Shown here one piece after another: positions 1-64,000 of a stretch of DNA of 64,000 bases. Positions within the stretch are counted from its first letter, which is position 1. Every line of letters begins with the position of its first letter. The stretch is from an uncultured Erysipelotrichaceae bacterium (GTDB lineage Bacteria; Bacillota_I; Bacilli_A; RF39; UBA660), in assembly GCA_902801795.1 (NCBI GenBank), contig CADCJQ010000009.1, positions 3,452 through 67,451 on the forward strand. The letters are read 5' to 3'. The position numbers were made by a program, and so were the translations under genes. The notes under the pieces are model-generated. The model was not told where the DNA came from, did not search any database, and saw only the letters and a list, made by a program, of their open reading frames with translations.

Positions 1-363
1 AATATTAGAGATAAACTTGATGATTCATATGTCTGGATAGATATATGTCAAAAAGAAAGATTTAAAGATAAAAATGGAATGGATAGGACTAACCTATCTT
101 TTTTTAGTGCTAGAATTTATCAAGATTATTTTTTAAAAACAAATTTAAAAGTTGGTGATGAAATATATGTAATTGGTATTCCTAAAGGGTATGTCGATAG
201 GAATAATTTAAGACAAAATTATATCCATGTATTAGAGTTAAATGGAATCGAGATTAAGAAAGAACCAATTAATGAATATTGGAATCGTCAAAAGATTAAA
301 ATTAGACCACCAACTGTTAATGAACTAAAAGAGTTCGACGAATTATTAAAAGATTTTATGTAA
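1..363 (+). CDS. hypothetical protein of integrated element (5'-partial)
   Basis: The frame of ORF 79..363 has no stop codon back to position 1, so the gene probably begins left of the window. No motif recognised. It lies directly upstream of the Xis-like/integrase pair. Confidence 0.4.
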   Translation, partial: NIRDKLDDSYVWIDICQKERFKDKNGMDRTNLSFFSARIYQDYFLKTNLKVGDEIYVIGIPKGYVDRNNLRQNYIHVLELNGIEIKKEPINEYWNRQKIKIRPPTVNELKEFDELLKDFM

Positions 364-375
364 GGAGGTTTTATT

Positions 376-612
376 ATGAATGCAAACGAATTATTAAAAT
401 TAATATCTAAACAATGGTGTAATCTATCTGACTTAATGCTTTTATTAGGCTGTGGTAGAAATAAAGCATTAGATATTAAAAGAGATATTAAAAATAAGCT
501 TGTAAGTGAAGGATATTACATTCCAGGAAACAATTTACCTATGCAAGCTGTTGTCGATGCGTTAAAAATCGATATAGATCGTTTAGAAAAAATAAAAAGT
601 TTAAATAAATAA
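376..612 (+). CDS. small DNA-binding protein, excisionase/DUF3173-like (inferred)
   Basis: 78 aa with a GGAGG RBS (taaggaggttttattATG). It sits immediately 5' of a tyrosine integrase. Its size and position match the small HTH proteins that precede integrases in Firmicute ICE/IMEs. Family assignment is from recall only. Confidence 0.45.
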   Translation: MNANELLKLISKQWCNLSDLMLLLGCGRNKALDIKRDIKNKLVSEGYYIPGNNLPMQAVVDALKIDIDRLEKIKSLNK

Positions 613-682
613 AACTAAAGTGTGCTATATTAGTATTGTCATAAGAGGTAAACATTCGTATAGCACAAAGGAGGTATATATA

Positions 683-1789
683 ATGGCTGTGCGACAATTA
701 CCAATTGAAAAAATTACTAAAGATGGTAGATCTTGGTATTTCTATGTAAGGATTAAAGTAAATGGAAAAACAAAGTCTTATATGTCTAAAAGTTTTAAGA
801 CTAAAACAGAGGCAATAAAGGCCGAAAGAGAGTTTCTAGTAAAATACCATTCAAAAGAAATAAATGTCACTAGTATGACATTTAAACAGCTTTTTGATGA
901 GTTTTATGAGTATAAGAAAGATAAAGTTAAATTAACTACTCTACGTTCTTATAGAAGAAATGTAAAACAATTATCAGAGTTTTATAATTTAAAAATAAAA
1001 GATATAACTCTTGATCATTACATTGCTTGGAGAAAAAGAATTGGAAACTTAGATTTAAAAGATAAAACTAAAAATGGATATTATAAGCTTTTAAAAACAA
1101 TCCTTAATTATGGAACTAAATGGCATGATTTTAATTTTACTTCTATTTATAACAAAATGGAAAAGTTTAATAATCCTAACAATCCACCAGAAGAAATGAA
1201 ATTCTATACTTGGGAAGAATTTAAACAATTTGTATCAGTAATCGATGATATCAAATGGAAAGCTTTATTTGAAGTATTATTCTTCTGTGGTTTAAGACGT
1301 GGTGAACTAAGAGGATTAACTTGGGATAATATTGATTTCTTTAATAAAGAATTATCCGTAATAAAAAATGTCGCTCAAGAAAGCGACACAGGTAAATATA
1401 TAATTACTACTCCAAAGACTAGAACAAGCACAAGAACACTACCTGTTCCAGAAAGAGTTATAAATGACTTACACGAATTATACTTAAAAGAAAAGAAACA
1501 ATATGGATTCAATCTAAAATGGTTTGTATTTGGCGATAAAGAGCCAATACGTGAAGATACACTAAGATATTATCGAAATAGGTATTGTGATCTATCTGGC
1601 GTTAAAAGAATCCGTATACACGACTTTAGACACTCTTGTGCTTCTGTTTTAATTAATAATGGTGCAAGTATAATGATCGTTGCTAAATACTTAGGTCATG
1701 CTAAAATTGATGAAACCTTAAATACTTACTCTCACCTATTTAAAAATAAGATGGATGAGATAGTAAAAACGATGAATAATCTCGAATAA
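683..1789 (+). CDS. int: site-specific tyrosine recombinase / integrase
   Basis: Catalytic motifs are present: GLRRGELRGLTWDNID (Arg), HDFRHSCAS (His-x-x-Arg) and LGHAKIDETLNTYSHL (His...Tyr). The N-terminal region looks like a SAM-like core-binding domain. Start moved to the ATG at 683, which is preceded by aaggaggtatatata; the ORF-track start at 620 lacks an RBS. Confidence 0.9.
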   Translation: MAVRQLPIEKITKDGRSWYFYVRIKVNGKTKSYMSKSFKTKTEAIKAEREFLVKYHSKEINVTSMTFKQLFDEFYEYKKDKVKLTTLRSYRRNVKQLSEFYNLKIKDITLDHYIAWRKRIGNLDLKDKTKNGYYKLLKTILNYGTKWHDFNFTSIYNKMEKFNNPNNPPEEMKFYTWEEFKQFVSVIDDIKWKALFEVLFFCGLRRGELRGLTWDNIDFFNKELSVIKNVAQESDTGKYIITTPKTRTSTRTLPVPERVINDLHELYLKEKKQYGFNLKWFVFGDKEPIREDTLRYYRNRYCDLSGVKRIRIHDFRHSCASVLINNGASIMIVAKYLGHAKIDETLNTYSHLFKNKMDEIVKTMNNLE

Positions 1790-1802
1790 AAAACAACTTT
1801 TT

Positions 1803-1846
1803 GGCTCAAAGTGAAATGTAAAGTGAAATGTAAGAGCCTTTTTTTA
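1803..1846 (+). terminator. rho-independent terminator-like hairpin after int
   Basis: ggctc...gagcc stem followed by ttttttt. The loop holds a tandem 12-mer, aagtgaaatgta x2. Confidence 0.5.
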
Positions 1847-2050
1847 GAAATATGAAAATGCGGAAACCCTTGATTTATATAAACAAAATGAGAGATATCA
1901 TTAATAAATATCTCTCTTCAGGGGGTTTTGGTTGAATACAACATCTAATAGATAGATGTTGTGTACGACGCAAATCTATCGTACATATTAATAATAATAT
2001 ATTTTTTTTAAGATGTCAATTAAAAATCATAAATTTTACGAATTATTTTT

Positions 2051-4030
2051 TTAATTATCAAATTCATTAATAATTGTTTGTTTTAATTTCATTGTTTCTA
2101 TGTCATTCATCTTCAAAAATTCTTTAGCATCATTATTAGCAGCAGTTAAAATTTTATAATCATCTGGAAGTTTAGCAATTTTAAAAGTCATATCACCACT
2201 TTGTTTAGTACCAAATAAATCACCACTACCGCGTAGTTTAAAATCTTCTTCCGCTATTATGAAACCATCTGATGTTTTTTCTAAGATACGAAGCCTTTCC
2301 GTTTCATTTTTACTAATTAAAATACACGTTGAAACAATATTGCCTCTTCCAACTCTTCCACGTAACTGATGAAGTGTCGATAATCCAAAACGATTAGCAT
2401 CAAAAATAACAATCATACTAGCGTTGGGAACATCTACCCCTACTTCTATAACAGTAGTGCTTATTAATATATCAGTTTCATTATTTTTAAATTTTAACAT
2501 AACATCATCTTTTAAGGCATTATTCATTTTACCATGTAATATAGAAATGCAATATTTTGAACCAAAAGCTAATGTCATTTTATCAAGTAAGTTATTAACA
2601 CTTGCTAGATTTTCATCTTCTCCTTCTATTAATGGAGCAATCACATATATTTGATGTTTTAATTTTAATTCTTCATACATTAATTCTAAAACACTTGCTA
2701 TTTCTTCATCTTTTTTTACAATTGTTTTAACCGGTATTCTACCTTTAGGCATTTCTTTAATTGTTGATACATCCATATCACCATATAGTGTTAGAGCAAA
2801 TGTACGAGGAATAGGCGTTGCACTCATATATAGTACATCAGGTGAAATTCCCTTATTTTTTAAATTAGTTCGTTGATTAACTCCAAATCGATGTTGTTCA
2901 TCTGTTATAACAAGTCCCAAATTAAAATATTTTACATCTTCTTGAATTAATGCATGTGTACCAATGATAATATCAATTTGTCCATTTTCTAACTCATCAT
3001 ATATTTTTTTCTTTTCTTTTTTGGTTAAAGAACCAATTAATAACCTTATATTTAATTTGTTATCTAAAATTTTCTTTAAATTATTATAATGTTGTGTTGC
3101 AAGAATTTCCGTGGGAGCCATTAAAGCACTTTGGTATCCCGATAATTTATTAAAATACATTGCAGCAAAACTAACTATTGTTTTACCACTACCAACATCT
3201 CCTTGAACAAGTCTATTCATTATCTTTTTACTATTCATATCATCTACAATTTCATTAATAACTTTTTTTTGATCACCTGTTAATTCAAAAGGTAACAATT
3301 GATAAAACTCTTTAATATTATTCTCGGTAATATTTCTTTTTAAACCATTTTCTTTTTTATTTTTTTCTTTTAAATAATTTATTTTAACCATGAATTTAAA
3401 TAATTCTTCATATTTTAGTCTTTTTATCATAAATTCTAACTTTTTATTATCATCAGGATTATGAACAACATTTAAGGTAATACTTTTATTGCTAAAATGA
3501 TATCGTTCTTTTAAATAATTTGGTAAAAAATCTGGAATATCTTTACCATACAACATAATTCCATAATTAATATAAGATAATATACTTTTATTTGTTAATC
3601 CAGTAGTTAAATGATAAATGGGTTCAATCTTAGCTTCTAATCCTAAATACCCAAATTTAATATCTGATGCATTAATTATATTTTTCGTTTTATCAAATTT
3701 TCCAATAACAATAACATTAGTTCCTATTGTTAAATTACTTTTCATAAAGGCACGATTAAAAATAGAGACTCCTACCATTCCATCTTTCATTTTCAATCTA
3801 AAATTCATTTTATTTAAGCCTTTGTTAAATCGCAAAACAATTGGTGTACTTTCTACTTTCCCATCAATTACAATACGTTCTTCCGCAGTTACCTCATCAA
3901 GATTGCTTCTTTTATATATTTCATAACGAATTGGATAATAAGTAACTAGATCATCAACATTATTAATTCCTAATTTATTAAGTAATGCTTCTGATTTAGG
4001 TCCAATTCCTTTTACCATTTTTAATTCCAT
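2051..4030 (-). CDS. recG: ATP-dependent DNA helicase RecG
   Basis: Motifs GDVGSGKT (Walker A), DEQHRFG (DEQH box) and QLRGRVGRG, with an N-terminal wedge/OB region. Start moved to MELKMVKG (ATG at 4030), which is preceded by ggaggacgaattt. Confidence 0.92.
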   Translation of the reverse strand: MELKMVKGIGPKSEALLNKLGINNVDDLVTYYPIRYEIYKRSNLDEVTAEERIVIDGKVESTPIVLRFNKGLNKMNFRLKMKDGMVGVSIFNRAFMKSNLTIGTNVIVIGKFDKTKNIINASDIKFGYLGLEAKIEPIYHLTTGLTNKSILSYINYGIMLYGKDIPDFLPNYLKERYHFSNKSITLNVVHNPDDNKKLEFMIKRLKYEELFKFMVKINYLKEKNKKENGLKRNITENNIKEFYQLLPFELTGDQKKVINEIVDDMNSKKIMNRLVQGDVGSGKTIVSFAAMYFNKLSGYQSALMAPTEILATQHYNNLKKILDNKLNIRLLIGSLTKKEKKKIYDELENGQIDIIIGTHALIQEDVKYFNLGLVITDEQHRFGVNQRTNLKNKGISPDVLYMSATPIPRTFALTLYGDMDVSTIKEMPKGRIPVKTIVKKDEEIASVLELMYEELKLKHQIYVIAPLIEGEDENLASVNNLLDKMTLAFGSKYCISILHGKMNNALKDDVMLKFKNNETDILISTTVIEVGVDVPNASMIVIFDANRFGLSTLHQLRGRVGRGNIVSTCILISKNETERLRILEKTSDGFIIAEEDFKLRGSGDLFGTKQSGDMTFKIAKLPDDYKILTAANNDAKEFLKMNDIETMKLKQTIINEFDN

Positions 4031-4122
4031 AAATTCGTCCTCCGAATATATGCATATTATATCAAAGTTCGATAATAAAGTAAATTGATTGGACATTTTT
4101 AAAAGAAAAAAATGACAACCAA

Positions 4123-4836
4123 TTAGTCGTCATTCTTTTTATTTTTATGATTTTCTTCTTTAGAAGGATGTTTGTCTTCTTTTTTGTTTTCTTTTCGTTC
4201 TACATAGTGAATTCCATTTAATGCATCCATAATCTCATGTTTGTTTTTATTAGAGTTTACAACACAAACAATAGTTCCAAGCATTACGAAAGCAAATACA
4301 AAAATAATTACTGCAGTATTAGAGAATCCTTCAAATTTACTCTCTGCTTTTTTTAATTCTTTAAAAACATCATAACTTGGGTCTTTATATTGTTTCATAA
4401 TTTGTTCTTTTATTGCTTCATCATAACTTTCAGCATATCCATCGAACACTTTATCACCAATAATAATATATGGTACACCTCTTGCTTCAACCTCAGTTAC
4501 AAGTGGTACTTTTCCCATTAATTCACCATTTGCAGAATCATTCCATACTTCAAATGATATTACTTTAAAATACTTACCATATTCTGTGGAAATAGAATTT
4601 AAAAAACTTATAAATTTACGACAGTATCCACATCCTTGACCTCTAAATAAATAAATTATTGCTTGATCATCTGTTTCTTTATAATCTTTATTTTCAAGTT
4701 CAAATTCTTCTGCCTCTAAAACTTCCTTAAAATTCATATGATTATAGCCATCATAATAAAGTTTTCCATCCTCACATCCTGTTAAAGTTAAAGTCATCAT
4801 AACTGCTATTACTAATAAAATTAATTTTTTTCCCAT
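4123..4836 (-). CDS. thioredoxin-fold lipoprotein (CGYC active site) with C-terminal TM segment and basic tail
   Basis: Lipobox LTLTGC follows a signal peptide. CGYC redox motif and a cis-Pro-type GVPY are present. There is a hydrophobic stretch AVIIFVFAFVMLGTIVCVV near the C-terminus. Confidence 0.6.
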   Translation of the reverse strand: MGKKLILLVIAVMMTLTLTGCEDGKLYYDGYNHMNFKEVLEAEEFELENKDYKETDDQAIIYLFRGQGCGYCRKFISFLNSISTEYGKYFKVISFEVWNDSANGELMGKVPLVTEVEARGVPYIIIGDKVFDGYAESYDEAIKEQIMKQYKDPSYDVFKELKKAESKFEGFSNTAVIIFVFAFVMLGTIVCVVNSNKNKHEIMDALNGIHYVERKENKKEDKHPSKEENHKNKKNDD

Positions 4837-4901
4837 ATCATCTTTCCTTTCTACTCTTTAATTTTAAATTATTTTTTATTATTTTTCAATATAATTAACA
4901 C

Positions 4902-5465
4902 TTATTTCACATTTTTTTCATTATACTTATATATAAATACTTTTTTTTCACCATATTTTCGTTCTTTTATTAACAATAATTTATCATTAACAAAAATATC
5001 ATTTACAGTTAATTCACAAATTATTAAAGCATTTTCACACAATATTTTTTTTATTATCATATCTTCTAAAATATCATTTATTATTTTATCTTTGTATGGG
5101 GGATCTAAAAAAACAAGATCAAACTTAATAGCCTTATTACTATAATAATTTAAAGCCTCATGATAATCCATATTTGTTAAAATACCCTTATCTAAAACAT
5201 TAAAATCACAAAGATTTTCCCTTATAACATTAAGACACTTTTTATTTTTATCATTAAAATAAACTAATTTAGCTCCATTACTGATAGCTTCAATTCCAAG
5301 ATTTCCAGAACCTGCAAATAAATCAAGAACAATACTATTACTTATATTATTTTGAATAATGGCAAAAATACTTTCTTTAACCCGATCCATTGTTGGTCTT
5401 GTTCCTTCAATATCAAAACCTTTTATATTACGCCCTTTTAATGAACCACTTATTACTTTTGGCAT
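4902..5465 (-). CDS. rsmD: 16S rRNA (guanine966-N2)-methyltransferase RsmD
   Basis: SAM-binding motif DLFAGSGNLGIEA and catalytic DPPY. Size (~187 aa) fits. Confidence 0.85.
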   Translation of the reverse strand: MPKVISGSLKGRNIKGFDIEGTRPTMDRVKESIFAIIQNNISNSIVLDLFAGSGNLGIEAISNGAKLVYFNDKNKKCLNVIRENLCDFNVLDKGILTNMDYHEALNYYSNKAIKFDLVFLDPPYKDKIINDILEDMIIKKILCENALIICELTVNDIFVNDKLLLIKERKYGEKKVFIYKYNEKNVK

Positions 5466-5728
5466 ACTTTTCTCCTTTTAAATTTTTTATTAATTTCCAT
5501 TATGAGATAATTAATATTATTCTCACAAATTAAATACTCTTTTATTATGGAATTATCATATAACTTATTTTTATTATTTATTGTTGGGTTATTTCGATAA
5601 TCATTAATAAGATTTAATTCAACATCAGTGATTCTTTTTTTTAATTCACTTATTTTCTTGATATCATTATTATTATCTAATAAATCAAATAATTCATTAA
5701 GTTTTTCATTTATATACATATACATCAC
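5453..5728 (-). CDS. hypothetical small helical protein (possibly YlbF/YmcA-like)
   Basis: 91 aa, predicted helical, and overlaps the rsmD start by 13 nt. The only basis for the family guess is its position upstream of rsmD, as ylbF is in Bacillus. Confidence 0.3.
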   Translation of the reverse strand: MMYMYINEKLNELFDLLDNNNDIKKISELKKRITDVELNLINDYRNNPTINNKNKLYDNSIIKEYLICENNINYLIMEINKKFKRRKVCQK

Positions 5729-5765
5729 TTAATTATTATATCAAAAATAGTATAGCAGCGCTATA

Positions 5766-6308
5766 CTATTTAATAATTAACAATTTAAATATCCATAAAC
5801 TTATCATAAAAACATCAGCAAAGAAGATTGCCATCAAAAATAACGAACTACTTTTAGTAAAACCTGTTTCTTGTAATTTTGGAATATAATTCATCTTAAT
5901 ATTTTGTGTATCGTCATTAGATATTCTTAACTCTTCTTGTCTTATGGTAATATTATATAATATATTACGTATATTATTAATTTCAATAATAGAAAAATTA
6001 TTTAATGACAATATTCTACCATTACTAAATTTAACTAAATACATACAATTTTTATTCTGACTATCAAGTTCATATTTTTCATCAATAACTAAATTATCTT
6101 CTTTATATTTTTTTATTATTGTCTTAATATAATTATTAACTACTTGTAATGGCAAATCAAAAGTTGTAATATCATTACTTTTATCATTCATTTTAAATTT
6201 TAAAACAACTTTATCAGAAGTTTTAGTTAAATTTAAAACAATTTTTTGATTTTCATTTTCATTTTTAAAGTATAAATCCATTATATTATATACATAATCA
6301 TAGTCCAT
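5766..6308 (-). CDS. hypothetical protein with C-terminal TM anchor
   Basis: 180-aa ORF in the operon context. C-terminal hydrophobic segment LFLMAIFFADVFMISLWIF. No motif recognised. Confidence 0.4.
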   Translation of the reverse strand: MDYDYVYNIMDLYFKNENENQKIVLNLTKTSDKVVLKFKMNDKSNDITTFDLPLQVVNNYIKTIIKKYKEDNLVIDEKYELDSQNKNCMYLVKFSNGRILSLNNFSIIEINNIRNILYNITIRQEELRISNDDTQNIKMNYIPKLQETGFTKSSSLFLMAIFFADVFMISLWIFKLLIIK

Positions 6309-6323
6309 TCAATTCATCCCTTT

Positions 6324-8627
6324 TTATAATATTTCATCACTATCATTATTATCATTATTTAATTTAACTAAAACTTCACGAGGTTTGCTTCCATTCATTG
6401 GACCAATAATACCACGTTCTTCTAACAAATCTATTACACGAGCAGCACGATTATATCCTAGTTTAAATCTTCTTTGTAAAAGTGATGCTGATGCTTTTCC
6501 AGTAGTAACAACAAATTCTACTATATCATCATATAATGGATCATCATATTCTTCTTTAACATCAGTATCTGCTGATGTACCACTTGTTGCATTACTAGGT
6601 ACATCTAAATTTTCAAAGCGTTTATCATATTGAGCTTTTTGTTGATTACATACAAAATCAACTACTCTTTTTATTTCATCTTCAGAAATCCATGCTCCTT
6701 GAATACGTGTTGGTGAATTCTCTCCTTGTGGTAAAAATAACATATCTCCTCGACCTAATAATTTTTCAGCTCCTGTCATATCAAGGATTGTACGTGAATC
6801 AATTCCTGATGATACGGCAAATGATATACGTGATGGAATATTCGCTTTAATAACACCGGTAATAACATCCGTTGAAGGTCTTTGTGTTGCGATAATTAAG
6901 TGAATTCCGGCAGCTCTTGCCATTTGAGTAATACGCATAATTGAATCTTCAACTTCTTTACTAGCAACCATCATCAAATCAGCAAGTTCATCAACAACAA
7001 CAACAATAAATGGCATATGAGCGATTTTTTCATCATCAGAACGTTTTTCATTTTCTTTATCAACCATTTCATTATAAGTATCAATATTTTTTACATGACT
7101 TTCTTCAAAGACATCATATCTATGTTCCATTTCACCAACTATCATCTGTAGAGCAGCGGCTGCCTTTTTAGGATCCGTTACTACTGGTCTTAATAAATGT
7201 GGTACACCATTATACATTGATAATTCAACTTTTTTAGGATCAACAAGCAGTAATTTAACCTCATCTGGTTTAGTACGCATCAAAATACTTACTAATATAC
7301 AGTTAATACAAACTGATTTACCAGAACCGGTTGCACCAGCAACAAGCATATGTGGTGTTTTATTAATCTCACAAAATCTTGTATCTCCTTTAATATCTTT
7401 ACCAAGCGCAACTAATAATTTTTTATCAGCCTTATCTTTTGGTAAAGTTTCCATTATTTCTCTTATATAAACAGTTGTTGGCGTATCATTAGCAATTTCA
7501 ATACCACAAGTATTTTTCCCCGGAATTGGCGCTTGTATACGTACATCTTTTTTAGCAAGAGCCAACGATATTTCTTTATTAATACTAGTTAACCTTGATA
7601 ACTTAGTACCTGCTTTAATAGCAAGTTCATATTGTGTACAAGCAGGACCTACAGTTACAGCAACAACCTTTCCAACAACACCAAATTCATTTAAGACTTC
7701 TTCCAAAATGTTAATATTTTTTTCAATGTTAGCCTGATTATTTACTTTACTCTTTTTAGGTACATCTAATAATTCTGTTGTTGGTAATTGATAATTATAA
7801 TTATCAATTATTTTAACTTCAGGTTCTTCTTCGACGTCCTCTTCTTCTTTAGGTAAATTAATATTTACTTTTGGTTTATTTTTAATTTCATCTAAACTAT
7901 TAATAACTGTTTTATTACTTTCTTCTTTATCACTTGTTGTATTATCATTTATCTTAACATTAATTGGTTCTCCAGGAACAACCCCAATAATATGTTCATC
8001 GTCTTTTTCATGCTTTTTATCTTTATTCTTTTCATAATGTGGTACAAGTTCTTTTCCTTTATTATATCCTTTCTTAATAAAGTCAACAATAGAAAATCCT
8101 GTGAATAATAATATACCACCTACAATAAATATCCAATAAATAATAGTAGTTCCTTCTAAAGCAAATAAGGAATAAAATAAACTAATTAGTAATCCTCCAA
8201 GCATTCCTCCACCAATATTTTTAAAGGCAATTTCGCGAGAGGCTCCTTCAACAATGGAAAATACATTAACAACTTCATTAAAGGTATTACTAATAATTTC
8301 TTTCCAAGTTATACCATCCTTAACATATTCAACATGAAAAACTACTAAAAAACCCATTATCGCCAAAATTAAACCAATAACTTTTGAACTAAAGAAATCT
8401 GGGTAATGTTTTTGAAACAAAATATATATACCAATTATAATAATTGCAATTAATGGTACTAAATATAGTCCTCCAAATAAAAAAGCAAAAAAAGCACAAA
8501 TTAATTTTCCACAAGGACCATAACCACAAATACCAAGTACTCCTATTAATATTAAAATAATACTATATACTTCAATACTTAAAGCAAAATTTTTCTTTGA
8601 TTCCTTTTTTCTTTTACGTTTTGCCAT
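6324..8627 (-). CDS. ftsK: DNA translocase FtsK/SpoIIIE
   Basis: N-terminal TM segments and a linker. Walker A GATGSGKS and Walker B VVVVDELADL. C-terminal gamma winged-helix region ASASLLQRRFKLGYNRAARVIDLLEERGIIGP. Confidence 0.93.
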   Translation of the reverse strand: MAKRKRKKESKKNFALSIEVYSIILILIGVLGICGYGPCGKLICAFFAFLFGGLYLVPLIAIIIIGIYILFQKHYPDFFSSKVIGLILAIMGFLVVFHVEYVKDGITWKEIISNTFNEVVNVFSIVEGASREIAFKNIGGGMLGGLLISLFYSLFALEGTTIIYWIFIVGGILLFTGFSIVDFIKKGYNKGKELVPHYEKNKDKKHEKDDEHIIGVVPGEPINVKINDNTTSDKEESNKTVINSLDEIKNKPKVNINLPKEEEDVEEEPEVKIIDNYNYQLPTTELLDVPKKSKVNNQANIEKNINILEEVLNEFGVVGKVVAVTVGPACTQYELAIKAGTKLSRLTSINKEISLALAKKDVRIQAPIPGKNTCGIEIANDTPTTVYIREIMETLPKDKADKKLLVALGKDIKGDTRFCEINKTPHMLVAGATGSGKSVCINCILVSILMRTKPDEVKLLLVDPKKVELSMYNGVPHLLRPVVTDPKKAAAALQMIVGEMEHRYDVFEESHVKNIDTYNEMVDKENEKRSDDEKIAHMPFIVVVVDELADLMMVASKEVEDSIMRITQMARAAGIHLIIATQRPSTDVITGVIKANIPSRISFAVSSGIDSRTILDMTGAEKLLGRGDMLFLPQGENSPTRIQGAWISEDEIKRVVDFVCNQQKAQYDKRFENLDVPSNATSGTSADTDVKEEYDDPLYDDIVEFVVTTGKASASLLQRRFKLGYNRAARVIDLLEERGIIGPMNGSKPREVLVKLNNDNNDSDEIL

Positions 8628-8712
8628 AATATCACTTCCTTATATTTTCATACAACATAATTATATAAAATAATAATAAAAAATTCAAGTTAAAAAAAAG
8701 AATACTTGACTA

Positions 8713-8901
8713 TTATTCAGCATTCTTTTCTACTTTAATTATTTCTTCTTTCTTATAATATCCACACTTAGAACATACACGATGTGGTTTAATAGTTTCT
8801 CCACAATTTGGACAAACAGTAACAGTCTTTGCTGTTAAAGCATTATGTGCTCTTCTCATTCTTTTTCTTGTTTTAGAAACTTTTCTAAAAGGTACAGCCA
8901 T
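8713..8901 (-). CDS. rpmF: 50S ribosomal protein L32
   Basis: Begins MAVPFRKVSKTRKRMRRAH and carries the CPNCG...CSKCGYY zinc ribbon. Confidence 0.95.
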   Translation of the reverse strand: MAVPFRKVSKTRKRMRRAHNALTAKTVTVCPNCGETIKPHRVCSKCGYYKKEEIIKVEKNAE

Positions 8902-8916
8902 GATCTCACTCCTTTC

Positions 8917-9360
8917 TTAATTCTCAAAGAAATCACTAAATGGATTATTTTTCTTGATATATTCCTCTTCACTAATAACACGATAATTATCCGTTTCAAT
9001 ATTATCAACATCACTATTAGTAAATCTCATAGGAACTTCCAAGATAATATAATGCCACAAAAATTCAATTAAATCAAGTGTTTTGCATGAATTTTCCAAA
9101 GTTTCTTCTATTTTTGTTTCAAAATCATATGGTCTTTCTTCGTAAGTAACACTATCATGTAAAATCATTGTTCCTTTGACATTAAAATTAATAACATAAT
9201 TATATTCTAAATCACATGTTATTTCACCATTAACATGAATATCTTTCAAATCAATAATATCGCTATTTTCATAGATTTTCTTAGGAATTAAAATATTTTT
9301 ATCAATTATAATTTTGTCTTTATAATTTAATTCTTGTAAATCAATCACATTTATCACCAA
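8917..9360 (-). CDS. yceD: YceD/DUF177 family protein (large-subunit rRNA accumulation protein)
   Basis: 147-aa acidic protein directly upstream of rpmF, the conserved yceD-rpmF pair. Start codon is uncertain. Confidence 0.7.
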   Translation of the reverse strand: MVINVIDLQELNYKDKIIIDKNILIPKKIYENSDIIDLKDIHVNGEITCDLEYNYVINFNVKGTMILHDSVTYEERPYDFETKIEETLENSCKTLDLIEFLWHYIILEVPMRFTNSDVDNIETDNYRVISEEEYIKKNNPFSDFFEN

Positions 9361-9399
9361 ATAAAATTATACTACAAAACAATAATTAAAACAAACAAA

Positions 9400-9830
9400 A
9401 AATGATATTCTCTGATAAAGAACATCACTTCGAGTTTAGAAAAAGTTGTACCATTCATATTAGCATTAATACCTAATATGAATTTAAATAAATATTATCA
9501 GTATTTACTACAACATCTTATCATTTGAGTTTTACTTTCTCACAAACAATTGTTCTGTCCTGAGGCGATAATTACCAAAAGCATTTGGTTTTTCTTACCC
9601 ATAAACAGGATATCAATAGCATTTTACAGTACCAGTAATAACTGATACAGCTCCTAAAATAAAATGGAGCAAATAGCAACAAGGCTATAAAGTGATAAAA
9701 TCACTTAAAGGATATCAAATATGATACCTAAGTAGTTCAACTAGGAACTACGGATTCAAATAAATGAATCAAACAAATAAATTAAGTAAAATGTCTATTT
9801 TTTTCTTCCTATCTTCAAGACATTATTATT
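9400..9830 (-). other. hairpin-dense non-coding region: candidate oriT or structured RNA
   Basis: No ORF is present. Perfect stems seen: 9453-9483 (11 bp), 9574-9589, 9647-9670, 9689-9706, 9731-9750 and 9791-9826, plus the 10-bp palindrome aacaattgtt. A TGtcaTATAAT box on the minus strand lies near 9828-9838. Confidence 0.35.
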
Positions 9831-9902
9831 ATATGACAAAAAAAATAAAAATGCAATACTTTTTTTAAAAAAATTATATTTTTTTTCGTGGACAAATTAA
9901 AT

Positions 9903-9930
9903 TAAAGAAAAAATAACTATTTTCATAGTT
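9903..9930 (-). terminator. terminator after the coupling-protein gene
   Basis: Minus strand reads aactatgaaaatagtt followed by attttttc. The hairpin overlaps the stop codon. Confidence 0.6.
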
Positions 9931-12118
9931 ATTCATCAAAGAAATCATCAAAATAATCATCATCATCTAATTCAATTGTTTTTTTAGGTTGAGAAACTTT
10001 ATTTGCATCTTTTATATTGTTTATACCTATATTCATATTATTTCCATTATTAATATTCGTATTTATACTATTATTATTTAATCCATTAATAATACTATTT
10101 AAATTATTATTATTTTCTTGTTGCATATTTGGAGAATTAATAATAGTGTTCATGTTAAAATCATTATTACTTTGATTTTTCATTTTTTCTTCTTGTTCTT
10201 CTTTTTCAAGTTCCGCAATCTTTGCATCTATTTTCTTAACAATATCATCAACATCAAAAGATTTATCACTTGAATCCATACTTGGTTTAGGTTTATCTAA
10301 TATATTATCCATAAACGGATTAGCATTTGGCATGCTACCAAAGAAAGGAAGACCTCCTCCACCACCAGCAAAGTCTAAAAGATTATCTTTATTTTTCTTT
10401 AATTTTTCATCAACAAATTGCTTAACATTAAATGTCTTAACTTCTCTTATCTCACGTGATGGTATATCGTTTATAGAGGCAACAGGATATTTCCTACCCC
10501 AATTCATTTTATAATTAGGTGTTAGTTTCGTTTTAAAAGGTGCTAATCTAACACGTCTTATAATTACTTCAAATTTACTTAATTTTTGCAAATCAGTAAT
10601 AGTTACTAATGGGGTTGAAACTGTTTTATCATCTTTTTTCGATTTTACTTCACCACACAATTTACTTATTTCTTCAAGAGCTTTTAATTCTGTACTTAAT
10701 AAATATATTAAATTTCCACAATTTCCTTTTATTGTTTCTGCTTGTTGTTCACCATATACTTCATTTAATTGAGCAAAATTTTGAATAATCAAAGTGAAAC
10801 GCATCGCTCTACTACGAGCCGCTGTAATCATTGTGGTAACATCTTTTAATGGTGGCATATTAGCAAACTCATCTAATAAGAAATTAGTTCTAACAGGTAA
10901 CTTACCATTATGTGCTTGTGCAACGTCAATTAGTGTTTCATATATTTGTTTTACAAGAATTGTTGCTAAAGAGTGATATGTTTTCTTTTCATCTTGAATA
11001 ACAATAAATAAGGCTGATTTTTTAAGTCCTATATCTTCAATATTAAAATCACTATGTGATAACATTTCTGAAAGATTGGCACGTGTTGCAAAAAGTTTAA
11101 TTTTTTCTTTAAATACTGCTAAAATACTTCCTTTAGTATCGCTTGGTGAAAGAATGGTACTAGAAGCATTAATATAAGCAGCACCTGATGGATCTTTCGA
11201 ATTAAAATATTCTTTAATATATGTACTACTTCCACGAAATTTATCTTCACCAACAGTTGTCATTAAACTAATACTATTAATGTTAATTTCTTCTTCTTCG
11301 GCATCTTCAAACATTCCAAGAGCTAATCCAGCAAAATATCCAGCAGATGTTTTTTCCCAGAATGGGTCAGCATTTTTATTACTTTCATCATACAAAATAT
11401 TTAAAGCTAAGTCATCCAATAACTCGATGGCTTTATCTTGATTACCACTTTTCCATAAACGATATGGTAACGTCAAAGGATTCCATGCATTTCCATGCGC
11501 TGGATTACGGAAATTAAGTAAAATTATATTATATCCTTTTCTTCGAAGCATTTCGGAAGTTTCTTCAAATATTTCTCCCTTAGGATCGGTAATAACCATA
11601 GATTCCCCATGTTTTGCCAAAGATTGAACCATTGGGAAAATTACTGTCTGAGTTTTACCAGAACCTGTTGAACCAATAATTAAATTATGATATTCACCAT
11701 TATCAACCCATAATGTTTTTCCATCATTAATTAAAGGTATTCCACCTGCTTCTGCTTTTAGGCTTGAGGCAAGAACTGGAGTTAATTCTTTTTTCATTGT
11801 CTTGGCATCACACCAATTACTATAACCATCTAATTTTTTTTCCGTAGTAAACCCAAATCCTTTTTCAAAAGAAAAGAATTTACTACTAGTACTAGCAACT
11901 AATCCAAATAAGGCTATTAGAAAAACAACAAATGTTGTAAGAATATAATCACTTGACAATGCTATAAAAAAATTAAGACCTACAAATGTACCATCATTAG
12001 CGAAAGATATTACATTTGATTCTAATATACAAATTAAAAGAAATAAAACACCAGCGTATATTCCAAACTTTGTCATATCTTCTTTTTGAAAACGCATTTT
12101 AAGTTTCACATAAATCAC
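9929..12118 (-). CDS. type IV coupling protein, TraG/VirD4 family
   Basis: Two N-terminal TM segments. Walker A GSTGSGKTQTV, plus VITDPKGE, and Walker B LLDEFAN. The long C-terminal tail is Asn-rich and low-complexity and ends DDDDYFDDFFDE. Confidence 0.85.
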   Translation of the reverse strand: MIYVKLKMRFQKEDMTKFGIYAGVLFLLICILESNVISFANDGTFVGLNFFIALSSDYILTTFVVFLIALFGLVASTSSKFFSFEKGFGFTTEKKLDGYSNWCDAKTMKKELTPVLASSLKAEAGGIPLINDGKTLWVDNGEYHNLIIGSTGSGKTQTVIFPMVQSLAKHGESMVITDPKGEIFEETSEMLRRKGYNIILLNFRNPAHGNAWNPLTLPYRLWKSGNQDKAIELLDDLALNILYDESNKNADPFWEKTSAGYFAGLALGMFEDAEEEEININSISLMTTVGEDKFRGSSTYIKEYFNSKDPSGAAYINASSTILSPSDTKGSILAVFKEKIKLFATRANLSEMLSHSDFNIEDIGLKKSALFIVIQDEKKTYHSLATILVKQIYETLIDVAQAHNGKLPVRTNFLLDEFANMPPLKDVTTMITAARSRAMRFTLIIQNFAQLNEVYGEQQAETIKGNCGNLIYLLSTELKALEEISKLCGEVKSKKDDKTVSTPLVTITDLQKLSKFEVIIRRVRLAPFKTKLTPNYKMNWGRKYPVASINDIPSREIREVKTFNVKQFVDEKLKKNKDNLLDFAGGGGGLPFFGSMPNANPFMDNILDKPKPSMDSSDKSFDVDDIVKKIDAKIAELEKEEQEEKMKNQSNNDFNMNTIINSPNMQQENNNNLNSIINGLNNNSINTNINNGNNMNIGINNIKDANKVSQPKKTIELDDDDYFDDFFDE

Positions 12119-12139
12119 CCTTTCATATCAAACATATAT

Positions 12140-12808
12140 TTAACTATTCTTTTTCTTATTAACAAAAACAAAAATCCAAGCTCCTATTGTTAAAATTAAA
12201 ATACCAAATAAAATAATATATATATCAAAATTAGCAATAAACTTACTTGATGTATCTAGTTCTAACATTATCTTAAAATCTTCATCATCAGCCTTCATGA
12301 TAAAATGATATGTATTTGTTTTTTTATCTATTTCAGTAGCATTACTATCAACTACTTTATATGCACTTTTTATCGCTATATCTAAATTTTCCACATAAAA
12401 TCTATCAGGATTTTCTTCTTCATTTGGATTAAATCCTTCTGTTTCTATTTTAACAATTTTTCCTTCTTTTGTATAGTTTATTTTATCAAAATAATTATTA
12501 AATAGTTTAGAATTATTTAAATATTCTTGAATATCTTGATATTCTCTTTCAATTTTTACATATGGATTTTCATTTTTTACAACTTCCGTTTGATAATTAT
12601 TTTCTTTTAATTCATTATCATAAATATCTAATAATTCCTCAAGAACTTTAACTTTAGTAGTTCGATAATGTGAATTATATAATTCATCATTACCTTCTAA
12701 AAAAGCAGTTTCCATTACTTTCAAATCATCTTTTATTTCAACATGATAATTAACACTACATCCTGTTAATAAAACTAATAAACTAACTAATATCACAATT
12801 TTTTTCAT
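12140..12808 (-). CDS. T4SS-associated lipoprotein with C-terminal TM segment
   Basis: Signal peptide plus lipobox LLTGCS. C-terminal hydrophobic segment IYIILFGILILTIGAWIFVFV. Lies between the hydrolase and coupling-protein genes. Confidence 0.55.
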   Translation of the reverse strand: MKKIVILVSLLVLLTGCSVNYHVEIKDDLKVMETAFLEGNDELYNSHYRTTKVKVLEELLDIYDNELKENNYQTEVVKNENPYVKIEREYQDIQEYLNNSKLFNNYFDKINYTKEGKIVKIETEGFNPNEEENPDRFYVENLDIAIKSAYKVVDSNATEIDKKTNTYHFIMKADDEDFKIMLELDTSSKFIANFDIYIILFGILILTIGAWIFVFVNKKKNS

Positions 12809-12811
12809 AGA

Positions 12812-14800
12812 TTAATCCTTCCAAATAATATGAAATGGTTTATTCCCAGAATGACCTGCTGGAATAATTACATCATTAAAACTATACCAACCATTACCCG
12901 ATTTTCTACTTTTATTGTTTTTGTTACTCTTATTGTTGGGATCATTAACATAAACTTTTCCTGTTTCTGGATCAACACCTGATAATACCATATAATGTCC
13001 ACCACCTGTAAAGATATTTGGTCCTAAGACATGATAAACTATTAAATGTCCTTGACTTAAATGTGATAAAACTAAATTCTTATCACTAGTACTTCTTTTA
13101 CCAACATTTAAGTAATGATAGCCCATGGCATTAGCTTGCTTCTTATAATATGCTATCGCTGTACCTGATACTCCAGAACCACATTGTCCCCATTTATATG
13201 CTTGATTCATTGTATAAACAGGATCGTATTTATTATTCTTTTCATAGGTTGACAATACCATCGCCATTGCGGTAATACCACATCCATATTCTCCAATAGA
13301 ATGTTTCAATCCACAAAAAGGTACATTATTATAATCTTTTTGATCATAGAAAATAACATCTGTTAACACTTTTTCATTACCAAAATTAACACCAGAAATA
13401 TAAGTATTTTCACGAATATTTTTTATTGTTACATTACCATATGCATTTTTTATCATTTCTTGATATGTTGAACCACTTACTGTATTTAATTTATCTAAAT
13501 CAACAGAAACATATTTTCCACTATTATCTACTAACACATAACCATAGATATTATCAACAGCCTTATTAATATTATTTTGCACCGTTGTATCCAAAGGTAC
13601 TTTGTAATAATATCCCCCATTATTAAAGGTATTATTACCATTACTAATATTATTACTACCTGAAACTAGTTCTTTATTATTATCATAACTACAGCCATCA
13701 CTTAAACTACAATATTCAATTCCGGTAGTATCAGTTAACGAAATCGCTCCAGTGCTTAAAGAAATATTATTTTTCGCTAAAACATTACTAGTTGATGCAA
13801 TGGATAATGCTTTAATTTTTTCCGTATTCGATAGATCATTATTAGAAATATTGGCATAAACAGAGCCAGATAAGTATTGTTTAAAGGAAACATTATTGTT
13901 ATCATCATTAGTTGTAACAGTGGCATCTTCCGCAACAAAATATTCTGCAGACATATCTTCATCTACATTAAGATTTTCACTTAATTCAAATATTTCCTTA
14001 AGTATTTCAACATATGTTGTATTTTCTTCTCTTGCTACTCTACTATAATATTTTTCAAATACCGTATCATTACTTAAATTATTAAAGAAATTACCATTAA
14101 CCGTATAATCTGCACCACAAGAACTTGGTAAATCAACAAAGATATTATCAAGCATCGTAGTCATGGCACTATAATCATATTCATCCCCTGTTTTATAATA
14201 GTAATATATGATAACTGAATGAATTAAATTTTTGTTTACTTGTTCTCCATGACAACTTTCTTGATAATTAGCAACTAAATCATTAAGATGACGATAATAT
14301 TCTTTTTCTTCACTACTAGCGTTTTCATTGTTATTTTCATTAAAAAGCATTGGTCCTAAAAAAGGTACATAAGTTTGAACAGCACTTACTACAATAATCA
14401 AAATTAAAACAATAAATAATATAGGTAAAATTGCTCCAATAATACCAAAAATACTAAATAATTTTTTTACTTTTTTAGCCTTTTCAATAACATCATCAAC
14501 TGTAGTTTCCGTATTATTATCTTGTTCTTCAGAACTATTATTATCAGCGGCAATATTACTAGCATTATTTTTAAAACGCGAAAATAATCCACGATTTTTT
14601 TGTTTATTACTTGCAACTTTATTTTTCAAAGAAGCATTATTGGTTGTTGTTTTACGATTATTAATTTTATTAAGTTCTTGATTTTTATTACCACTATATA
14701 GATTTTGTCCATGTGATATTTGATTTAATCTATTAGGAATATGATTTCCTTTATTTGAAGGTAAATCATTTTTACCATCAAATCTACTATTATTATTCAC
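12812..14800 (-). CDS. membrane-anchored putative cell-wall hydrolase with C-terminal papain-fold (C39-like) cysteine peptidase domain
   Basis: Disordered N-terminus, then one TM segment (FSIFGIIGAILPILFIVLILIIVV). The C-terminus carries GEYGCGITAMAMVLSTY ... GGHYMVLSGVD ... VNDPN, a Cys/His/Asp-Asn arrangement. Its position matches the hydrolase slot of Gram-positive T4SS loci. Confidence 0.55.
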   Translation of the reverse strand: MNNNSRFDGKNDLPSNKGNHIPNRLNQISHGQNLYSGNKNQELNKINNRKTTTNNASLKNKVASNKQKNRGLFSRFKNNASNIAADNNSSEEQDNNTETTVDDVIEKAKKVKKLFSIFGIIGAILPILFIVLILIIVVSAVQTYVPFLGPMLFNENNNENASSEEKEYYRHLNDLVANYQESCHGEQVNKNLIHSVIIYYYYKTGDEYDYSAMTTMLDNIFVDLPSSCGADYTVNGNFFNNLSNDTVFEKYYSRVAREENTTYVEILKEIFELSENLNVDEDMSAEYFVAEDATVTTNDDNNNVSFKQYLSGSVYANISNNDLSNTEKIKALSIASTSNVLAKNNISLSTGAISLTDTTGIEYCSLSDGCSYDNNKELVSGSNNISNGNNTFNNGGYYYKVPLDTTVQNNINKAVDNIYGYVLVDNSGKYVSVDLDKLNTVSGSTYQEMIKNAYGNVTIKNIRENTYISGVNFGNEKVLTDVIFYDQKDYNNVPFCGLKHSIGEYGCGITAMAMVLSTYEKNNKYDPVYTMNQAYKWGQCGSGVSGTAIAYYKKQANAMGYHYLNVGKRSTSDKNLVLSHLSQGHLIVYHVLGPNIFTGGGHYMVLSGVDPETGKVYVNDPNNKSNKNNKSRKSGNGWYSFNDVIIPAGHSGNKPFHIIWKD

Positions 14801-14821
14801 GATTTACCTCCTTATTTTAAT

Positions 14822-14843
14822 AAAAGACCTTAAAAGGTCTTTT
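14822..14843 (-). terminator. intra-cluster hairpin (attenuator/terminator-like) between the VirB4 and hydrolase genes
   Basis: Minus strand reads aaaagaccttttaaggtctttt, followed by attaaaataaggaggtaaatcGTG (the hydrolase RBS and start). Confidence 0.45.
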
Positions 14844-14846
14844 ATT

Positions 14847-16634
14847 TTATAATCCTCCACCAGATCCAAAACTATCTAGTTCATCTTGAGTAACTATAAC
14901 ATCTATTTGCATACGTTTATTACCACATACAAATAATGCTTGACCTTGGGAATATCTTTTTATACTATCTATTTCATTATCATTTAAATCAACTAACTTT
15001 GCTAAATCCTCTACTGACTGTTTATTAAGTTGCATAATCAAATAATATGATGCATTACCAAAAATTGCCTTTCCTTGAGTAATAACTGAAGGATTAGAGA
15101 AATCACTAGGTTGTTGTGTAATAATTATAGTTCCTGTATTATATTTTCTTGCTCGACGTTGAACTTGAGCAAGGAAATCAGCACCTAAAATATTATTTCC
15201 AGATAAAAGTACATGAGCTTCATCAACCATTAATATCGTATCACGACGTCTGTCAAGACATAATCCCCAAGCATACTTTAATACGTTAAAGAATAAAGCA
15301 TTCTTAATATTTTCATCAGCATTCATTAATTCTTTTATATTAAAAACAATAAATTCACTATTACCTGGAATGGAAGTATGACCATCAAAATAATATTTAA
15401 GTTCACGTACAAATGGACGAACCTTAAGTTCAAGACGCTCTAAGACATCACGTTCATGAGTTTTCTCAGTTGTTGCTGTAAGTCTTCCACGAACGGTTGC
15501 ATAAACATCACTGAATGTTGGAAATTCTTCACTTTTTTTATTTGTAAAATCACTCGCAAAATTAATTCCAAAACGATGATATGTATCTTGAACAACTTCA
15601 CTAAATAATGTTAAAACATCTTCTTCAATATCAGGATAATAATATCTCATAAAGGCTTTTAAAAATTGTAATGTACGAGTTAAAACAGTATAACCAATAC
15701 CATTTTTTATGTCTTCTTCGTCAGCATCCATTACGATTTCAAAAGGGTTAATTAAGCCATAACTGCCACCTTTACCAAGGTCAATAGAATCCCCTCCATA
15801 AAGCATACACATATCTTCAAGTTCGTTTTCTGGATCTATCGCTACTATTTGACAATTATTTCTAATGTGTCCACGAAGTAATAATTTAGCAGCCGTACTT
15901 TTACCACTACCAGAACCACCAAGTATAACTAAATTAGCATTATTTCGGTTATTTTCTTTACGTATTTTATATAAAAATTGATTAAATAAGATAACACCAC
16001 CAGAGAAATCAACACCAATTAAATTGGCTAATCCTGGGTCTTTTATCGAATCAAAAACGAAAGGATACATTGCTGCAATAGTATATGTTGGAATAGGTAC
16101 ACCAATTCTTTCTTCAATTTTTTGTTTAGGAAAGATTGGTAAAATCGATTTAAGTAAAGTTTCTTGTTCAAATCTTAAACTAACAGCACGTAATTCCATA
16201 GAATCAAGATAATTTTTAACATTCGTTTTTCTATTTTCAAGTTCTTCTCTTGTATTAGCAGTAATCATAACATGTAGTTGAAAATCAAATATCATATCTT
16301 GATTAGCTGCAATATTTTGAATAAAACTCTCTAGTGATTCATAATCTTGACGAAGTCTTTCTTGCATTATTTTATCTTTTTCTTTTTCATAACGATCACG
16401 ATAATCTGCTACTTGTTTATCAATCATTTTTCTTAGTACACTAAATGGTACAGGAATATGTTTAATAACAACTTTAATACCAGACATATTAGTAAGTCCT
16501 GATAAATATCCTGGACTAATAAATTTCGGATAAGAAACAACAGTCATAATTGTTGCATATTTGTCACTTATAACAAAATCACTTGGATTAAACTGTAATC
16601 CCTTTGGTGCTATTTCTGAAGAAAAGATACTCAT
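14847..16634 (-). CDS. VirB4/TraE-type conjugation ATPase (C-terminal 595-aa part)
   Basis: Walker A GGSGSGKST and Walker B ILMVDEAH. The N-terminal region APKGLQFNPSDFVISDKYATIMTVVSYPKFISPGYL is typical of Gram-positive VirB4 middle domains. Confidence 0.85.
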   Translation of the reverse strand: MSIFSSEIAPKGLQFNPSDFVISDKYATIMTVVSYPKFISPGYLSGLTNMSGIKVVIKHIPVPFSVLRKMIDKQVADYRDRYEKEKDKIMQERLRQDYESLESFIQNIAANQDMIFDFQLHVMITANTREELENRKTNVKNYLDSMELRAVSLRFEQETLLKSILPIFPKQKIEERIGVPIPTYTIAAMYPFVFDSIKDPGLANLIGVDFSGGVILFNQFLYKIRKENNRNNANLVILGGSGSGKSTAAKLLLRGHIRNNCQIVAIDPENELEDMCMLYGGDSIDLGKGGSYGLINPFEIVMDADEEDIKNGIGYTVLTRTLQFLKAFMRYYYPDIEEDVLTLFSEVVQDTYHRFGINFASDFTNKKSEEFPTFSDVYATVRGRLTATTEKTHERDVLERLELKVRPFVRELKYYFDGHTSIPGNSEFIVFNIKELMNADENIKNALFFNVLKYAWGLCLDRRRDTILMVDEAHVLLSGNNILGADFLAQVQRRARKYNTGTIIITQQPSDFSNPSVITQGKAIFGNASYYLIMQLNKQSVEDLAKLVDLNDNEIDSIKRYSQGQALFVCGNKRMQIDVIVTQDELDSFGSGGGL

Positions 16635-17263
16635 CGAACCACCACCGTTCCAAAATCATGCCTTACACCACCATTTAAGAAATTATCTATAATAATTCTT
16701 AAATCATCATCACTGGTTGGTGTAGCAAGTAAACTACAACTTGCAAAGCCATTAATTATTGCTCGCATTTTATCTTGTAATCTATCCATATTACTTTCTT
16801 TAAACAATACATAATATTCCGTATCAACAACCTGATTATTAATAAACATATCCGCTTTTTCCAAATCTTGCATAATCATTTTACGACGAGCTGGAGTAAG
16901 TTGTTCATTAAGCATTAACTCAAGTTGTGATGTATAAACAGAAATATCAACAGGGCGATCAGCAGCAATAAGCCAAAATTCAAAGTTAAAAGTATTATAA
17001 CAATTTCTTAAGGCATTTAAAATATTTTCTTGTTGAATTTGATCAAGAATAAAGATATTTCTTGGCTCAACTTTAACACCTGTTACCATATCCTTATTAG
17101 GTAAAGTAATAATTCCATTTTTAATTGATCTTATCCTAACCCAATTTTCTGTAAAAGCACTATTATTATTCACTGGAGGTTTCTTAACATTTTGTGGTTT
17201 CTGAACTGGTCTTCCACCTTGTACAGGAGGTCTACCCATTGCGTTTGGATTCATATTCCGCAC
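16631..17263 (-). CDS. VirB4 N-terminal-domain-like protein (separate ORF)
   Basis: 210 aa. The stop overlaps the VirB4 start in ATGA. The segment IKNGIITLPNKDMVTGVKVEPRNIFILDQIQQENILNALRNCY resembles the extreme N-terminal region of full-length (~800 aa) Gram-positive VirB4 proteins. Together 210 + 595 aa gives about that length. Confidence 0.5.
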   Translation of the reverse strand: MRNMNPNAMGRPPVQGGRPVQKPQNVKKPPVNNNSAFTENWVRIRSIKNGIITLPNKDMVTGVKVEPRNIFILDQIQQENILNALRNCYNTFNFEFWLIAADRPVDISVYTSQLELMLNEQLTPARRKMIMQDLEKADMFINNQVVDTEYYVLFKESNMDRLQDKMRAIINGFASCSLLATPTSDDDLRIIIDNFLNGGVRHDFGTVVVR

Positions 17264-17558
17264 ACCATCCTCTCCATTTATAATTTCTGTTGTTAGTATA
17301 AAAACTAATCATTTCTTGAATTGCTACCAAAACATTATGATAATTTGGTATTGGCCATACAAGAATAGCACAAACCAAACCAGGAAAGACTGATAGAATC
17401 ATCAATATCGTTGGTGCATTCATACTATTAAATACCAAAAACAAAACAAATGTAACCAAAACCCCAGTCAGTAATATCGCTGCATCAACTGGACGAAACA
17501 TACTTAACCAAAGTTGTCCTCGTTTAGTATTAGCAGGTATTAAATATTGATTATTCAA
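17232..17558 (-). CDS. PrgI/TcpE/VirB3-like small T4SS membrane protein
   Basis: 108 aa with two TM segments. Sits directly upstream of VirB4. The N-terminal motif IPANTKRGQLWLSMFRPVDAAILL is of the PrgI-family type. Confidence 0.55.
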   Translation of the reverse strand: MNNQYLIPANTKRGQLWLSMFRPVDAAILLTGVLVTFVLFLVFNSMNAPTILMILSVFPGLVCAILVWPIPNYHNVLVAIQEMISFYTNNRNYKWRGWCAEYESKRNG

Positions 17559-17575
17559 ATAATATCACTCTCCTA

Positions 17576-19717
17576 TTATGATGATTTTTTATCATATTTA
17601 TCTGCAATAGATTTAACAGTAGCAGCAGCACCTTCGTGCCCTTTAGCCTCAATACTAGACGTTTGTGCCTCTTGTCCCATTTTCTTATTAAGATTAAGCC
17701 ATTCACCAATTTTATTAGGTAATACATTACCATTACCATCAAGCATTCCTTTATCTCTTGCTACTTGCATTACATCACGTCCAAATATTGTATCAGCACT
17801 ATGCATAATATTGGCTTCTAGTGCTTCTTGTATCATTCTACCAAATGCAGGATTTGTTTCTTTATCAAAACCTAGTTCCTTATATACTGCATCATACATT
17901 GAAGGATTAGACTCAATTGCTTTTGTAGAATTGATGATATACTTATCTGCTTCACCCTGTAGTTTATCAAGAAGCCTACTTGCTAAAGCTGTATCTTCAC
18001 CAGAAAAAGCCCCATTTTTATTTTCAATTACTTTTGTCAAATCATTTAAAACCCCAGCAATTGTCCTTGAACCAGATTTTCCCATTTGAGTTAAATCAAT
18101 TGATAATCCACCAGAAAAATTATACCTGTTTTGTCCTGGTTGTACTTGAAGTTTCTCCAAGAATTTAGTATCTGTCATCATATCATCAGTAAATTTAACA
18201 CCACCAAATTTAACTGAAATATTATTGTGTACATAATCCAAAGCTGCTTTTGATTTATCGCTGGCATTCTTGGATGCTTCAATTTCGGAATTCATTGTAT
18301 CCAAATTAGACTTTATACCCATTCTCCTATTAAATACTTCTCTCATATAGTCAGTACGTTTTACATTATTATTTTGTAATTCTCCTGATAAATCATAACT
18401 TCTATCAGCAGCACTCCTTGCAGTACTTCTGGTTTCTTTATACCCTTTGTTATGTGCGACACTTTCAAACATACCATGAGCAAATCCAGAACCAGCAGAT
18501 CCTATTGCTCTACTCCATGCCTTACGTTTTGTATAACCATCAGCAGCTGCCTTTTTTAATGCTGTATTTTTCTCATCACGTGACATTCGAGCCCAAGCTT
18601 TACCTCCACCATATTTTTTAGCAATTTCATTTTTTTCGTTTTGTCTTGCAGCATATAATCTACCAGGTATTGATGATGCTGCCCCAAGCATTCCGCTAGC
18701 ACGTTTAAACATATTTCCAATGCTTTCATCAGCACCTTTAATACCTAATAAATCACAAATAAATTTAGGAGCCTTCTTTGCAAACAAACAAAGAGCAATA
18801 ATAACAGCAATTTTAACCATTATTGCTTCAAAACCTTGAAATTGATTATTAGTTGCAAATGAATGTAAAAACAAGATAATGATTTCAATTACAAAATAAA
18901 TAACAAAAACTTTAATAAATAAATCTGTATATACTTGAATAGCAGTCTTTGACCATTCACCTAATTTCTTTTCATCAGATATATAGTTAACAATAGGTAC
19001 TGGCGATAATATCTGAATAACACCAAACTTAATCGTCCTTTCTCCAATTTCAAAAGCCAAACTGCCAAATAAAACAACTAAATAAATTCCAATTGGAATT
19101 AATAAGGCTAAATATCCCAGTTGATAAGGACACCCTTCACCAGAAACTAAAGCAATAGGACCATCTTTACATCCATTATTTAATATATCCGTTATATTTA
19201 AAATTTTAAAACTATTTTGGTTTATCGTTGTAGATGGATTTACACCGGTATTAGGTACTAAAAAACCTGAAATAACGTTATAGGCTATTGCATCTGCCGA
19301 TGATTCAAAATCAAGTTCACCATTAGAATTTTTTGGAACATCCGTTCTATTGCCAAAGACAATATTAGGTATTTGTTCAACAACAATATCTTCAACTTTA
19401 ATTGCAAATTGAAAAATGGCTGGAACAAAAACTAATAAACCTACTGAAATAACAATTCTTTGAAGTAATGCACTTAAACCTTTACTTTTATCTTCTAAAG
19501 AATCAGGATTAACTAAATATTGTACTGCCGAAATAACTAATTTGAATAACATTAAAACACCAATAATGATATAAACTCTATTAGTAAAGTCTTTAATAAT
19601 ATCTATTTCATTAAAAAGTTTATATTTAGATAAATTCCCTATCAAAACTAAAATTTGGGTTACAACAAAGAATACCATTCTAATTAGTTCCGTTAGAATT
19701 CTATATAATAATCCCAT
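17576..19717 (-). CDS. VirB6-like polytopic T4SS channel protein with large C-terminal soluble domain
   Basis: 713 aa with at least 6 hydrophobic segments in the first ~330 aa. Its position is equivalent to ConG/TcpH/Orf15. Confidence 0.6.
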   Translation of the reverse strand: MGLLYRILTELIRMVFFVVTQILVLIGNLSKYKLFNEIDIIKDFTNRVYIIIGVLMLFKLVISAVQYLVNPDSLEDKSKGLSALLQRIVISVGLLVFVPAIFQFAIKVEDIVVEQIPNIVFGNRTDVPKNSNGELDFESSADAIAYNVISGFLVPNTGVNPSTTINQNSFKILNITDILNNGCKDGPIALVSGEGCPYQLGYLALLIPIGIYLVVLFGSLAFEIGERTIKFGVIQILSPVPIVNYISDEKKLGEWSKTAIQVYTDLFIKVFVIYFVIEIIILFLHSFATNNQFQGFEAIMVKIAVIIALCLFAKKAPKFICDLLGIKGADESIGNMFKRASGMLGAASSIPGRLYAARQNEKNEIAKKYGGGKAWARMSRDEKNTALKKAAADGYTKRKAWSRAIGSAGSGFAHGMFESVAHNKGYKETRSTARSAADRSYDLSGELQNNNVKRTDYMREVFNRRMGIKSNLDTMNSEIEASKNASDKSKAALDYVHNNISVKFGGVKFTDDMMTDTKFLEKLQVQPGQNRYNFSGGLSIDLTQMGKSGSRTIAGVLNDLTKVIENKNGAFSGEDTALASRLLDKLQGEADKYIINSTKAIESNPSMYDAVYKELGFDKETNPAFGRMIQEALEANIMHSADTIFGRDVMQVARDKGMLDGNGNVLPNKIGEWLNLNKKMGQEAQTSSIEAKGHEGAAATVKSIADKYDKKSS

Positions 19718-19834
19718 AAACTCACCTCATATTTATTCAACCAAAACATTAGATTTTACGATAATTTAATTATATCATAAAAATGAAATTTTTTATACAT
19801 AAATTTAAACTTCTTTATTTTACTACGAAAATGT

Positions 19835-19860
19835 AAAAAAGGCAAACATTATTTGCCTTT
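19835..19860 (-). terminator. rho-independent terminator after the 694-aa gene
   Basis: Minus strand reads aaaggcaaataatgtttgcctttttt. A TATGATATAAT -10 box further downstream sits ahead of the VirB6-like gene. Confidence 0.65.
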
Positions 19861-21944
19861 TATCTACTAAAACCTGAATTTAAGTCATTATAATCTTCTG
19901 TATAATCATCTTTTTTAGCTTTTCTTATATAAATTTCACCGGTAAATCCATATAATTGTTGAAGTTTATTTTCAATTACTTTTCTATTATCATTTTCTAC
20001 AAACATCGTTCTTTCATAAAATTTATCTTCATCTTTAAAGAAATTACAAACAGCAGAATATCCAGCAAAAGTACGTCCTGTTCTGTCAACAATTTCATAC
20101 AATACTACTTCTACTTTATTAGGCAAAACATTATTAACTTTACTGTTATTTTTACCAAATAAATTAATAATATCATGTAATTTTAAACTATTTTCACCAC
20201 TTAATAAAGCTTCATTGATTTTTCCAGATGAGATAATATCCATAATTCTTCGAACATCAACTAATTCATCATGAATTCTATATAATGCTTGTTTCTTTTC
20301 ATCATTTAAATTCTTTAATGAACCTTTTCCTAAGAATGATTGGATTTTTTCTAAATCAACTCTTTTTATTAATTCATTTAATTCAGATACTTCAGTATTA
20401 TTATTTGAAGAATTTAATGAAGTACCATTATCTCTTAATTTTTTAATAGCTTTACCTAGTTTAGCCATAAGTGCAGCATCTCTTATTTCATTTTTTTGAC
20501 TATCAGTCATTTTATTATATTGATTATATAAATTACTTACTTCTTCTGGATCAAGATTATTTAAATCAAGTCCCTCAACTCCATCAACAAATTTTTGTAC
20601 TACCGGAGAATATTTTGATATTTTTTTGTTCTCTTCATTATTTTCAGTATTTTCTTTATTAAAATAATTTGTTAATAATGATGATAGTTTATTTAATTTT
20701 TCTGCTTCTTCTGGAGTAAGTTTTTCTTTATTTGATGATAATGCTGAAACAATTTCATTTAATTCTCTTGCTTTATCATCAGTTAAACTATCAATTGTTA
20801 ATGAATCAACATCACAATTATTTAATTTATTGCGATAATCATTAAAGATTCTTTCTTCATCAGAATTAGTTACAGCAGGTAAATTCTTTCCATTATCGCC
20901 TTTTCTTAGTAATTTCTTATTAATTCTAATATTTCTATTAGCATTTTTCGTTTTTCTTCTTTCTAGAAGAGCATTATTAATATTTTCAAGGAAACTTCCT
21001 TTTCGAATATTTTTGTGTTGAACTAATTTTGGCATATCATGATATTTTATAATATTAAACGCTGATGCTACTGTTTTAGCAATAAAATTAGTACCAACAA
21101 CACCAGTTAAAGCATAAATAGCAGGATAAGCTGCTGGCATAATAGCTGATGCCGCAATAAATACTCCAGCCGTTGCTACTATACCTGCAATAGGGTAAAG
21201 TATAACATGGTTATAACGCCAATTAGTTAATCCACAATGCCATTTCCATAAAGTGTTCCCAACTTTATTATCACGATATAATAAATTGTGAATTCTTTTA
21301 TCAATTTGACCAAAATAATTACTTATAACTTCTTTCGTTTTACCTTGTGAATTATTTACAACATTTTGCTTTTCAATATTAAGTTCATCTTTCCTTTGCT
21401 TTAACTCTTTAGAAAATTCTTTTCTTTTTTTAGCATCTTTTTCATTTTTTATTTTATCATTTAATTCTCTTATTTCAGATACTTTCTTTTCAGCATTTGT
21501 TTTAAAAGCATTCAATTTTCCATTTTGATCATCTAAAAAGGCTTTTCTATCCTTTAAGGCTTCCCTTGATATACCATTATATTCTTGAATTCTATCACGT
21601 TTAGCTTTCTCAAGTGGTCTTACGCTAATAGATGCATATGCCCCACTTTCTGTATCATGTTTATTAGTTATACCATTTTTATCATTGTATTCAAATCCTT
21701 CTGGTAAATTAAGTCGATTTCCTGGTACTGAAGATGCAATACCTCTATTTGCTTTTCCAGCATCATCTAATTCTAAATAAACACCAGGATTTAGTTTTTT
21801 TATTTCAGCAAATATTTCATCAACATCAGTTGATTCTTTAACATCTTTTGCCTCTTCATCTGTTTCTTCACTAACTAAACTATTAAGTATTTCTAATTCT
21901 TGGTTATTTTCATTAATTATTTTTTGTAGTTCTTCTAAATTCAT
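19860..21944 (-). CDS. coiled-coil protein with central membrane hairpin (paralog A)
   Basis: 694 aa, Lys/Glu-rich and predicted helical. Conserved block SNYFGQIDKRIHNLLYRDNKVGNTLWKW is followed by the hydrophobic stretch ILYPIAGIVATAGVFIAASAIMPAAYPAIYALTGVVGTNF. Confidence 0.5.
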   Translation of the reverse strand: MNLEELQKIINENNQELEILNSLVSEETDEEAKDVKESTDVDEIFAEIKKLNPGVYLELDDAGKANRGIASSVPGNRLNLPEGFEYNDKNGITNKHDTESGAYASISVRPLEKAKRDRIQEYNGISREALKDRKAFLDDQNGKLNAFKTNAEKKVSEIRELNDKIKNEKDAKKRKEFSKELKQRKDELNIEKQNVVNNSQGKTKEVISNYFGQIDKRIHNLLYRDNKVGNTLWKWHCGLTNWRYNHVILYPIAGIVATAGVFIAASAIMPAAYPAIYALTGVVGTNFIAKTVASAFNIIKYHDMPKLVQHKNIRKGSFLENINNALLERRKTKNANRNIRINKKLLRKGDNGKNLPAVTNSDEERIFNDYRNKLNNCDVDSLTIDSLTDDKARELNEIVSALSSNKEKLTPEEAEKLNKLSSLLTNYFNKENTENNEENKKISKYSPVVQKFVDGVEGLDLNNLDPEEVSNLYNQYNKMTDSQKNEIRDAALMAKLGKAIKKLRDNGTSLNSSNNNTEVSELNELIKRVDLEKIQSFLGKGSLKNLNDEKKQALYRIHDELVDVRRIMDIISSGKINEALLSGENSLKLHDIINLFGKNNSKVNNVLPNKVEVVLYEIVDRTGRTFAGYSAVCNFFKDEDKFYERTMFVENDNRKVIENKLQQLYGFTGEIYIRKAKKDDYTEDYNDLNSGFSR

Positions 21945-21999
21945 ACCCTTACACCTACCATACCTTAATTTTATAATTTTCTTTTTATGTTGTCAATTA

Positions 22000-23304
22000 C
22001 TAACTAACTTTTCTTAAAGATTTTTGTTTTTCTGCTTCATAGACATCAGATAAATAATCCATTACATCATCTTCATTAAAATCTTTACCTAAGTTATATA
22101 AAAGAGCTAAATATAATTCTTGTTCTTCTTTTGATGCTGTTCCTTCATGAATTTTTCTTCCATATTCAGATAATGCTTTTAATCTTCTTGAATAATAATT
22201 TAATTTTTCAATATCAGTATCTTTTTTCTTTTTAGTATTCTTTCCATAAGTTGTTGCTAACTTACTATATGCATCAATTCTATCATTATTATCATTACTT
22301 TTTCTTATTTTACTATATGCTTGTAAATAACTTAAATCATTATCACTTAATTGAATACCTAAACTAATATTTTCTTTTAGAAAATCTTTTTGTGGTACTT
22401 CATTATCTTTTTGTACATTCATATCTTCATCATTTTCTTCTAAATGATATGGTTCTAAATTATCTTCGTTATCTTGTTTTCTTGTATTAACTTCAACTTC
22501 TTCTTTATCTTTCGCTATTTCTTCTTCAAAAGTTTCTTCTTCTTTTGGCATTTCAATAAATTCACGTATTTCATCAATATTCTCTATTTCAATACCATCA
22601 TCTGTTAAAATTCTGGCTTTTTCATAGGCATATTTACTCGTTTCAATAACTTCTTTACGGTTTCCTTTAAAAATAGTTTTAAATCTCTTTAACAAAGGAC
22701 CACCAAATTTTTCCTTATTATATAAAGTTGAAATTGTATTGACAGTTGTTACTCCACCTACTAAAGAACCAAGTCCAATTGTTAAAAATGATGGAAGTGA
22801 TGTAAATACTCCTAAACCAACTAAAATCAAGATAACTCCTATATTAATAGTAAGATATTTATTTAAGTCATTATAACGATTGTTTACTAAATTACTATAA
22901 TTATTCCATAAAAAAGTTCCTAATTTACTTTTCTTAAACAAATAATTATTAATACGTTTATCTATTTGTCCAAAATAAGCACTAATAATATTCTTTTTCT
23001 TACCTTGCATTTCTCTTTTAACATTTAATTCTTGTTCTTTCATTTCTTTTTGTAATTCAATAATTTCATTATTTAAAAGAATTTTATTGTTATCTGAAGC
23101 ATCATGAATTTCCTCTAAGTTTTTTTCAATCTTTTCATTATTAGTTGTATAAACATCATTATATTTATTAATAACTTCATTTTGTTTAGATAAAATCTTT
23201 TTACGATCTTCTTTAACATCTATTGATAATTTTTCATTATTATCAATTTCATTTATTTCCTTTTTATTTCTTTTAAACAAATTTTTTAATCTTTCAAATT
23301 TCAT
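22000..23304 (-). CDS. coiled-coil protein with central membrane hairpin (paralog B)
   Basis: 434 aa. It shares the block SAYFGQIDKRINNYLFKKSKLGTFLWNN and the following hydrophobic hairpin with the 694-aa neighbour. Confidence 0.5.
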   Translation of the reverse strand: MKFERLKNLFKRNKKEINEIDNNEKLSIDVKEDRKKILSKQNEVINKYNDVYTTNNEKIEKNLEEIHDASDNNKILLNNEIIELQKEMKEQELNVKREMQGKKKNIISAYFGQIDKRINNYLFKKSKLGTFLWNNYSNLVNNRYNDLNKYLTINIGVILILVGLGVFTSLPSFLTIGLGSLVGGVTTVNTISTLYNKEKFGGPLLKRFKTIFKGNRKEVIETSKYAYEKARILTDDGIEIENIDEIREFIEMPKEEETFEEEIAKDKEEVEVNTRKQDNEDNLEPYHLEENDEDMNVQKDNEVPQKDFLKENISLGIQLSDNDLSYLQAYSKIRKSNDNNDRIDAYSKLATTYGKNTKKKKDTDIEKLNYYSRRLKALSEYGRKIHEGTASKEEQELYLALLYNLGKDFNEDDVMDYLSDVYEAEKQKSLRKVS

Positions 23305-23435
23305 AATTAACCATTTCTCCCTTTTTTAATTATTTTAATAACTTTTAATAAAATTAGTATCGTCATCTAACTTATCCCCCCAAAATTCGTGTATATTATA
23401 TCATAAGTGTCTAAAAATGTCAAATAAAACCATTT

Positions 23436-25232
23436 CTATTTATTAATAATATCGGCTTTATATAGTTTTTGATATTCTTTTGAAGTTTTCATTAATTTAT
23501 CATGCGTCCCTTCCGCAATAATCTTTCCTTTATCAATCATAATTATTTTATCACTATTAACAATTGTAGATAAACGATGAGCAATAATTAAAATAGTATA
23601 CGTTCCTTTTAAATTATAAATGGCTTTTTGAATTTTTTCTTGTGTTTCATTATCAAGAGCACTAGTGGCTTCATCAAATAAAATTATTTCTGTTTTTTTA
23701 ATTAAAGCTCTTGCTATGGCAAGTCTTTGACGTTCTCCTCCAGATAATGTAACACCACCTTCACCAACAATAGTATCATATCCATCAGGAAGACTCATAA
23801 TAAAATCATGTAGTTGAGCTGTTTTACATGCTTTTATTATTTCATCCATACTTATATTATCTTTTACTAACATTAAATTATCTTTAATCGATAAATTAAA
23901 AATATAAGGATTTTGGGTTATCATAGAAATATTATTTCTTAAAGAGTTTTTAGTTAAAGAATTAATATCAACACCATCAATAAAAATATGACCATCTTCA
24001 ACATCATATAATTTATCTAAAAGTGAGAATACCGTTGTTTTACCACTACCACTACGTCCTACAAAAGCAACTGTCGTATTAGCTTTCACTTCAAAACTAA
24101 TTCCATGTAATATTTCTTTATCTTCTTTGTATCCAAAATGAACATCAGAAAACTTGAAATCACCATGGATTTTCTTTAATTCTTTAGTACCAAAATGTTC
24201 TTTTGGAAATTTCTTTCCTTCCATAATTTCAAAAACACGTCCTGCTGATAAATTAAATGATTTAATATGATCAATTAAATAACTAAAGTAACTAAAGACA
24301 TAATTTATTCTTCCACGATACATATATAATACAACTAAATTAGCGGGTAATAAATTATTTATTGAAACTAAATATATTCCTAAAACAAAAAACAAAAAAT
24401 TAAATAATTCATCAAAAAGGTTTTCAATCATCCAAAATCTTCGATCATAAATCGTTAACTCAATCCTTTTATTATTAGCATTATTAATTCTTTCATCAAA
24501 TTTTTTCATAAAAATATTATTAGCATTTAATACTTTAATATCTCTAGCACCTCTTATTAATTCACTAATAAGTCCAGTATTATCTTCTTCGACCTTACGT
24601 ATAGTAGCATTTCGATTATAATACCTTGTTGTTCTTATTTTTTCAAAAATAATGGATTTAATACCCGCGATAATAAAAAATAAAAGCATTATTTTATTTA
24701 TCATAAAAACAACAACAAATACACCAATATTAGTTAATAAATCACTTATAGTATTGGCAAGATCATCAAATACATTGACAATACTACTAGTATCACTTCT
24801 TAATCTATCAATAAATAATCCCGTTCCATTTTCATCATAACATTTAGTACTTAAATTAAATACTTCATTCATTACATCTTTTTGAATAGCGTAGTTAATT
24901 TTAATAGTAAATTTTTCATAAATAATCCGTGATATAAAACGCAATAATCCTTCAATAGAAAACACTAAAAAAATAAAAGCCGCTACTTTTAGTAAATCAC
25001 TATATAATTCTCCATTTAAATCCAGTAACATCCTAGCCGATAAAATCGGATTTAAAATACTCATTGGCATAAATAATAAAGAAGTAACAATAACTAAAAT
25101 TAATGTCTTTTTATCATTTTTAACATACTTCCAACTTTTCTTTAAATAATTCTTGGTATCTTTCCAATCTTTTAATTTAAAATTTTTCTTTTTTAAACTA
25201 TCCTCAACACTATCTCTCACTATCATCACCAA
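23436..25232 (-). CDS. ABC transporter, fused permease/ATP-binding exporter (MsbA/multidrug type)
   Basis: Six-TM N-terminal half. Walker A GRSGSGKTT, signature LSGGERQR and Walker B ILFDEATSALD. Confidence 0.88.
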   Translation of the reverse strand: MVMIVRDSVEDSLKKKNFKLKDWKDTKNYLKKSWKYVKNDKKTLILVIVTSLLFMPMSILNPILSARMLLDLNGELYSDLLKVAAFIFLVFSIEGLLRFISRIIYEKFTIKINYAIQKDVMNEVFNLSTKCYDENGTGLFIDRLRSDTSSIVNVFDDLANTISDLLTNIGVFVVVFMINKIMLLFFIIAGIKSIIFEKIRTTRYYNRNATIRKVEEDNTGLISELIRGARDIKVLNANNIFMKKFDERINNANNKRIELTIYDRRFWMIENLFDELFNFLFFVLGIYLVSINNLLPANLVVLYMYRGRINYVFSYFSYLIDHIKSFNLSAGRVFEIMEGKKFPKEHFGTKELKKIHGDFKFSDVHFGYKEDKEILHGISFEVKANTTVAFVGRSGSGKTTVFSLLDKLYDVEDGHIFIDGVDINSLTKNSLRNNISMITQNPYIFNLSIKDNLMLVKDNISMDEIIKACKTAQLHDFIMSLPDGYDTIVGEGGVTLSGGERQRLAIARALIKKTEIILFDEATSALDNETQEKIQKAIYNLKGTYTILIIAHRLSTIVNSDKIIMIDKGKIIAEGTHDKLMKTSKEYQKLYKADIINK

Positions 25233-25421
25233 CTTGAGATTATTATATCATATCAAATGAAAAGTACCAAATATCATATGTTATGAATTATGTCAATCAC
25301 CTAACAAGTTACATTTTTTGTTAGGTGATTCTTTTTCTATAAAATTATTTATAAAGTAATCATATAAGCAAAAGGATAATCATTTGATTTGAGGACATAT
25401 TACAATAGTTTTAAACAAAAC

Positions 25422-26468
25422 TTAATCAAAATAATCAATTCTTAAAGCTTTCTTAAACTTTTTCATATTTTCTTTTGCAACTTCTCTTGCCTTTTCTGTT
25501 CCTTCAATTAAGACTTTATCTATATATTCCATATTTTTAGAAAGTTCTTCTCTTCTTTCTCTAATTGGTTTTAATTCTTCATTTAAAATATTAAATAAAA
25601 ATTTCTTTATTTTTACATCACCTAAACCACCACGTTGATAATGACTTTTTAATTCATTAAGATTTTGATATTCAGAAAGATATTTAGGAAAATGTTCATC
25701 CTTACAAAAAGCATCTAAATAAGTAAATACAGTATTTCCTTCTATGCATCCCGGATCTTCTACTTTAATATGATTAGGATCTGTATACATACTCATAACT
25801 TTCTTTTTTAATTCTTCTTCGCTATCAGATAAGTAAATACAATTACCTAAACTCTTACTCATTTTAGCATTACCATCAAGTCCAGGTAGTCTTGCACAAA
25901 TAGAATTATCAGGAAGAAGTATGCGACATTCATTAAGTGTTTCACCATATAAACTATTAAATTTTCTTACAATTTCATTCGTTTGTTCAATCATTGGTTC
26001 TTGATCAATTCCCGCTGGTACTAAAGTTGTATTAAAAAGTGTAATATCCGCAGCTTGAGAAACAGGATAATTTAAAAAACCTGATGGTATAGACTCTTCC
26101 ATACCTTTTTGTATCATCTCTTGTTTAACCGTAGGATTTCTCATTAATCTACTAACTGTTACTAAATTCATAAAATAAAAGGTATATTCCGCAAGTTCTG
26201 GTATCATTGATTGAACAAATATAATTACTTTCTTTGGGTCTAATCCTACTGCTAAATAGTCAAGAACTACTTCCCTTAAATTTTCTCTTACTTTATCAGG
26301 ATTATCATAGTTGTCTGTTAAAGCTTGACAATCAGCAATAAAGACATACATTTTATCATAATTACCTTCATTTTGTAATTTAACTCTGTTTTTAAGAGAT
26401 CCAACATAATGTCCTAAATGAAGATGTCCTGTTGGACGATCTCCTGTTAATATAATATCTTTCTTCAT
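25422..26468 (-). CDS. trpS: tryptophan--tRNA ligase
   Basis: HIGH-type motif TGHLHLGHYVG and KMSKS motif AKMSKSLGN. Start moved to MKKDIILTG, which has AAGGAG about 10 nt upstream. Confidence 0.93.
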   Translation of the reverse strand: MKKDIILTGDRPTGHLHLGHYVGSLKNRVKLQNEGNYDKMYVFIADCQALTDNYDNPDKVRENLREVVLDYLAVGLDPKKVIIFVQSMIPELAEYTFYFMNLVTVSRLMRNPTVKQEMIQKGMEESIPSGFLNYPVSQAADITLFNTTLVPAGIDQEPMIEQTNEIVRKFNSLYGETLNECRILLPDNSICARLPGLDGNAKMSKSLGNCIYLSDSEEELKKKVMSMYTDPNHIKVEDPGCIEGNTVFTYLDAFCKDEHFPKYLSEYQNLNELKSHYQRGGLGDVKIKKFLFNILNEELKPIRERREELSKNMEYIDKVLIEGTEKAREVAKENMKKFKKALRIDYFD

Positions 26469-26489
26469 AAAAATCATCTCCTTTAAAAT

Positions 26490-26710
26490 AAAAAACTCTT
26501 ATTCCAAAAGAATAAGAGCCAACTCTTTACAATTAATTATGTACTATCATACATTGTCTTGATAACGGAAGACTCTCCGTATTGTAATACTTTATTCCTA
26601 CAATCTCTCAGTGGTCCATTCACTACTATTTAACTATGATTTCCCATCAACCAATCACTTTCTTAAAGTTATAACAATAGTTACTACTCCAAATCACAAA
26701 TTTAAATTAC
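26490..26710 (-). promoter_or_regulatory. T-box leader with Trp (UGG) specifier upstream of trpS
   Basis: The minus strand shows a specifier-loop-like gugaaUGGAcc and agagag-type stem I elements. A uUGGC bulge sequence lies next to the terminator ctcttattcttttggaataagagtttttt (26496-26518). The canonical T-box 14-mer is only weakly recognisable by eye. Confidence 0.65.
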
Positions 26711-26716
26711 ACTTTA

Positions 26717-26745
26717 ATTATATGATTATTATTTAATAAAGTCAA
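26717..26745 (-). promoter_or_regulatory. sigma-70/SigA-type promoter for the trpS leader
   Basis: Minus strand reads TTGACT - 17 nt - TATAAT. The -35 box is at 26740-26745 and the -10 box at 26717-26722. Confidence 0.6.
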
Positions 26746-26916
26746 CTATTTTCTTTACAGTATTATTTTATATAATTTAATGCGAGTATCTAGTTACTTT
26801 CAGAATATCCAATTGTAACATCTCCATTTAATATTTTAGTACTACGTACAAGGAATATAGTTTGTTTATAATTTTTTATAATTAACCATAAAATGCCTAA
26901 TTAATTAGTTTTTATA

Positions 26917-26999
26917 AGCTCTAGGGCTCCGTACGCATTCGATCCGGGCGAGTTGCTACCATTATTGCCGTTATTGTTCACGTTACGCACATCGGAGGA
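26917..26999 (-). repeat. copy A: non-coding, TR-like (Asn-codon-rich) homolog of the two VR-like segments
   Basis: A GC-rich island in AT-rich DNA, ~45 nt past the stop of the 731-aa gene. In the VR frame it reads SSDVRNVNNNGNNGSNSPGSNAYG. Scaffold codons are A-free (TCC, GTG, CGT, GGC, TCG, CCC, GCG). A TAG lies immediately upstream of the frame and there is no plausible start. Confidence 0.6.
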
Positions 27000-27048
27000 A
27001 CAAATAAAACCTACACTATACACCTAATCATATTTTGTTTTTTTATTA

Positions 27049-29244
27049 TTATCCAACTTCATACGGATCATCAACATGACCACTACCAGAAATAATCTTT
27101 GTTTCAGATTTTAGATTGATAGATGGTCGGACGCCGAGCGCGTAGGAACTGGGCGAGTCGTAGTTCAAGAGACCATTGCCGTTCACGCGACGCACGCCGG
27201 AGGAAGAAAATGGTGTTATTAACCACATAGTCTTATAGTGGTTAGAGTTATTGACGTGATTTAATGTTGATTGTTGTGCTGACATCATTTCTCCTGCACG
27301 TAATAGTCCCACAAGTCCAGTATATGTTTTATTAGTATCACTACTTACATATTTCGTACAATTACTAATCGTCGTTGTCTCAAGTTCACTGGCTGTATTT
27401 TTACATATCGTCGCTTTATAGTTCGTACTATCTGGATATATTCCTAAATAGTATGTTCCATTTACTAGCAGGTTCTTATCACCTGAATAAATGGTACTTA
27501 ACCATCCACTTTCATCGGTTAAATATTTATCCCAGTATTTCATATCAGTAGACTGCGTATTAAAATAGACATCACTTCCAAAATTTCCTCTTGTTGTATC
27601 AGAAGTGTTGGAACTATTTGGGTTATTAGTATTTAGAAGCTCTTCTTTTTGACCTTCAACAATATCCCCTACAATGTGAAATGGCGATAATCTTGTTCCA
27701 TCATAATTTTCAGTATCAAAAGTGGCGCTAGATTTTAGATAAATAGATGGACGGACGCCGTACGCGTTGGAATAGGGTGAGTAATTGTTCAAGTCACCAT
27801 TGCTGAGCACATCACGCATACGGGAGGAACTATAAGGTGTTATTAGCCACCAACATTGACCGATTTGTAAGTAACCAGAACTTGTTCCACTTTTTTTGTA
27901 TTCAAAGGCATTTAATAAGCCTACTGTTCTATTAATAGTGTCATTGGCTACTCTTTCTAAATATGGGTCTGTATCTGCCGTAGTCTCTTTAACATTCCAT
28001 TCGGCGTTTTGAACAACGATATTGGTATTATTATATAATGTTGGTAAGAATTCTTGGGATAGCCATTGATCCATCCATGAGCCATCAAAGGTTACTGTAC
28101 TACCAAATTGTATTGTAGTCATATTATTTTCGGTTACTAACTTCATCATGCCATTAGGATAGATGGCTACTATTCGCCATAGTTTTCCGGAATACCAAAC
28201 ATAGTTCTTTAAACAACTTTCATCATTACCAGCATAATAGATGACATCTGCATCAATTTCACCATAAAATGATGATTTATTTGGTGCTGTCGAAATACAT
28301 GATGCTTGAGTTGCTTTTCTCTCTTGTAAAAATTCATGTGCCTTTTGTTCTTTTACTACCGCATAAAGGGTGGTATCACTATTAAAGTTAATAGTATCAC
28401 CAAGTTTGTATTCTACATCACCATCTGGAGTTGTACTCCATCCTCTAAAGTTTGGTACATCAAGTGATGCTGTTATGGTATCAGTTCCATCTCCTTTAAG
28501 AGGTTGACGTGATGGTGTACTTCCTAACAATTGGTTTTTATTATAAGTTAGATAGCCGACAGCAGATGAATCATATACTCCTTCATCAGCAAATACTTTA
28601 ACACTAAAGGTGATTGGAGTAGCCTGAAGAGCATTCCACTCAGTAGTAGTTAATACTGTTCTTCCTCTTACCCAATCACTTGTTGTACCCATATTATCTG
28701 ATTCTGTTCCATCGTAAGTATCGCTTATAGCTACTCTATCACCATCAATATAAACTCTTAAGGTAATTACTCCATTGACATTAGTGTTTGATTGAATATG
28801 ACCTACAGCAAATTCACTGTCATTTTGAAGGATTGTTCCATCTTCATATGAATATAATGTAACTGAATTATTAGGTAAATCACTACTTGTTACATTAACA
28901 CTTAAGGGAATATTCTTTCCGTTAGTAGTTATTCTTACGTTACTAGCTGTTACCTTATAATCAATTCCACCAGGATAACTTGTGTTTCCTTGAATAGATA
29001 CATTAATTGTCATAACATTATTAGTATCAGTTAAAATATTCGCTTTATCAATCGGAAAGACATTATTTAAAGTTACTGCTGTATAATTACTATTAAAATA
29101 GATATTTCCTACGGCAATACTATTAGAACTACCTGTTCTTGTATAATTAAAGAATGCAATTGATACTCCTACTAAGGTACTAACCAACATAAATAGCCCT
29201 AATACTATAATTAATATTTTTTTCTTTTTACTACTTTGTTCCAT
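27049..29244 (-). CDS. secreted/anchored surface protein: TasA/camelysin-like N-terminal module plus two C-terminal lectin-like (DUF1566/CLec-like) repeats
   Basis: N-terminal signal-anchor KKKKILIIVLGLFMLVSTLVGVSIAFFNYTRTG. Two C-terminal repeats end W(W)LITP(F/Y)SSS...YGVRPSI.LK. My hand count places the stop one nt off the ORF-track value, so local coordinates carry about +/-1 nt uncertainty. Confidence 0.7.
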   Translation of the reverse strand: MEQSSKKKKILIIVLGLFMLVSTLVGVSIAFFNYTRTGSSNSIAVGNIYFNSNYTAVTLNNVFPIDKANILTDTNNVMTINVSIQGNTSYPGGIDYKVTASNVRITTNGKNIPLSVNVTSSDLPNNSVTLYSYEDGTILQNDSEFAVGHIQSNTNVNGVITLRVYIDGDRVAISDTYDGTESDNMGTTSDWVRGRTVLTTTEWNALQATPITFSVKVFADEGVYDSSAVGYLTYNKNQLLGSTPSRQPLKGDGTDTITASLDVPNFRGWSTTPDGDVEYKLGDTINFNSDTTLYAVVKEQKAHEFLQERKATQASCISTAPNKSSFYGEIDADVIYYAGNDESCLKNYVWYSGKLWRIVAIYPNGMMKLVTENNMTTIQFGSTVTFDGSWMDQWLSQEFLPTLYNNTNIVVQNAEWNVKETTADTDPYLERVANDTINRTVGLLNAFEYKKSGTSSGYLQIGQCWWLITPYSSSRMRDVLSNGDLNNYSPYSNAYGVRPSIYLKSSATFDTENYDGTRLSPFHIVGDIVEGQKEELLNTNNPNSSNTSDTTRGNFGSDVYFNTQSTDMKYWDKYLTDESGWLSTIYSGDKNLLVNGTYYLGIYPDSTNYKATICKNTASELETTTISNCTKYVSSDTNKTYTGLVGLLRAGEMMSAQQSTLNHVNNSNHYKTMWLITPFSSSGVRRVNGNGLLNYDSPSSYALGVRPSINLKSETKIISGSGHVDDPYEVG
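27121..27204 (-). repeat. copy B: VR-like segment at the end of C-terminal repeat 2
   Basis: GC-rich and A-poor. Encodes SSSGVRRVNGNGLLNYDSPSSYALGVRPS. The same length and frame as copy C. Confidence 0.6.
27745..27828 (-). repeat. copy C: VR-like segment at the end of C-terminal repeat 1
   Basis: GC-rich and A-poor. Encodes SSSRMRDVLSNGDLNNYSPYSNAYGVRPS. Lies 624 nt (208 codons) from copy B. Confidence 0.6.
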
Positions 29245-29486
29245 ATATACCTCACTATCATCTTTTTAACAAATTATTATTTTATTTTCTACTTTATAAT
29301 TAAATTATATTTTTTTACATATAGTAAGTCAATATTATTTTTTATTTTTTGGTAAATTTACATTTCACATACAACACTACTATCATATTAATAAATTAAT
29401 TATTGAAATACTTATAACAAGAATAGAATAATTAATTAAATACTTTATCTTTTTGTTAAGGAAGAAAAAAGCATGATTACTCATGC

Positions 29487-32400
29487 CTACTCTACTTCTT
29501 CATTACTAAATGATAGAAGTTTTTTAATATCATTTTCCGATAATTTACTAATAGCCTTAACATTATTGTTATCTTCTATTAAGTTATCTGATAAGAATTT
29601 CTTTTTCTCTTGTAATTCCATAATATGTTCTTCAATAGTATCTTTACAAATAATTTTTGTTACAGTTACATTCTTAGTTTGTCCAATACGATGCGCTCTA
29701 TCTGTTGCTTGATTCTCTACTTGTGGATTCCACCAAATATCAAGATGAATTACGGTATCCGCTCCAACTAAGTTAAGTCCTGTTCCTCCGGCTTTTAAAG
29801 TAATCAAGAAACATGGTGTTTTATCTTTATTAAAATCTTCCACCATTGAAAGACGTTTCATACTCTTAACAGAACCATCAATCATATAAGAATCAATATT
29901 ATTTTTCTTTAACATCGTTTCCACATTATCTAATACTCTTTTAAAAGATGAGAAAATTAGCATTTTATGATTATTAAGAATATTTTCTTTAACAACATCC
30001 AAAAGTGTATCCATCTTTATTCCAGTATCATGATAATTTTCATAAACAACATTAGGATCAATACATATTTCACGAAGTCTTGTAAGTAAAGATAATATCT
30101 CTATCTTTGATTTCATAAAGCCTTCACTACCAACTAATTCATCAATTTTCTGTTTAGTTTCTTTAACTTCTTTAGCATATAAAAGTTTTTGTTTTTCAGG
30201 TAATTCAACATATAAATTATTTTCTATTTTATCCGGAAGACTATTTAAAACATCACTTTTCTTTCTTCTTAAAATAAAGGGTTTTATTTGTTCTTTTAAA
30301 TTAAGAAGAATTTTCTTACTATCTTCATCAGTATTATTAACATTATATTTGCTATGAAAATTAGTTACATTATTTAAGTATCCTGGCATAATAAAATCAA
30401 AAATACTCCAAAGTTCAGTTAAATTGTTTTCAATTGGGGTTCCGGTTAAGGTTATTTTACAGTTTGCTTTAATCTTTTTAACTTCTTGAGTCATATTCGC
30501 TTTATAGTTTTTAATCATTTGACCTTCATCAATAATACATAACTCAAAATTCATTTTTTCATATTCATCATTATCATTAGAAACAAGCCCATAACTTGTA
30601 ATAAAAATATTATACTTATCTTGATTTTCAAAAACTTTTAATCGATTACTTTTACTTTCTGATACTGTTGTATATTTAAGTTGTGATGCAAATTTATCAA
30701 ATTCTTTTTTCCAATTATAAACTAGTGATGTTGGTGAAACAATTAAGATTTTACTATCACTTTTCTCCTTTAAAATATGTTTAATTAAAGTAATTGTCTG
30801 TAGTGTTTTACCTAATCCCATCTCATCCGCTAAAATACCTCCTAAATTACATTTATAAATTGTATATAACCATTTAACACCATCTACTTGATAATCACGA
30901 AGAATCTCTTTATCTTGTTTATCAAGTTTTAAATTAATATTTTGGTATTTTCGAAAATTAGTTATAAAATCATTAAATAAATTATTCGTTTTGATATTAT
31001 GATATTTATCTTTTAAACTATCAATATAAATAGCACGATACTTAGGTACTACTACTTCCCCATCAAACATCTCACTACCCTTAATATCTAAGTTTTCCAT
31101 AATATCATTAAGTTCCGATAATTCACCATCTAATAAGTTAACTATTTGATTATTTTTTAATTTATAATATTTTTTCTTTAACCTTAAGGCTTTAAATACA
31201 TTACCAAGTTCATCATTACTAATTTCTTTAATATTAAATTTATAAGACAAAATATTATCTTGTCCAATAGAGAAGTTATTTTGAATACTTAATTTATTTA
31301 AAAACTTGGTATTTTGTAATTTTTTATCTAAAAACACATGATATTTATCATTAAAACTTACTAAATTATTTTGAATAAAATCATAAATACTATCACTATC
31401 TTCTAAAGTAAAATATTTATTTTTGGCTTCAAATCCACTTGTTACTAATTCATTCGCTGGTATCATTTCATCTTCGATACTTCTGAAACTTCCCTCTTTA
31501 TCAAAGTAATTAACAACTTCCCCATTATAATCAAATTCAAGACGACATTTTAAAATATCTTTAATATCAAAATACATATTAATTTCTGGTTTAGTTGGTA
31601 ATTTAACAGTATCAATCTTTTCACTAATTGTTATATTCTTTTTAATATTATTAAATAAACCATTTTTAAAACTATCAAGACTTTTCTCCTCGAAAGATAT
31701 TTTATCAATATCATTTTGTCTTAAGATATTAATTATTCTGGCTTCTTCATTTGATAAAATATACAAATTACCTCTATAGTAAATAAATTCACTATCACTA
31801 GATAAAACATGATAGTTATCATAGTCATCAATTGTTAAGGAATAGTTCTCTTCTTTATCAAGATAATACTTCGTTGGCATACCATGAATTACTTCTTTGG
31901 CTGTTCCATAATCTTTAATTTTTATATCTTTATTACCTAACATATTTATTAAACTCATCATTTCTCTTTTCGATAAATAATAGGGATTAACTGTATAATA
32001 ACGATTATTATCTTGATAACCTTGTAAGAAATCAATTATTTTTCTTCCTTCTTCATCAAAATAGTTATTAGAACCATCAAAAGTAAACTTTTTACCAAAA
32101 GACATTTCTTTATTATTATTTACAGCATATAAGAAATTACTTAACTTACTACTTGTGACAACATACATTTTATCAGTTCCTACAAGTAATCTAAAAGAAA
32201 GTGGATTAGTATCAAAAACAAGTTCTACTTCCATATTAACTTTTCTTTTGATTTTATTATTTATTATAGTATTATTCTTAAAACTATCTAAAATACGACT
32301 ACCAATTAATAATTCATCAATATATTCATAACGAGATATACTATAGTAATTATTAACTAAAACTCCTGCAACATGTTTACACATATCATTATGATTAAAT

Positions 32401-32618
32401 TCTCCACAATCACATTTAACGCCATAAATTGTTTCTCCATTATTTTGAATAACGACTTTATGAATAACCTTACGCATACGGTCATCTCTTACATCATAAT
32501 AATGATAATAATATGGTTTTTGAAAATCGGTATTCATATGTGATATATAATATGCATTATACATTCTTCCTTCATAAAAATAATCTCTTCCAATTAATTC
32601 AAATAATTTATAGATCAT
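29487..32618 (-). CDS. SNF2-family helicase with N-terminal SWIM zinc finger (YwqA/RapA-like)
   Basis: SWIM motif CDCGEFNHNDMCKH. Helicase motifs ADEMGLGKT and IIDEGQMIKN, and helicase-C motif TDRAHRIGQTKNVTV. Confidence 0.88.
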   Translation of the reverse strand: MIYKLFELIGRDYFYEGRMYNAYYISHMNTDFQKPYYYHYYDVRDDRMRKVIHKVVIQNNGETIYGVKCDCGEFNHNDMCKHVAGVLVNNYYSISRYEYIDELLIGSRILDSFKNNTIINNKIKRKVNMEVELVFDTNPLSFRLLVGTDKMYVVTSSKLSNFLYAVNNNKEMSFGKKFTFDGSNNYFDEEGRKIIDFLQGYQDNNRYYTVNPYYLSKREMMSLINMLGNKDIKIKDYGTAKEVIHGMPTKYYLDKEENYSLTIDDYDNYHVLSSDSEFIYYRGNLYILSNEEARIINILRQNDIDKISFEEKSLDSFKNGLFNNIKKNITISEKIDTVKLPTKPEINMYFDIKDILKCRLEFDYNGEVVNYFDKEGSFRSIEDEMIPANELVTSGFEAKNKYFTLEDSDSIYDFIQNNLVSFNDKYHVFLDKKLQNTKFLNKLSIQNNFSIGQDNILSYKFNIKEISNDELGNVFKALRLKKKYYKLKNNQIVNLLDGELSELNDIMENLDIKGSEMFDGEVVVPKYRAIYIDSLKDKYHNIKTNNLFNDFITNFRKYQNINLKLDKQDKEILRDYQVDGVKWLYTIYKCNLGGILADEMGLGKTLQTITLIKHILKEKSDSKILIVSPTSLVYNWKKEFDKFASQLKYTTVSESKSNRLKVFENQDKYNIFITSYGLVSNDNDEYEKMNFELCIIDEGQMIKNYKANMTQEVKKIKANCKITLTGTPIENNLTELWSIFDFIMPGYLNNVTNFHSKYNVNNTDEDSKKILLNLKEQIKPFILRRKKSDVLNSLPDKIENNLYVELPEKQKLLYAKEVKETKQKIDELVGSEGFMKSKIEILSLLTRLREICIDPNVVYENYHDTGIKMDTLLDVVKENILNNHKMLIFSSFKRVLDNVETMLKKNNIDSYMIDGSVKSMKRLSMVEDFNKDKTPCFLITLKAGGTGLNLVGADTVIHLDIWWNPQVENQATDRAHRIGQTKNVTVTKIICKDTIEEHIMELQEKKKFLSDNLIEDNNNVKAISKLSENDIKKLLSFSNEEVE

Positions 32619-32699
32619 AAAATCACCACTTAATATTTTAACAAACTACCTAATAGATGTCTAGATTAAGACAAAGACTTTGACAAAAGCCAAAGTCTT

Positions 32700-33149
32700 T
32701 TATAAAAATTTCTTTAATGATTCCATACTTTTTTCTTGCATGGTAACATAGTTTGATACAATACTTTCTACTTCTTGATTAATTTTCTTTTTATTTAATA
32801 TACGTCGTCCTTCAATAATTCCCATATTAACACCTTGTAATAGAAGTTCCGCTATTTTACTATTACTTTTATCGGTCATTGTTTTCATTTCAATACCAGA
32901 CCAAGTCATAGCTTTTGTCATAGCTCCGGTTTCATGTGGTTTTCCTTCATTATATTTTGGATAAATATCCTCAATATTTTTTTTAATTGCATTATAGTCT
33001 TTTTCTTCTTTCTCTAATTCTTTCTTTAATTTGTCATCTTCTACTTTATCAAGGACAAAACTTATTGCATCAATTCCCATACATGCACCTTTATGAATTT
33101 CATCAAGAGCATTAATATCTTCTTTTTCTTCCATAATCGCCTCCAACAT
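32700..33149 (-). CDS. hypothetical helical-bundle protein
   Basis: 149 aa, predicted all-helical. No catalytic motif recognised. Confidence 0.4.
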   Translation of the reverse strand: MLEAIMEEKEDINALDEIHKGACMGIDAISFVLDKVEDDKLKKELEKEEKDYNAIKKNIEDIYPKYNEGKPHETGAMTKAMTWSGIEMKTMTDKSNSKIAELLLQGVNMGIIEGRRILNKKKINQEVESIVSNYVTMQEKSMESLKKFL

Positions 33150-33245
33150 TATTATGTTTAAAAATATTATTTATATACAATAATGTCAAGAATATTGCAA
33201 ATTATTCTTTCATAAAATATAATATCTTTCTGTAAGGAGGGAAGA

Positions 33246-33491
33246 ATGGTTAAAAATTTTAGTTTAAGAGGCAATGCCCTATTTGGTTATCAATTAGTTA
33301 CTATAAAACAAAGTAGTAGAAAATTTATTAATTTAAAACCTTTAAATATGCCTCAAAAAAATATTATTATCAGTGATACTATGGTAAAAAAAGCACGTAA
33401 TGAAAATTATCTTCCAAGAAAAGAAGCTGATAAATTTGTTAAAAAAGAAAGACAATTAATGAAGAAAAAAGTATGTTGTTCTAATAGATAA
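33246..33491 (+). CDS. hypothetical small basic protein
   Basis: 81 aa and Lys-rich, with a strong RBS (taaggagggaagaATG). No homology recognised. Confidence 0.35.
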   Translation: MVKNFSLRGNALFGYQLVTIKQSSRKFINLKPLNMPQKNIIISDTMVKKARNENYLPRKEADKFVKKERQLMKKKVCCSNR

Positions 33492-33861
33492 CATATTTTT
33501 ATTATACCTTATTATACAATATAAATATCGTATTTTGTTTATTTTATAATTTTATATAATTTCATTATTTTATAATTTTTTTTATTGAAATATTTATTTT
33601 TACCATTAGAAAACTATCTTTTTAATACTATTATTATAATAACTACTCTCACAAAAACAATTTTTTAAACTATTTTAAACACTTTCAAACCATATAAAAA
33701 TATTATTTTTAATAATAATTACCTATCTCAAAAGTACTTTTTTACTACTAATTTTTTTGATTTATTACCTACTTTTAAGAAATTACTCATTTGCTATTAT
33801 CTTTCTTCATTGATATGATGAAACCGCTAAATGGCCAATTAGTAATTTTTAAAGGAGGTAT

Positions 33862-34764
33862 ATGATAACAAAAAATAATTATATTTTAAGTGATGATCAA
33901 ATTTTAGAAGTCAAAGATGACCGTGTATTCCATGATTTATTTAACGAACATGAGATGGATACCATCGAATGGATAGTATCTAAAATATTAGATTGTAATA
34001 TTGAAAAGATTCATGGAAAAGTACGTGTTGGTAATATAAGGCTTACTAATAATGCTAAAGATGATAAACAAAAATTTGTTGATTTAGTAGTTTATTATGA
34101 TAACTATATTTATAATATTGAACTTAATAATAACTTTAATGGTAATTATTTAAGAAATATTTTATATTTAATGAATTTAATTAACAATTCTTATATTGAA
34201 GGTGATAATTATATTGATAAAGAAATCCAAGGAATATTAGTTAATCTTAATTGGATGAATAACCAAAATTTTCCTCCAAAACTAGAATTAACCTATCCAT
34301 ATCCTGATATTCGAGAGAAATATAAAAACGATTTTTTGGTTAAAATAATAAACATAAATCTTTCAAATTATCAGAATATGTGTTACAATGGTTTTGGTGA
34401 TAAAGACGTTTTTTATAAGTTATTAACGAGAACAAGTAAAAAAGAATTAAAAGAAATAGTAGATAATGAAAAAAGTCTTATTAATTATTATAATAAAATG
34501 GAACGTCTTTCACATGATAAGGAGTATTGTCGTATGGTATGGGATGAAAGAATTGATAGAAATTTAAGAAAAATTGATGCTTATCGTGATGCTAGAAATG
34601 ACGGATATGATGAAGGATATGATGATGGTATCGAAAAAGGAATTATATCTAATCGTAACGATATGATTATTAATTTACATAATAACAATGTTTCAATTGA
34701 TATAATCAGTAAAGTATCTAATTTACCTATCGAAGAAATCCAAAATATTATTAAAAACAACTAA
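33862..34764 (+). CDS. Rpn-family recombination-promoting nuclease / putative transposase (PD-(D/E)XK)
   Basis: 300 aa with RBS aaaggaggtatATG. The N-terminal D..F..LF block and FVDLVVYYDNYIYNIELNN resemble the YhgA/Rpn nuclease core. Assignment is from recall. Confidence 0.5.
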   Translation: MITKNNYILSDDQILEVKDDRVFHDLFNEHEMDTIEWIVSKILDCNIEKIHGKVRVGNIRLTNNAKDDKQKFVDLVVYYDNYIYNIELNNNFNGNYLRNILYLMNLINNSYIEGDNYIDKEIQGILVNLNWMNNQNFPPKLELTYPYPDIREKYKNDFLVKIININLSNYQNMCYNGFGDKDVFYKLLTRTSKKELKEIVDNEKSLINYYNKMERLSHDKEYCRMVWDERIDRNLRKIDAYRDARNDGYDEGYDDGIEKGIISNRNDMIINLHNNNVSIDIISKVSNLPIEEIQNIIKNN

Positions 34765-34777
34765 AATAAAGAAGAAA

Positions 34778-37700
34778 TTACTCTTTGGTAACTTCTTCTT
34801 TTTCTTTAAAATAATTATATCTTGCTTCCGCATTACTTTGATTTTCCTCAAGTAATTCATTATACATATCAGGATTAATTTGTTTTAAAGTACGATAACG
34901 ATCTTCTCCATTAATAAATTCACTATATTTAGAAAAATCGGCTTTTGAATCCATTGTAAATTTCTTAGTATCTGGATTATATCTAAATAATGGGAAATAG
35001 CCTGATTCGGTTGCTAGTTTTTCTTCATCAATCGAATTTGACATACCTTTAATAATACCATGGGCAATACAAGGAGCATAAGCAATAATAATACTTGGTC
35101 CATTATAATTAACGGCTTCATTCATGGCTTTAATAGATTGATTCATATTAGCACCTAAACTTATAGTTGCTACATAAACATCAGGATAAGTAAGCGCAAT
35201 TTTGGTTAAATCTTTTTTATTAACTTTTTTACCACTAGCAGCAAACTTAGCAATTCCACCAATTTGGGTTGATTTAGAAGCTTGTCCTCCAGTATTACTA
35301 TATACTTCGGTATCTAAAACTAAGATATTAACATTAGCACCACTTGCTAAAACATGATCGATTCCAGAAAAACCAATATCATAAGCCCAACCATCACCAC
35401 CAACAATGAAGAATGTTTTTTTCTTAATAAAGTTTCTTAAATCATATAATCCTGGGATACGATTTTCCATAACATAATTATATAATTCTTCACTATTAGC
35501 GATATTCGTATCGGATGCATATCTTTCGAATAAATCAATTTCATCATCAGTAGCATCTGCAATTTTACTTTTTAAGATTTCTTTAATACGATTTTTAATA
35601 GTTAAATCCGCAGTATACATACCTAAACCAAATTCAGCATTATCTTCAAATAAACTATTAGCCCAAGGAGATGCATAAACTGTTGCTGGGAAACTTGCTG
35701 AATAAATTGATGAACAACCAGTAGCATTGGCAACAACTAATGATTTACCAAATAATTGACTCATAAGTTTTAAATAAGGTGTTTCTCCACATCCTGCACA
35801 TGCACCTGGGAATTTAAACTTAGGTTCAACAAATTGACTACCTTTAATAGTATTTTTACTCATGACATCTTTTTCTTTAACATGCTTTTCTAGGTAATCA
35901 AGAGCTTCCATCATACCATTTTGTTTTAGAGTAATTACATCTGTCATGGAAATAGCCTTCTCACCTTTTTTACCAGGACATATTTTTTCACATAAACCAC
36001 ATCCCGTACAATCAGGAATAGATGCCGCAATAATAAATTTTAAATTCTCTCCTTTAATATTGGCATCTTGACAATTTTCTTTAACAAATTCTGGTGCTTC
36101 TTCATATTCTTCTTCGGATAATAAATAAGGTCTTATAACAGAATGAGGACAAACAAAGGAACACATATTACACATAATGCAATTTTCTTTTTTACAGAAA
36201 GGCGCAATAGGACTTGAGAAACGTTTTTCTTCACTCGCTAAACTAGGTTTTGTTCTTCCATCTTTCATATCCATAAAAGCACTTACTGGTAAATCATTAC
36301 CATGACGACGATTAATTAATTCATACATTGATAAGTCAGATTCTTTTTCTTCATCAAATAATGTATTACCAATTTCTACTTTATAAATACTATCAACACA
36401 TTTGCTAATGGCTACTAAATTCTTTTCTAAGACATTACCACCTTTATTTTGAAATTTTTTAGTTAAACTCTTTTTTATTTCTTCTTTAGCATATTCAAAA
36501 TCAATTATCTTACAAATTTTAAAGATACATACTTCCATAATAGAACTAATCTTATTATGAAGACCTACTTCTTCAGCAATGGCATTAGCATCAATAATAT
36601 AAAAGTTAATATTACGACTTTTTAAGATATTCTTTTCTCGATTACTTAAAATATCTAAAACTTCTTTTTTAGATTTTACTGTATTAAGAATAAACGTTCC
36701 ACCATTTCGAATACCACTTAAAATATCATATTTACCTAAATAACTTTCTTTGGTTAAAACAATAGTATTGGGATTAGTTACGTAATAAGTTGATCTAATT
36801 GGTTCTTTTCCAAATCTTAAATGACTTTTAGTAACACCACCACTTTTTTTAGAATCATATTCAAAATATCCTTGGACAAAAGCATCACTACCTGTACCCG
36901 TTATTTTCATAATATCTTTAGAGGCAGATACCATTCCATCTGATCCATATCCCATAATTACCATTTCATAATTTGTACTTGGAATAACAAAATCATTTTT
37001 TGGAAGACTTAAATTGGTTACATCATCCACAATTGATATTGTAAAACCATTAATTTTATTATTACTCATTAACATATCATAAACACTTTTAATATCCGAT
37101 GGAGTTGTATCTTTACTAGATAAACCATATCTTCCACCATAAACATTAATCTTTAAATTTTGTTCTTTTAAGACACTTACAACATCTAGATAAAGTGGTG
37201 CATTAGCGCCAAACTCTTTAGTTCTATCAAGAACAGCAATATCAGTTACAGTTTCTGGTAAAACATTTAATAGGTATTTACTACTAAATGGACGATATAA
37301 ATGAACTTCAATAAGACCTATTGGTAAACCTTCTTCATTCATTAAATAATCAATAGTTTCTTTAATAGTTTCACAAACACTTCCCATGGCAACTATTACA
37401 TATTTTGCTTTTGAATCACCATAATAATTAAATGGTTGATAATTTCTTCCCGTTATTTTATTAATCTTTTTCATATAATCATTAACAACATCTGGTAAAT
37501 TATCATAATAAGTATTTCTTGCTTCCGTATTTTGAAAATACACATCATCCATTTGACTAGTACCAAAAGTATGCGGATCATCTAAATTAATACCATGATT
37601 TCGAAATTCATTTAATGCCTTAGTATCAATTAAATTCTTTACTCGATCTAAATCGATTAACTCTACTTTATCAAGTTCATGTGATGTACGAAAACCATCA

Positions 37701-38203
37701 AAAGCATTCATAAAAGGAACATGACCTGATATCGCTGATAAATGAGCAACACTTGTTAAATCCATAATATCTTGAACACTAGAATTCATTAAAATACCAA
37801 ATCCGGTCATACGTGTTGCATACATATCTTGATGATCTCCCATAATTGATAAAGCATGAGTTGCTAAACTACGACATGCTACATTAATAACTAAAGGAAG
37901 TCCTTCTCCGGCTATTTTATACATATTAGGAATCATTAATAATAATCCCTGTGAAGCGGTATAAGTTGTTGTAAGAGCACCTGCAAGTAGGCTTCCATGA
38001 ACCATACCAGCAGCTCCCGCTTCACTTTGCATCTCAACAACATTAACTTTCGTTCCAAAAAAATTAAGTCTTCCTCCAGCAGCATCTTTATCAACATTTT
38101 CAGCCATTGGTGATGCTGGTGTTATTGGGTAAATCCCCGCTACTTCCGTAAAATTATATGAAACATAACTACATGCTTCATTTCCATCCATTATTTTATA
38201 CAT
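34778..38203 (-). CDS. nifJ: pyruvate:ferredoxin (flavodoxin) oxidoreductase
   Basis: N-terminus MDGNEACSYVSYNFTEVAGIYPITPASPMAE. Two ferredoxin clusters, CIMCNMCSFVCP and CTGCGLCEKICP. TPP-binding motif GGDGWAYDIG. Length 1141 aa. Confidence 0.93.
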   Translation of the reverse strand: MYKIMDGNEACSYVSYNFTEVAGIYPITPASPMAENVDKDAAGGRLNFFGTKVNVVEMQSEAGAAGMVHGSLLAGALTTTYTASQGLLLMIPNMYKIAGEGLPLVINVACRSLATHALSIMGDHQDMYATRMTGFGILMNSSVQDIMDLTSVAHLSAISGHVPFMNAFDGFRTSHELDKVELIDLDRVKNLIDTKALNEFRNHGINLDDPHTFGTSQMDDVYFQNTEARNTYYDNLPDVVNDYMKKINKITGRNYQPFNYYGDSKAKYVIVAMGSVCETIKETIDYLMNEEGLPIGLIEVHLYRPFSSKYLLNVLPETVTDIAVLDRTKEFGANAPLYLDVVSVLKEQNLKINVYGGRYGLSSKDTTPSDIKSVYDMLMSNNKINGFTISIVDDVTNLSLPKNDFVIPSTNYEMVIMGYGSDGMVSASKDIMKITGTGSDAFVQGYFEYDSKKSGGVTKSHLRFGKEPIRSTYYVTNPNTIVLTKESYLGKYDILSGIRNGGTFILNTVKSKKEVLDILSNREKNILKSRNINFYIIDANAIAEEVGLHNKISSIMEVCIFKICKIIDFEYAKEEIKKSLTKKFQNKGGNVLEKNLVAISKCVDSIYKVEIGNTLFDEEKESDLSMYELINRRHGNDLPVSAFMDMKDGRTKPSLASEEKRFSSPIAPFCKKENCIMCNMCSFVCPHSVIRPYLLSEEEYEEAPEFVKENCQDANIKGENLKFIIAASIPDCTGCGLCEKICPGKKGEKAISMTDVITLKQNGMMEALDYLEKHVKEKDVMSKNTIKGSQFVEPKFKFPGACAGCGETPYLKLMSQLFGKSLVVANATGCSSIYSASFPATVYASPWANSLFEDNAEFGLGMYTADLTIKNRIKEILKSKIADATDDEIDLFERYASDTNIANSEELYNYVMENRIPGLYDLRNFIKKKTFFIVGGDGWAYDIGFSGIDHVLASGANVNILVLDTEVYSNTGGQASKSTQIGGIAKFAASGKKVNKKDLTKIALTYPDVYVATISLGANMNQSIKAMNEAVNYNGPSIIIAYAPCIAHGIIKGMSNSIDEEKLATESGYFPLFRYNPDTKKFTMDSKADFSKYSEFINGEDRYRTLKQINPDMYNELLEENQSNAEARYNYFKEKEEVTKE

Positions 38204-38946
38204 TATATCCCTTCTTTCTTATATACTTTATCCATACTTAATTGTTCTACTTCATCATCCATTTGATGATAAGGTAAATCTGTTTGTAAAGACATATTTT
38301 CCTCTATTTTACTACTATTAACTTTAGTAAGTTTAACTTTCTTCTTTTTCTTATCTTCTAATAAATCACATAAATTAGTTAAATGACGACAATAATAGTA
38401 AGCATTTTTTCCATTTTCTTCTTTAATACGATTAGTAAGAAAACCTATCACACTACTTTTATATTTAGGATTATGAAATTTATCATAAAGCCTTATTAAC
38501 TCCAATTCATTTTGTGATAATAAGTAATTTTTTCTTAAATATAATTCTCTTAACTTATTATCATCTTCTAAACTCTTTTTTATCTTAGTAATACTTTTCT
38601 TTCTTGAAGGTAATTCACTACCATGATAAATAACTTTAATTTGTTTAACGTCACAAAGTCTTTCATCTTTATAAGTATTTTCTAAAATGACAATTCTTCC
38701 TGTTGCATTATGATGATTTCTTTCGTTTTCATCTTGAATTAATTTCATATTATTTAAACAAAAATCACTTATTTTTTCATCATAAGTTTTTCTTACATCC
38801 TTATTTCCATTAAAATTATTTTTAATATAATTATCTAACTTATATAAGGAATTAGAAACAATTAAATCTTCTTTTAACCATCCATCTTTATCTAAAATGA
38901 ATGCTAAACTATATGTTCTACTATACATTTTATTCACCTCTTTCAT
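38203..38946 (-). CDS. hypothetical protein translationally coupled to PFOR
   Basis: 247 aa. Its TAA overlaps the PFOR ATG (TAATG). No motif recognised. Confidence 0.45.
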   Translation of the reverse strand: MKEVNKMYSRTYSLAFILDKDGWLKEDLIVSNSLYKLDNYIKNNFNGNKDVRKTYDEKISDFCLNNMKLIQDENERNHHNATGRIVILENTYKDERLCDVKQIKVIYHGSELPSRKKSITKIKKSLEDDNKLRELYLRKNYLLSQNELELIRLYDKFHNPKYKSSVIGFLTNRIKEENGKNAYYYCRHLTNLCDLLEDKKKKKVKLTKVNSSKIEENMSLQTDLPYHQMDDEVEQLSMDKVYKKEGI

Positions 38947-39282
38947 TATAAAACAAATTGTTCTTAAATACTAGTCCCTTTTACATTTTCTTGAAAAGAA
39001 AAAGACCAAAATTGCTTTTGTTCTTTAAAGATATTTGTACTTTTTATTAATTATTTTTTCCTCTTAATAGATAGTCATTTTACTTTTTGATTGTAAAATT
39101 GTTCCATATTTAAAAATATAATAATATTTATATCTACAATCCAAGAAAAAGGATAGGTTAAATCAACATCAATACTTTTTGGTTTTATAATTTTGTATAT
39201 AAATCTTTTTGTTAAATAGCCATATCCCATATTCATTAGATTATTTATCACTTAATCCATCATCATTAATTTCAATTTTATT

Positions 39283-41229
39283 TTATTGTGAAGTAATCTC
39301 TACTGTTCCTGTACCATATGTATATGTTCCTGTAACAAATGGAGTTCCCTCTCCAACTTCAAGAATATTCTTCCAATCAAATGCTCTATTGGATTTATTT
39401 ATAATTTTTGATAATGATATATTGGAATTATATTTTGCATCTAAAAAGAATGCCATTGAATCAATTGTAGTTACATTTCTTCCAATTGTTACCTGATGTA
39501 AATCGTTACAAACAAAAGCTTGTACTCCTATTTCTGTTACACTATCTGGTATTACTACCTCTGTTAATTTATTATTTCTAAAAGCATCACTTCCTATCGT
39601 TGTTACACTATCTGGTATTACTACCTCCGTTAATTTATTATTACTAAAAGCATCACTTTCTATTGTTGTTACACTATCTGGTATTACTACACTTGTTAAA
39701 TTTTTTTCAGAAAGGGCATTACTTTTTATCGTTGTTACATTATTTGGAATTATTACATCTGTACCACAAGATGTTTTTTTATCATCATAATCTATTAATG
39801 TAAATTCAGAAAATGTAAAACAATCTGCTGAAGAATTATTACCGGTTATACTAACTGTGACATTTCCAAGTGAATATTCGCCAAAAACAAATATATCCCT
39901 TTGATCTGTTTCTCCTAGAAAAATATAATCCCAATCAAATAAAGAATTTGAATTATTTTCAATGCTCGACAAGGAAATAATTCCTTCATACAAACCAATT
40001 GCTCTATAATAACCAAAGGCATACTTGCCTATTTGTCGCACATTTTTTCCTAATGTTATAGTGTTCAACATATTACCAGTAAAAGCATTTAATCCTATTG
40101 TTGTTACACTATCTGGTATTACTATACTTGTCAATTGATTTTCAGAAAATGCTCCATCTTCTATTATCGTTACACTATCTGATATTACTACACTTGTTAA
40201 CTGATTATTATCAAAAGCATGATTTCCTATTGTTGTTACACTATTTGGTATTACTATACTGTTTAAATTATTATATAAAAAAGCATTATTTCCTATTTCT
40301 GTTACACTATCTGGTATTACTACACTTTTTATATTGGAATTATAAAAGCCAGAAATTTTCTTTACAGGCAAATTATTTATTGTTTTTGGAATTATTACAT
40401 CTGTTCCACAACTATTATCATAATGAGTTATTTCTATGCCATCGTCCTTTTCTTGATATGTAAAACAATCAATTGATGTTGAAACCCCAGAAACCCAAAT
40501 ACCTTCATTAGCTTCTACCTTTATTTGAAATGTTATTGATGTATTTTGAAATTCATTCCATTCTTGTGTTGTAAATACTGTTCTTCCATTTGCCCATTCT
40601 TTAGTTGTACCCATTTCATCAGTAATCCCTATGCTATTATAGGTATCGCTTATGGCTATTTTATCTCTATCCAAGTACGCTTTAATAGTAATATTTCCGT
40701 TTATTCCTTCTGCTCCGGGAGCAATATAACCTACCATTATTTTATCATTTTCATTGATAACATCTTTTGTTAATAAACTATATATATGATTATCCGTTGT
40801 ATATCTTTCTTCAAAATAATCATCATTACTTGTTCCTAGTGTTCCACTTGCTGTAGTCATAACACTTATTGGTATTTTTTTCTTGTTATCACCGGTTCCT
40901 ATTATATTAGTTATATTTGTTGCACTAATTAAATATTCAACACCTTGATTATAAGTTGTATCACCTGATACATTAATAGTTATTGTACCAACTTTTGTAC
41001 TATCATCCATTATTCCAGGTTCTTCTGTGTTTATAGGAAAAAGATTGGTTAAATTAATTCTACCATCTTGACTAGAATTAAAAACAATTCTTCCTGTTCT
41101 AACAATATTTGCTGTACCTGTACGAGTATAGTTAAAAAAGGCAACTGATACTCCAAGCATTATACTTAAAACCCCCACGAATGCTAAAATACTAAGTATT
41201 TTTATCTTTTTCTCTTTCTCCATATACAT
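39283..41229 (-). CDS. surface protein: TasA/camelysin-like N-terminal module plus BspA-type leucine-rich repeats
   Basis: The N-terminal ~240 aa are homologous to the 731-aa protein (AFFNYTRTG..., ...MGTT.EW..GRTV.TT.EWN). The C-terminal half is made of ~23-aa repeats, VVIPDSVTTIGSDAFRNNKLTE. Confidence 0.75.
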   Translation of the reverse strand: MYMEKEKKIKILSILAFVGVLSIMLGVSVAFFNYTRTGTANIVRTGRIVFNSSQDGRINLTNLFPINTEEPGIMDDSTKVGTITINVSGDTTYNQGVEYLISATNITNIIGTGDNKKKIPISVMTTASGTLGTSNDDYFEERYTTDNHIYSLLTKDVINENDKIMVGYIAPGAEGINGNITIKAYLDRDKIAISDTYNSIGITDEMGTTKEWANGRTVFTTQEWNEFQNTSITFQIKVEANEGIWVSGVSTSIDCFTYQEKDDGIEITHYDNSCGTDVIIPKTINNLPVKKISGFYNSNIKSVVIPDSVTEIGNNAFLYNNLNSIVIPNSVTTIGNHAFDNNQLTSVVISDSVTIIEDGAFSENQLTSIVIPDSVTTIGLNAFTGNMLNTITLGKNVRQIGKYAFGYYRAIGLYEGIISLSSIENNSNSLFDWDYIFLGETDQRDIFVFGEYSLGNVTVSITGNNSSADCFTFSEFTLIDYDDKKTSCGTDVIIPNNVTTIKSNALSEKNLTSVVIPDSVTTIESDAFSNNKLTEVVIPDSVTTIGSDAFRNNKLTEVVIPDSVTEIGVQAFVCNDLHQVTIGRNVTTIDSMAFFLDAKYNSNISLSKIINKSNRAFDWKNILEVGEGTPFVTGTYTYGTGTVEITSQ

Positions 41230-41364
41230 TTACTTTCACTTTCTTATTCATCCAAGTTTTCTTTCATACTACTTCGTTATTATAATTATATATTACTTTT
41301 CTTATTTTGAAAACTCTTTTTAAAAAAAATTCATCTATGTTAACAAACAAATATAAATTATTAT

Positions 41365-42534
41365 TTACTGTTGTTTTATATTCATAACTCCAACAAAGAA
41401 TCCAGAAAAAATAATTTGAATTCCTACTATTAAAGATGTTGTTGCTAATATTACTTGAGGCATAAAAGTATTTGGTTCTAAATTTCCAAAACTCACATTC
41501 TTCCAAGATACTAAAGAAATAATGGTTAAAATAATCCCTAGAATAACAAAGATACTTCCTATAAAAAAATATTTAATTGTTGAAATATTCATTATCTTCT
41601 TAGTTACTTTATCTAATTTATTAATTAAATTTACACGATATGAATATATTTTAGCAAAAAAAGAAAATATACAAAGTTGAAAACCAATAATAATAAAACT
41701 ACTAAAATATAACATTGAATGAATCCCTAAACTAAAGTCATTAGTAATAGATAATTTACCATTAAATAATAAAATAGTTCCAATTAATCCAATTAATAGA
41801 AGAACAAAACCTGGTAGTAAAAATAACCAATTTGGTGCATGAATTAAAAGAAAATTAAGATGACGCCATCCATCACGTAATGTTCTTAAATGGGGTTTCC
41901 TAGTTCTTCCATCTTTCTTTAATGTCGTAGGAACTTCACAAATACGATAATCATTTAATTCGGCTTTAACAACCATTTCACTAGCAAATTCCATACCACT
42001 ACAATTTAAATTAAGTTTTAATATTCTTTCACGATTAAAGCCACGTAATCCACAATGAAAATCTTTTATTTGACTATGAAAAAATAATCTACCAATAAAC
42101 GATAAAAAAGGATTTCCAATATAACGATGGGAAAAAGACATCGCTCCTTTTGCAATACCACCCTTAAAACGATTCCCCATAACTAAGTCATACCCAGAAC
42201 GTAATTTTTTAATAAATTCTTCTAAATGTAGGAAATCATAACTATCATCACAATCTCCCATAATGACATATTTACCTAAAGATTTCTTAATTCCGCCAAT
42301 TAAGGCACTACCATAACCTTTTTCTTTTATTTCAACTACACGTGCACCTAATTTCTTAGCAATCAATGAAGAATTATCCGTACTTCCATTATCTGCAATT
42401 AATACTTCTCCTTTTATTTTATTCTTCTTAAGAAAACGTATCGCCTTATTTATACATACTTCAATAGTTTCTTCTTCATTTAAACAAGGCATAAGAATGG
42501 TTAACTCAATATCTTTCATATTATCCTTCCTCAT
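41365..42534 (-). CDS. family 2 glycosyltransferase with C-terminal TM domain (polyprenol-phosphate sugar transferase-like)
   Basis: Motifs ILMPCLNEEETI, ADNGSTDNS and DCDDSYD (DxD). Four C-terminal TM segments. Confidence 0.8.
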   Translation of the reverse strand: MRKDNMKDIELTILMPCLNEEETIEVCINKAIRFLKKNKIKGEVLIADNGSTDNSSLIAKKLGARVVEIKEKGYGSALIGGIKKSLGKYVIMGDCDDSYDFLHLEEFIKKLRSGYDLVMGNRFKGGIAKGAMSFSHRYIGNPFLSFIGRLFFHSQIKDFHCGLRGFNRERILKLNLNCSGMEFASEMVVKAELNDYRICEVPTTLKKDGRTRKPHLRTLRDGWRHLNFLLIHAPNWLFLLPGFVLLLIGLIGTILLFNGKLSITNDFSLGIHSMLYFSSFIIIGFQLCIFSFFAKIYSYRVNLINKLDKVTKKIMNISTIKYFFIGSIFVILGIILTIISLVSWKNVSFGNLEPNTFMPQVILATTSLIVGIQIIFSGFFVGVMNIKQQ

Positions 42535-43996
42535 TAACTAATTTAACTAACATATAATTAGCGTCTTTCATTTCAATTTCATATCCTTCTAATGATACCT
42601 TATTAAAAAAGTAATATAAAATATCTTCTTTATCAATTAACATATAATCAAATTGATACTTCTTTAAAAAGTCACGATAATCTATTTTTAATCTTTGTAA
42701 ATCATCATATTCTTTATATAAATCTTCTTTATGGTTATTTGATTTTAAAAATATTTCTGCACGTGGATCCATATAACAATAATAGCCACGATATTCTAAA
42801 TAACTACCATCTGCAAAATTACTATATACTTTTATTTCTTCTTTATTTTGAACATGCTTATCCAAGTAATCAATATATTTACTTATCTTAGGATAACTAG
42901 GTATCGGTATATTATAAATAACTAATCCAATACTAAGCAATGTTAATCCTAAATGAAAATAATGATATTTAGAAGAATAAGGCTTATCAATTAGTAACTC
43001 ATTATTTTTTTGATAAATATAAGCTAAAGGAAAGAAAGAACATATGAAAAAGAAATAAAATGATTTAACCGCATCAAAAGCTAAATAAGTTGTCCCAAAT
43101 AAAAATAGATAATAACGTAATGGAAGTTTCCTTTTCTGATAAAAATATATAATATAAGTAAAAATTATTGTAATAATAAATATTTTCCCTAGCATATCAT
43201 GAAAATCTAAAGCACGTAACTCGATAATAGTATTATTAAAAAGCCCACTTGAATCATATGATTTAAACCCATAAATAATTGTTTTTATACCATATGGATT
43301 TAATAAACCTGTTAAAAGCATTATAAAATATGTTAAGAAAATATATTTTTTTTGATAACCTTCTGATTTAAATATTCCAAAAATATTAAGTTTAAAAGAA
43401 TTAATTAAATAAGGTATTAATATAACAAGTAAAACAATAAAATATATACCATGCATATTTATTTGAAAAAGACTTATTAATGGTAAAAAGAACAAATACT
43501 TAACTTTATTAGTTTTTAAATAACTTTCTATTAAATAAAGCATTATAACTAAATTTAAGATAGTAAAAAGATGTGGTCTTGTTACAAAATATAAATCATA
43601 AAACAAAGTAAAAAATAAAGTGATTACTAATGACCTTTTTTTATTATTGGAAATAACATAACAAAGTTTATAAAAGAAAAAAACAGTTAATAAACCTATT
43701 AATAACATTAAAACAATCATTCCGACATTACCTAAATAATGATAAATAAGATAAAATAAGGTACAACTACCCCAACTTTGATAAATACAATTAATATCAT
43801 GAATAGAATTAATTGCAAAATGAGGAAAACCATTATTTAGTATATATCTTCCTTGATTAATCGTAAACCAAAAATCATTATCATAACTAAATCTTAATAA
43901 AGGAAGAAATAAAAGAACTACTATTAAATAAATCCACTGATAATTAGGTAAACTTCTTAGTTTTAACTTTTTAACAAATTCCATATTAATCTCCAA
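42521..43996 (-). CDS. polytopic membrane protein, GT-C/ArnT-like glycosyltransferase candidate
   Basis: 491 aa with more than 10 hydrophobic segments. It overlaps the GT2 gene start, forming a GT2 plus GT-C pair. Confidence 0.45.
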   Translation of the reverse strand: MEINMEFVKKLKLRSLPNYQWIYLIVVLLFLPLLRFSYDNDFWFTINQGRYILNNGFPHFAINSIHDINCIYQSWGSCTLFYLIYHYLGNVGMIVLMLLIGLLTVFFFYKLCYVISNNKKRSLVITLFFTLFYDLYFVTRPHLFTILNLVIMLYLIESYLKTNKVKYLFFLPLISLFQINMHGIYFIVLLVILIPYLINSFKLNIFGIFKSEGYQKKYIFLTYFIMLLTGLLNPYGIKTIIYGFKSYDSSGLFNNTIIELRALDFHDMLGKIFIITIIFTYIIYFYQKRKLPLRYYLFLFGTTYLAFDAVKSFYFFFICSFFPLAYIYQKNNELLIDKPYSSKYHYFHLGLTLLSIGLVIYNIPIPSYPKISKYIDYLDKHVQNKEEIKVYSNFADGSYLEYRGYYCYMDPRAEIFLKSNNHKEDLYKEYDDLQRLKIDYRDFLKKYQFDYMLIDKEDILYYFFNKVSLEGYEIEMKDANYMLVKLVNEEG

Positions 43997-44055
43997 ACAA
44001 ATTATAACATAGAAAAAAATATTATAGAATAACTATAACATTTTTTTTACAAACA

Positions 44056-44502
44056 CTAATTATCATTAATAACGATAATATTACCATCTTTATCTACTTT
44101 AATGAGATGTTTTTCTTCTTTAGATACTATTCCATTTATATTAACAAACTTAAAAGTAATGGTTGTTTCCCCTTCTTTTAATCCTTTAAAAACATAATTA
44201 GTATATATAGGAGCACCTACTATTCCACCTTTGTTTTCATTTTTAATTACATAACTTTTAACAAAAGAAACAATACTTAAATCTTCTATTTCAAATTCCC
44301 ATTTAAAAGGTATTCCGGCACTTATCTTATAAGTTAATTCTAATTCTTTAGTATTTTTCTTTTTAGGAATTAACCAAAAGCAAAGAATTAAACTAAAGAC
44401 TATAATTATACTAATAACTATTACTATTTTACTCATTTTTATCATAACTCCATTTTTAAGCAAAATTATTAGTTCTTTTATTAACATATATTCCATATAC
44501 AC
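44056..44502 (-). CDS. membrane-anchored protease inhibitor I42 (chagasin)-like protein
   Basis: The real start is probably MIKMSKIV or MSKIV (44445/44436). One TM segment, then GIPFKWEFEIED...GAPIYTNYVFKGLKEGETTITFKF. Family assignment is from recall. Confidence 0.45.
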   Translation of the reverse strand: MYMEYMLIKELIILLKNGVMIKMSKIVIVISIIIVFSLILCFWLIPKKKNTKELELTYKISAGIPFKWEFEIEDLSIVSFVKSYVIKNENKGGIVGAPIYTNYVFKGLKEGETTITFKFVNINGIVSKEEKHLIKVDKDGNIIVINDN

Positions 44503-45241
44503 TCATATAAAATGTTGAATTTGATATTTCATGAATCTTACAAAATTTTTTTACTTTCCTTATAATATCATCATCAATATCAAAAGCAATTTTACAAGAT
44601 TTTGAATAGGAAAAATTTTCTTTTTTAGAAGGAATATATGCATTATCTGGTACACCACTATCAAATATTTTCTCCCAAAAAATCTTATCTTGTTGCATTT
44701 TTTTACTAAAGGGATATTTTTCTTCTTTCTTAATATAACTTATATAAGAAAAAGGTATAATTATCTTTATTTTTTTACTCAAATATCCTAATACTTCATA
44801 TAATATTAACCCTAATGTATAGCCATCTCCCATTACATGATTTACCTTTATAATGATGCCACCAAAGCCATTCTTATATCTATAAATAGCAATATGATAT
44901 AAGTAGGAATCTAACATTTCAAGAGGTTTATTAATAATATTGTTCAATAAGTTTTTAACATCATCTTCTGTATCAACATCAATAATCTCAAAATCTATTT
45001 CTTGATAATCTTCAAAATACTGAAGTAATTTATTATCTTCTTTACATAGTTTTGTTCTCATACTAATATTTTTTTTAAAACAATAATTAATGGCTTTCTT
45101 TAATCTATTAAAATCTATTACTTGATTTATCTTTAAATGTCCCCATATAATATTTTTATTTGTAAAAACGATATTCCCTTTATCATCAAATTCAAATAAT
45201 ACACGCATTTGGGAACATGTTAAATTATATTTTTTCTTCAT
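44456..45241 (-). CDS. condensation-domain-type acyltransferase (HxxxDG), apparently C-terminally truncated
   Basis: HVMGDG motif at about residue 145. Only 261 aa, versus ~430 aa for complete condensation domains. The 3' end overlaps the next gene by 47 nt. Confidence 0.45.
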   Translation of the reverse strand: MKKKYNLTCSQMRVLFEFDDKGNIVFTNKNIIWGHLKINQVIDFNRLKKAINYCFKKNISMRTKLCKEDNKLLQYFEDYQEIDFEIIDVDTEDDVKNLLNNIINKPLEMLDSYLYHIAIYRYKNGFGGIIIKVNHVMGDGYTLGLILYEVLGYLSKKIKIIIPFSYISYIKKEEKYPFSKKMQQDKIFWEKIFDSGVPDNAYIPSKKENFSYSKSCKIAFDIDDDIIRKVKKFCKIHEISNSTFYMSVYGIYVNKRTNNFA

Positions 45242-45424
45242 ATGTTACTCCTATTAACTATTTTTTTACTTATCTACATCTATTGTATCATAGATATCCC
45301 CAAAATTTAGATTATTTCTTTTTTTATATAAAAATTCTTCTTATATAACGAATATGTTACATAAGAAGATATGATAATATTTTGAAGCAATGCAACTAAA
45401 TATTTTTTTAATCTACTAATAATA

Positions 45425-46312
45425 CTAAAATAATGTTATTTGTTCATTATTTTTTACTTCTTTTTTATATGCTTTTATGATATCTTTCATATTATAGAGT
45501 ATTCCATACTTATCACATTCATTAGTAAACGCCTTATATAATGATTTATAATTAGGAACAGCACAATTATATCTTTCTCCATAATATTTTTGATATTTTT
45601 CTTTTAAACCTTTAAAATTTTTATCTAATTGTTCAAAATAGTAATCTCTTTGATTTTCCCTTAAAGTCATTCCCATATAAGTATGAATAAACTTTGCACC
45701 ATTTTCATAAGCAAGTCTAACTAACTTCTTTATATCTTCTTCACCATCGGTAATAAATGGTAATACCGGATTCATCATTATCCCAACAAAGATACCATTA
45801 TCAGATAATTTTTTTATTGCTTCAAATCTTTTAGAAGATACGCAGACATGAGGTTCAATTATTTTCGATAATTCATCATGAGGAGTTGTTATTGTAAATT
45901 TAATTATTACATTATTTTTAGAATTAATTTCTTTAAGTAAATCTAAATCTCTTAATATCAAATCACTCTTTGTATCAATTGATACTCCATAATTATACTT
46001 AGAAATTAATTTTAATGCTCCTCTTGTTTGTTCATATTGTCTTTCTAAAGGATTATATGTATCCGACATTGATCCAATTCCTACAACCCCATGTTCGTGT
46101 TTTTTCGCTAATTCATTCTCTAATATTACAAGTGCCTTTTCTTTTCCTTTAGGAATATCAAAATCATTTATGTGATAACAATTACTTCTACTATCGCAAT
46201 ATATACATCCATGAGAACACCCTCTATAAAGATTCATATTATAATCTACACCATACCAATCAGTTCCATATTTAACTTTTGATAGGATAGTTTTTACTTT
46301 TAAAAATTCCAT
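45425..46312 (-). CDS. radical SAM protein (SplB/COG1533-like)
   Basis: CSHGCIYC (CxxxCxxC) near the N-terminus. Start moved to MEFLKV, which is preceded by ggtggtaaca. Confidence 0.75.
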   Translation of the reverse strand: MEFLKVKTILSKVKYGTDWYGVDYNMNLYRGCSHGCIYCDSRSNCYHINDFDIPKGKEKALVILENELAKKHEHGVVGIGSMSDTYNPLERQYEQTRGALKLISKYNYGVSIDTKSDLILRDLDLLKEINSKNNVIIKFTITTPHDELSKIIEPHVCVSSKRFEAIKKLSDNGIFVGIMMNPVLPFITDGEEDIKKLVRLAYENGAKFIHTYMGMTLRENQRDYYFEQLDKNFKGLKEKYQKYYGERYNCAVPNYKSLYKAFTNECDKYGILYNMKDIIKAYKKEVKNNEQITLF

Positions 46313-46587
46313 TGTTACCACCAACATTAATAATTATATCACGATTTATTAATGTTTTAAAAACTTCATATGTAATTTAGTATATTATGTCATCTATCAT
46401 CTTTAACAAATATTATAACAATTTTGCAGATATTGTTTTATGATTTATTACATAACTTATTTACTAAAAAAACCGAATCTACAAAATTCTGAACTAAATT
46501 CAAACGCTTATCTTTTATTCTTCTTTTAATAGATTTTTTATTATTTTTATAGTAAAAACACTATTTTATTATTAAATAAACTATATA

Positions 46588-47016
46588 TTACTTCATTGTA
46601 TCAAGAATATCATTGTATATGCTATCGCTATTTTCAGCAATAATATATATTAAGTAATTACCTAATTCTTTTTCCAATCTATTTTCTAATATTTCTAATC
46701 TCTTAGGTGAATATGATGCATTAAAATCCTTCACTTTAGCGAAATAATCTTTCATCTCATTTTTAACATTAGTCTTTTTAGATGTTTTAATTATTGCATA
46801 TAAATCCCCTTCCTCATTTTGTTTAAAAGTCCATTCATCCATATTATTAAGATCTAGTCCATATGCATCGGTTAATGTACTATCTGGAATAGCAACCATT
46901 CCATTTAAACTTTTTTCAATTGCTTCTTTCGCAGCAACCATATCTAGTTGTTTATCTGTCTTACCACAACCAACTAAAAATAAAAACATAAATAAAAACA
47001 AAGCTAACTTTTTCAT
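46588..47016 (-). CDS. DUF4358-like lipoprotein
   Basis: Lipobox FLVGCG. 142 aa. It is the last gene of the MBOAT-DHHW-SGNH cluster, where this family typically occurs. Confidence 0.55.
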   Translation of the reverse strand: MKKLALFLFMFLFLVGCGKTDKQLDMVAAKEAIEKSLNGMVAIPDSTLTDAYGLDLNNMDEWTFKQNEEGDLYAIIKTSKKTNVKNEMKDYFAKVKDFNASYSPKRLEILENRLEKELGNYLIYIIAENSDSIYNDILDTMK

Positions 47017-47020
47017 ATTA

Positions 47021-48259
47021 TCATTCCTCCTTTATAGCATGTGTTTTAAAATAATTTTTTACTACTTTATGACCTTCAGATGAAAGGTGATATCCATCAT
47101 TTTTAATATATTTGGAATTCACATAACCATCCTTTCCTTTCAATACACTTTGAACATCTATAAATTTTAAACCATGTTCATGCGCCATTTCTAATATATA
47201 GAAATTATATTTATTGATAGTATCTTGACTAAATTTCACATTATCTAATTTTTTAGCAATTGGATATATTGAAATTAAAATTATTTCTGTATCAGGATTT
47301 ATTTCCTTAATTTTATCAAGTAACTCATTAGCATTTTTTAAAAATACATCTTCTTTTATCCAACTTGTACTAAATGAACCAAAATTAATAACCATTCTTT
47401 TAGGTTTATATTTTTTTACAGCATCCAATAGTTTAATTTTAATCCCAAGTCCATATATATTTAATTCCTTAGTAAACATTGATTCAGCATGTAAACATGG
47501 AATAGCCCAGGCATTTATACCTTTTAAATAACCTTGTGTATAAAAATACATTGTATTAGAATCTCCGACAAATTTAAAAGAATCAAAATAATTATTTCCC
47601 ATATCTTTTGTTTCAGAAAGATATGCATCTTGATACCACCCATCTAATGTATATTCTTCAAGATTCATCTGTGTTGGACGAAGTCTTTCAACTTTGACAT
47701 TTCTTTTAATACTCGTACTATTCCCAGATTTATCAGTTACTTCGTAAGTAACTAAATAATCTCCCAATTTTGTTATATCTATATTATTTGTTACCTGAAC
47801 GTTATTTGTTATATCACCATCCATATTATCAGTAGCGGTAAATCCTGGCTCTATATATTTTGTATTAATTGTAACTTCATAATTTTCACCACCTGTTAAT
47901 TTTATTTTAGGACAAGATAAATCCTTTATCTCAACAGTTCTATTAATTGTTTTAGTGAATATCCATAATTTATATTTATATTTAACATGGTATGTTCCAA
48001 CTTCTTCTTTAATATCATTGGTTACTTCAATTTCCTTTGTTATATCATCAGAAAGCAGATTTCCACTAAAGCCAGGCTCACTATATTTTTCTCCATAGTC
48101 TAAAATCATCATTTTATCACCATATAATTCAATATTAATCAAAAAATATGGCAATGAAATCAGTACAATACCCAACAAAAATAAAATAAAACATAAAAAT
48201 GACTTTTTCTTTAATTTTAACTTTTTTCTTTTAATTCTTCTTTTTTTTAATTCATCCAT
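47021..48259 (-). CDS. membrane-anchored SGNH/GDSL hydrolase with Ig-like (DUF5011-type) domains
   Basis: N-terminal TM segment. EPGFTATDNMDGDITNNVQV is Ig-like. FVGDSN matches SGNH block I and DGYHLSSEGH matches block V (DxxH). Confidence 0.7.
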   Translation of the reverse strand: MDELKKRRIKRKKLKLKKKSFLCFILFLLGIVLISLPYFLINIELYGDKMMILDYGEKYSEPGFSGNLLSDDITKEIEVTNDIKEEVGTYHVKYKYKLWIFTKTINRTVEIKDLSCPKIKLTGGENYEVTINTKYIEPGFTATDNMDGDITNNVQVTNNIDITKLGDYLVTYEVTDKSGNSTSIKRNVKVERLRPTQMNLEEYTLDGWYQDAYLSETKDMGNNYFDSFKFVGDSNTMYFYTQGYLKGINAWAIPCLHAESMFTKELNIYGLGIKIKLLDAVKKYKPKRMVINFGSFSTSWIKEDVFLKNANELLDKIKEINPDTEIILISIYPIAKKLDNVKFSQDTINKYNFYILEMAHEHGLKFIDVQSVLKGKDGYVNSKYIKNDGYHLSSEGHKVVKNYFKTHAIKEE

Positions 48260-48269
48260 CTTCTACCTA

Positions 48270-48341
48270 CTATAAATATATTATATCACATTATTTTAAT
48301 TGATACTATAAATATATTATATCACATTATTTTAATTGATA
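48270..48341. repeat. exact 2 x 36-bp tandem duplication in the DHHW-SGNH intergenic region
   Basis: ctataaatatattatatcacattattttaattgata occurs twice back to back. Each copy carries TGTGATATAAT (an extended -10) on the minus strand. Copy 2 includes the DHHW stop codon. Confidence 0.9.
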
Positions 48342-49414
48342 CTCAAAATTCCTAAATCATCATCTATTGTGCCAATATTATATATAAATAATATATTACT
48401 AATATTATTATTTCTAATGTAATCACTAATACTATTCTTATAATACCTGGGGTCTATAACATGAATTTTACTATAATGATTTGCAATAAGCGGAATAAAA
48501 CAATTAGCATAGCTATCTTTAATAATCAATATTTCATTATCCTCAACTTTGGTATTTACAATTGTAATTAATGATTGATTTCCATTTAAAAAATATGAAT
48601 ATTTATCTTTCTCATTTAAAAACTTTTCGTTATACAACGAGTACACATCTGAATCAGAATATTCTACTTGATATATATTATTATCAATTACTCTCTCAAT
48701 TATATCATGTTCAATTGTGTTATCTAGAATTTTAGAATATAAAGTTCCATAAAAATTTTCTGATACTATTTGAAAAGAGTAATTAACTGGTAAAATTCCA
48801 TTTTTGTTACAATATTCTAGATATGCATAATATGCACCTCTGGTCGTCCAATGGTGATCTGTTCGATAGTATATATATTGATTATTATTTTTTAACAAAA
48901 TATCGGAAACATCAATATAATTACTTTTAAGATTATTCTTAAAATAATCGATTGTTTCATATTCATCATAATTCAAATTATATTTAGGTAATTTATTTTG
49001 TAATATATATGAACTTGTTGGAACTAACATAAAATTGTATTTTATCTTAGGATTAGCTTCCATAAATCTATTCACAACCTTTACAATTTTTTCATTGTTT
49101 GTTGGTTTTTGATATTCTTCAATTAAATAATTATCGGCAGCATAATATAATTCATTTTGTCTTTTTACCCCAATTTTTTTAAACAAATTAGTTTTAAAAT
49201 TCAAAAATTCTTCCCGAAAGGGAAAATGATCGGCAATATAATTTGACATATTAGTCATAAAATTTCCATTAAATATACTTTCTATACTAAAAATAGGAAA
49301 TTTTTGCAAATATCTATTTTCATTAGCAGAAAATTCTTTCTTAGGTAAAACAATTGTCAAAATCAATAAAAACACAATAATAATCTGAATTAAAAAATCA
49401 ACAATTCTTTTCAT
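48332..49414 (-). CDS. DHHW-family protein (AlgX/AlgJ-like acyl-transfer partner of MBOAT)
   Basis: N-terminal TM segment and the motif YYRTDHHWTTRGAYYAY. Confidence 0.8.
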   Translation of the reverse strand: MKRIVDFLIQIIIVFLLILTIVLPKKEFSANENRYLQKFPIFSIESIFNGNFMTNMSNYIADHFPFREEFLNFKTNLFKKIGVKRQNELYYAADNYLIEEYQKPTNNEKIVKVVNRFMEANPKIKYNFMLVPTSSYILQNKLPKYNLNYDEYETIDYFKNNLKSNYIDVSDILLKNNNQYIYYRTDHHWTTRGAYYAYLEYCNKNGILPVNYSFQIVSENFYGTLYSKILDNTIEHDIIERVIDNNIYQVEYSDSDVYSLYNEKFLNEKDKYSYFLNGNQSLITIVNTKVEDNEILIIKDSYANCFIPLIANHYSKIHVIDPRYYKNSISDYIRNNNISNILFIYNIGTIDDDLGILSIN

Positions 49415-49423
49415 TAAATCCTC

Positions 49424-50797
49424 CTAAAATCTAAAATATAAAAATGGATTGTAACTATCTCCAATCAATGATGATACAGTAACAATAAATAAGAAAACAT
49501 AGATGATTATTAATAAAACTTTTGTAATAATATTACTTCTCATTTTGCTAAAAATTGGTGTACTAAACGTAATACCAAAAATATAAAATAATAAATAATT
49601 GCTAATGAAAAAAATAAATTTATTATCAATAATTGTATTATTTATAAACATACTTTTTAAATAAACGATTCCAGTTTCAATATCTTCAAATGCAAAAATC
49701 GTCCATCCGACTAGAATTAAAATAATTGCATAAATATGCTTTAACAATTTAGGCATTTTACTTATAATATTCTTTAAAACATATTTTTCTATTAATAATA
49801 TTATACCAAAATATAGTCCCCATAAAATATAGTTCCAGCTTGCACCATGCCAAATTCCTGTTAGAAGCCATACTATTATAATATTTCTCATATTTATTAT
49901 CTTATTACATCTATTGCCACCTAATGGAATATATACATAATCTCTAAACCAGCTAGATAAAGTCATATGCCATCTTCTCCAAAAGTCAGTTATGCTAATT
50001 GCAATATATGGATAGTTAAAATTATCCGGATACTTAAATCCTAGCATTTCACCTATTCCTTTAGCCATATCACTATACCCAGAAAAGTCATAATATATTT
50101 GAAGAGCAAAGGAAATAATTCCCAACCAAGCGGTTAATAAAGAAATATCACTTATATCCTTTGTTATTAATGAAAAAATATATCCAATATTATTAGCCAA
50201 TAAAACTTTTTTAAATAAACCTGTTAAAAATTTAAAAAAGCCATTATAAAAATCCTCTTTTGTAATCGTTCTATTTTTTAAATCATTACTTACTTCATCA
50301 TATCTAACAATCGGCCCAGCCACAAGTTGCGGAAACATTGATACATAGGTCAAAAAATTTAAAAATGTATCCGGTACAATATTTTTATCTTTATATACAT
50401 CAATAGTATAGCTCATAGTTTGAAATGTAAAAAAACTTATTCCTAACGGGAGTGCTATATTTAATGTCTCAATATCTAAACCTAGTAAATTTAAATTATT
50501 AATAATAAAATTACAATATTTGAATACTCCCAAAAGTAATATATTTAAAATAATAATTATAATAAAATACTTTTTTCTTTTTTGAGGATAACTAATCTTT
50601 CTAATAATTTTACTACCATAATAATTTAACATTGATGAAAATAATAAAAGTAAAATATATATTGGCTCTCCCCAACTATAGAATAATAGACTAAAAAAAA
50701 GTAAAACCTTATTCTTATATTTAAATGGTACTACGTAGTATAATAACAAAAAAACTGGCAAGAAAAAAAACAAAAAAAACAAACTACTAAAAAGCAT
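49424..50797 (-). CDS. MBOAT-family membrane O-acyltransferase (AlgI/DltB-like)
   Basis: Polytopic membrane protein with the motif FWRRWHMTLSSWFRDYVYIPLGGN, which contains the catalytic His. Confidence 0.88.
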   Translation of the reverse strand: MLFSSLFFLFFFLPVFLLLYYVVPFKYKNKVLLFFSLLFYSWGEPIYILLLLFSSMLNYYGSKIIRKISYPQKRKKYFIIIIILNILLLGVFKYCNFIINNLNLLGLDIETLNIALPLGISFFTFQTMSYTIDVYKDKNIVPDTFLNFLTYVSMFPQLVAGPIVRYDEVSNDLKNRTITKEDFYNGFFKFLTGLFKKVLLANNIGYIFSLITKDISDISLLTAWLGIISFALQIYYDFSGYSDMAKGIGEMLGFKYPDNFNYPYIAISITDFWRRWHMTLSSWFRDYVYIPLGGNRCNKIINMRNIIIVWLLTGIWHGASWNYILWGLYFGIILLIEKYVLKNIISKMPKLLKHIYAIILILVGWTIFAFEDIETGIVYLKSMFINNTIIDNKFIFFISNYLLFYIFGITFSTPIFSKMRSNIITKVLLIIIYVFLFIVTVSSLIGDSYNPFLYFRF

Positions 50798-50822
50798 ATC
50801 TATCTCCCAAATTAATTATAAC

Positions 50823-50950
50823 AAAAATGACTAAAATTATCTAGTATTTAGTCATTTTTTACATTTAGTTTCATTACTTAGTTTTTTTACTTTGATTGCT
50901 TCTTGTACCACTTTTTTTCTTAAGAATAATCAAGACTAAAATAACTCGTT
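50823..50950 (-). repeat. cassette-boundary module, copy 0 (directly upstream of the MBOAT gene)
   Basis: The minus strand reads, in order: gttattttagtcttg; a core (…acaagaagcaatcaaagtaaaaaa…); the hairpin aatgactaaa/tttagtcatt plus a T-run; gTTATAATt; gggag; ATG. Confidence 0.7.
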
Positions 50951-50982
50951 ATGTTTTATTTACTAAATTATTATTAAAAAAA

Positions 50983-51687
50983 TCACTTCTTTTTATTTAA
51001 CTTCCAAATGACCAAAGATAAACAAAATGTTATACCCAACATAGATGGTACGACTAATATTGTTCTTAATATACCATTTTGAGCAAAAGAATACCAGTCA
51101 TTTCTTAAGGATACTACTCCATTTTTCATATTTATTAAAAGATTAATTGCATAATATATTTCTTACAAAAAAGTTGGTAATAATCCATAAAAAGTATATT
51201 TAAATTTTATAATATTAGTTTTTTCAAAAATAACATAATTTAATATACTCATAACTGGAATTATCAAATGAAAAAATAAATAACTATTTTTTAATAAAGA
51301 AATATGACCACCTCTAGATGTAAATCCAAATATAGCAAATACTACAAAAAATGTTAAACTTACAGCAACAGTAGCAACCATTTTAAAAATGTAATATATT
51401 AATGGAATTTCTTTTTTTTTCCCTCTTAAAATTTGATATTCCCTATTTGCAAAAACAAATGAAACAATTCCCATAAATATATTAGATTGAACAGTATAAT
51501 AACTAAAAATTGGTATTCCTACTAATTCAGGATATGGTTCATAACCATACATAAATTTAAATCCCATAATCGACATAATTATTGCATTTATAGTCAAAAT
51601 AGATATTATTACATTAATAACCAAAGATATTTTCATTTTTTTATTATTCTTTTTTTTAATATTATCTATTTTTTTCACAACTGACAC
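50983..51687 (-). pseudogene. Pr6Pr/FAR-17a-like membrane protein interrupted by one in-frame TAA
   Basis: The ORF 51163..51687 ends ...YGLLPTFL-TAA. The same frame then continues for 59 more codons (EIYYAINLLINMKNGVV...VIWKLNKKK) to TGA at 50983. YYTVQSNIF is typical of the family (from recall). Confidence 0.5.
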
Positions 51688-51706
51688 CTCTATTTTAATT
51701 ATAAAA

Positions 51707-51797
51707 TAAAAGACTAGATAATTCTAGTCTTTAGTCATATTTTATTCTTGCTTTCCTGCTTTAATTGCAGCTTGCACAACTGCTCCATTCGGGATGG
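51707..51797 (-). repeat. cassette-boundary module, copy 1
   Basis: The minus strand reads, in order: ccatcccgaatggagcagttgtgcaagctgcaattaaagcaggaaagcaagaaTAA; atgactaaagactag-aattat-ctagtctttt; atttTATAATt; agaggtg; GTG. Confidence 0.7.
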
Positions 51798-51903
51798 TGA
51801 AATTCATACTGTTTTAAGTACTTTTTTATATTTTAAACATTCCTTCTATTACAGTTGTATATACTAAATATCTAATTGGTACTATTAAAACTAAAACAAC
51901 TTT

Positions 51904-52611
51904 TTACATCATTATCTTTTTTATATAATCTATATTGTTTTTTTCATCTTTTTCCAATTTTAAAACAAAATTAAACTTATCAACTTCTGTACTTAGAAAG
52001 AAATCTTTTTCTGGAAATACATCTTGCTGATTCACATCAAAAAATTTACTTCCAGAGGTATACTTTAATTTTTCAATTTCTTCAGTCAAATCCATCGGTT
52101 TGTTTTCTAAAAGACTTTTTATATAATATGCACATAAATTGTCTTCTTCAGTTTGACTTTTTGCTTCAAGTCCCATGCAAACCAATGAAATATCATTATA
52201 ATTATTTTGTTTTATATAATTTGCAATTGCCTTTGCATTAACTAAGCTACCAGTTAAAATAACATCAGCATTACTTGCGTTTGCAATTCCTTGAGTTCCA
52301 GCACTTGTTGTGTGTACAATTGTTTTGCCATTAAAATCTATATTTTCAATTTGTGAAGGAGAATTACCATAATCAAATCCAGGCATAATTTGGCCATGTC
52401 TTTCCCCTACTAAAATGATATTAGGATCTTCTTTTTTATAATTATATGCTATTTCAGAATCTCCTACAGGAATAATCTTATCAGCACCATTATTCATTAA
52501 ATATGCTTCTACAGTAAATGCTCTAAAAACATCAATAATAACTGTTAATCCAGTTGCTTGCTTTGCCCCCTCAACCATGTGTAATATTTTTATGTTCATC
52601 ATAATCACCAA
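51904..52611 (-). CDS. 2-phosphosulfolactate phosphatase (ComB) family protein
   Basis: VIIDVFRAFT near the N-terminus and ~230 aa in length. The likely real start is MNIKILH (about 52599). Confidence 0.6.
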   Translation of the reverse strand: MVIMMNIKILHMVEGAKQATGLTVIIDVFRAFTVEAYLMNNGADKIIPVGDSEIAYNYKKEDPNIILVGERHGQIMPGFDYGNSPSQIENIDFNGKTIVHTTSAGTQGIANASNADVILTGSLVNAKAIANYIKQNNYNDISLVCMGLEAKSQTEEDNLCAYYIKSLLENKPMDLTEEIEKLKYTSGSKFFDVNQQDVFPEKDFFLSTEVDKFNFVLKLEKDEKNNIDYIKKIMM

Positions 52612-52625
52612 TTAAATTATATCAC

Positions 52626-52737
52626 AAAAAAGACTAGTTTTACCTAGCCTTTTAATTATTTATATTAATTATTCTTTGCTTTTATTGCAGCTTGTGCAGC
52701 AGTCTCATTAGGGATGACCAAGACTAAAATGACTTAT
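52626..52737 (-). repeat. cassette-boundary module, copy 2
   Basis: The minus strand reads, in order: taagtcattttagtcttggtcatccctaatgagactgctgcacaagctgcaataaaagcaaagaataaTTAA; the hairpin aaggctag-gtaaaa-ctagtctttttt; gTGATATAATt; ggtga; ATG. Confidence 0.7.
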
Positions 52738-52747
52738 TAATACATTA

Positions 52748-53803
52748 TTATAAATGTCTAAATTCTCCAAAGTTATATGTCTTTCCAGTAGCATTTGTTA
52801 TATTATAAATGTTACCAGTCTTTGTATCTATAGCTTTATTATTGTTCATAGTTATAGAATGTTCTTCAAGTTCAATAACATCAAGGGAAGAATCTAATGT
52901 TTTTTTACCATTTTCATCTTTTTTATACATTGCATCAGTTGGTGTTAAGTAAGATATATTCCCATCCTTTATAGAATTGAAAATAATATCTCCACTGTGA
53001 TTTTTATATTTTTCTATATCAGGTCCAGACAATGTTGTATCATGGACTACATCAGCTATAAATTCACCTAGTAACTTTCCATTATCTGTAGTTATCAAAA
53101 GACTTGCTTGAGGTTTATCTACAATTCCAGCTGGTAAAGAAATAGCAACATAATCTTTATCTGTACCTTTATGAATTGAAGAAGTCATATCCCATTCAAA
53201 AAATTCATAATTAACTCCAGCATCTTCTTCCTCATCAAATTCTTTTAACATTGTTATACCATATCCTTCAAGATGATAAATAGCATCTCTTACACAATTA
53301 AGTCCAAGAGTATCATTTCCTACATAAACATTGTAATAAATATAATATGGTCCTTTTTCTTGTTGTTTTGAACTTCCTGAAGTTTGAACTCTTATAACTA
53401 CTTCACTCCCATTTACATTGACATAATTAGTCTCAAGCCCTAATGGTAAATCATCAGTATATTCTTTTTTTATTTCATGTATAGTTAATGAATCATTATT
53501 TGTTTTAGAATTATTATTTGTATTATTATTATTTATGTTATTTTGATTATTATTGTTATTATTTGTATTATTATTATTTATGTTATTTTGATTATTATTG
53601 TTATTATTTGTATTATTATTTATGTTATTTTGATTATTATTGTTATTATTTGTATTATTATTATTTATGTTATTTTGATTATTATTTGTATTATTTTGAT
53701 TATTATTGTTACTTGATGAATTATTTGTAGTATTATTTCCACAACCTGTCATAATAAATACTGTTATTAAAATAAATAAACTTAATATTACTCTCTTTAT
53801 CAT
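52748..53803 (-). CDS. lipoprotein with Asn-rich tandem-repeat linker
   Basis: Lipobox IMTGCG, followed by ~80 aa of N/Q/T/I repeats and then a ~250-aa globular region. Confidence 0.7.
   Translation of the reverse strand: MIKRVILSLFILITVFIMTGCGNNTTNNSSSNNNNQNNTNNNQNNINNNNTNNNNNNQNNINNNTNNNNNNQNNINNNNTNNNNNNQNNINNNNTNNNSKTNNDSLTIHEIKKEYTDDLPLGLETNYVNVNGSEVVIRVQTSGSSKQQEKGPYYIYYNVYVGNDTLGLNCVRDAIYHLEGYGITMLKEFDEEEDAGVNYEFFEWDMTSSIHKGTDKDYVAISLPAGIVDKPQASLLITTDNGKLLGEFIADVVHDTTLSGPDIEKYKNHSGDIIFNSIKDGNISYLTPTDAMYKKDENGKKTLDSSLDVIELEEHSITMNNNKAIDTKTGNIYNITNATGKTYNFGEFRHL
53511..53712 (-). repeat. tandem 45/45/42-bp coding repeats (Asn-rich)
   Basis: The unit tattattattatttatgttattttgattattattgttattatttg repeats from 53521, followed by degenerate partial units. 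It encodes TNNNNNNQNNINNNN-type repeats. Confidence 0.85.
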
Positions 53804-53883
53804 TTCATTTCTCCTTTACTTTAATAAGTATATCATATTTTTTATTATTTAGTTTATTAAACTATTTACTTTACTATTAATAA

Positions 53884-54026
53884 AAAAAGACTAAGTTGTG
53901 TGGTGCTTAGTCTTTGTATTTAGTTTTTATTAATTCTTTTTTGCTTTAATTGCGGCTTGTCAGTAATCTCAAATAGAAATACCAAAACCTACGATTAAGC
54001 GTACGACTAAGACTAAAATGACTTAA
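53884..54026 (-). repeat. cassette-boundary module, copy 3 (abuts the serine recombinase stop codon)
   Basis: The minus strand reads, in order: ttaagtcattttagtcttagtcgtacgc...caagccgcaattaaagcaaaaaagaatTAA; the hairpin aaagactaag-caccacacaa-cttagtcttttttt. This is the longest copy and contains two in-frame stops. Confidence 0.7.
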
Positions 54027-54031
54027 TTTTT

Positions 54032-55654
54032 TTATTTTTTTGTTGTTTTGTACTCTGTTATAAAACAGTCTTCCTTTCCTTTCCCTTCTATTTTTAATTT
54101 TATTGTTTCATCCATAAAGTTTAATTTCCATTCAAAGTAATCTTTGTGGACAATTATTTTTTCTACAATCTCATCTATTAACTTTTCATCTATTCCATTA
54201 TAATTTATATCTAATAATTTGCGAACACTTTTTCTAGCATTTTCTCTTCTAACTTCTATTGGTTCTAAACGCGCAAGTTTCTTCTCATATTCTTCTATAT
54301 CCATTTTAAATCTTTCTATTCTTTCTTCTGTCATTTTTTGAAATCTTTCAAAAGATTCTAAATCTACAATTTCATCCAAATACATATCAAGTGTTTTATC
54401 TAACTTGGCATTTTCATTTTCCACAAATTTACTTAATCTATTTATTTCCTTTTTTATATTTTTATCTTCCAATTCATCTATCTTTGATCCTTCTAAAAGT
54501 ATTTTAGTAAGTTCCTCTCGATTATCTTCATTTTGAATTAATCCTTTAAAAACTGCTTCTGCCATATATAATAATTTCCATTCTTGTACATCCATTATTT
54601 CACATGGTACATAATCATAACTATATATTCTTTCTTTTGGATGTAATTTTTTATTATAACAAATATAAGCATATGTTACACTATCTTTATTCCTGTGATA
54701 AACTCTTCTATTAAATGCTGATCCACATTCACATACAAGCTTTTTACTCCAAATATTTTTAGGAACACCTCTTGCTTGTCTCATACCAGCTCTAATAGGT
54801 TTTGAATGACTATCCAATATCATTTGAGCTTTTTCAAAATCTTCCTTGGATATTATTGGTTCATGTCTTCCTTCAATAATTACTTTTTCAACCTGACCTG
54901 TATTCTTAACTCTTTTTTGTTCTAAATAATCAGGTACATATTGTTTTCTATATATCATTGTTCCACAATAGAATGGATTTCTTAATACTCCAGTTAAATA
55001 TGAAGCTTTCCAACTGTGTAATCCAGTAGATGTTTCATATCCTTTTCTTTCTAACTCTCGTGCTATTGCAGTTGTTCCTTTACCATTTATATATTCTCTA
55101 AATATATATCTTACTATTTCAGCTTGTTCTTCATCAATGACCATATTATTTTTATCTATTTTATCATATCCTAAAATATTTCCTGTTCCATAAAATATTC
55201 CATTTTCAAATGATATTTGCATTCCGGCTTTTACTCTTAACGAAGTTTTTTTACTTTCATTTTGAGCAAGTGTAGCCATTAAAGATAATTTTAACTCTCC
55301 ATCTTCATCCTTAAATGTCCAAATATTATCTTCAGTAAAAAATACTTCAACTCCAAGTTTCTTTAAATTTCTAGTTTCCTGTAAAGTATCAACTGTATTT
55401 CTAGCAAATCTGGATACTTCACGTGTTACAATTAAATCAAATTTACCACGTTTTGCATCTTCCATCATTCGCATAAAACTTTTTCTTTTCTTAGTAGATG
55501 TACCTGTAATTCCTTCATCAATGTATTTTTCAACCAATATCCAATCAGGATGTTTTTTAAATTGTTCATCATAATATTGAATCTGATTTTCAAGTGCTGC
55601 CAATTGAGCTTCATGTTCTGTTGAAACTCTAGCATATATAGCAACCTTTCTCAT
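54032..55654 (-). CDS. large serine recombinase
   Basis: N-terminal resolvase domain VAIYARVSTEHE (catalytic Ser) and TREVSRFARN. The recombinase domain is followed by a Cys-rich zinc ribbon (CECGSAF...CYNK) and a coiled coil. Start moved to MRKVAIY, which is preceded by agaggtgataaaa. Confidence 0.9.
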   Translation of the reverse strand: MRKVAIYARVSTEHEAQLAALENQIQYYDEQFKKHPDWILVEKYIDEGITGTSTKKRKSFMRMMEDAKRGKFDLIVTREVSRFARNTVDTLQETRNLKKLGVEVFFTEDNIWTFKDEDGELKLSLMATLAQNESKKTSLRVKAGMQISFENGIFYGTGNILGYDKIDKNNMVIDEEQAEIVRYIFREYINGKGTTAIARELERKGYETSTGLHSWKASYLTGVLRNPFYCGTMIYRKQYVPDYLEQKRVKNTGQVEKVIIEGRHEPIISKEDFEKAQMILDSHSKPIRAGMRQARGVPKNIWSKKLVCECGSAFNRRVYHRNKDSVTYAYICYNKKLHPKERIYSYDYVPCEIMDVQEWKLLYMAEAVFKGLIQNEDNREELTKILLEGSKIDELEDKNIKKEINRLSKFVENENAKLDKTLDMYLDEIVDLESFERFQKMTEERIERFKMDIEEYEKKLARLEPIEVRRENARKSVRKLLDINYNGIDEKLIDEIVEKIIVHKDYFEWKLNFMDETIKLKIEGKGKEDCFITEYKTTKK

Positions 55655-55744
55655 TTTTATCACCTCTACTAAAAAATATCATTTTTAATTAATAATATAT
55701 AATGTACGATTTTTGCATAAAAAAGAAGTATTTCTACTTCTCCA

Positions 55745-58306
55745 TTACACACTTGACTTTGTTCTGCTCAATCTATAACATATTGGACATCCTGTTCCAT
55801 TCTTTCTAGCATATATTTTTGTATGCCATTCATGTCCTTTTTCACACTTCCACCATACATTTTTGCTAGACCCAGCAGAATAATTTAAAGGACTATCATT
55901 ACCATTTTTTTCATAATTCCATTCTTTAACTAGCTCTGGGTTAGTTGTGCCCAAATCATTATATCCTAAAAGTGTTTTTTTATTAGAGCAATATGGACAT
56001 CCTCTTCCATTTAATCTATTGGCAATTGTTGCATCATATGAATGATTTAATTTACATCGCCACCATATTTTATATTTGGAAGAACCACTAGTAATGCAAT
56101 CTGGTTTAATAGTGTTTTTATCATAATCCCATTCATCTAATAACTCTTTGTGTTCTGTAGCAAAATCATTAATTCCTTTTAATAATTTTGATGGTTTTTT
56201 TCTATTAATTACACCAGCACAATTTGGACATCCACTACCCATACATCTAGCAAATACTTTTGCTTGCCAAGAATAATTACATTTTTTGCATTTCCACCAT
56301 ATAGTGTTATGTGCACCTTTTGATACTTTATCTGGTGTGATATTATTTTTTTCGTAATCCCATTCTTCAGTCAAATAAGGATGTGTAATTAAAATCGAAT
56401 CCCTATTTTCTCCTTTTTGATATAAAGTATATATTTCGTTAAAATCTCTTTCAACATCAACATCATATTTTCTAACATTCAAATACTTCAACAATTCTTT
56501 TATTACATCATTCATATACGAATGATCACTTGTAAGATTTCTAATGATAAAATCTATTGATGTACTATTTAATTTCGGTAATTCAGGCTCTCTTATTCTA
56601 ATTAATTTTATACCTAATGATGAACATAATTTATTTTTTGCTAAATCTTTTTGAACGCTTTTATGATAATATTGTCCATCATATTCAATTCCCAAATTTA
56701 ATTTTGGAATAAAAATATCAATTTCTTTTCTATTTATTTTATAACTCTCTATTAAATCGAAATTGTATTTTTTCAAATAATATACTATTGATTTTTCTGA
56801 TATCGAAGTTTGTCTACTTGAATTACATATTGGACAAAAATGTTTTTTAGTTCTACTTACAATCGATGCATACCATTCATGCCCTTTGTCACACTTCCAC
56901 CATGCTTTTTTAGTTGAACCGGCTATTATTTCTGTTGGTTTTATTTTGTTCTTATCATAATCCCATTCTTTCAATAAATCAGGATTGGTTGTAGCTAAAT
57001 CATTAAATCCCTTTAGTAAACGCCTATTTGAACAGTACGGACAACCATTGCCTCCATTTTTCACTCTATTACAAACAGAAGATCTCCATTCATGCCCTTT
57101 GTCACACTTCCACCAAACAATAATACCTGAATTTCTTGTTAATTCATCTGGTTTAATTTTATTCTTCTTATAATTCCACTCGCGTGCTAGTATGGGATTA
57201 TGTGAATAAAAATCATTAAATCCTTTCAAAACTTTTTGACTAGCGCAATATGGACATCCTTTACCTTTCATTCTATTTGCAACGCTAGATATATATGAAT
57301 GTCCCAAATTACATTTCCAATAATACTTTGAATTTGATCCTTTTATAACTGTTGTTGGTTCAACTTTATTCTTTTCATAATCCCATTCTTTTAATAATTG
57401 TGGATAAACTGAACCGAAATCATTAAAACCACTTAATAATCTTTTATTGGCGCAATATGGGCATCTATTCAATGTTTCGTGATTATTACGACTATGTGGT
57501 GATGCATACCATTCATGTCCCTTATCACACTTCCACCATACTTTTTTATCAGAAAGAAGAGCAATATTACTAGGACTTATTTCTTTATTCTTTTCATAAT
57601 CCCATTCTTTTAATAATTCTGGTGCTCTTGTAGCTAAATCATTTATTCCAGATTTCACATATACTCGATTATTATTCATACTTGAACATTTTTTACAAAT
57701 AGTTGTACGAGATTTAGCACAAATTTGTGTTTCCCATTCCTTACCACAAATTGAACACTTCCACCATACTCTTTTATTAGATTTGGCCATGAATTGCTCT
57801 GGTTGAAGAGGATAATTTTTATCATAATCCCATACATCAACTACTTCAGGAAATACTGCAATTAAAGATTTTGATTTATCCTTTACTTTTGCATTAAAAT
57901 CACCTGTTACTCTGCTTGCGCAATTTGGACATCCATGTCCTTTACTTCTCACATATAATGATGTTTCCCATTCAAAATTACATTTTTTGCATTTCCACCA
58001 TACTTTTATAGGAGAATTTGCAATTATTTCATTTGGTTTAATTCTATTTTTATTATAATCCCATTCGTTTAATATATCATTATGGCAAGTTGCAAAATCG
58101 TTGAAGCCAATTAACAGTTCTCTATTGGAGCAATATGGACACTTTTGCTTTTTTTTTGAAAATTGGTATATTTGTTGCTTCCACTCATGTCCTTTGTCAC
58201 ATTTCCACCAAACAATTTTTCCAGATCCAACTGTATAATTATTTGGACTATCATTCAAATTCTTCTCATAATTCCAATATTTTAATATATCCTTATTGGA
58301 TTCCAT
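55745..58306 (-). CDS. multi-zinc-ribbon (DUF4379-like, ~10 repeats) protein with embedded Vsr/DUF559-like PD-(D/E)XK nuclease domain
   Basis: A repeated unit occurs 7 times before and 3 times after a central block: W(D/N)YEKN...VWWKC.KGHEW....R....CP.C.N...L.GFND. The central block is KEIDIFIPKLNLGIEYDGQYYHK...LGIKLIRIRE. Confidence 0.7.
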   Translation of the reverse strand: MESNKDILKYWNYEKNLNDSPNNYTVGSGKIVWWKCDKGHEWKQQIYQFSKKKQKCPYCSNRELLIGFNDFATCHNDILNEWDYNKNRIKPNEIIANSPIKVWWKCKKCNFEWETSLYVRSKGHGCPNCASRVTGDFNAKVKDKSKSLIAVFPEVVDVWDYDKNYPLQPEQFMAKSNKRVWWKCSICGKEWETQICAKSRTTICKKCSSMNNNRVYVKSGINDLATRAPELLKEWDYEKNKEISPSNIALLSDKKVWWKCDKGHEWYASPHSRNNHETLNRCPYCANKRLLSGFNDFGSVYPQLLKEWDYEKNKVEPTTVIKGSNSKYYWKCNLGHSYISSVANRMKGKGCPYCASQKVLKGFNDFYSHNPILAREWNYKKNKIKPDELTRNSGIIVWWKCDKGHEWRSSVCNRVKNGGNGCPYCSNRRLLKGFNDLATTNPDLLKEWDYDKNKIKPTEIIAGSTKKAWWKCDKGHEWYASIVSRTKKHFCPICNSSRQTSISEKSIVYYLKKYNFDLIESYKINRKEIDIFIPKLNLGIEYDGQYYHKSVQKDLAKNKLCSSLGIKLIRIREPELPKLNSTSIDFIIRNLTSDHSYMNDVIKELLKYLNVRKYDVDVERDFNEIYTLYQKGENRDSILITHPYLTEEWDYEKNNITPDKVSKGAHNTIWWKCKKCNYSWQAKVFARCMGSGCPNCAGVINRKKPSKLLKGINDFATEHKELLDEWDYDKNTIKPDCITSGSSKYKIWWRCKLNHSYDATIANRLNGRGCPYCSNKKTLLGYNDLGTTNPELVKEWNYEKNGNDSPLNYSAGSSKNVWWKCEKGHEWHTKIYARKNGTGCPICYRLSRTKSSV

Positions 58307-58554
58307 AGTAATCACCACTTCTAATATTATATCATAGAAAAAAGTAGATTTTTACATCTACTTAGTTAGTTCGCAATATCTTAATATTCCGATTATTATT
58401 TATTTAGATAATACTTACCATCTTTTGTTTTTACTAAAACCTTTTGCTTAATCAATCTTTCATTTATTTTATTAAATCCATTAGGATTTGATTTTTTCTT
58501 ATTAATGGAATTGGTGGAAAAAATGCCATATTACTCAACTCTCCTTCAATAACT

Positions 58555-58608
58555 ATTATACCACACAAAAACTGATTCTCATCCGTTCTGTATATCTTAA
58601 TCTTACAA
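58555..58608 (-). repeat. 54-nt direct repeat (terminator hairpin plus extended -10), copy 1
   Basis: attataccacacaaaaactgattctcatccgttctgtatatcttaatcttacaa. The minus strand contains ...cagaacggatgagaatcagttttTGTGTGGTATAAT. Confidence 0.85.
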
Positions 58609-59256
58609 TTAACCACTTATAAATGGTATTCTTATTAAAAATGCTAAGATCAATCCTATTATTAAACTGATTCCTATATTCATTGGTTTCTTATATAAAA
58701 CTATACAAGTAGCTATAAATGTAAGTGTGTATAAAATTCCTTTAAAATCAAAATACCACATTCCTATGCTAAAACAACTTGCAAACATTACAAACATTAT
58801 TAAACTACCAATTATAATTGATAATTTATTTTCACTTTTACTATACCAACATATAAATGCAAGTATTGGGGAAATTAAAGTAAATCCGTACCATATCATC
58901 ATATAGTTTTTAGGGTTAAATCCACTAAACATAATTGTATATAAATGGTAACTAACACACATTCCTGCAAAGAACAATAATACATTAATACTTGCTCTTA
59001 ATGGTGATTTGCTAAATACTGAAATAGTAATAGCTATTAATAGCCAAATTGCCATTTCAGAGAAGAAATTATTTAAATCTAGTCTTTCAAAAATACTCAT
59101 CCACCTTATGGAATTATCAATAGTCAAGTTATCTAACCATTTAGAAAGCATTCCTAAAACTATTCCAAGTAAAAAGATTAATATAGTATTAATTATTTTA
59201 TTTTTAAGTTTTAAATTATTATCTACTTTTCTAGTTCTATCTAAAAACTCTTTCAT
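58609..59256 (-). CDS. polytopic membrane protein (unknown function)
   Basis: Start moved to [10 protein letters not shown]. The upstream part of the ORF-track frame runs through the promoter/terminator repeat. About 6 hydrophobic segments. Confidence 0.55.
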
Positions 59257-59274
59257 ACTCATCACTCTCATATA

Positions 59275-59327
59275 ATTATACCACACAAAAACGGATTTAA
59301 TCCGTTCTATATATCTTAATCTTACAA
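59275..59327 (-). repeat. 53-nt direct repeat (terminator hairpin plus extended -10), copy 2
   Basis: attataccacacaaaaacggatttaatccgttctatatatcttaatcttacaa. The minus strand reads aacggattaaatccgttttTGTGTGGTATAAT, about 12 nt before the MKEF start region. Confidence 0.85.
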
Positions 59328-59435
59328 GCATTTTAGTATACATAAACAATATACTAAAAAATGGATAAATCCGTTTTATTCAAATAAACCTTTGACTTTA
59401 TCTAAAAATAATTTAGAATTTTCTTCTTTCTATTC

Positions 59436-61574
59436 TTATTTTTTATTTTCTTCCACTTCAGAAACAGAATCAATCATAAAGATTATTTTAGAATTACTAT
59501 CTGCTCCATTTGGAACATTATCAATCATTCTATTATCATTACTTAATTTAATTATTGCATCAAGTCTTTTTTGAAGAGTTTTAACATCTCCATTAACTAG
59601 TTTGCTTATTTTATTAATTCCCTCTTTATTATATTTATCTAATCCATCAGATAAGGCGCTCATTCCATTAGATAAATTCTTAGATCCATTATTTAATTGT
59701 AAAATAGCATTAGATAAAGTATTAATAGTATCATCAATTACTGTAACTTTATTTTTAATATCTTCATCATAAATATCTAATAGTTCACGAAGTTTTTTAT
59801 CAACATTTTCTGGATTAAATTCCTTAGAAACAACATTTTTTACTACTCGATTTGTATAATCTTCTGTATATTTTTTAGCTAAATCAGAAGATGTATTATC
59901 AATAATTGTATTCACTAAGTTTTCAATATAGCTTTTTACATCTGTATTTAAATAAGAATTATTAGTCTCTAAGTCTTTTTTAATAGCTCCTATTAATTTA
60001 GTTTTAATATCACGTGTTAATTCATCAACTGTAGTATCTTTATTTAATATGTCACTTAGTTTATTATTTAACTTATTAATATAATCATTTACTAAATTAG
60101 ATAATAATTCATTATTATTTAATGCACTAATTATTTTACTAGTAATGTCAGTTGTACTAATTGTCTTCTTTATTTGATTTAAAGTATCATTTTGTACTTC
60201 ATTAACTATTCCCGCAGCTTGTTCTGGTGTTACATTATATTTAGTTGCAATACTAATAATATATGCTTGCTTTTCACTTTCTGACATACTATTACTAATA
60301 CTATTTTCAATATTTGCAAATTCTTTAGCAATAATACCTTTCAATTCCTCTTCAATGCTAGATTTTAAACTATAAGTTAATAATTTTATTTCATCATCAT
60401 TTTTCAATAAATTAAAGACATTACTATTAATAACTTTTCCCATTATACTATTAAAATCAAGTTTATTAACAATTTTACTTACTTCTTCATCAACAACTAT
60501 TTTAGTATTCTGTTTAGTATAAGTAATAACTGCATTTTCTAGCTCTTCTTTATTTTCTTTAATTAATTTGCTAGTTTCATTAGTTATTTCTTCTTCTAAA
60601 GCTGGAGTTATTTTATTAATATTTTTTTCGATTATTCCAATAATTTCTTCTTTTAAAACATTTTGATCTTTATTTTTTAAATCTTTATATTTATTAGTTA
60701 ATTCTTGAATTTTATTATTTAATTCTGTAAGACCACTATTTAATTGTTTAGAACCATTATCTAACTTTTTAGAAGCATCAACAATACTATTCATATTACT
60801 TTGTAATAGGTTGATACTTTTATATAAATTATTAATTTCACCAAATAAATTCAAATTATCATCATCAAATAAACTAGTAGTAGCTACAGAATAAATAGGA
60901 TTTAATTCAAATTTATCTGTATCAAAACTAATTTCAACTTTGTTAATATTTTTAAGATCATCTAACTTTAATGAATCATACAATCCTGGAGAAGATATTG
61001 CCATTACAACTGAACTTACACCATTATCAATTACTTTACCATTAGTTACCTTAATATTCTTACTGTCATTATTATTTAAAATAGTTGTAGTTACAATTGC
61101 ATATGGTACATATATTTTTTCTAATTTGCCATTAATAGTCATATTTCTTGATAAACTATTTTTATAAGTTATTAATATCTTTACTCTTCCCTTTTTTCCA
61201 ATAATATCATTTATATCTTTTTCTTCATTATTTAAATAATATTTAACAGTTAATTCAACAGGTAATTTCTTATCATATGATCCTTGATAGTGAATATCAT
61301 TACCATTAGAATTCCAAGTAACACTATTACCATTTTGTTTGAAAGTTTCAATACCATTAATATTCTTAATATTAGTTAAAATTGATTTATCACTAATATT
61401 CTGTCCTTTATAATTATATAAATGTTCAGAAATAGAAACACTATCTATTTCACCATTTTCTTTTAATTTAGCATATACTGTTTCATCTTTTGTTAAAGCA
61501 TAAACAGTAGTTGTATTAAATAATTCACATAATACTAAAACACTTAATAATATTTTATTTATTATTTTTTTCAT
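59436..61574 (-). CDS. secreted coiled-coil protein, YhgE/Pip-N-terminal-like
   Basis: Has a signal peptide. LDNGSKQLNSGLTEL and LNNGSKNLSNGMSALSDGL are x-x-x-Leu-x-x-Gly heptad-type repeats. The gene overlaps the MMPL stop (operon partner). Confidence 0.45.
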   Translation of the reverse strand: MKKIINKILLSVLVLCELFNTTTVYALTKDETVYAKLKENGEIDSVSISEHLYNYKGQNISDKSILTNIKNINGIETFKQNGNSVTWNSNGNDIHYQGSYDKKLPVELTVKYYLNNEEKDINDIIGKKGRVKILITYKNSLSRNMTINGKLEKIYVPYAIVTTTILNNNDSKNIKVTNGKVIDNGVSSVVMAISSPGLYDSLKLDDLKNINKVEISFDTDKFELNPIYSVATTSLFDDDNLNLFGEINNLYKSINLLQSNMNSIVDASKKLDNGSKQLNSGLTELNNKIQELTNKYKDLKNKDQNVLKEEIIGIIEKNINKITPALEEEITNETSKLIKENKEELENAVITYTKQNTKIVVDEEVSKIVNKLDFNSIMGKVINSNVFNLLKNDDEIKLLTYSLKSSIEEELKGIIAKEFANIENSISNSMSESEKQAYIISIATKYNVTPEQAAGIVNEVQNDTLNQIKKTISTTDITSKIISALNNNELLSNLVNDYINKLNNKLSDILNKDTTVDELTRDIKTKLIGAIKKDLETNNSYLNTDVKSYIENLVNTIIDNTSSDLAKKYTEDYTNRVVKNVVSKEFNPENVDKKLRELLDIYDEDIKNKVTVIDDTINTLSNAILQLNNGSKNLSNGMSALSDGLDKYNKEGINKISKLVNGDVKTLQKRLDAIIKLSNDNRMIDNVPNGADSNSKIIFMIDSVSEVEENKK

Positions 61575-63643
61575 TTTCTTTTTCCTTTCTTAAATCCTAA
61601 TGTTGTTTTTATTATTAATTTATCAAACACCAATAACACACTAGGAACTATAAACATAACCACTAACATACTTATTATTGCACCCCTTGCCATCAATAAG
61701 CATAAGGAACTAATCATGTCAATTTTAGATATCGCGAATACAGCAAATGTTGCAGCGAAGAAACACATTGCACTAACAAAGATTGATGATACTGATGAGG
61801 TGAGTGATAAAGACATAGCTTCTTTCCTCTCTTTTCCCTTTTTTCTTTCATCTAAGTATTTTGTTGTCAAAAGAATTGCATAGTCAATTGTTGCTCCAAG
61901 TTGTATTGTTCCTATTACAATTGAAGAAACAAATGGTATACTCATTCCTTGCCAATATGGAACTCCCATATTTATAAATATTGCAAATTCTATTGATGAT
62001 ACAAGCAGAACTGGTAAACTAATTGATTTTAATACAAAGAACATTATTATAAAGATAACGCCTATAGAAACATAGTTAACATTTTTAAAATCAATTGCCG
62101 TAATTTCTACCAAATCATTCATTAAAGGTCCTTCTCCAGCTATAATTGAGTTTTTATCATACTTTTTTACAACGTTATTTAACTTATCAATTTGTTCATT
62201 TAATTCATCTGTTGCTATTTCATATTTAGAATTAACAAGAATTAATTTGTATTTATCCGTTTCTAGCATATTTCTAATTTTTGAAGGCAAAATATCACTT
62301 GATATTCCATATTTACTAAAGAGATTAGCAGATAAAACACTATCTATTCCATCAACATTATTAATTTCATCAATCATTCTATTAAAAATTTTATTATCTA
62401 TATTGGAATCTACTAGTATCATTGATTGTGATATAAGTCCATAATCATTCATTAATTTTTTATTAACAATTGAATAATTATAGTCATCTGGAATAGATGA
62501 ATCTAATTTATAATATACTTCTGTATTTTTTTGAGATAAATAAGCTGGTACTAAAAGTAATAAGAAAATAATAAATATCCATTTATAGCCTTTCATAATT
62601 ATAGGTTTTATAAACTTAAACTTTGGAATTAAAGGTTTATGTTTTGTTTTTTGAATTAATTTATCAAACATTAATAATAATGATGGATATAAAGTTAAAA
62701 CGGTAATCACTCCAAAAACAACACCTTTTGCCATAACTAATCCTATATCTCTACCCAAGCCAAATTTCATTGTACATAGTGCTAAAAATCCTGCTATAGT
62801 TGTAAGGGATGAGCCTACAACGGAAACCATTGTTTCACTAATAGCTTTACTCATTGCTTCCTCGTTCGTTTTTTTATCATTTTTAAATGCTTCGTATTTA
62901 TGATATAAGAATATAGAAAAGTCTGTAGTTACACCCAGTTGTAATACTGCAGCAATAGCTTTGGTAATATATGATATTTCACCAAACATAATATTAGTTC
63001 CCATATTAAATAATATTGATATTCCAATATTTCCTAAAAGCAATATTGGAACAATATATGAGTCCAAAGATAACATTAAAACTATTAAGCAAAATAAAAC
63101 TGCTACAGCAACATATGCAAATGTTTGACTTTCAACTAATCTTTGCATATCTAAAGACATTGCACTCATACCACCAACTTTTATATCGTTAGATAATTCT
63201 TCGATTTCTTTTACAGCATCAGTAGTTTCTTCATCACTTGTACCAGTTTTAAAGGTAATAAGTAATAGTTTCGAGTCATTACTTGTAACATGATCAAGTA
63301 TTTTTTTAGGAATCATTTCTATAGGAATAGTTGTCCCAGTAATATCGTTAATGCTAACAACATTAGTAACACATTCAATATTTCTAATATTATTCTCTAG
63401 TTTTATCAAATCTTTTTCACTAATATTATTATCTACCAATGAAACAGAAAAAGCACCCATATTAAAATCATCTTTTAAAATATTTTGTCCTTTTAATGTT
63501 TCGATATCATCAGGTAAATATACTAAAATATCATAATTAATTTTAGTTCCAATATAACCAATTATTGAAGGTATCAACATTAACAAACTAATAATCAAAA
63601 TAAATGTCTTATTTTTTACTACAAAATTTGAAAATTTCCGCAT
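61571..63643 (-). CDS. MMPL/RND-superfamily membrane transporter
   Basis: 690 aa with two blocks of ~6 TM segments, each preceded by a soluble loop. The N-terminus IGTKINYDILVYLPDDIETLKGQNILKDDF is typical of Firmicute MMPL proteins. Confidence 0.7.
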   Translation of the reverse strand: MRKFSNFVVKNKTFILIISLLMLIPSIIGYIGTKINYDILVYLPDDIETLKGQNILKDDFNMGAFSVSLVDNNISEKDLIKLENNIRNIECVTNVVSINDITGTTIPIEMIPKKILDHVTSNDSKLLLITFKTGTSDEETTDAVKEIEELSNDIKVGGMSAMSLDMQRLVESQTFAYVAVAVLFCLIVLMLSLDSYIVPILLLGNIGISILFNMGTNIMFGEISYITKAIAAVLQLGVTTDFSIFLYHKYEAFKNDKKTNEEAMSKAISETMVSVVGSSLTTIAGFLALCTMKFGLGRDIGLVMAKGVVFGVITVLTLYPSLLLMFDKLIQKTKHKPLIPKFKFIKPIIMKGYKWIFIIFLLLLVPAYLSQKNTEVYYKLDSSIPDDYNYSIVNKKLMNDYGLISQSMILVDSNIDNKIFNRMIDEINNVDGIDSVLSANLFSKYGISSDILPSKIRNMLETDKYKLILVNSKYEIATDELNEQIDKLNNVVKKYDKNSIIAGEGPLMNDLVEITAIDFKNVNYVSIGVIFIIMFFVLKSISLPVLLVSSIEFAIFINMGVPYWQGMSIPFVSSIVIGTIQLGATIDYAILLTTKYLDERKKGKERKEAMSLSLTSSVSSIFVSAMCFFAATFAVFAISKIDMISSLCLLMARGAIISMLVVMFIVPSVLLVFDKLIIKTTLGFKKGKRK

Positions 63644-63823
63644 TTTTACACCTCAGTGATATATTCTATTACTCTAAACTTTGAAATACCACATCGTTCA
63701 TATATATATGATGCTTATCCAACATTTTCACAATTATATATGCATAATTATCATACATATTGTATGTTATTTGACTTTTTGTCAGTTAAATCTTATAATA
63801 AAATATGAATTGAGGCGTTAAAA

Positions 63824-64000
63824 ATGAAAGAAAAGACTGATTTAAGGGTTATAAAAACTAAAAAAATTCTGTTTAATACTTTACTAGAACTTATGAAAAA
63901 TAAAAATTTTGAGAAAATAAAAATATCTGATATATGTGAGGAATCACTAATAAATCGCTCTACTTTCTATGCTCATTATGAAGATAAATATGAACTATTG
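63824..64000 (+). CDS. TetR/AcrR-family transcriptional regulator (3'-partial)
   Basis: ATG at 63824 follows tgaggcg. The sequence MKEKTDLRVIKTKKILFNTLLELMKNKNFEKIKISDICEESLINRSTFYAHYEDKYEL is the TetR HTH signature. It is divergent from the MMPL operon and runs off the window. Confidence 0.8.
   Translation, partial: MKEKTDLRVIKTKKILFNTLLELMKNKNFEKIKISDICEESLINRSTFYAHYEDKYELL

Follow-up and report, generated by a model that had tools for sequence, protein, structure and literature searches.

Two putative variable repeats in a DUF6273 surface protein of an uncultured Erysipelotrichaceae bacterium suggest a remote target of a diversity-generating retroelement

What has written two hypervariable, GC-rich segments into one AT-rich surface protein gene when no reverse transcriptase (RT) gene lies beside it, and what is the template-like repeat that follows its stop codon? 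The locus in question lies within a 64 kb stretch (the window) of the 73.7 kb contig CADCJQ010000009.1 from an uncultured Erysipelotrichaceae bacterium, where segments B and C fall inside the gene and a third copy, A, falls just past it. Most probably, B and C are variable repeats (VRs) of a diversity-generating retroelement (DGR) in a remote, or recently orphaned, target, and copy A is an orphan repeat of template repeat (TR) type that did not serve as their donor.

The target gene and its GC-rich copies

The target gene is an open reading frame of 731 aa on the minus strand (27049-29244), its product described from Pfam, AlphaFold and Foldseek. It is preceded on the same strand by a putative sigma-70-like promoter (29304-29332; TTGACT, 17 nt spacer, TATAAT), proposed by consensus match only, at 11 of 12 positions. 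Downstream, the locus is limited by the promoter and T-box leader of trpS (26551-26745, minus strand), which lie outside the DGR-like feature; the T-box leader was matched at 26551-26706 (E 2e-15) and leads directly into trpS, in agreement with the original prediction.

The protein begins with a transmembrane or signal helix (residues 3-33) followed by a beta-sandwich, a Flg_new/InlB-B-repeat-like module (approximately residues 246-297) and a tandem pair of DUF6273-type domains. An NCBIfam search of the protein gave no match, and a Foldseek comparison of the N-terminal domain with the PDB returned nothing significant except the InlB B-repeat-like module. The first DUF6273 domain (residues 381-504; 27733-28104, minus strand) is recognized by Pfam (PF19789; 36.6 bits against a gathering cut-off of 23.5, E 5e-9), is modelled with pLDDT >90 and ends in VR C. 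The second (residues about 540-715; 27100-27627, minus strand) ends in VR B and is truncated at its N-terminal edge by a 96-nt deletion; it is classed as DUF6273-like by its model and Foldseek matches and by the likeness of its 3′ end only. A structure prediction of the C-terminal part had been called for, and the AlphaFold model (pLDDT 89.7) contains two alike domains, each closing with a confidently modelled beta-hairpin formed by the VR, which bears out the proposal that B and C close C-type-lectin-like domains. The top Foldseek matches are phage DUF6273 proteins (E down to 2.6e-9) and no direct match to a lectin was significant; the C-lectin-like label is carried over to the target domains by analogy from PMC10743442. 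The product is predicted to be a membrane-anchored surface protein with both VRs exposed at the surface, at the ends of its C-terminal domains. For the proteins of this family, a role in adhesion or ligand sensing in the gut or rumen is probable.

The three islands of the original prediction were recovered with the same coordinates, strand and translations; all are on the minus strand, collinear and GC-rich. A 28-base degenerate pattern has exactly three matches in the 64 kb (26929-26999, 27134-27204 and 27758-27828, all minus strand) and matched in 0 of 100 shuffles of the sequence; chance or a compositional artefact was rejected as their source. The 75-nt cores have GC contents of 53% (A), 64% (B) and 52% (C) against 26% for the window, each higher than in all but 0.01-0.1% of 75-nt windows. 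The A-content and codon-usage scores that had been proposed as a check set both VRs apart from the rest of the gene: VR B is 13% A (z = -6.0) and 64% GC (z = +7.5), VR C is 21% A (z = -4.0) and 52% GC (z = +4.6), and their GC3 is 0.76 compared with 0.19 elsewhere in the gene. The two protein repeats resemble each other at the DNA level over 121 nt only, with 77% identity, close to the figure of about 75% given beforehand for B and C within otherwise dissimilar repeats.

An adenine-mutagenesis footprint in the variable repeats

VR B (27118-27206, minus strand) encodes SSGVRRVNGNGLLNYDSPSSYALGV followed by GGCGTCCGACCATCTAT, and VR C (27742-27830, minus strand) encodes SSRMRDVLSNGDLNNYSPYSNAYGV followed by a GC-rich, conserved, IMH-like 3′ segment, GGCGTCCGTCCATCTAT. 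Columns were compared across nine GC-rich VRs from five loci, all of which end in GGYGYCCGWCCATCTAT, which would be consistent with an IMH. The 41 invariant columns hold only two adenines, and 18 of the 21 columns with at least three states lie at codon positions 1-2, the hypervariable columns being the first two positions of NNY codons; the near absence of adenine from invariant codons and the placement of the variation, both noted beforehand in B and C, recur across these nine VRs. Residues that mutagenesis of AAY codons cannot yield (K, E, Q, M and W) account for 5.1% at variable VR positions against 16.8% elsewhere (60 family members). Adenine-free invariant columns, variation at NNY positions 1-2 and residues reachable from AAY are the marks of adenine mutagenesis, and all are found in B and C. 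Homologs at 82-86% DNA identity carry hypervariable VRs; between the target and its homolog at 86% (L001), the amino-acid difference is 51% within the VRs compared with 14% for the flanks.

Eighteen of the 22 differences between B and C could stem from one template that had adenine at the site in question. The template deduced from the two VRs would read TCC TCC ARY ATG CGT AAY GTG AAC AGC AAT GGT AAC TTG AAC AAY AAC TCA CCC AAT TCC AAC GCG AAC GGC GTC CGA CCA TCT ATY. Counting against the DGR reading, B and C also differ at four C/T third positions, beyond what strict adenine-only mutagenesis of one template would give. Three columns (5, 29 and 41) carry gene-specific third-base states common to both VRs of one gene. 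These are three of the five columns with exactly two minority states (chance 0.11 per column, p about 0.01), suggesting a common, genome-specific template. A second point against the DGR reading is that between genomes the scaffold codons show a synonymous divergence of 17-31%, like that of the flanks (21-27%), so that the templates have diverged together with their genomes. On balance, these sequence patterns support the identification of B and C as DGR-type variable repeats.

The steps proposed are standard DGR logic applied to this locus. During reverse transcription of a template RNA, nucleotides would be inserted at random wherever the template has adenine, and the cDNA would replace an 87-nt segment in both DUF6273 domains; such retrohoming would leave A-free, GC-rich scaffold codons interspersed with NNY codons randomised at positions 1-2, and the outcome would be a diversified beta-hairpin on the ligand-binding face. 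Nothing in the results calls for the non-canonical diversification mechanism that had been listed among the interpretations.

An explanation without any retroelement would have the repeats shaped by selection together with gene conversion, either between paralogs or with copy A as a silent cassette of the pilS, vls or tprK type. The family is indeed multi-locus, with members in the window, L001, L005, L012 and L019 in differing genomic contexts, and conversion could likewise produce concerted states within one gene. However, it predicts neither adenine-free invariant columns, nor variation restricted to positions 1-2 of NNY codons, nor the scarcity of the residues K, E, Q, M and W, nor an AAY-rich non-coding copy. 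Silent cassettes leave expressed tracts identical to a promoterless donor, whereas copy A has no exact match to B or C longer than 8 nt, arguing against conversion tracts from copy A, which was rejected as a gene-conversion donor. An origin of the repeats by conversion is accordingly considered very improbable.

The downstream copy and the missing core

Copy A (26924-27001, minus strand; 78 nt, 53% GC) is non-coding, begins 47 nt past the stop codon of the target and is collinear with the VRs, with no indels. Read in the VR frame it contains eight AAY codons compared with one to four in the VRs, and its adenines occupy 18 of 39 variable columns but only 3 of 36 invariant columns (Fisher p = 3e-4), in keeping with the template-like copy predicted about 45 nt past the stop. 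The pairing with B and C is another matter. Differences between a TR and its VR fall almost only at TR adenines, with a published maximum of 11 non-A differences among accepted pairs, whereas 15 of the 30 mismatches between copy A and B, and 19 of the 30 between copy A and C (11 at adenines), are at non-adenine sites. The count made by hand for A and B in the original prediction was right, and copy A was rejected as a TR cognate to these two VRs. It also carries none of the window-specific third-base states, and its flanks show no homology to those of the VRs, the similarity of the 3′ flank being non-significant (p = 0.4-0.8), with no IMH*-like extension. No further copies were found in the window or the homologous loci. 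From its sequence, copy A is best described as an orphan TR-like repeat of another template lineage, not the donor of B and C; it lies in the place that a TR would take in a target-TR-RT cassette.

The partner genes were sought more widely. Among the 45 window ORFs of at least 100 aa there was no match to RVT_1, and window ORFs gave no match to the Pfam families of Avd (or HRDC/MSL/CH1); the GxxxSQ...YxDD motif of RTs is absent from all six frames of the window, L013 and L006. Neither RT nor Avd was found on the remainder of the 73.7 kb contig or in about 80 kb surrounding six homologous loci. The description of the locus as lacking a reverse transcriptase holds for the window and for the contig, but not as a genome-wide statement. 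Remote targets up to megabases from their RT are documented, as are function in trans and a gene with three VRs (PMC5758913). A cognate TR was not found in any genome, metagenome or viral collection scanned. In genome contigs the pattern had a sole, chance match in Enterovirga. Of its matches in metagenome contigs, two in GC-rich DNA were due to chance and one was a true relative (L012) that has no RT. Viral contigs gave no match to three DNA patterns (VR/TR core, AAY-rich TR version, IMH-like 3′ end) and no relatives in a back-translated protein scan; blastn of copies A and B against phages was likewise negative, as was tblastn with the two-domain region against phage and plasmid sequences, and a hypothetical TR, translated and searched against proteins, returned one candidate and none that scored. 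A phage origin of the target gene family, with no relative by DNA pattern, tblastn or back-translated scan, was rejected, and the family belongs to uncultured low-GC Bacilli. With neither its cognate template nor an RT/Avd core on the contig, the target gene is read as a remote target or, alternatively, a recently orphaned one.

The absence of an RT both from the 73.7 kb and from the vicinity of every family member would also suit a fossil DGR that no longer has its RT/Avd core, with B and C as frozen retrohoming products and copy A as the remnant of a local target-TR-RT cassette; copy A is not cognate to B or C and has no flank of IMH* type, which is consistent with this. A comparison of strains had been proposed as a check; the one assembly available for it is a second one of the same strain (L009, from sample ERZ27280724, which also holds L001), in which A, B and C are identical to those of the window and the four SNPs all lie in the ABC-transporter gene. 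The three to four C/T third-position differences between B and C are such as drift since the last homing would give, in the L003 and L004 homologs the VR equivalents are no longer GC-rich, indicating that decay occurs in this family, and phages that keep DUF6273 targets after loss of the DGR are reported. Against this, GC3 is still 0.76 in the VRs, and is 0.64 in the non-coding copy A, in a 26% GC genome, which points to recent writing or active maintenance; the gene-specific states in both VRs suggest that homing went on after the loci diverged, and one contig cannot establish the absence of an RT from a genome. A fossil is a serious candidate, though with somewhat less than an even chance.

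Copy A itself might be a working TR detached from its RT, one that is transcribed when the target gene is read through and that serves other paralogs elsewhere in the genome. There is no terminator between the stop codon and copy A, unlike in the L001 and L019 homologs, which have a hairpin terminator there, and the copy is intact, collinear, GC-rich and rich in AAY. Its private states recur in another genome, in the second VR of P0009 in L004, which suggests that its template lineage has really been used, and co-transcription of TR and RT is not required (PMC5758913). However, no cognate VR was found, the best pair (L001_B) having 15 of 23 mismatches at adenines and eight elsewhere; the IMH*-like 3′ extension is missing, RNA folding of copy A with its flanks gave no significant structure (z = +1.45), and no RT lies in the adjoining 27 kb to one side or in the 44 kb to the other. 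Such a role is rather unlikely. It is doubtful, too, that copy A is a functional TR in a system of templates dispersed among paralogs, with a single distant RT acting on them in trans, in which case it would sit in the read-through 3′ UTR of the target gene. The reading of B and C as VRs of a remote target, with copy A as an orphan repeat, is retained below.

Relation to known diversity-generating systems

Among the closest parallels are the DGRs of human-gut phages that target DUF6273 proteins, which include tentaclins and Mtd-like targets, the Faecalibacterium prophages Lelie, CP11, Roos and Pioen, and Toutatisvirus. DGR VRs have been placed at the C-terminus of DUF6273, a fold that has been called C-lectin-like (PMC10743442, PMC11792537, bioRxiv 10.1101/2024.10.15.618418), and in both settings the VR is a beta-hairpin at the C-terminal end of such a domain. 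Some of the phage systems have two targets per TR and some genomes retain targets without a DGR. Unlike the phage targets, the window protein is cellular, anchored by a transmembrane helix and has two DUF6273 domains in one polypeptide, and its locus has no nearby RT, Avd or cognate TR and no phage relative that could be found.

In its genomic arrangement the family is like TvpA of Treponema denticola and other 'Lineage 4' cellular DGRs (Wu et al. 2018, PMC5758913), in which cellular surface targets occupy several loci distant from the RT. 'Lineage 4' DGRs frequently show substitutions other than A-to-N as well as in-frame indels, to which L001_C, a VR one codon shorter than the others, may be compared. 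In those systems the RT and cognate TR are known and the diversified domain is of FGE-sulfatase type, whereas in the window family neither was found and the domain is DUF6273.

The order of target, VR at its 3′ end and downstream TR-like repeat recalls the mtd-avd-TR-brt cassette of Bordetella phage BPP-1, as do the template-like AAC/AAT codons and the GC-rich segment after the variable part of the VR. In contrast to BPP-1, the window has neither avd nor brt, 15-19 of the mismatches between copy A and the VRs are at non-adenine positions, copy A has no imperfect repeat of IMH* type, and VRs B and C are not followed by a GC-rich hairpin. The best match of solved structure (Foldseek E 1e-6) is the N-terminal DUF6273 domain of the Thomasclavelia ramosa IgA peptidase (PDB 9qa6, PMC12402451), like the target a surface protein of a low-GC gut bacterium of the Bacilli class; unlike the target domains, it is fused to an M64 peptidase and is not known to be diversified by a DGR.

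The finding carries DGR-type diversification of DUF6273 lectin-like domains beyond gut phages, into a family of cellular surface proteins of uncultured low-GC Bacilli in which each protein has two diversified domains and the loci, at least five in number, are dispersed. The orphan copy A raises the question of whether TRs can persist at a distance from their RT and even remain functional there. Set among these systems, the locus is the remote-target end of a known kind of system and not a new mechanism.

Position, composition and predicted fold of the probable target gene

Two of three short GC-rich segments on the minus strand fall inside the open reading frame called at 27049-29244 (minus strand, 731 aa): copy C (27742-27830) lies within this target gene and copy B (27118-27206) close to its 3′ end, with copy A (26924-27001) non-coding and beginning 47 nt past the stop codon. 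The three are mutually collinear, and a search of the 64 kb with a degenerate pattern that specifies 28 bases hits these segments and no others (0 matches in 100 shuffles), in agreement with the original prediction. GC content is 26% for the window and 53%, 64% and 52% for the 75-nt cores of A, B and C, respectively. The adenine depletion and atypical codon usage noted from the sequence hold on quantification: z-scores computed within the gene are -6.0 (B) and -4.0 (C) for adenine and +7.5 (B) and +4.6 (C) for GC content, which marks both segments as outliers, and GC3 is 0.76 in these segments versus 0.19 in the remaining gene. At the DNA level, the two protein repeats resemble each other over 121 nt only (77% identity). 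The locus is directly followed by the trpS promoter, a T-box leader (E 2e-15) and trpS.

Residues 381-504 match the Pfam family DUF6273 (PF19789) over the gathering score, and residues 265-296 give a weak Flg_new match. An AlphaFold model of residues 301-731, made with 60 homologs (pLDDT 89.7, pTM 0.90), contains two like globular domains, in each of which the variable segment is a confidently predicted beta-hairpin followed by a conserved RPSIxLK strand. The top structural matches of the protein are gut-phage DUF6273 proteins (E down to 2.6e-9), and the top match among solved structures is the Thomasclavelia ramosa IgA peptidase (E 1e-6), whose N-terminal domain is a DUF6273 domain (PMC12402451). 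Among solved structures, classical C-type lectins gave only non-significant E-values. For the N-terminal 300 residues, the model gives a long helix (transmembrane or signal), a beta-sandwich and an InlB-B-repeat-like module. Taken together, these features point to a surface protein, either secreted or anchored in the membrane, that bears two lectin-like heads. Another probable adhesin of the region is a surface protein with BspA-type leucine-rich repeats, encoded at 39283-41229 by DNA with repeats of 66-nt period.

The window gene is missing 96 nt (32 aa, RISGEYVKFNNELYRIVGIENNTTKIVNTSYI) at 27627/27628, between residues 539 and 540, which are present in L009, an otherwise identical contig from another assembly, and in the homologous loci L001, L005, L012 and L019. 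The gap reflects either an in-frame deletion that takes away the first part of the second DUF6273-like domain or a difference between assemblies.

B and C as probable variable repeats

DUF6273 has been described as a C-lectin-like target domain of diversity-generating retroelements (DGRs) with a C-terminal variable repeat (VR), in work on tentaclins and Mtd-like targets, on Faecalibacterium prophages and on Toutatisvirus (PMC10743442, PMC11792537, bioRxiv 10.1101/2024.10.15.618418). The target protein has more than 1000 homologs, the closest of which conserve the flanks WWLITPYSSS and RPSIxLKS around approximately 25 residues that are hypervariable in both domains. In homolog DNA, GC-rich VRs are found at four further loci, each in a distinct genomic context: L001, L005 and L019 carry two each, and L012 is truncated (DNA identity 86% for L001, 84% for L019 and 82% for L012). 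At the corresponding positions, GC islands are absent from the more distant homologs L003 and L004.

The sequence signature of templated, adenine-directed rewriting is complete in B and C, within a domain that DGRs are known to target, and the DGR reading of the original prediction is essentially right. Across the nine GC-rich VRs, the 41 invariant columns include only 2 adenines, and 18 of the 21 columns with at least three states fall at codon positions 1-2. Residues out of reach of mutagenesis of AAY codons (K, E, Q, M and W) make up 5.1% at variable VR positions versus 16.8% elsewhere in 60 family members, where the variable positions are mostly S, Y, N, G and D. Amino-acid differences between the window gene and L001 amount to 51% in the VRs versus 14% in the flanks. 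Of the 22 differences between B and C, 18 are explained by one template bearing adenine at those sites, the remaining four being C/T differences at third positions.

Certain third-base states are specific to one gene and common to both its VRs, namely TCT at column 5 in L005, AAT at column 29 in B and C, and xxT at column 41 in L019. Five columns have exactly two minority states, and three of them show such sharing, with a chance expectation of 0.11 per column (p ~0.01). Since the domains are otherwise unrelated in DNA, the shared states indicate that both VRs of a gene were copied from one template, specific to its genome, once the loci had separated; rewriting went on after divergence of the family loci. 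That B and C were written by a DGR is, in our assessment, likely.

Sample ERZ27280724 holds two family members of 86% DNA identity (L001 and L009) in different contexts; with L005, L012 and L019, these may represent several two-VR paralogs per genome and, for one DGR, at least 10 VRs.

Copy A and its template lineage

Copy A is collinear with the VRs across 78 nt with zero indels and resembles a template repeat (TR), as had been proposed: adenine occupies 18 of 39 variable columns versus 3 of 36 invariant columns (Fisher p = 3e-4), and A has the most adenines of all copies (21) and the most AAY codons (8, versus 1-4 in the VRs). With each copy in turn as template, A has the highest share (37-65%) of mismatches at its own adenines. 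As the cognate template of B and C, A is rejected, in line with the original prediction, by non-adenine mismatches (15 of 30 to B, 19 of 30 to C). A departs from all VRs at six invariant columns (e.g., AAT versus TTG at codon 13) and carries none of four window-specific states (columns 26, 29, 71 and 73). Beyond the 78-nt core, its similarity to the VRs is lost on either side (p = 0.4-0.8), whereas B and C have 24 nt downstream in common.

In A, codon 11 reads GGC, columns 35, 41 and 62 hold T and column 59 holds G; these private states reappear in the AT-decayed second VR of P0009, a family member at L004, and the GC-rich copy nearest to A is L001_B. A therefore derives from a genuine template lineage, distinct from that of B and C. 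At L004 (4953-9496), the family paralogs P0013 and P0009 stand in tandem with AT-rich VR-equivalent segments, and the second VR of P0009 looks like the GC-to-AT-decayed product of a copy-A-type template.

Although non-coding and set in a genome of 26% GC, A is undecayed, with G or C at 16 of 25 third positions. No terminator is found between the target gene and A, a position at which L001 and L019 carry a hairpin terminator; similarity of the window to these homologs stops 3-23 nt beyond the stop codon. Folding prediction gives no significant RNA structure around A, and no additional copies of the segment are found in any homologous locus retrieved. It is improbable that A itself is a working, detached template.

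Search for a DGR core and comparison with remote-target systems

None of the 45 window ORFs of at least 100 aa belongs to a reverse transcriptase (RT) or Avd family, and an RT motif is absent from all frames of the window. Contig k141_10780 (73.7 kb; L009, L013), assembled independently for the same strain (ENA), matches the window at 99.96-100% identity, and L006, a contig from a second sample used for sequence past the right end of the window, is >99.9% identical over the overlap. No RT is found on the whole 73.7-kb contig (L009, L013 and L006) or at six other family loci (~80 kb in total). Pattern scans of public genome, metagenome and viral contig collections did not find the predicted template, and no phage or plasmid relatives of the family were found. 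The description of the locus as lacking an RT therefore stands for the 73.7-kb contig and, as a claim about the whole genome, exceeds one contig; the suggested non-canonical mechanism likewise goes beyond what a single contig can show.

Other genes of the region include a small integrase element adjoining recG at 1-1789 (also in L013-L018), in which a tyrosine integrase (683-1789) is accompanied by five small genes, one of them an Xis-like ORF (376-612); an identical integrase recurs, with varied flanks, on at least 22 contigs drawn from many samples. A conjugative-element gene set with FtsK/SpoIIIE spans 6324-23304 and encodes a T4SS coupling protein (9929-12118), a C39-like peptidase (12812-14800), a TraG/VirB4-like ATPase (14847-16634) and three large ORFs without Pfam match (17576-23304). 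An 857-aa protein (55745-58318) has 10 DUF4379 treble-clef zinc-finger repeats and a weak REase_MTES_1575 match; its gene, with an internal repeat period of ~210 nt, adjoins a large serine recombinase (54032-55663), and the contig carries a paralog (L013 1057-3606) 7 kb beyond the left end of the window. A long imperfect AT-rich array of short period (9-15 nt) at 53450-53752 encodes a low-complexity tract in ORF 52748-53803, which has no Pfam match.

The DGR core would sit elsewhere, making the window gene a remote target. If B and C are DGR-written, a remote core that is still active and a recent fossil are about equally probable. The VRs are unchanged in the second assembly, B and C show a few C/T differences, and RT is absent near every family member examined, all of which suit a lost or quiescent core; long inactivity, however, is at odds with the still sharp GC islands and the intact non-coding copy A.

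Remote targets are already known from cellular DGRs. The survey of Wu et al. describes non-adjacent targets up to millions of bp away from the RT, including seven in a Treponema DGR, an avd-TR-brt that works in trans, TR and RT on opposite strands, and three VRs in one target gene (PMC5758913). Non-A-to-N substitutions occur in 23% of DGRs (up to 11 per target), in-frame indels are found beside AAC runs, a GC-rich segment forms the start of the IMH, directly 3′ of the variable part of the VR, and a GC-rich hairpin is present in just 34% of DGRs (PMC5758913). In the Toutatisvirus preprint, some genomes retain targets without a DGR.

Follow-up and report, generated by a model that had tools for sequence, protein, structure and literature searches.

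A probable tandem array of serine recombinase-integrated elements at the ppdK 3′ end, with repeated SCC-like junctions, in an uncultured Erysipelotrichaceae bacterium

The SCC and SCCmec composite islands of staphylococci are integrated at the 3′ end of rlmH (orfX) by the large serine recombinases CcrAB or CcrC; they form arrays with tandem stacking and a direct repeat at every junction, in which recombinase-less pseudo-elements persist. In streptococci, where ICEs and IMEs accrete at the same target, att-bounded segments devoid of a recombinase (CIMEs) lie beside a recombinase-bearing element; decay is the likely origin of such segments, and their mobilization in trans is possible. The sites used by large serine recombinases (LSRs) are an attP of about 50 bp and an attB of about 40 bp, with imperfect dyad half-sites and a 2-bp central dinucleotide, and canonical LSRs recombine attP with attB only. 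As described in PMC11005914, the PvCTn-like conjugative transposons of Bacteroidota use as attB the ppdK codons GCN CAR GCK GCH RTH, and their integration regenerates the ppdK stop codon within a few residues.

The window analyzed here (the whole stretch of 64,000 nt) contains a new example of the SCC-like process rather than a new type of system. We estimate at roughly 80% the probability that the region considered below represents the distal portion of a series of LSR-integrated elements arrayed in tandem at the ppdK (pyruvate phosphate dikinase gene) 3′ end, and consider it equally probable that the four repeated modules found in this region are leftover attachment-site junctions, each with spare ppdK last codons and a terminator.

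As in SCC, (i) LSR-driven integration targets the final codons of a housekeeping gene, whose end is preserved by element-borne sequence, (ii) every junction carries a direct repeat, and (iii) elements are stacked in tandem, with recombinase-less members in the array. However, the target is ppdK, not rlmH, and there is one LSR per element, which is not orthologous to Ccr. The elements are small (6-12 kb), in relatives often with restriction-modification (R-M) or other defence-type cargo, and their hosts belong to the uncultured low-GC Bacilli of gut and rumen metagenomes. The junction repeats are long (about 110-200 nt), because each includes a terminator, and a −10-like box lies just downstream. 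PvCTn-like transposons share with this locus the ppdK codons used as a site, the regenerated ppdK stop and imperfect direct repeats at attL and attR, but are large conjugative elements with a T4SS from another phylum; the available part of PMC11005914 does not state their integrase class (an LSR here) and does not describe tandem single-gene units.

The locus resembles CIMEs in having att-bounded recombinase-less DNA next to a recombinase-bearing element with a shared target; CIME systems, in contrast, have tyrosine integrases and identical core repeats, and the present units are single genes. The attP/attB/attL/attR rules of LSRs make mobilization in trans less straightforward than in CIME systems. 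An initial interpretation made without database searches (the sequence-only reading) had proposed serine recombinase-driven cassette accretion, either integron- or SCC-like, and the SCC-like form of this idea (repeated integration leaving diverged 3′ ends of a target gene, with a surrogate end brought by each element) is supported. With integrons the locus shares an array of single-gene units beside a site-specific recombinase, with content variable between relatives. The integron label itself has to be dropped: the sole recombinase type is serine, with no tyrosine IntI (which would adjoin attI and a Pc promoter) and no attC-type sites folded as single strands; unlike promoterless cassettes, each unit has a terminator and, after it, a −10-like box upstream; and the junction repeats come from the 3′ end of the target gene.

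Four direct copies of the module, all in a single orientation, are present within 3.2 kb on the minus strand, as originally claimed. The 16-nt word of the module (up to 2 mismatches) has 4 matches against 0.21 expected, and the 18-nt core (up to 3 mismatches) has 3 against 0.19, while a module profile (nhmmer) matched all copies in the window with E-values of about 1e-24 to 1e-33 (6e-24 for copy 0). Since neither word, core nor profile revealed further copies elsewhere in the 64-kb window, and the profile had no matches in ~2.3 Mb of unrelated control loci, the widespread REP/MITE-like intergenic repeat that had been named as an alternative was rejected. Terminator-like hairpins, also part of the original description, were observed three times against 0.5 expected, and those of all four modules have predicted folding energies of -9 to -12 kcal/mol, with a U-run after each. 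In DNA so rich in AT, the TATAAT-type boxes ascribed to the modules are indistinguishable from chance (29 promoter-like sites, compared to 29.4 in shuffles).

All features described below are located on the minus strand. Copy 3 comprises a left arm (53960-54031) with the word AAGTCATTTTAGTCTT (54009-54024), a core (53942-53959) that begins with the crossover octamer CAAGCCGC (53952-53959), a pseudo-ppdK tail which together with the core (53930-53959; CAAGCCGC then AATTAAAGCAAAAAAGAATTAA) reads QAAIKAKKN-stop, and a ppdK-type terminator hairpin (AAAGACTAAG…CTTAGTCTTT, then a T-run; 53886-53915; -9.1 kcal/mol). The corresponding parts of copy 2 (52626-52735) are a left arm (52695-52735; word at 52720-52735), a core (52677-52694), which with its tail (52665-52694) reads QAAIKAKNN-stop, and a hairpin (52628-52653); its −10-like box (52616-52625) lies just beyond the module range. 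Copy 1 (51700-51902) proved longer than first noted, since its left arm (51775-51902) extends to a degenerate word, AAGTTGTTTTAGTTTT, at 51887-51902; its core (51757-51774) plus tail (51742-51774) reads QAAIKAGKQE-stop and is followed by a hairpin (51709-51732) and a −10-like box (51698-51706). The most degenerate of the four, copy 0 (50815-50947), has a left arm at 50906-50947, a core (CAAGAAGCAATCAAAGTA, 50888-50905) with 4 mismatches that reads QEAIKVKK…, a hairpin at 50823-50859 and a −10-like box at 50815-50823. Copies 2, 1 and 0 have left arms of a class (type B) distinct from the arm adjoining the recombinase gene, and no recombinase could be assigned to the type-B arms with statistical support.

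The LSR gene adjoining copy 3 (rec, 54032-55663) encodes a protein of 543 aa (GTG start) or 540 aa (ATG) with the catalytic-Ser motif YARVST and Pfam domains Resolvase (5e-28) and Recombinase (4e-27), the latter followed by a Cys-rich stretch (CECGSAF…ICYN…VPCE); no separate Pfam match covers the zinc ribbon. Among PDB entries, the N-domain of a recombinase from a C. difficile conjugative transposon matches best and the SPbeta integrase next, and identity to the best PDB and phage matches is at most 40%. A ~12-kb rec-type element (153-aa HTH gene … DUF4379 nuclease, then recombinase) has copy 3 as its right junction, and the left arm of copy 3 is assigned on sequence grounds as the right-end (P) arm of this element. 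The left junction of the element lies ~2 kb past the window end. Site-specific insertion of the copy in the window is judged from its right junction and from a relative whose recombinase is 97% identical. The recombinase is presumably active; it might also have made the three downstream junctions, whose left arms are of another class.

The cargo of the element (55745-58318) is a protein of 857 aa that combines ten treble-clef zinc fingers (DUF4379) with a nuclease domain resembling REase_MTES_1575/DUF559 (Pfam). The same position is occupied in relatives by variable genes, some with defence-type matches (a type IIG R-M enzyme, a type II methyltransferase) and others (NERD, YaaC) with a weak PADLOC match at most, or none. 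Every rec-type element encodes at its left end a conserved, weakly HTH-like protein of 153-158 aa, a candidate recombination directionality factor. A second junction motif, (A)ATCGnAAGATTAAGATAT, occurs three times (59302-59323, 58583-58604 and 58369-58388) and delimits, within the element, a small ORF and the gene for a 215-aa membrane protein; strains differ in their flanks exactly at this motif. Locus L186 (same contig as L001) reaches beyond the window end, where the array goes on about 2 kb further with a split second LSR, then a junction, then P′, then a 153-aa gene of the type typical of rec-type element left ends.

Between consecutive cores there are three recombinase-less units of 0.87-1.27 kb each, bounded by att-type sites in a CIME-like manner and separated by terminators. 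Unit 1 contains a gene for an Asn-repeat lipoprotein (52748-53803; 351 aa; no Pfam match, no known family), and unit 2 encodes a protein of the 2-phosphosulpholactate phosphatase (ComB) family (51904-52602; 232 aa; Pfam 1e-46). The unit 3 gene (50983-51687) encodes a membrane protein without a Pfam family and is a probable pseudogene because of an in-frame TAA stop (51163-51165), which is identical in three other assemblies. The gene content initially described, from the LSR to the MBOAT operon, is thereby upheld, except that the “Pr6Pr-like” label of the membrane protein lacks Pfam support. Similar small units occur at L090, L084, L177, L173 and L190. ComB is an ordinary chromosomal gene at L191 and L193, and is therefore not obviously “cargo”. 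The MBOAT - DHHW/AlgX - Ig-like/GDSL - DUF4358 operon (46588-50797; Pfam), directly preceded by copy 0, is conserved in array-free GTDB genomes, with identities of up to 56%; this chromosomal flank marks the distal boundary and lies outside the array.

The modules had been suggested to be diverged 3′ ends of a gene, of which no intact copy was seen in the window and which was to be sought outside it. A six-frame search showed that the QAAIKA ending is the true C-terminus of ppdK (875-877 aa, …SPFRVPIARLAAAQAAIKAGQK-stop; ending …AAAQAAIKAGQK-stop), which is intact in related metagenome contigs, and absent from the window and from the 26-kb contig of the same genome. By sequence comparison the modules are homologous to ppdK ends, although solely from the core onward (QAAIKA…stop); the “VILVLV…” part, originally included in the coding end, is a noncoding element arm. 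In the related contigs ppdK is followed by elements with recombinases 67-81% identical to that of the window; at L084-L086, L088 and L089 it lies directly upstream of elements whose recombinases are 80-81% identical, with further ppdK pseudo-ends at the far ends. Next to such elements ppdK is intact, with an element-supplied tail, and pseudo-tails (QAAIKAxxx-stop) occur at every junction. The terminator stem of copy 3 recurs after displaced host ppdK ends at L176 and L177. These relatives suggest that the array in the window is likewise linked to ppdK.

The element encoding P0016, a recombinase homolog with 67% identity, is present as one identical 6-kb copy immediately after ppdK in five or six genomic contexts, i.e. 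an identical element has inserted at the same site in several hosts. The shared sequence ends at …CACAAGC (right) and begins at GCCATTAAAGCG (left), and these edges of identity bound the crossover to CAAGCYGC, the first 8 nt of the core (ppdK codons Q-A-A), ~25 nt away from the previously suggested point just after GGGATG. Displaced tails in the P0016 hosts still read QA(A/E)IK(A/S)xx(x)-stop, followed by a terminator. The same rec-type element is also found both after ppdK (L088) and after another LSR and pseudo-end (L087), with identity beginning at ACAAGCTGC. Conserved arm motifs, including the word, are located 27-54 nt from the crossover, beyond a canonical 50-bp attP, and the homologous word-bearing arms of L088, L084, L090 and L176 place it 52-54 nt from the core. 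At L177, ppdK and the P0016 element are separated by a recombinase-less unit (an HTH gene and a 272-aa gene), which lies where a later arrival would be expected and may possibly have been mobilized in trans.

In the proposed explanation, the LSR would join the element attP to the ppdK codons …A-A-Q-A-A-I-K-A…, with the crossover inside CAAGCYGC, and the left arm of the element (P′) would bring substitute codons (QAAIKAxxx) together with a stop and a ppdK-type terminator, which would leave ppdK intact. The earlier ppdK end would be displaced downstream at each insertion, and successive insertions would stack elements. An internal junction would thus consist of the right-end arm of the upstream unit, the crossover and an ex-ppdK tail with stop and terminator, after which the next unit would have its own −10-like box and RBS. 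From the placement of junctions in relatives, a module in the window would correspond to a right-end arm (with the word AAGTCATTTTAGTCTT), the crossover and a surrogate or displaced ppdK tail. Copies 2, 1 and 0 would be the junctions of the lipoprotein, ComB and decaying membrane gene units, copy 0, which abuts the MBOAT operon, being probably the oldest or original ppdK end; this order of events is presumed. The small units may be remnants of decayed elements, or else cis-mobilizable and moved in trans. Given that canonical LSRs accept only attP and attB, stacking needs an attL usable as attB, and it is plausible that the occupied ppdK end still works in this way.

Unit content differs between close relatives, as had been predicted. 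The L173 recombinase is 97% identical to that of the window and its arm, 95% identical to the copy 3 left arm, is joined to a copy-2-type right half; the L173 array is without the unit 1 lipoprotein gene. At L190 the ComB unit lies between ppdK-type cores (ComB 96% identical), and the next unit differs from that in the window. The right half of copy 2 shows 84-86% identity to the modules that precede the L173 Asp/Glu racemase and L190 ComB, and the left arm of copy 1 is 82-85% identical to L173 and L190. The racemase thus lies between arms homologous to those around the ComB gene of the window and of L190, a pattern which would also be expected if the modules (about 100-200 nt, 65-88% identity) acted as portable homology, through which DNA of related arrays swaps or adds genes by homologous recombination, the single-gene units never having been moved site-specifically. 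The type-B arms without an assignable cognate recombinase, and the ComB gene of L191, which shares the upstream terminator and promoter but lacks a core, fit this explanation as well. We nevertheless regard it as rather improbable, since the mosaics break at the 8-bp crossover and not at variable positions, the modules themselves are clearly of LSR-junction origin, and 65-85% identity over ~100 nt makes a poor substrate for homologous recombination.

The module had also been proposed to act as a transcription attenuator, in which an upstream UAGUCUU would compete with the 3′ arm of the terminator for the AAGACUA arm. Duplexes of the word with the 5′ arm (-8 to -9 kcal/mol) are possible and comparable in energy to the terminators, and the complementarity recurs at L176 and L177. 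However, in MFE folds of all four modules the terminator persists and the word does not pair with it, Rfam gave no match for positions 50700-54100 at a threshold as lenient as E = 1, at L179 and L183 this word-bearing arm is fused to host terminators that are unrelated, the distance between word and terminator is inconsistent (about 110 to 200 nt), and the word follows element ends, not genes, all of which renders attenuation very unlikely. Local segmental duplication of an intergenic terminator-promoter region, unrelated to the recombinase, would account for four direct repeats of one orientation inside 3.2 kb, but is scarcely credible in view of cross-genome comparisons: identity among the copies in the window is 53-67% (left) and 66-76% (right), compared to 81-95% for positional counterparts in other genomes, the copies bear ppdK C-terminal codons found at ppdK-adjacent element ends in other species, and the intervening genes are mutually unrelated.

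The interpretation of the locus as an array of LSR-integrated elements at the ppdK end can be extended, tentatively, to its small units. These might be true mobile cassettes, inserted, excised and shuffled in trans at the ppdK end by resident LSRs, each circularizing to a minimal attP, although we consider this unlikely. A cassette would then be a single gene with an upstream terminator and −10-like box and a conserved 40-130-nt right arm, and its minimal attP would consist of the arm, CAAGCYGC and the pseudo-ppdK tail. If this were true, the ppdK locus of these gut Bacilli would be a serine recombinase-based gene-capture platform, a functional parallel to integrons, and the second, unassigned site system, ATCGnAAGATTAAGATAT, might act alongside it, reshuffling blocks inside elements.

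A sequence-only reading of the window had proposed four direct copies of a composite module, and all four are present on the minus strand, between the stop codon of the large serine recombinase (LSR; 543 aa) gene (54032-54034) and the start of the MBOAT gene (50797). Each consists of a left arm, an 18-nt core and a hairpin: copy 3 (left arm 53960-54024, core 53942-53959, hairpin 53886-53915), copy 2 (52695-52735, 52677-52694 and 52628-52653, respectively), copy 1 (51775-51902, 51757-51774 and 51709-51732) and copy 0 (50906-50947, 50888-50905 and 50823-50859). Copy 1 had been recognized correctly but drawn too short, a degenerate form of the left-arm motif lying at 51887-51902. The four homologous modules separate three unrelated genes, one per unit, in units whose core-to-core lengths are 1265, 920 and 869 nt. 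The left-arm motif AAGTCATTTTAGTCTT, hereafter the word, was matched four times in the window (0.21 expected) and the core three times (0.19 expected). A profile search recovered every window copy (E = 1e-24 to 1e-33) and gave zero matches in ~2.3 Mb of unrelated control loci that had been retrieved for other purposes. The hairpins resemble terminators (-9 to -12 kcal/mol, with a U-run after each; 3 found, compared to 0.5 expected). The TATAAT-type −10 boxes described earlier occur at background level for AT-rich DNA (29 sites, compared to 29.4 in shuffled sequences); at ~25% GC a promoter-consensus scan is uninformative.

The sequence-only reading had suggested searching for an intact gene ending in QAAIKA. 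A protein search with the window recombinase yielded 7,889 homologs at E ≤ 1e-20 (closest 97, 82, 81 and 80% identity), and the contigs of the closest ones were fetched and searched in six frames for the pseudo-C-terminus. This analysis revealed such a gene in the contigs of the recombinase relatives: QAAIKA is the true C-terminus (...SPFRVPIARLAAAQAAIKAGQK, then stop) of an 875-877-aa pyruvate phosphate dikinase (ppdK). The ppdK 3′ end includes GCTGCTCAAGCTGCTATTAAAGC, and CAAGCNGCNATHAARGC is a search pattern for such sites downstream of ppdK. No ppdK was detected in the window by tblastn. The missing gene imitated by the modules is ppdK. Directly after ppdK, the element layout is conserved in loci L084-L086 and L088-L089. 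The left end is a short arm made up of GGACAAAAATAG, a small hairpin, a terminator and TTGTTGGAAT, followed by a gene for a 153-aa weakly HTH-like protein; then come variable cargo (e.g. NERD, DUF4379 nucleases and, for L090, an R-M enzyme of type IIG) and the recombinase gene. At the right end, sometimes after one extra gene (e.g. HEPN-AbiU2 or PD-T7-3), there is a pseudo-ppdK end with the architecture of the window modules. The ppdK end is an integration hotspot in low-GC Bacilli. An exact-protein look-up of the MBOAT protein returned contigs of the same strain only (100% nucleotide identity), and the closest MBOAT in genomes or contigs lacking the array reached 56% (GTDB) and 49% (metagenome) identity at best.

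The crossover was bounded with an identical element of roughly 6 kb that encodes P0016, a 67%-identical homolog of the window recombinase, together with a 158-aa protein, a 385-aa protein, an N6/N4 methyltransferase and an ASCH protein. It is placed directly after ppdK in 5 or 6 genomic backgrounds with different flanking genes on both sides. In the junction alignments, element-identical sequence starts at GCCATTAAAGCGCATAAAAACTAG on the left and stops at …GTTAAGCTCACAAGC on the right. The host ppdK sequences diverge up to CAAGC, and the displaced host tails are divergent past CAAGCYGC, still encoding QA(A/E)IK(A/S)xx(x) and a stop codon, followed by a terminator. Since element identity and host divergence are both bounded there, the crossover lies within CAAGCYGC, i.e. 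the first eight bases of the core, which correspond to the Q-A-A codons of ppdK. In agreement with this position, one and the same rec-type element (i.e. one carrying a recombinase of the window type) is found after ppdK in L088 and after a second LSR type (rec2; 580 aa) plus a pseudo-end in L087, and the identity between these loci starts exactly at ACAAGCTGC. The crossover formerly placed after GGGATG was about 25 nt off.

Sequence to the left of the crossover is the right-end (P) arm of the upstream unit, and sequence to the right a former ppdK tail. The tails read QAAIKAKKN, QAAIKAKNN and QAAIKAGKQE (each with a stop), and QEAIKVKK… in degenerate copy 0. Each is followed by a ppdK-type terminator and then by a short segment containing a −10-like box and the GGTGAT-type RBS of the next gene. 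Two classes of left arm were distinguished. Type A (word, ~52 nt of non-coding filler, core) closes rec-type elements on their right side, namely in window copy 3, L173 (95% identical), L088, L084, L090 and L176, the last with the word variant AAGTCACTTAGTCC. Type B (word, 27 nt, core) follows recombinase-less units, in window copies 2 and 0 and at L090 14411, and is internally expanded in window copy 1, L173 and L190. Assignment of type B to rec2, considered because TTTAGTC and ACTGTGGYA are common by eye with the L090 rec2 arm, was rejected, as the alignment scores fell within the shuffled range. Alignment of the arms with ppdK coding sequence was without significance, and the gene-derived part of the module comprises only the core onward. 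The ‘VILVLV’ part, earlier taken for a gene end, was likewise rejected as ppdK coding sequence: the shared TCACCAT lies in a different frame, the arm alignments are unsupportive and the reading frame is incidental.

The contig of L001 (L186) reaches past the window end. From its start and reading downstream, it contains (i) a split rec2-type LSR gene (ORFs of 273 and 262 aa; L186 1-1582, ~2-4 kb beyond window position 64000), (ii) a ppdK-type junction consisting of an arm, CAAGCTGCCATTAAAGCG and a left element arm (P′), (iii) genes for a 153-aa protein and a 182-aa HTH protein, (iv) TetR, MMPL and 712-aa protein genes, (v) genes for 215-aa and 69-aa proteins and (vi) the DUF4379 and recombinase genes. 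Therefore, the window recombinase is part of an element of roughly 12 kb, whose left junction lies ~2 kb past window position 64000. The ppdK gene of this array must be located still farther upstream, outside the contig. A rec2 element followed by a rec element is also seen in L087 and L090; the two recombinase types share ~52-56% identity overall and ~80% over the first 175 residues. A conserved block, found at 55664-55744 in the window with equivalents in L173, L084, L088, L090, L174 and L176, always precedes the recombinase gene. It is composed of a hairpin (GAAGTAnnAATACTTC), a T-run and then AAATCGYACATTAAA…AAAAATGATA…TAGTAGAGGTGAT. Since the cargo upstream of it differs even between 97%-identical recombinases, this block represents an internal boundary of cargo exchange.

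That the cargo would vary among strains, a check proposed with the sequence-only reading, was borne out by L173 and L190, whose unit content differs from that of the window. The L173 recombinase is 97% identical to that of the window (93.5% nucleotide identity over recombinase plus arm), but its upstream cargo consists of genes for 852-aa and 517-aa proteins and YaaC, where the window has DUF4379. The right half that follows its type A arm is most similar to that of window copy 2 (86%, compared to 80% for copy 3); next come an Asp/Glu racemase gene and a left arm 85% identical to that of window copy 1. Relative to L173, the window thus has an extra lipoprotein unit between cores, and ComB in place of the racemase. 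L190, with a 96%-identical ComB, has the same core–ComB–arm–core unit, then a different unit from that of the window. In L177, ppdK is separated from the P0016 element by a unit that lacks a recombinase (an HTH gene and a 272-aa protein gene) and that occupies the place where a later arrival would be expected. In the window, the lipoprotein gene has an intact Asn-rich repeat (53450-53750; units of 9-45 nt). An apparent difference in repeat length between the window and L001 was discarded, the 167-aa gene call there reflecting a scaffold gap of Ns (L001 7090-7190).

The ComB-family gene (51904-52602) has ppdK cores on both sides in the window and in L190, but L191 (10001-10690, after AsnRS) and L193 (10001-10699, after a Q_salvage gene) have it as an ordinary chromosomal gene. 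The L191 gene has the same AGACTAGGTAAGACTAGTCT terminator and promoter upstream as in the window, with no core. Because of this chromosomal occurrence and the smooth series of identities among ComB homologs (75-99%), the unit genes are not necessarily classical cargo. Defence-type matches were obtained on either side of the recombinase gene in L084, L090, L176 and L173: a type IIG restriction-methyltransferase (E = 2.5e-213), a type II methyltransferase with ASCH, PD-T7-3, HEPN-AbiU2 and NERD. The window DUF4379/REase-like protein had zero PADLOC matches.

The differences between relatives are compatible with trans-mobilization, short of proof, and by sequence the small units qualify as cis-mobilizable elements. 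A role of the single-gene units as cassettes mobilized in trans, which would make the array an LSR-based capture platform, is unlikely in our estimation. Exchange by homologous recombination, with the modules as anchors, is a possible origin of the recombinase-less units. The recurring identity between TAGTCTT of the word and the 3′ arm of the terminator had led to the proposal of an attenuator in which the two compete. This is not supported: the terminators are retained in MFE folds, in which the word pairs elsewhere, Rfam returned nothing for 50700-54100 even at E = 1, and in L179 and L183 the arm with the word is joined to unrelated terminators. Local duplication of an intergenic region, also proposed earlier, is contradicted by the identity pattern across copies and genomes and by the link to ppdK, and the differing unit content of relatives argues against a static duplication.

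The window also has a second motif resembling a junction, (A)ATCGnAAGATTAAGATAT(T), which is partly palindromic (CGCAATAT-TAAG-ATATTGCG). It occurs on the minus strand at 59302-59323, 58583-58604 and 58369-58388, and elsewhere at L186 3199, L084 12152 and 13046, and L174 400 and 6168. In the window it brackets the gene for the 215-aa membrane protein and a small ORF, and downstream of two of the copies the terminator and promoter are nearly identical. The flanks of strains diverge exactly at this motif (L186 and L189 on the left, the window and L187 on the right). Control loci totalling 2.34 Mb contain the bare 10-mer ATTAAGATAT only 5 times, and an attempt to assign the motif to a recombinase gave none. 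At window position ~58488 (58464 to 58616), 76 nt are missing relative to L186 and L187, so the 69-aa ORF between two ATTAAGATAT sites is truncated in the window strain. In L174 (400-617) and L084 (13046-13290), a GC-richer arm of ~230 nt with four GxCCaCG…CGG repeats has a ATTAAGATAT site on one side and a ppdK-type core on the other. This arm, possibly a structured RNA or an array of protein-binding sites, may form the right end of a third unit class. The sole Rfam family in the window is the PGK RNA motif (RF03040; 9488-9577, minus strand; 64 bits, gathering score 50.8).

SCC elements at rlmH combine an LSR, the 3′ end of a housekeeping gene as target, surrogate ends, tandem composites and recombinase-less pseudo-elements. 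The ppdK array shares this mechanism, but its target is not rlmH and its recombinase is not of the Ccr type, and it is not a member of the SCC family. It also differs from integrons in having a serine recombinase, no attC and terminators between the units. Of the cassette-accretion idea favoured in the sequence-only reading, the SCC-like form was therefore right, and the integron-like label and the crossover position were wrong. Among solved structures, the window recombinase is closest to the recombinase domain of a C. difficile conjugative transposon and to the SPbeta integrase, and its identity to phage integrases is 40% or less. IMG/VR scans with the word-plus-core pattern, the recombinase, the reconstructed P0016 attP and the second motif gave nothing or chance-level matches only, with no free attP found, so a phage nature is without evidence. 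According to PMC11005914, Bacteroidota conjugative transposons use the same ppdK codons as target; this was the sole precedent for a ppdK attB found in the literature search. Pairing either ppdK or DUF4379 with serine recombinase gave no results there.

The finding amounts to a ppdK-targeting family of small LSR elements in uncultured low-GC Bacilli, together with the scars at their junctions. A target gene is thereby named, and the crossover bounded to 8 bp, for an abundant, uncharacterized LSR clade, which supplies testable attB/attP pairs for genome-engineering screens. In annotation, repeated terminator-promoter modules with a short pseudo-C-terminus can flag integration scars even if the target gene is off the contig. 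The ppdK end is used by elements of low-GC Bacilli at the same codons as by Bacteroidota conjugative transposons and, since the elements of relatives often carry restriction-modification or defence-type genes, such arrays are a place to seek the turnover of defence genes in uncultured bacteria of the rumen and gut.
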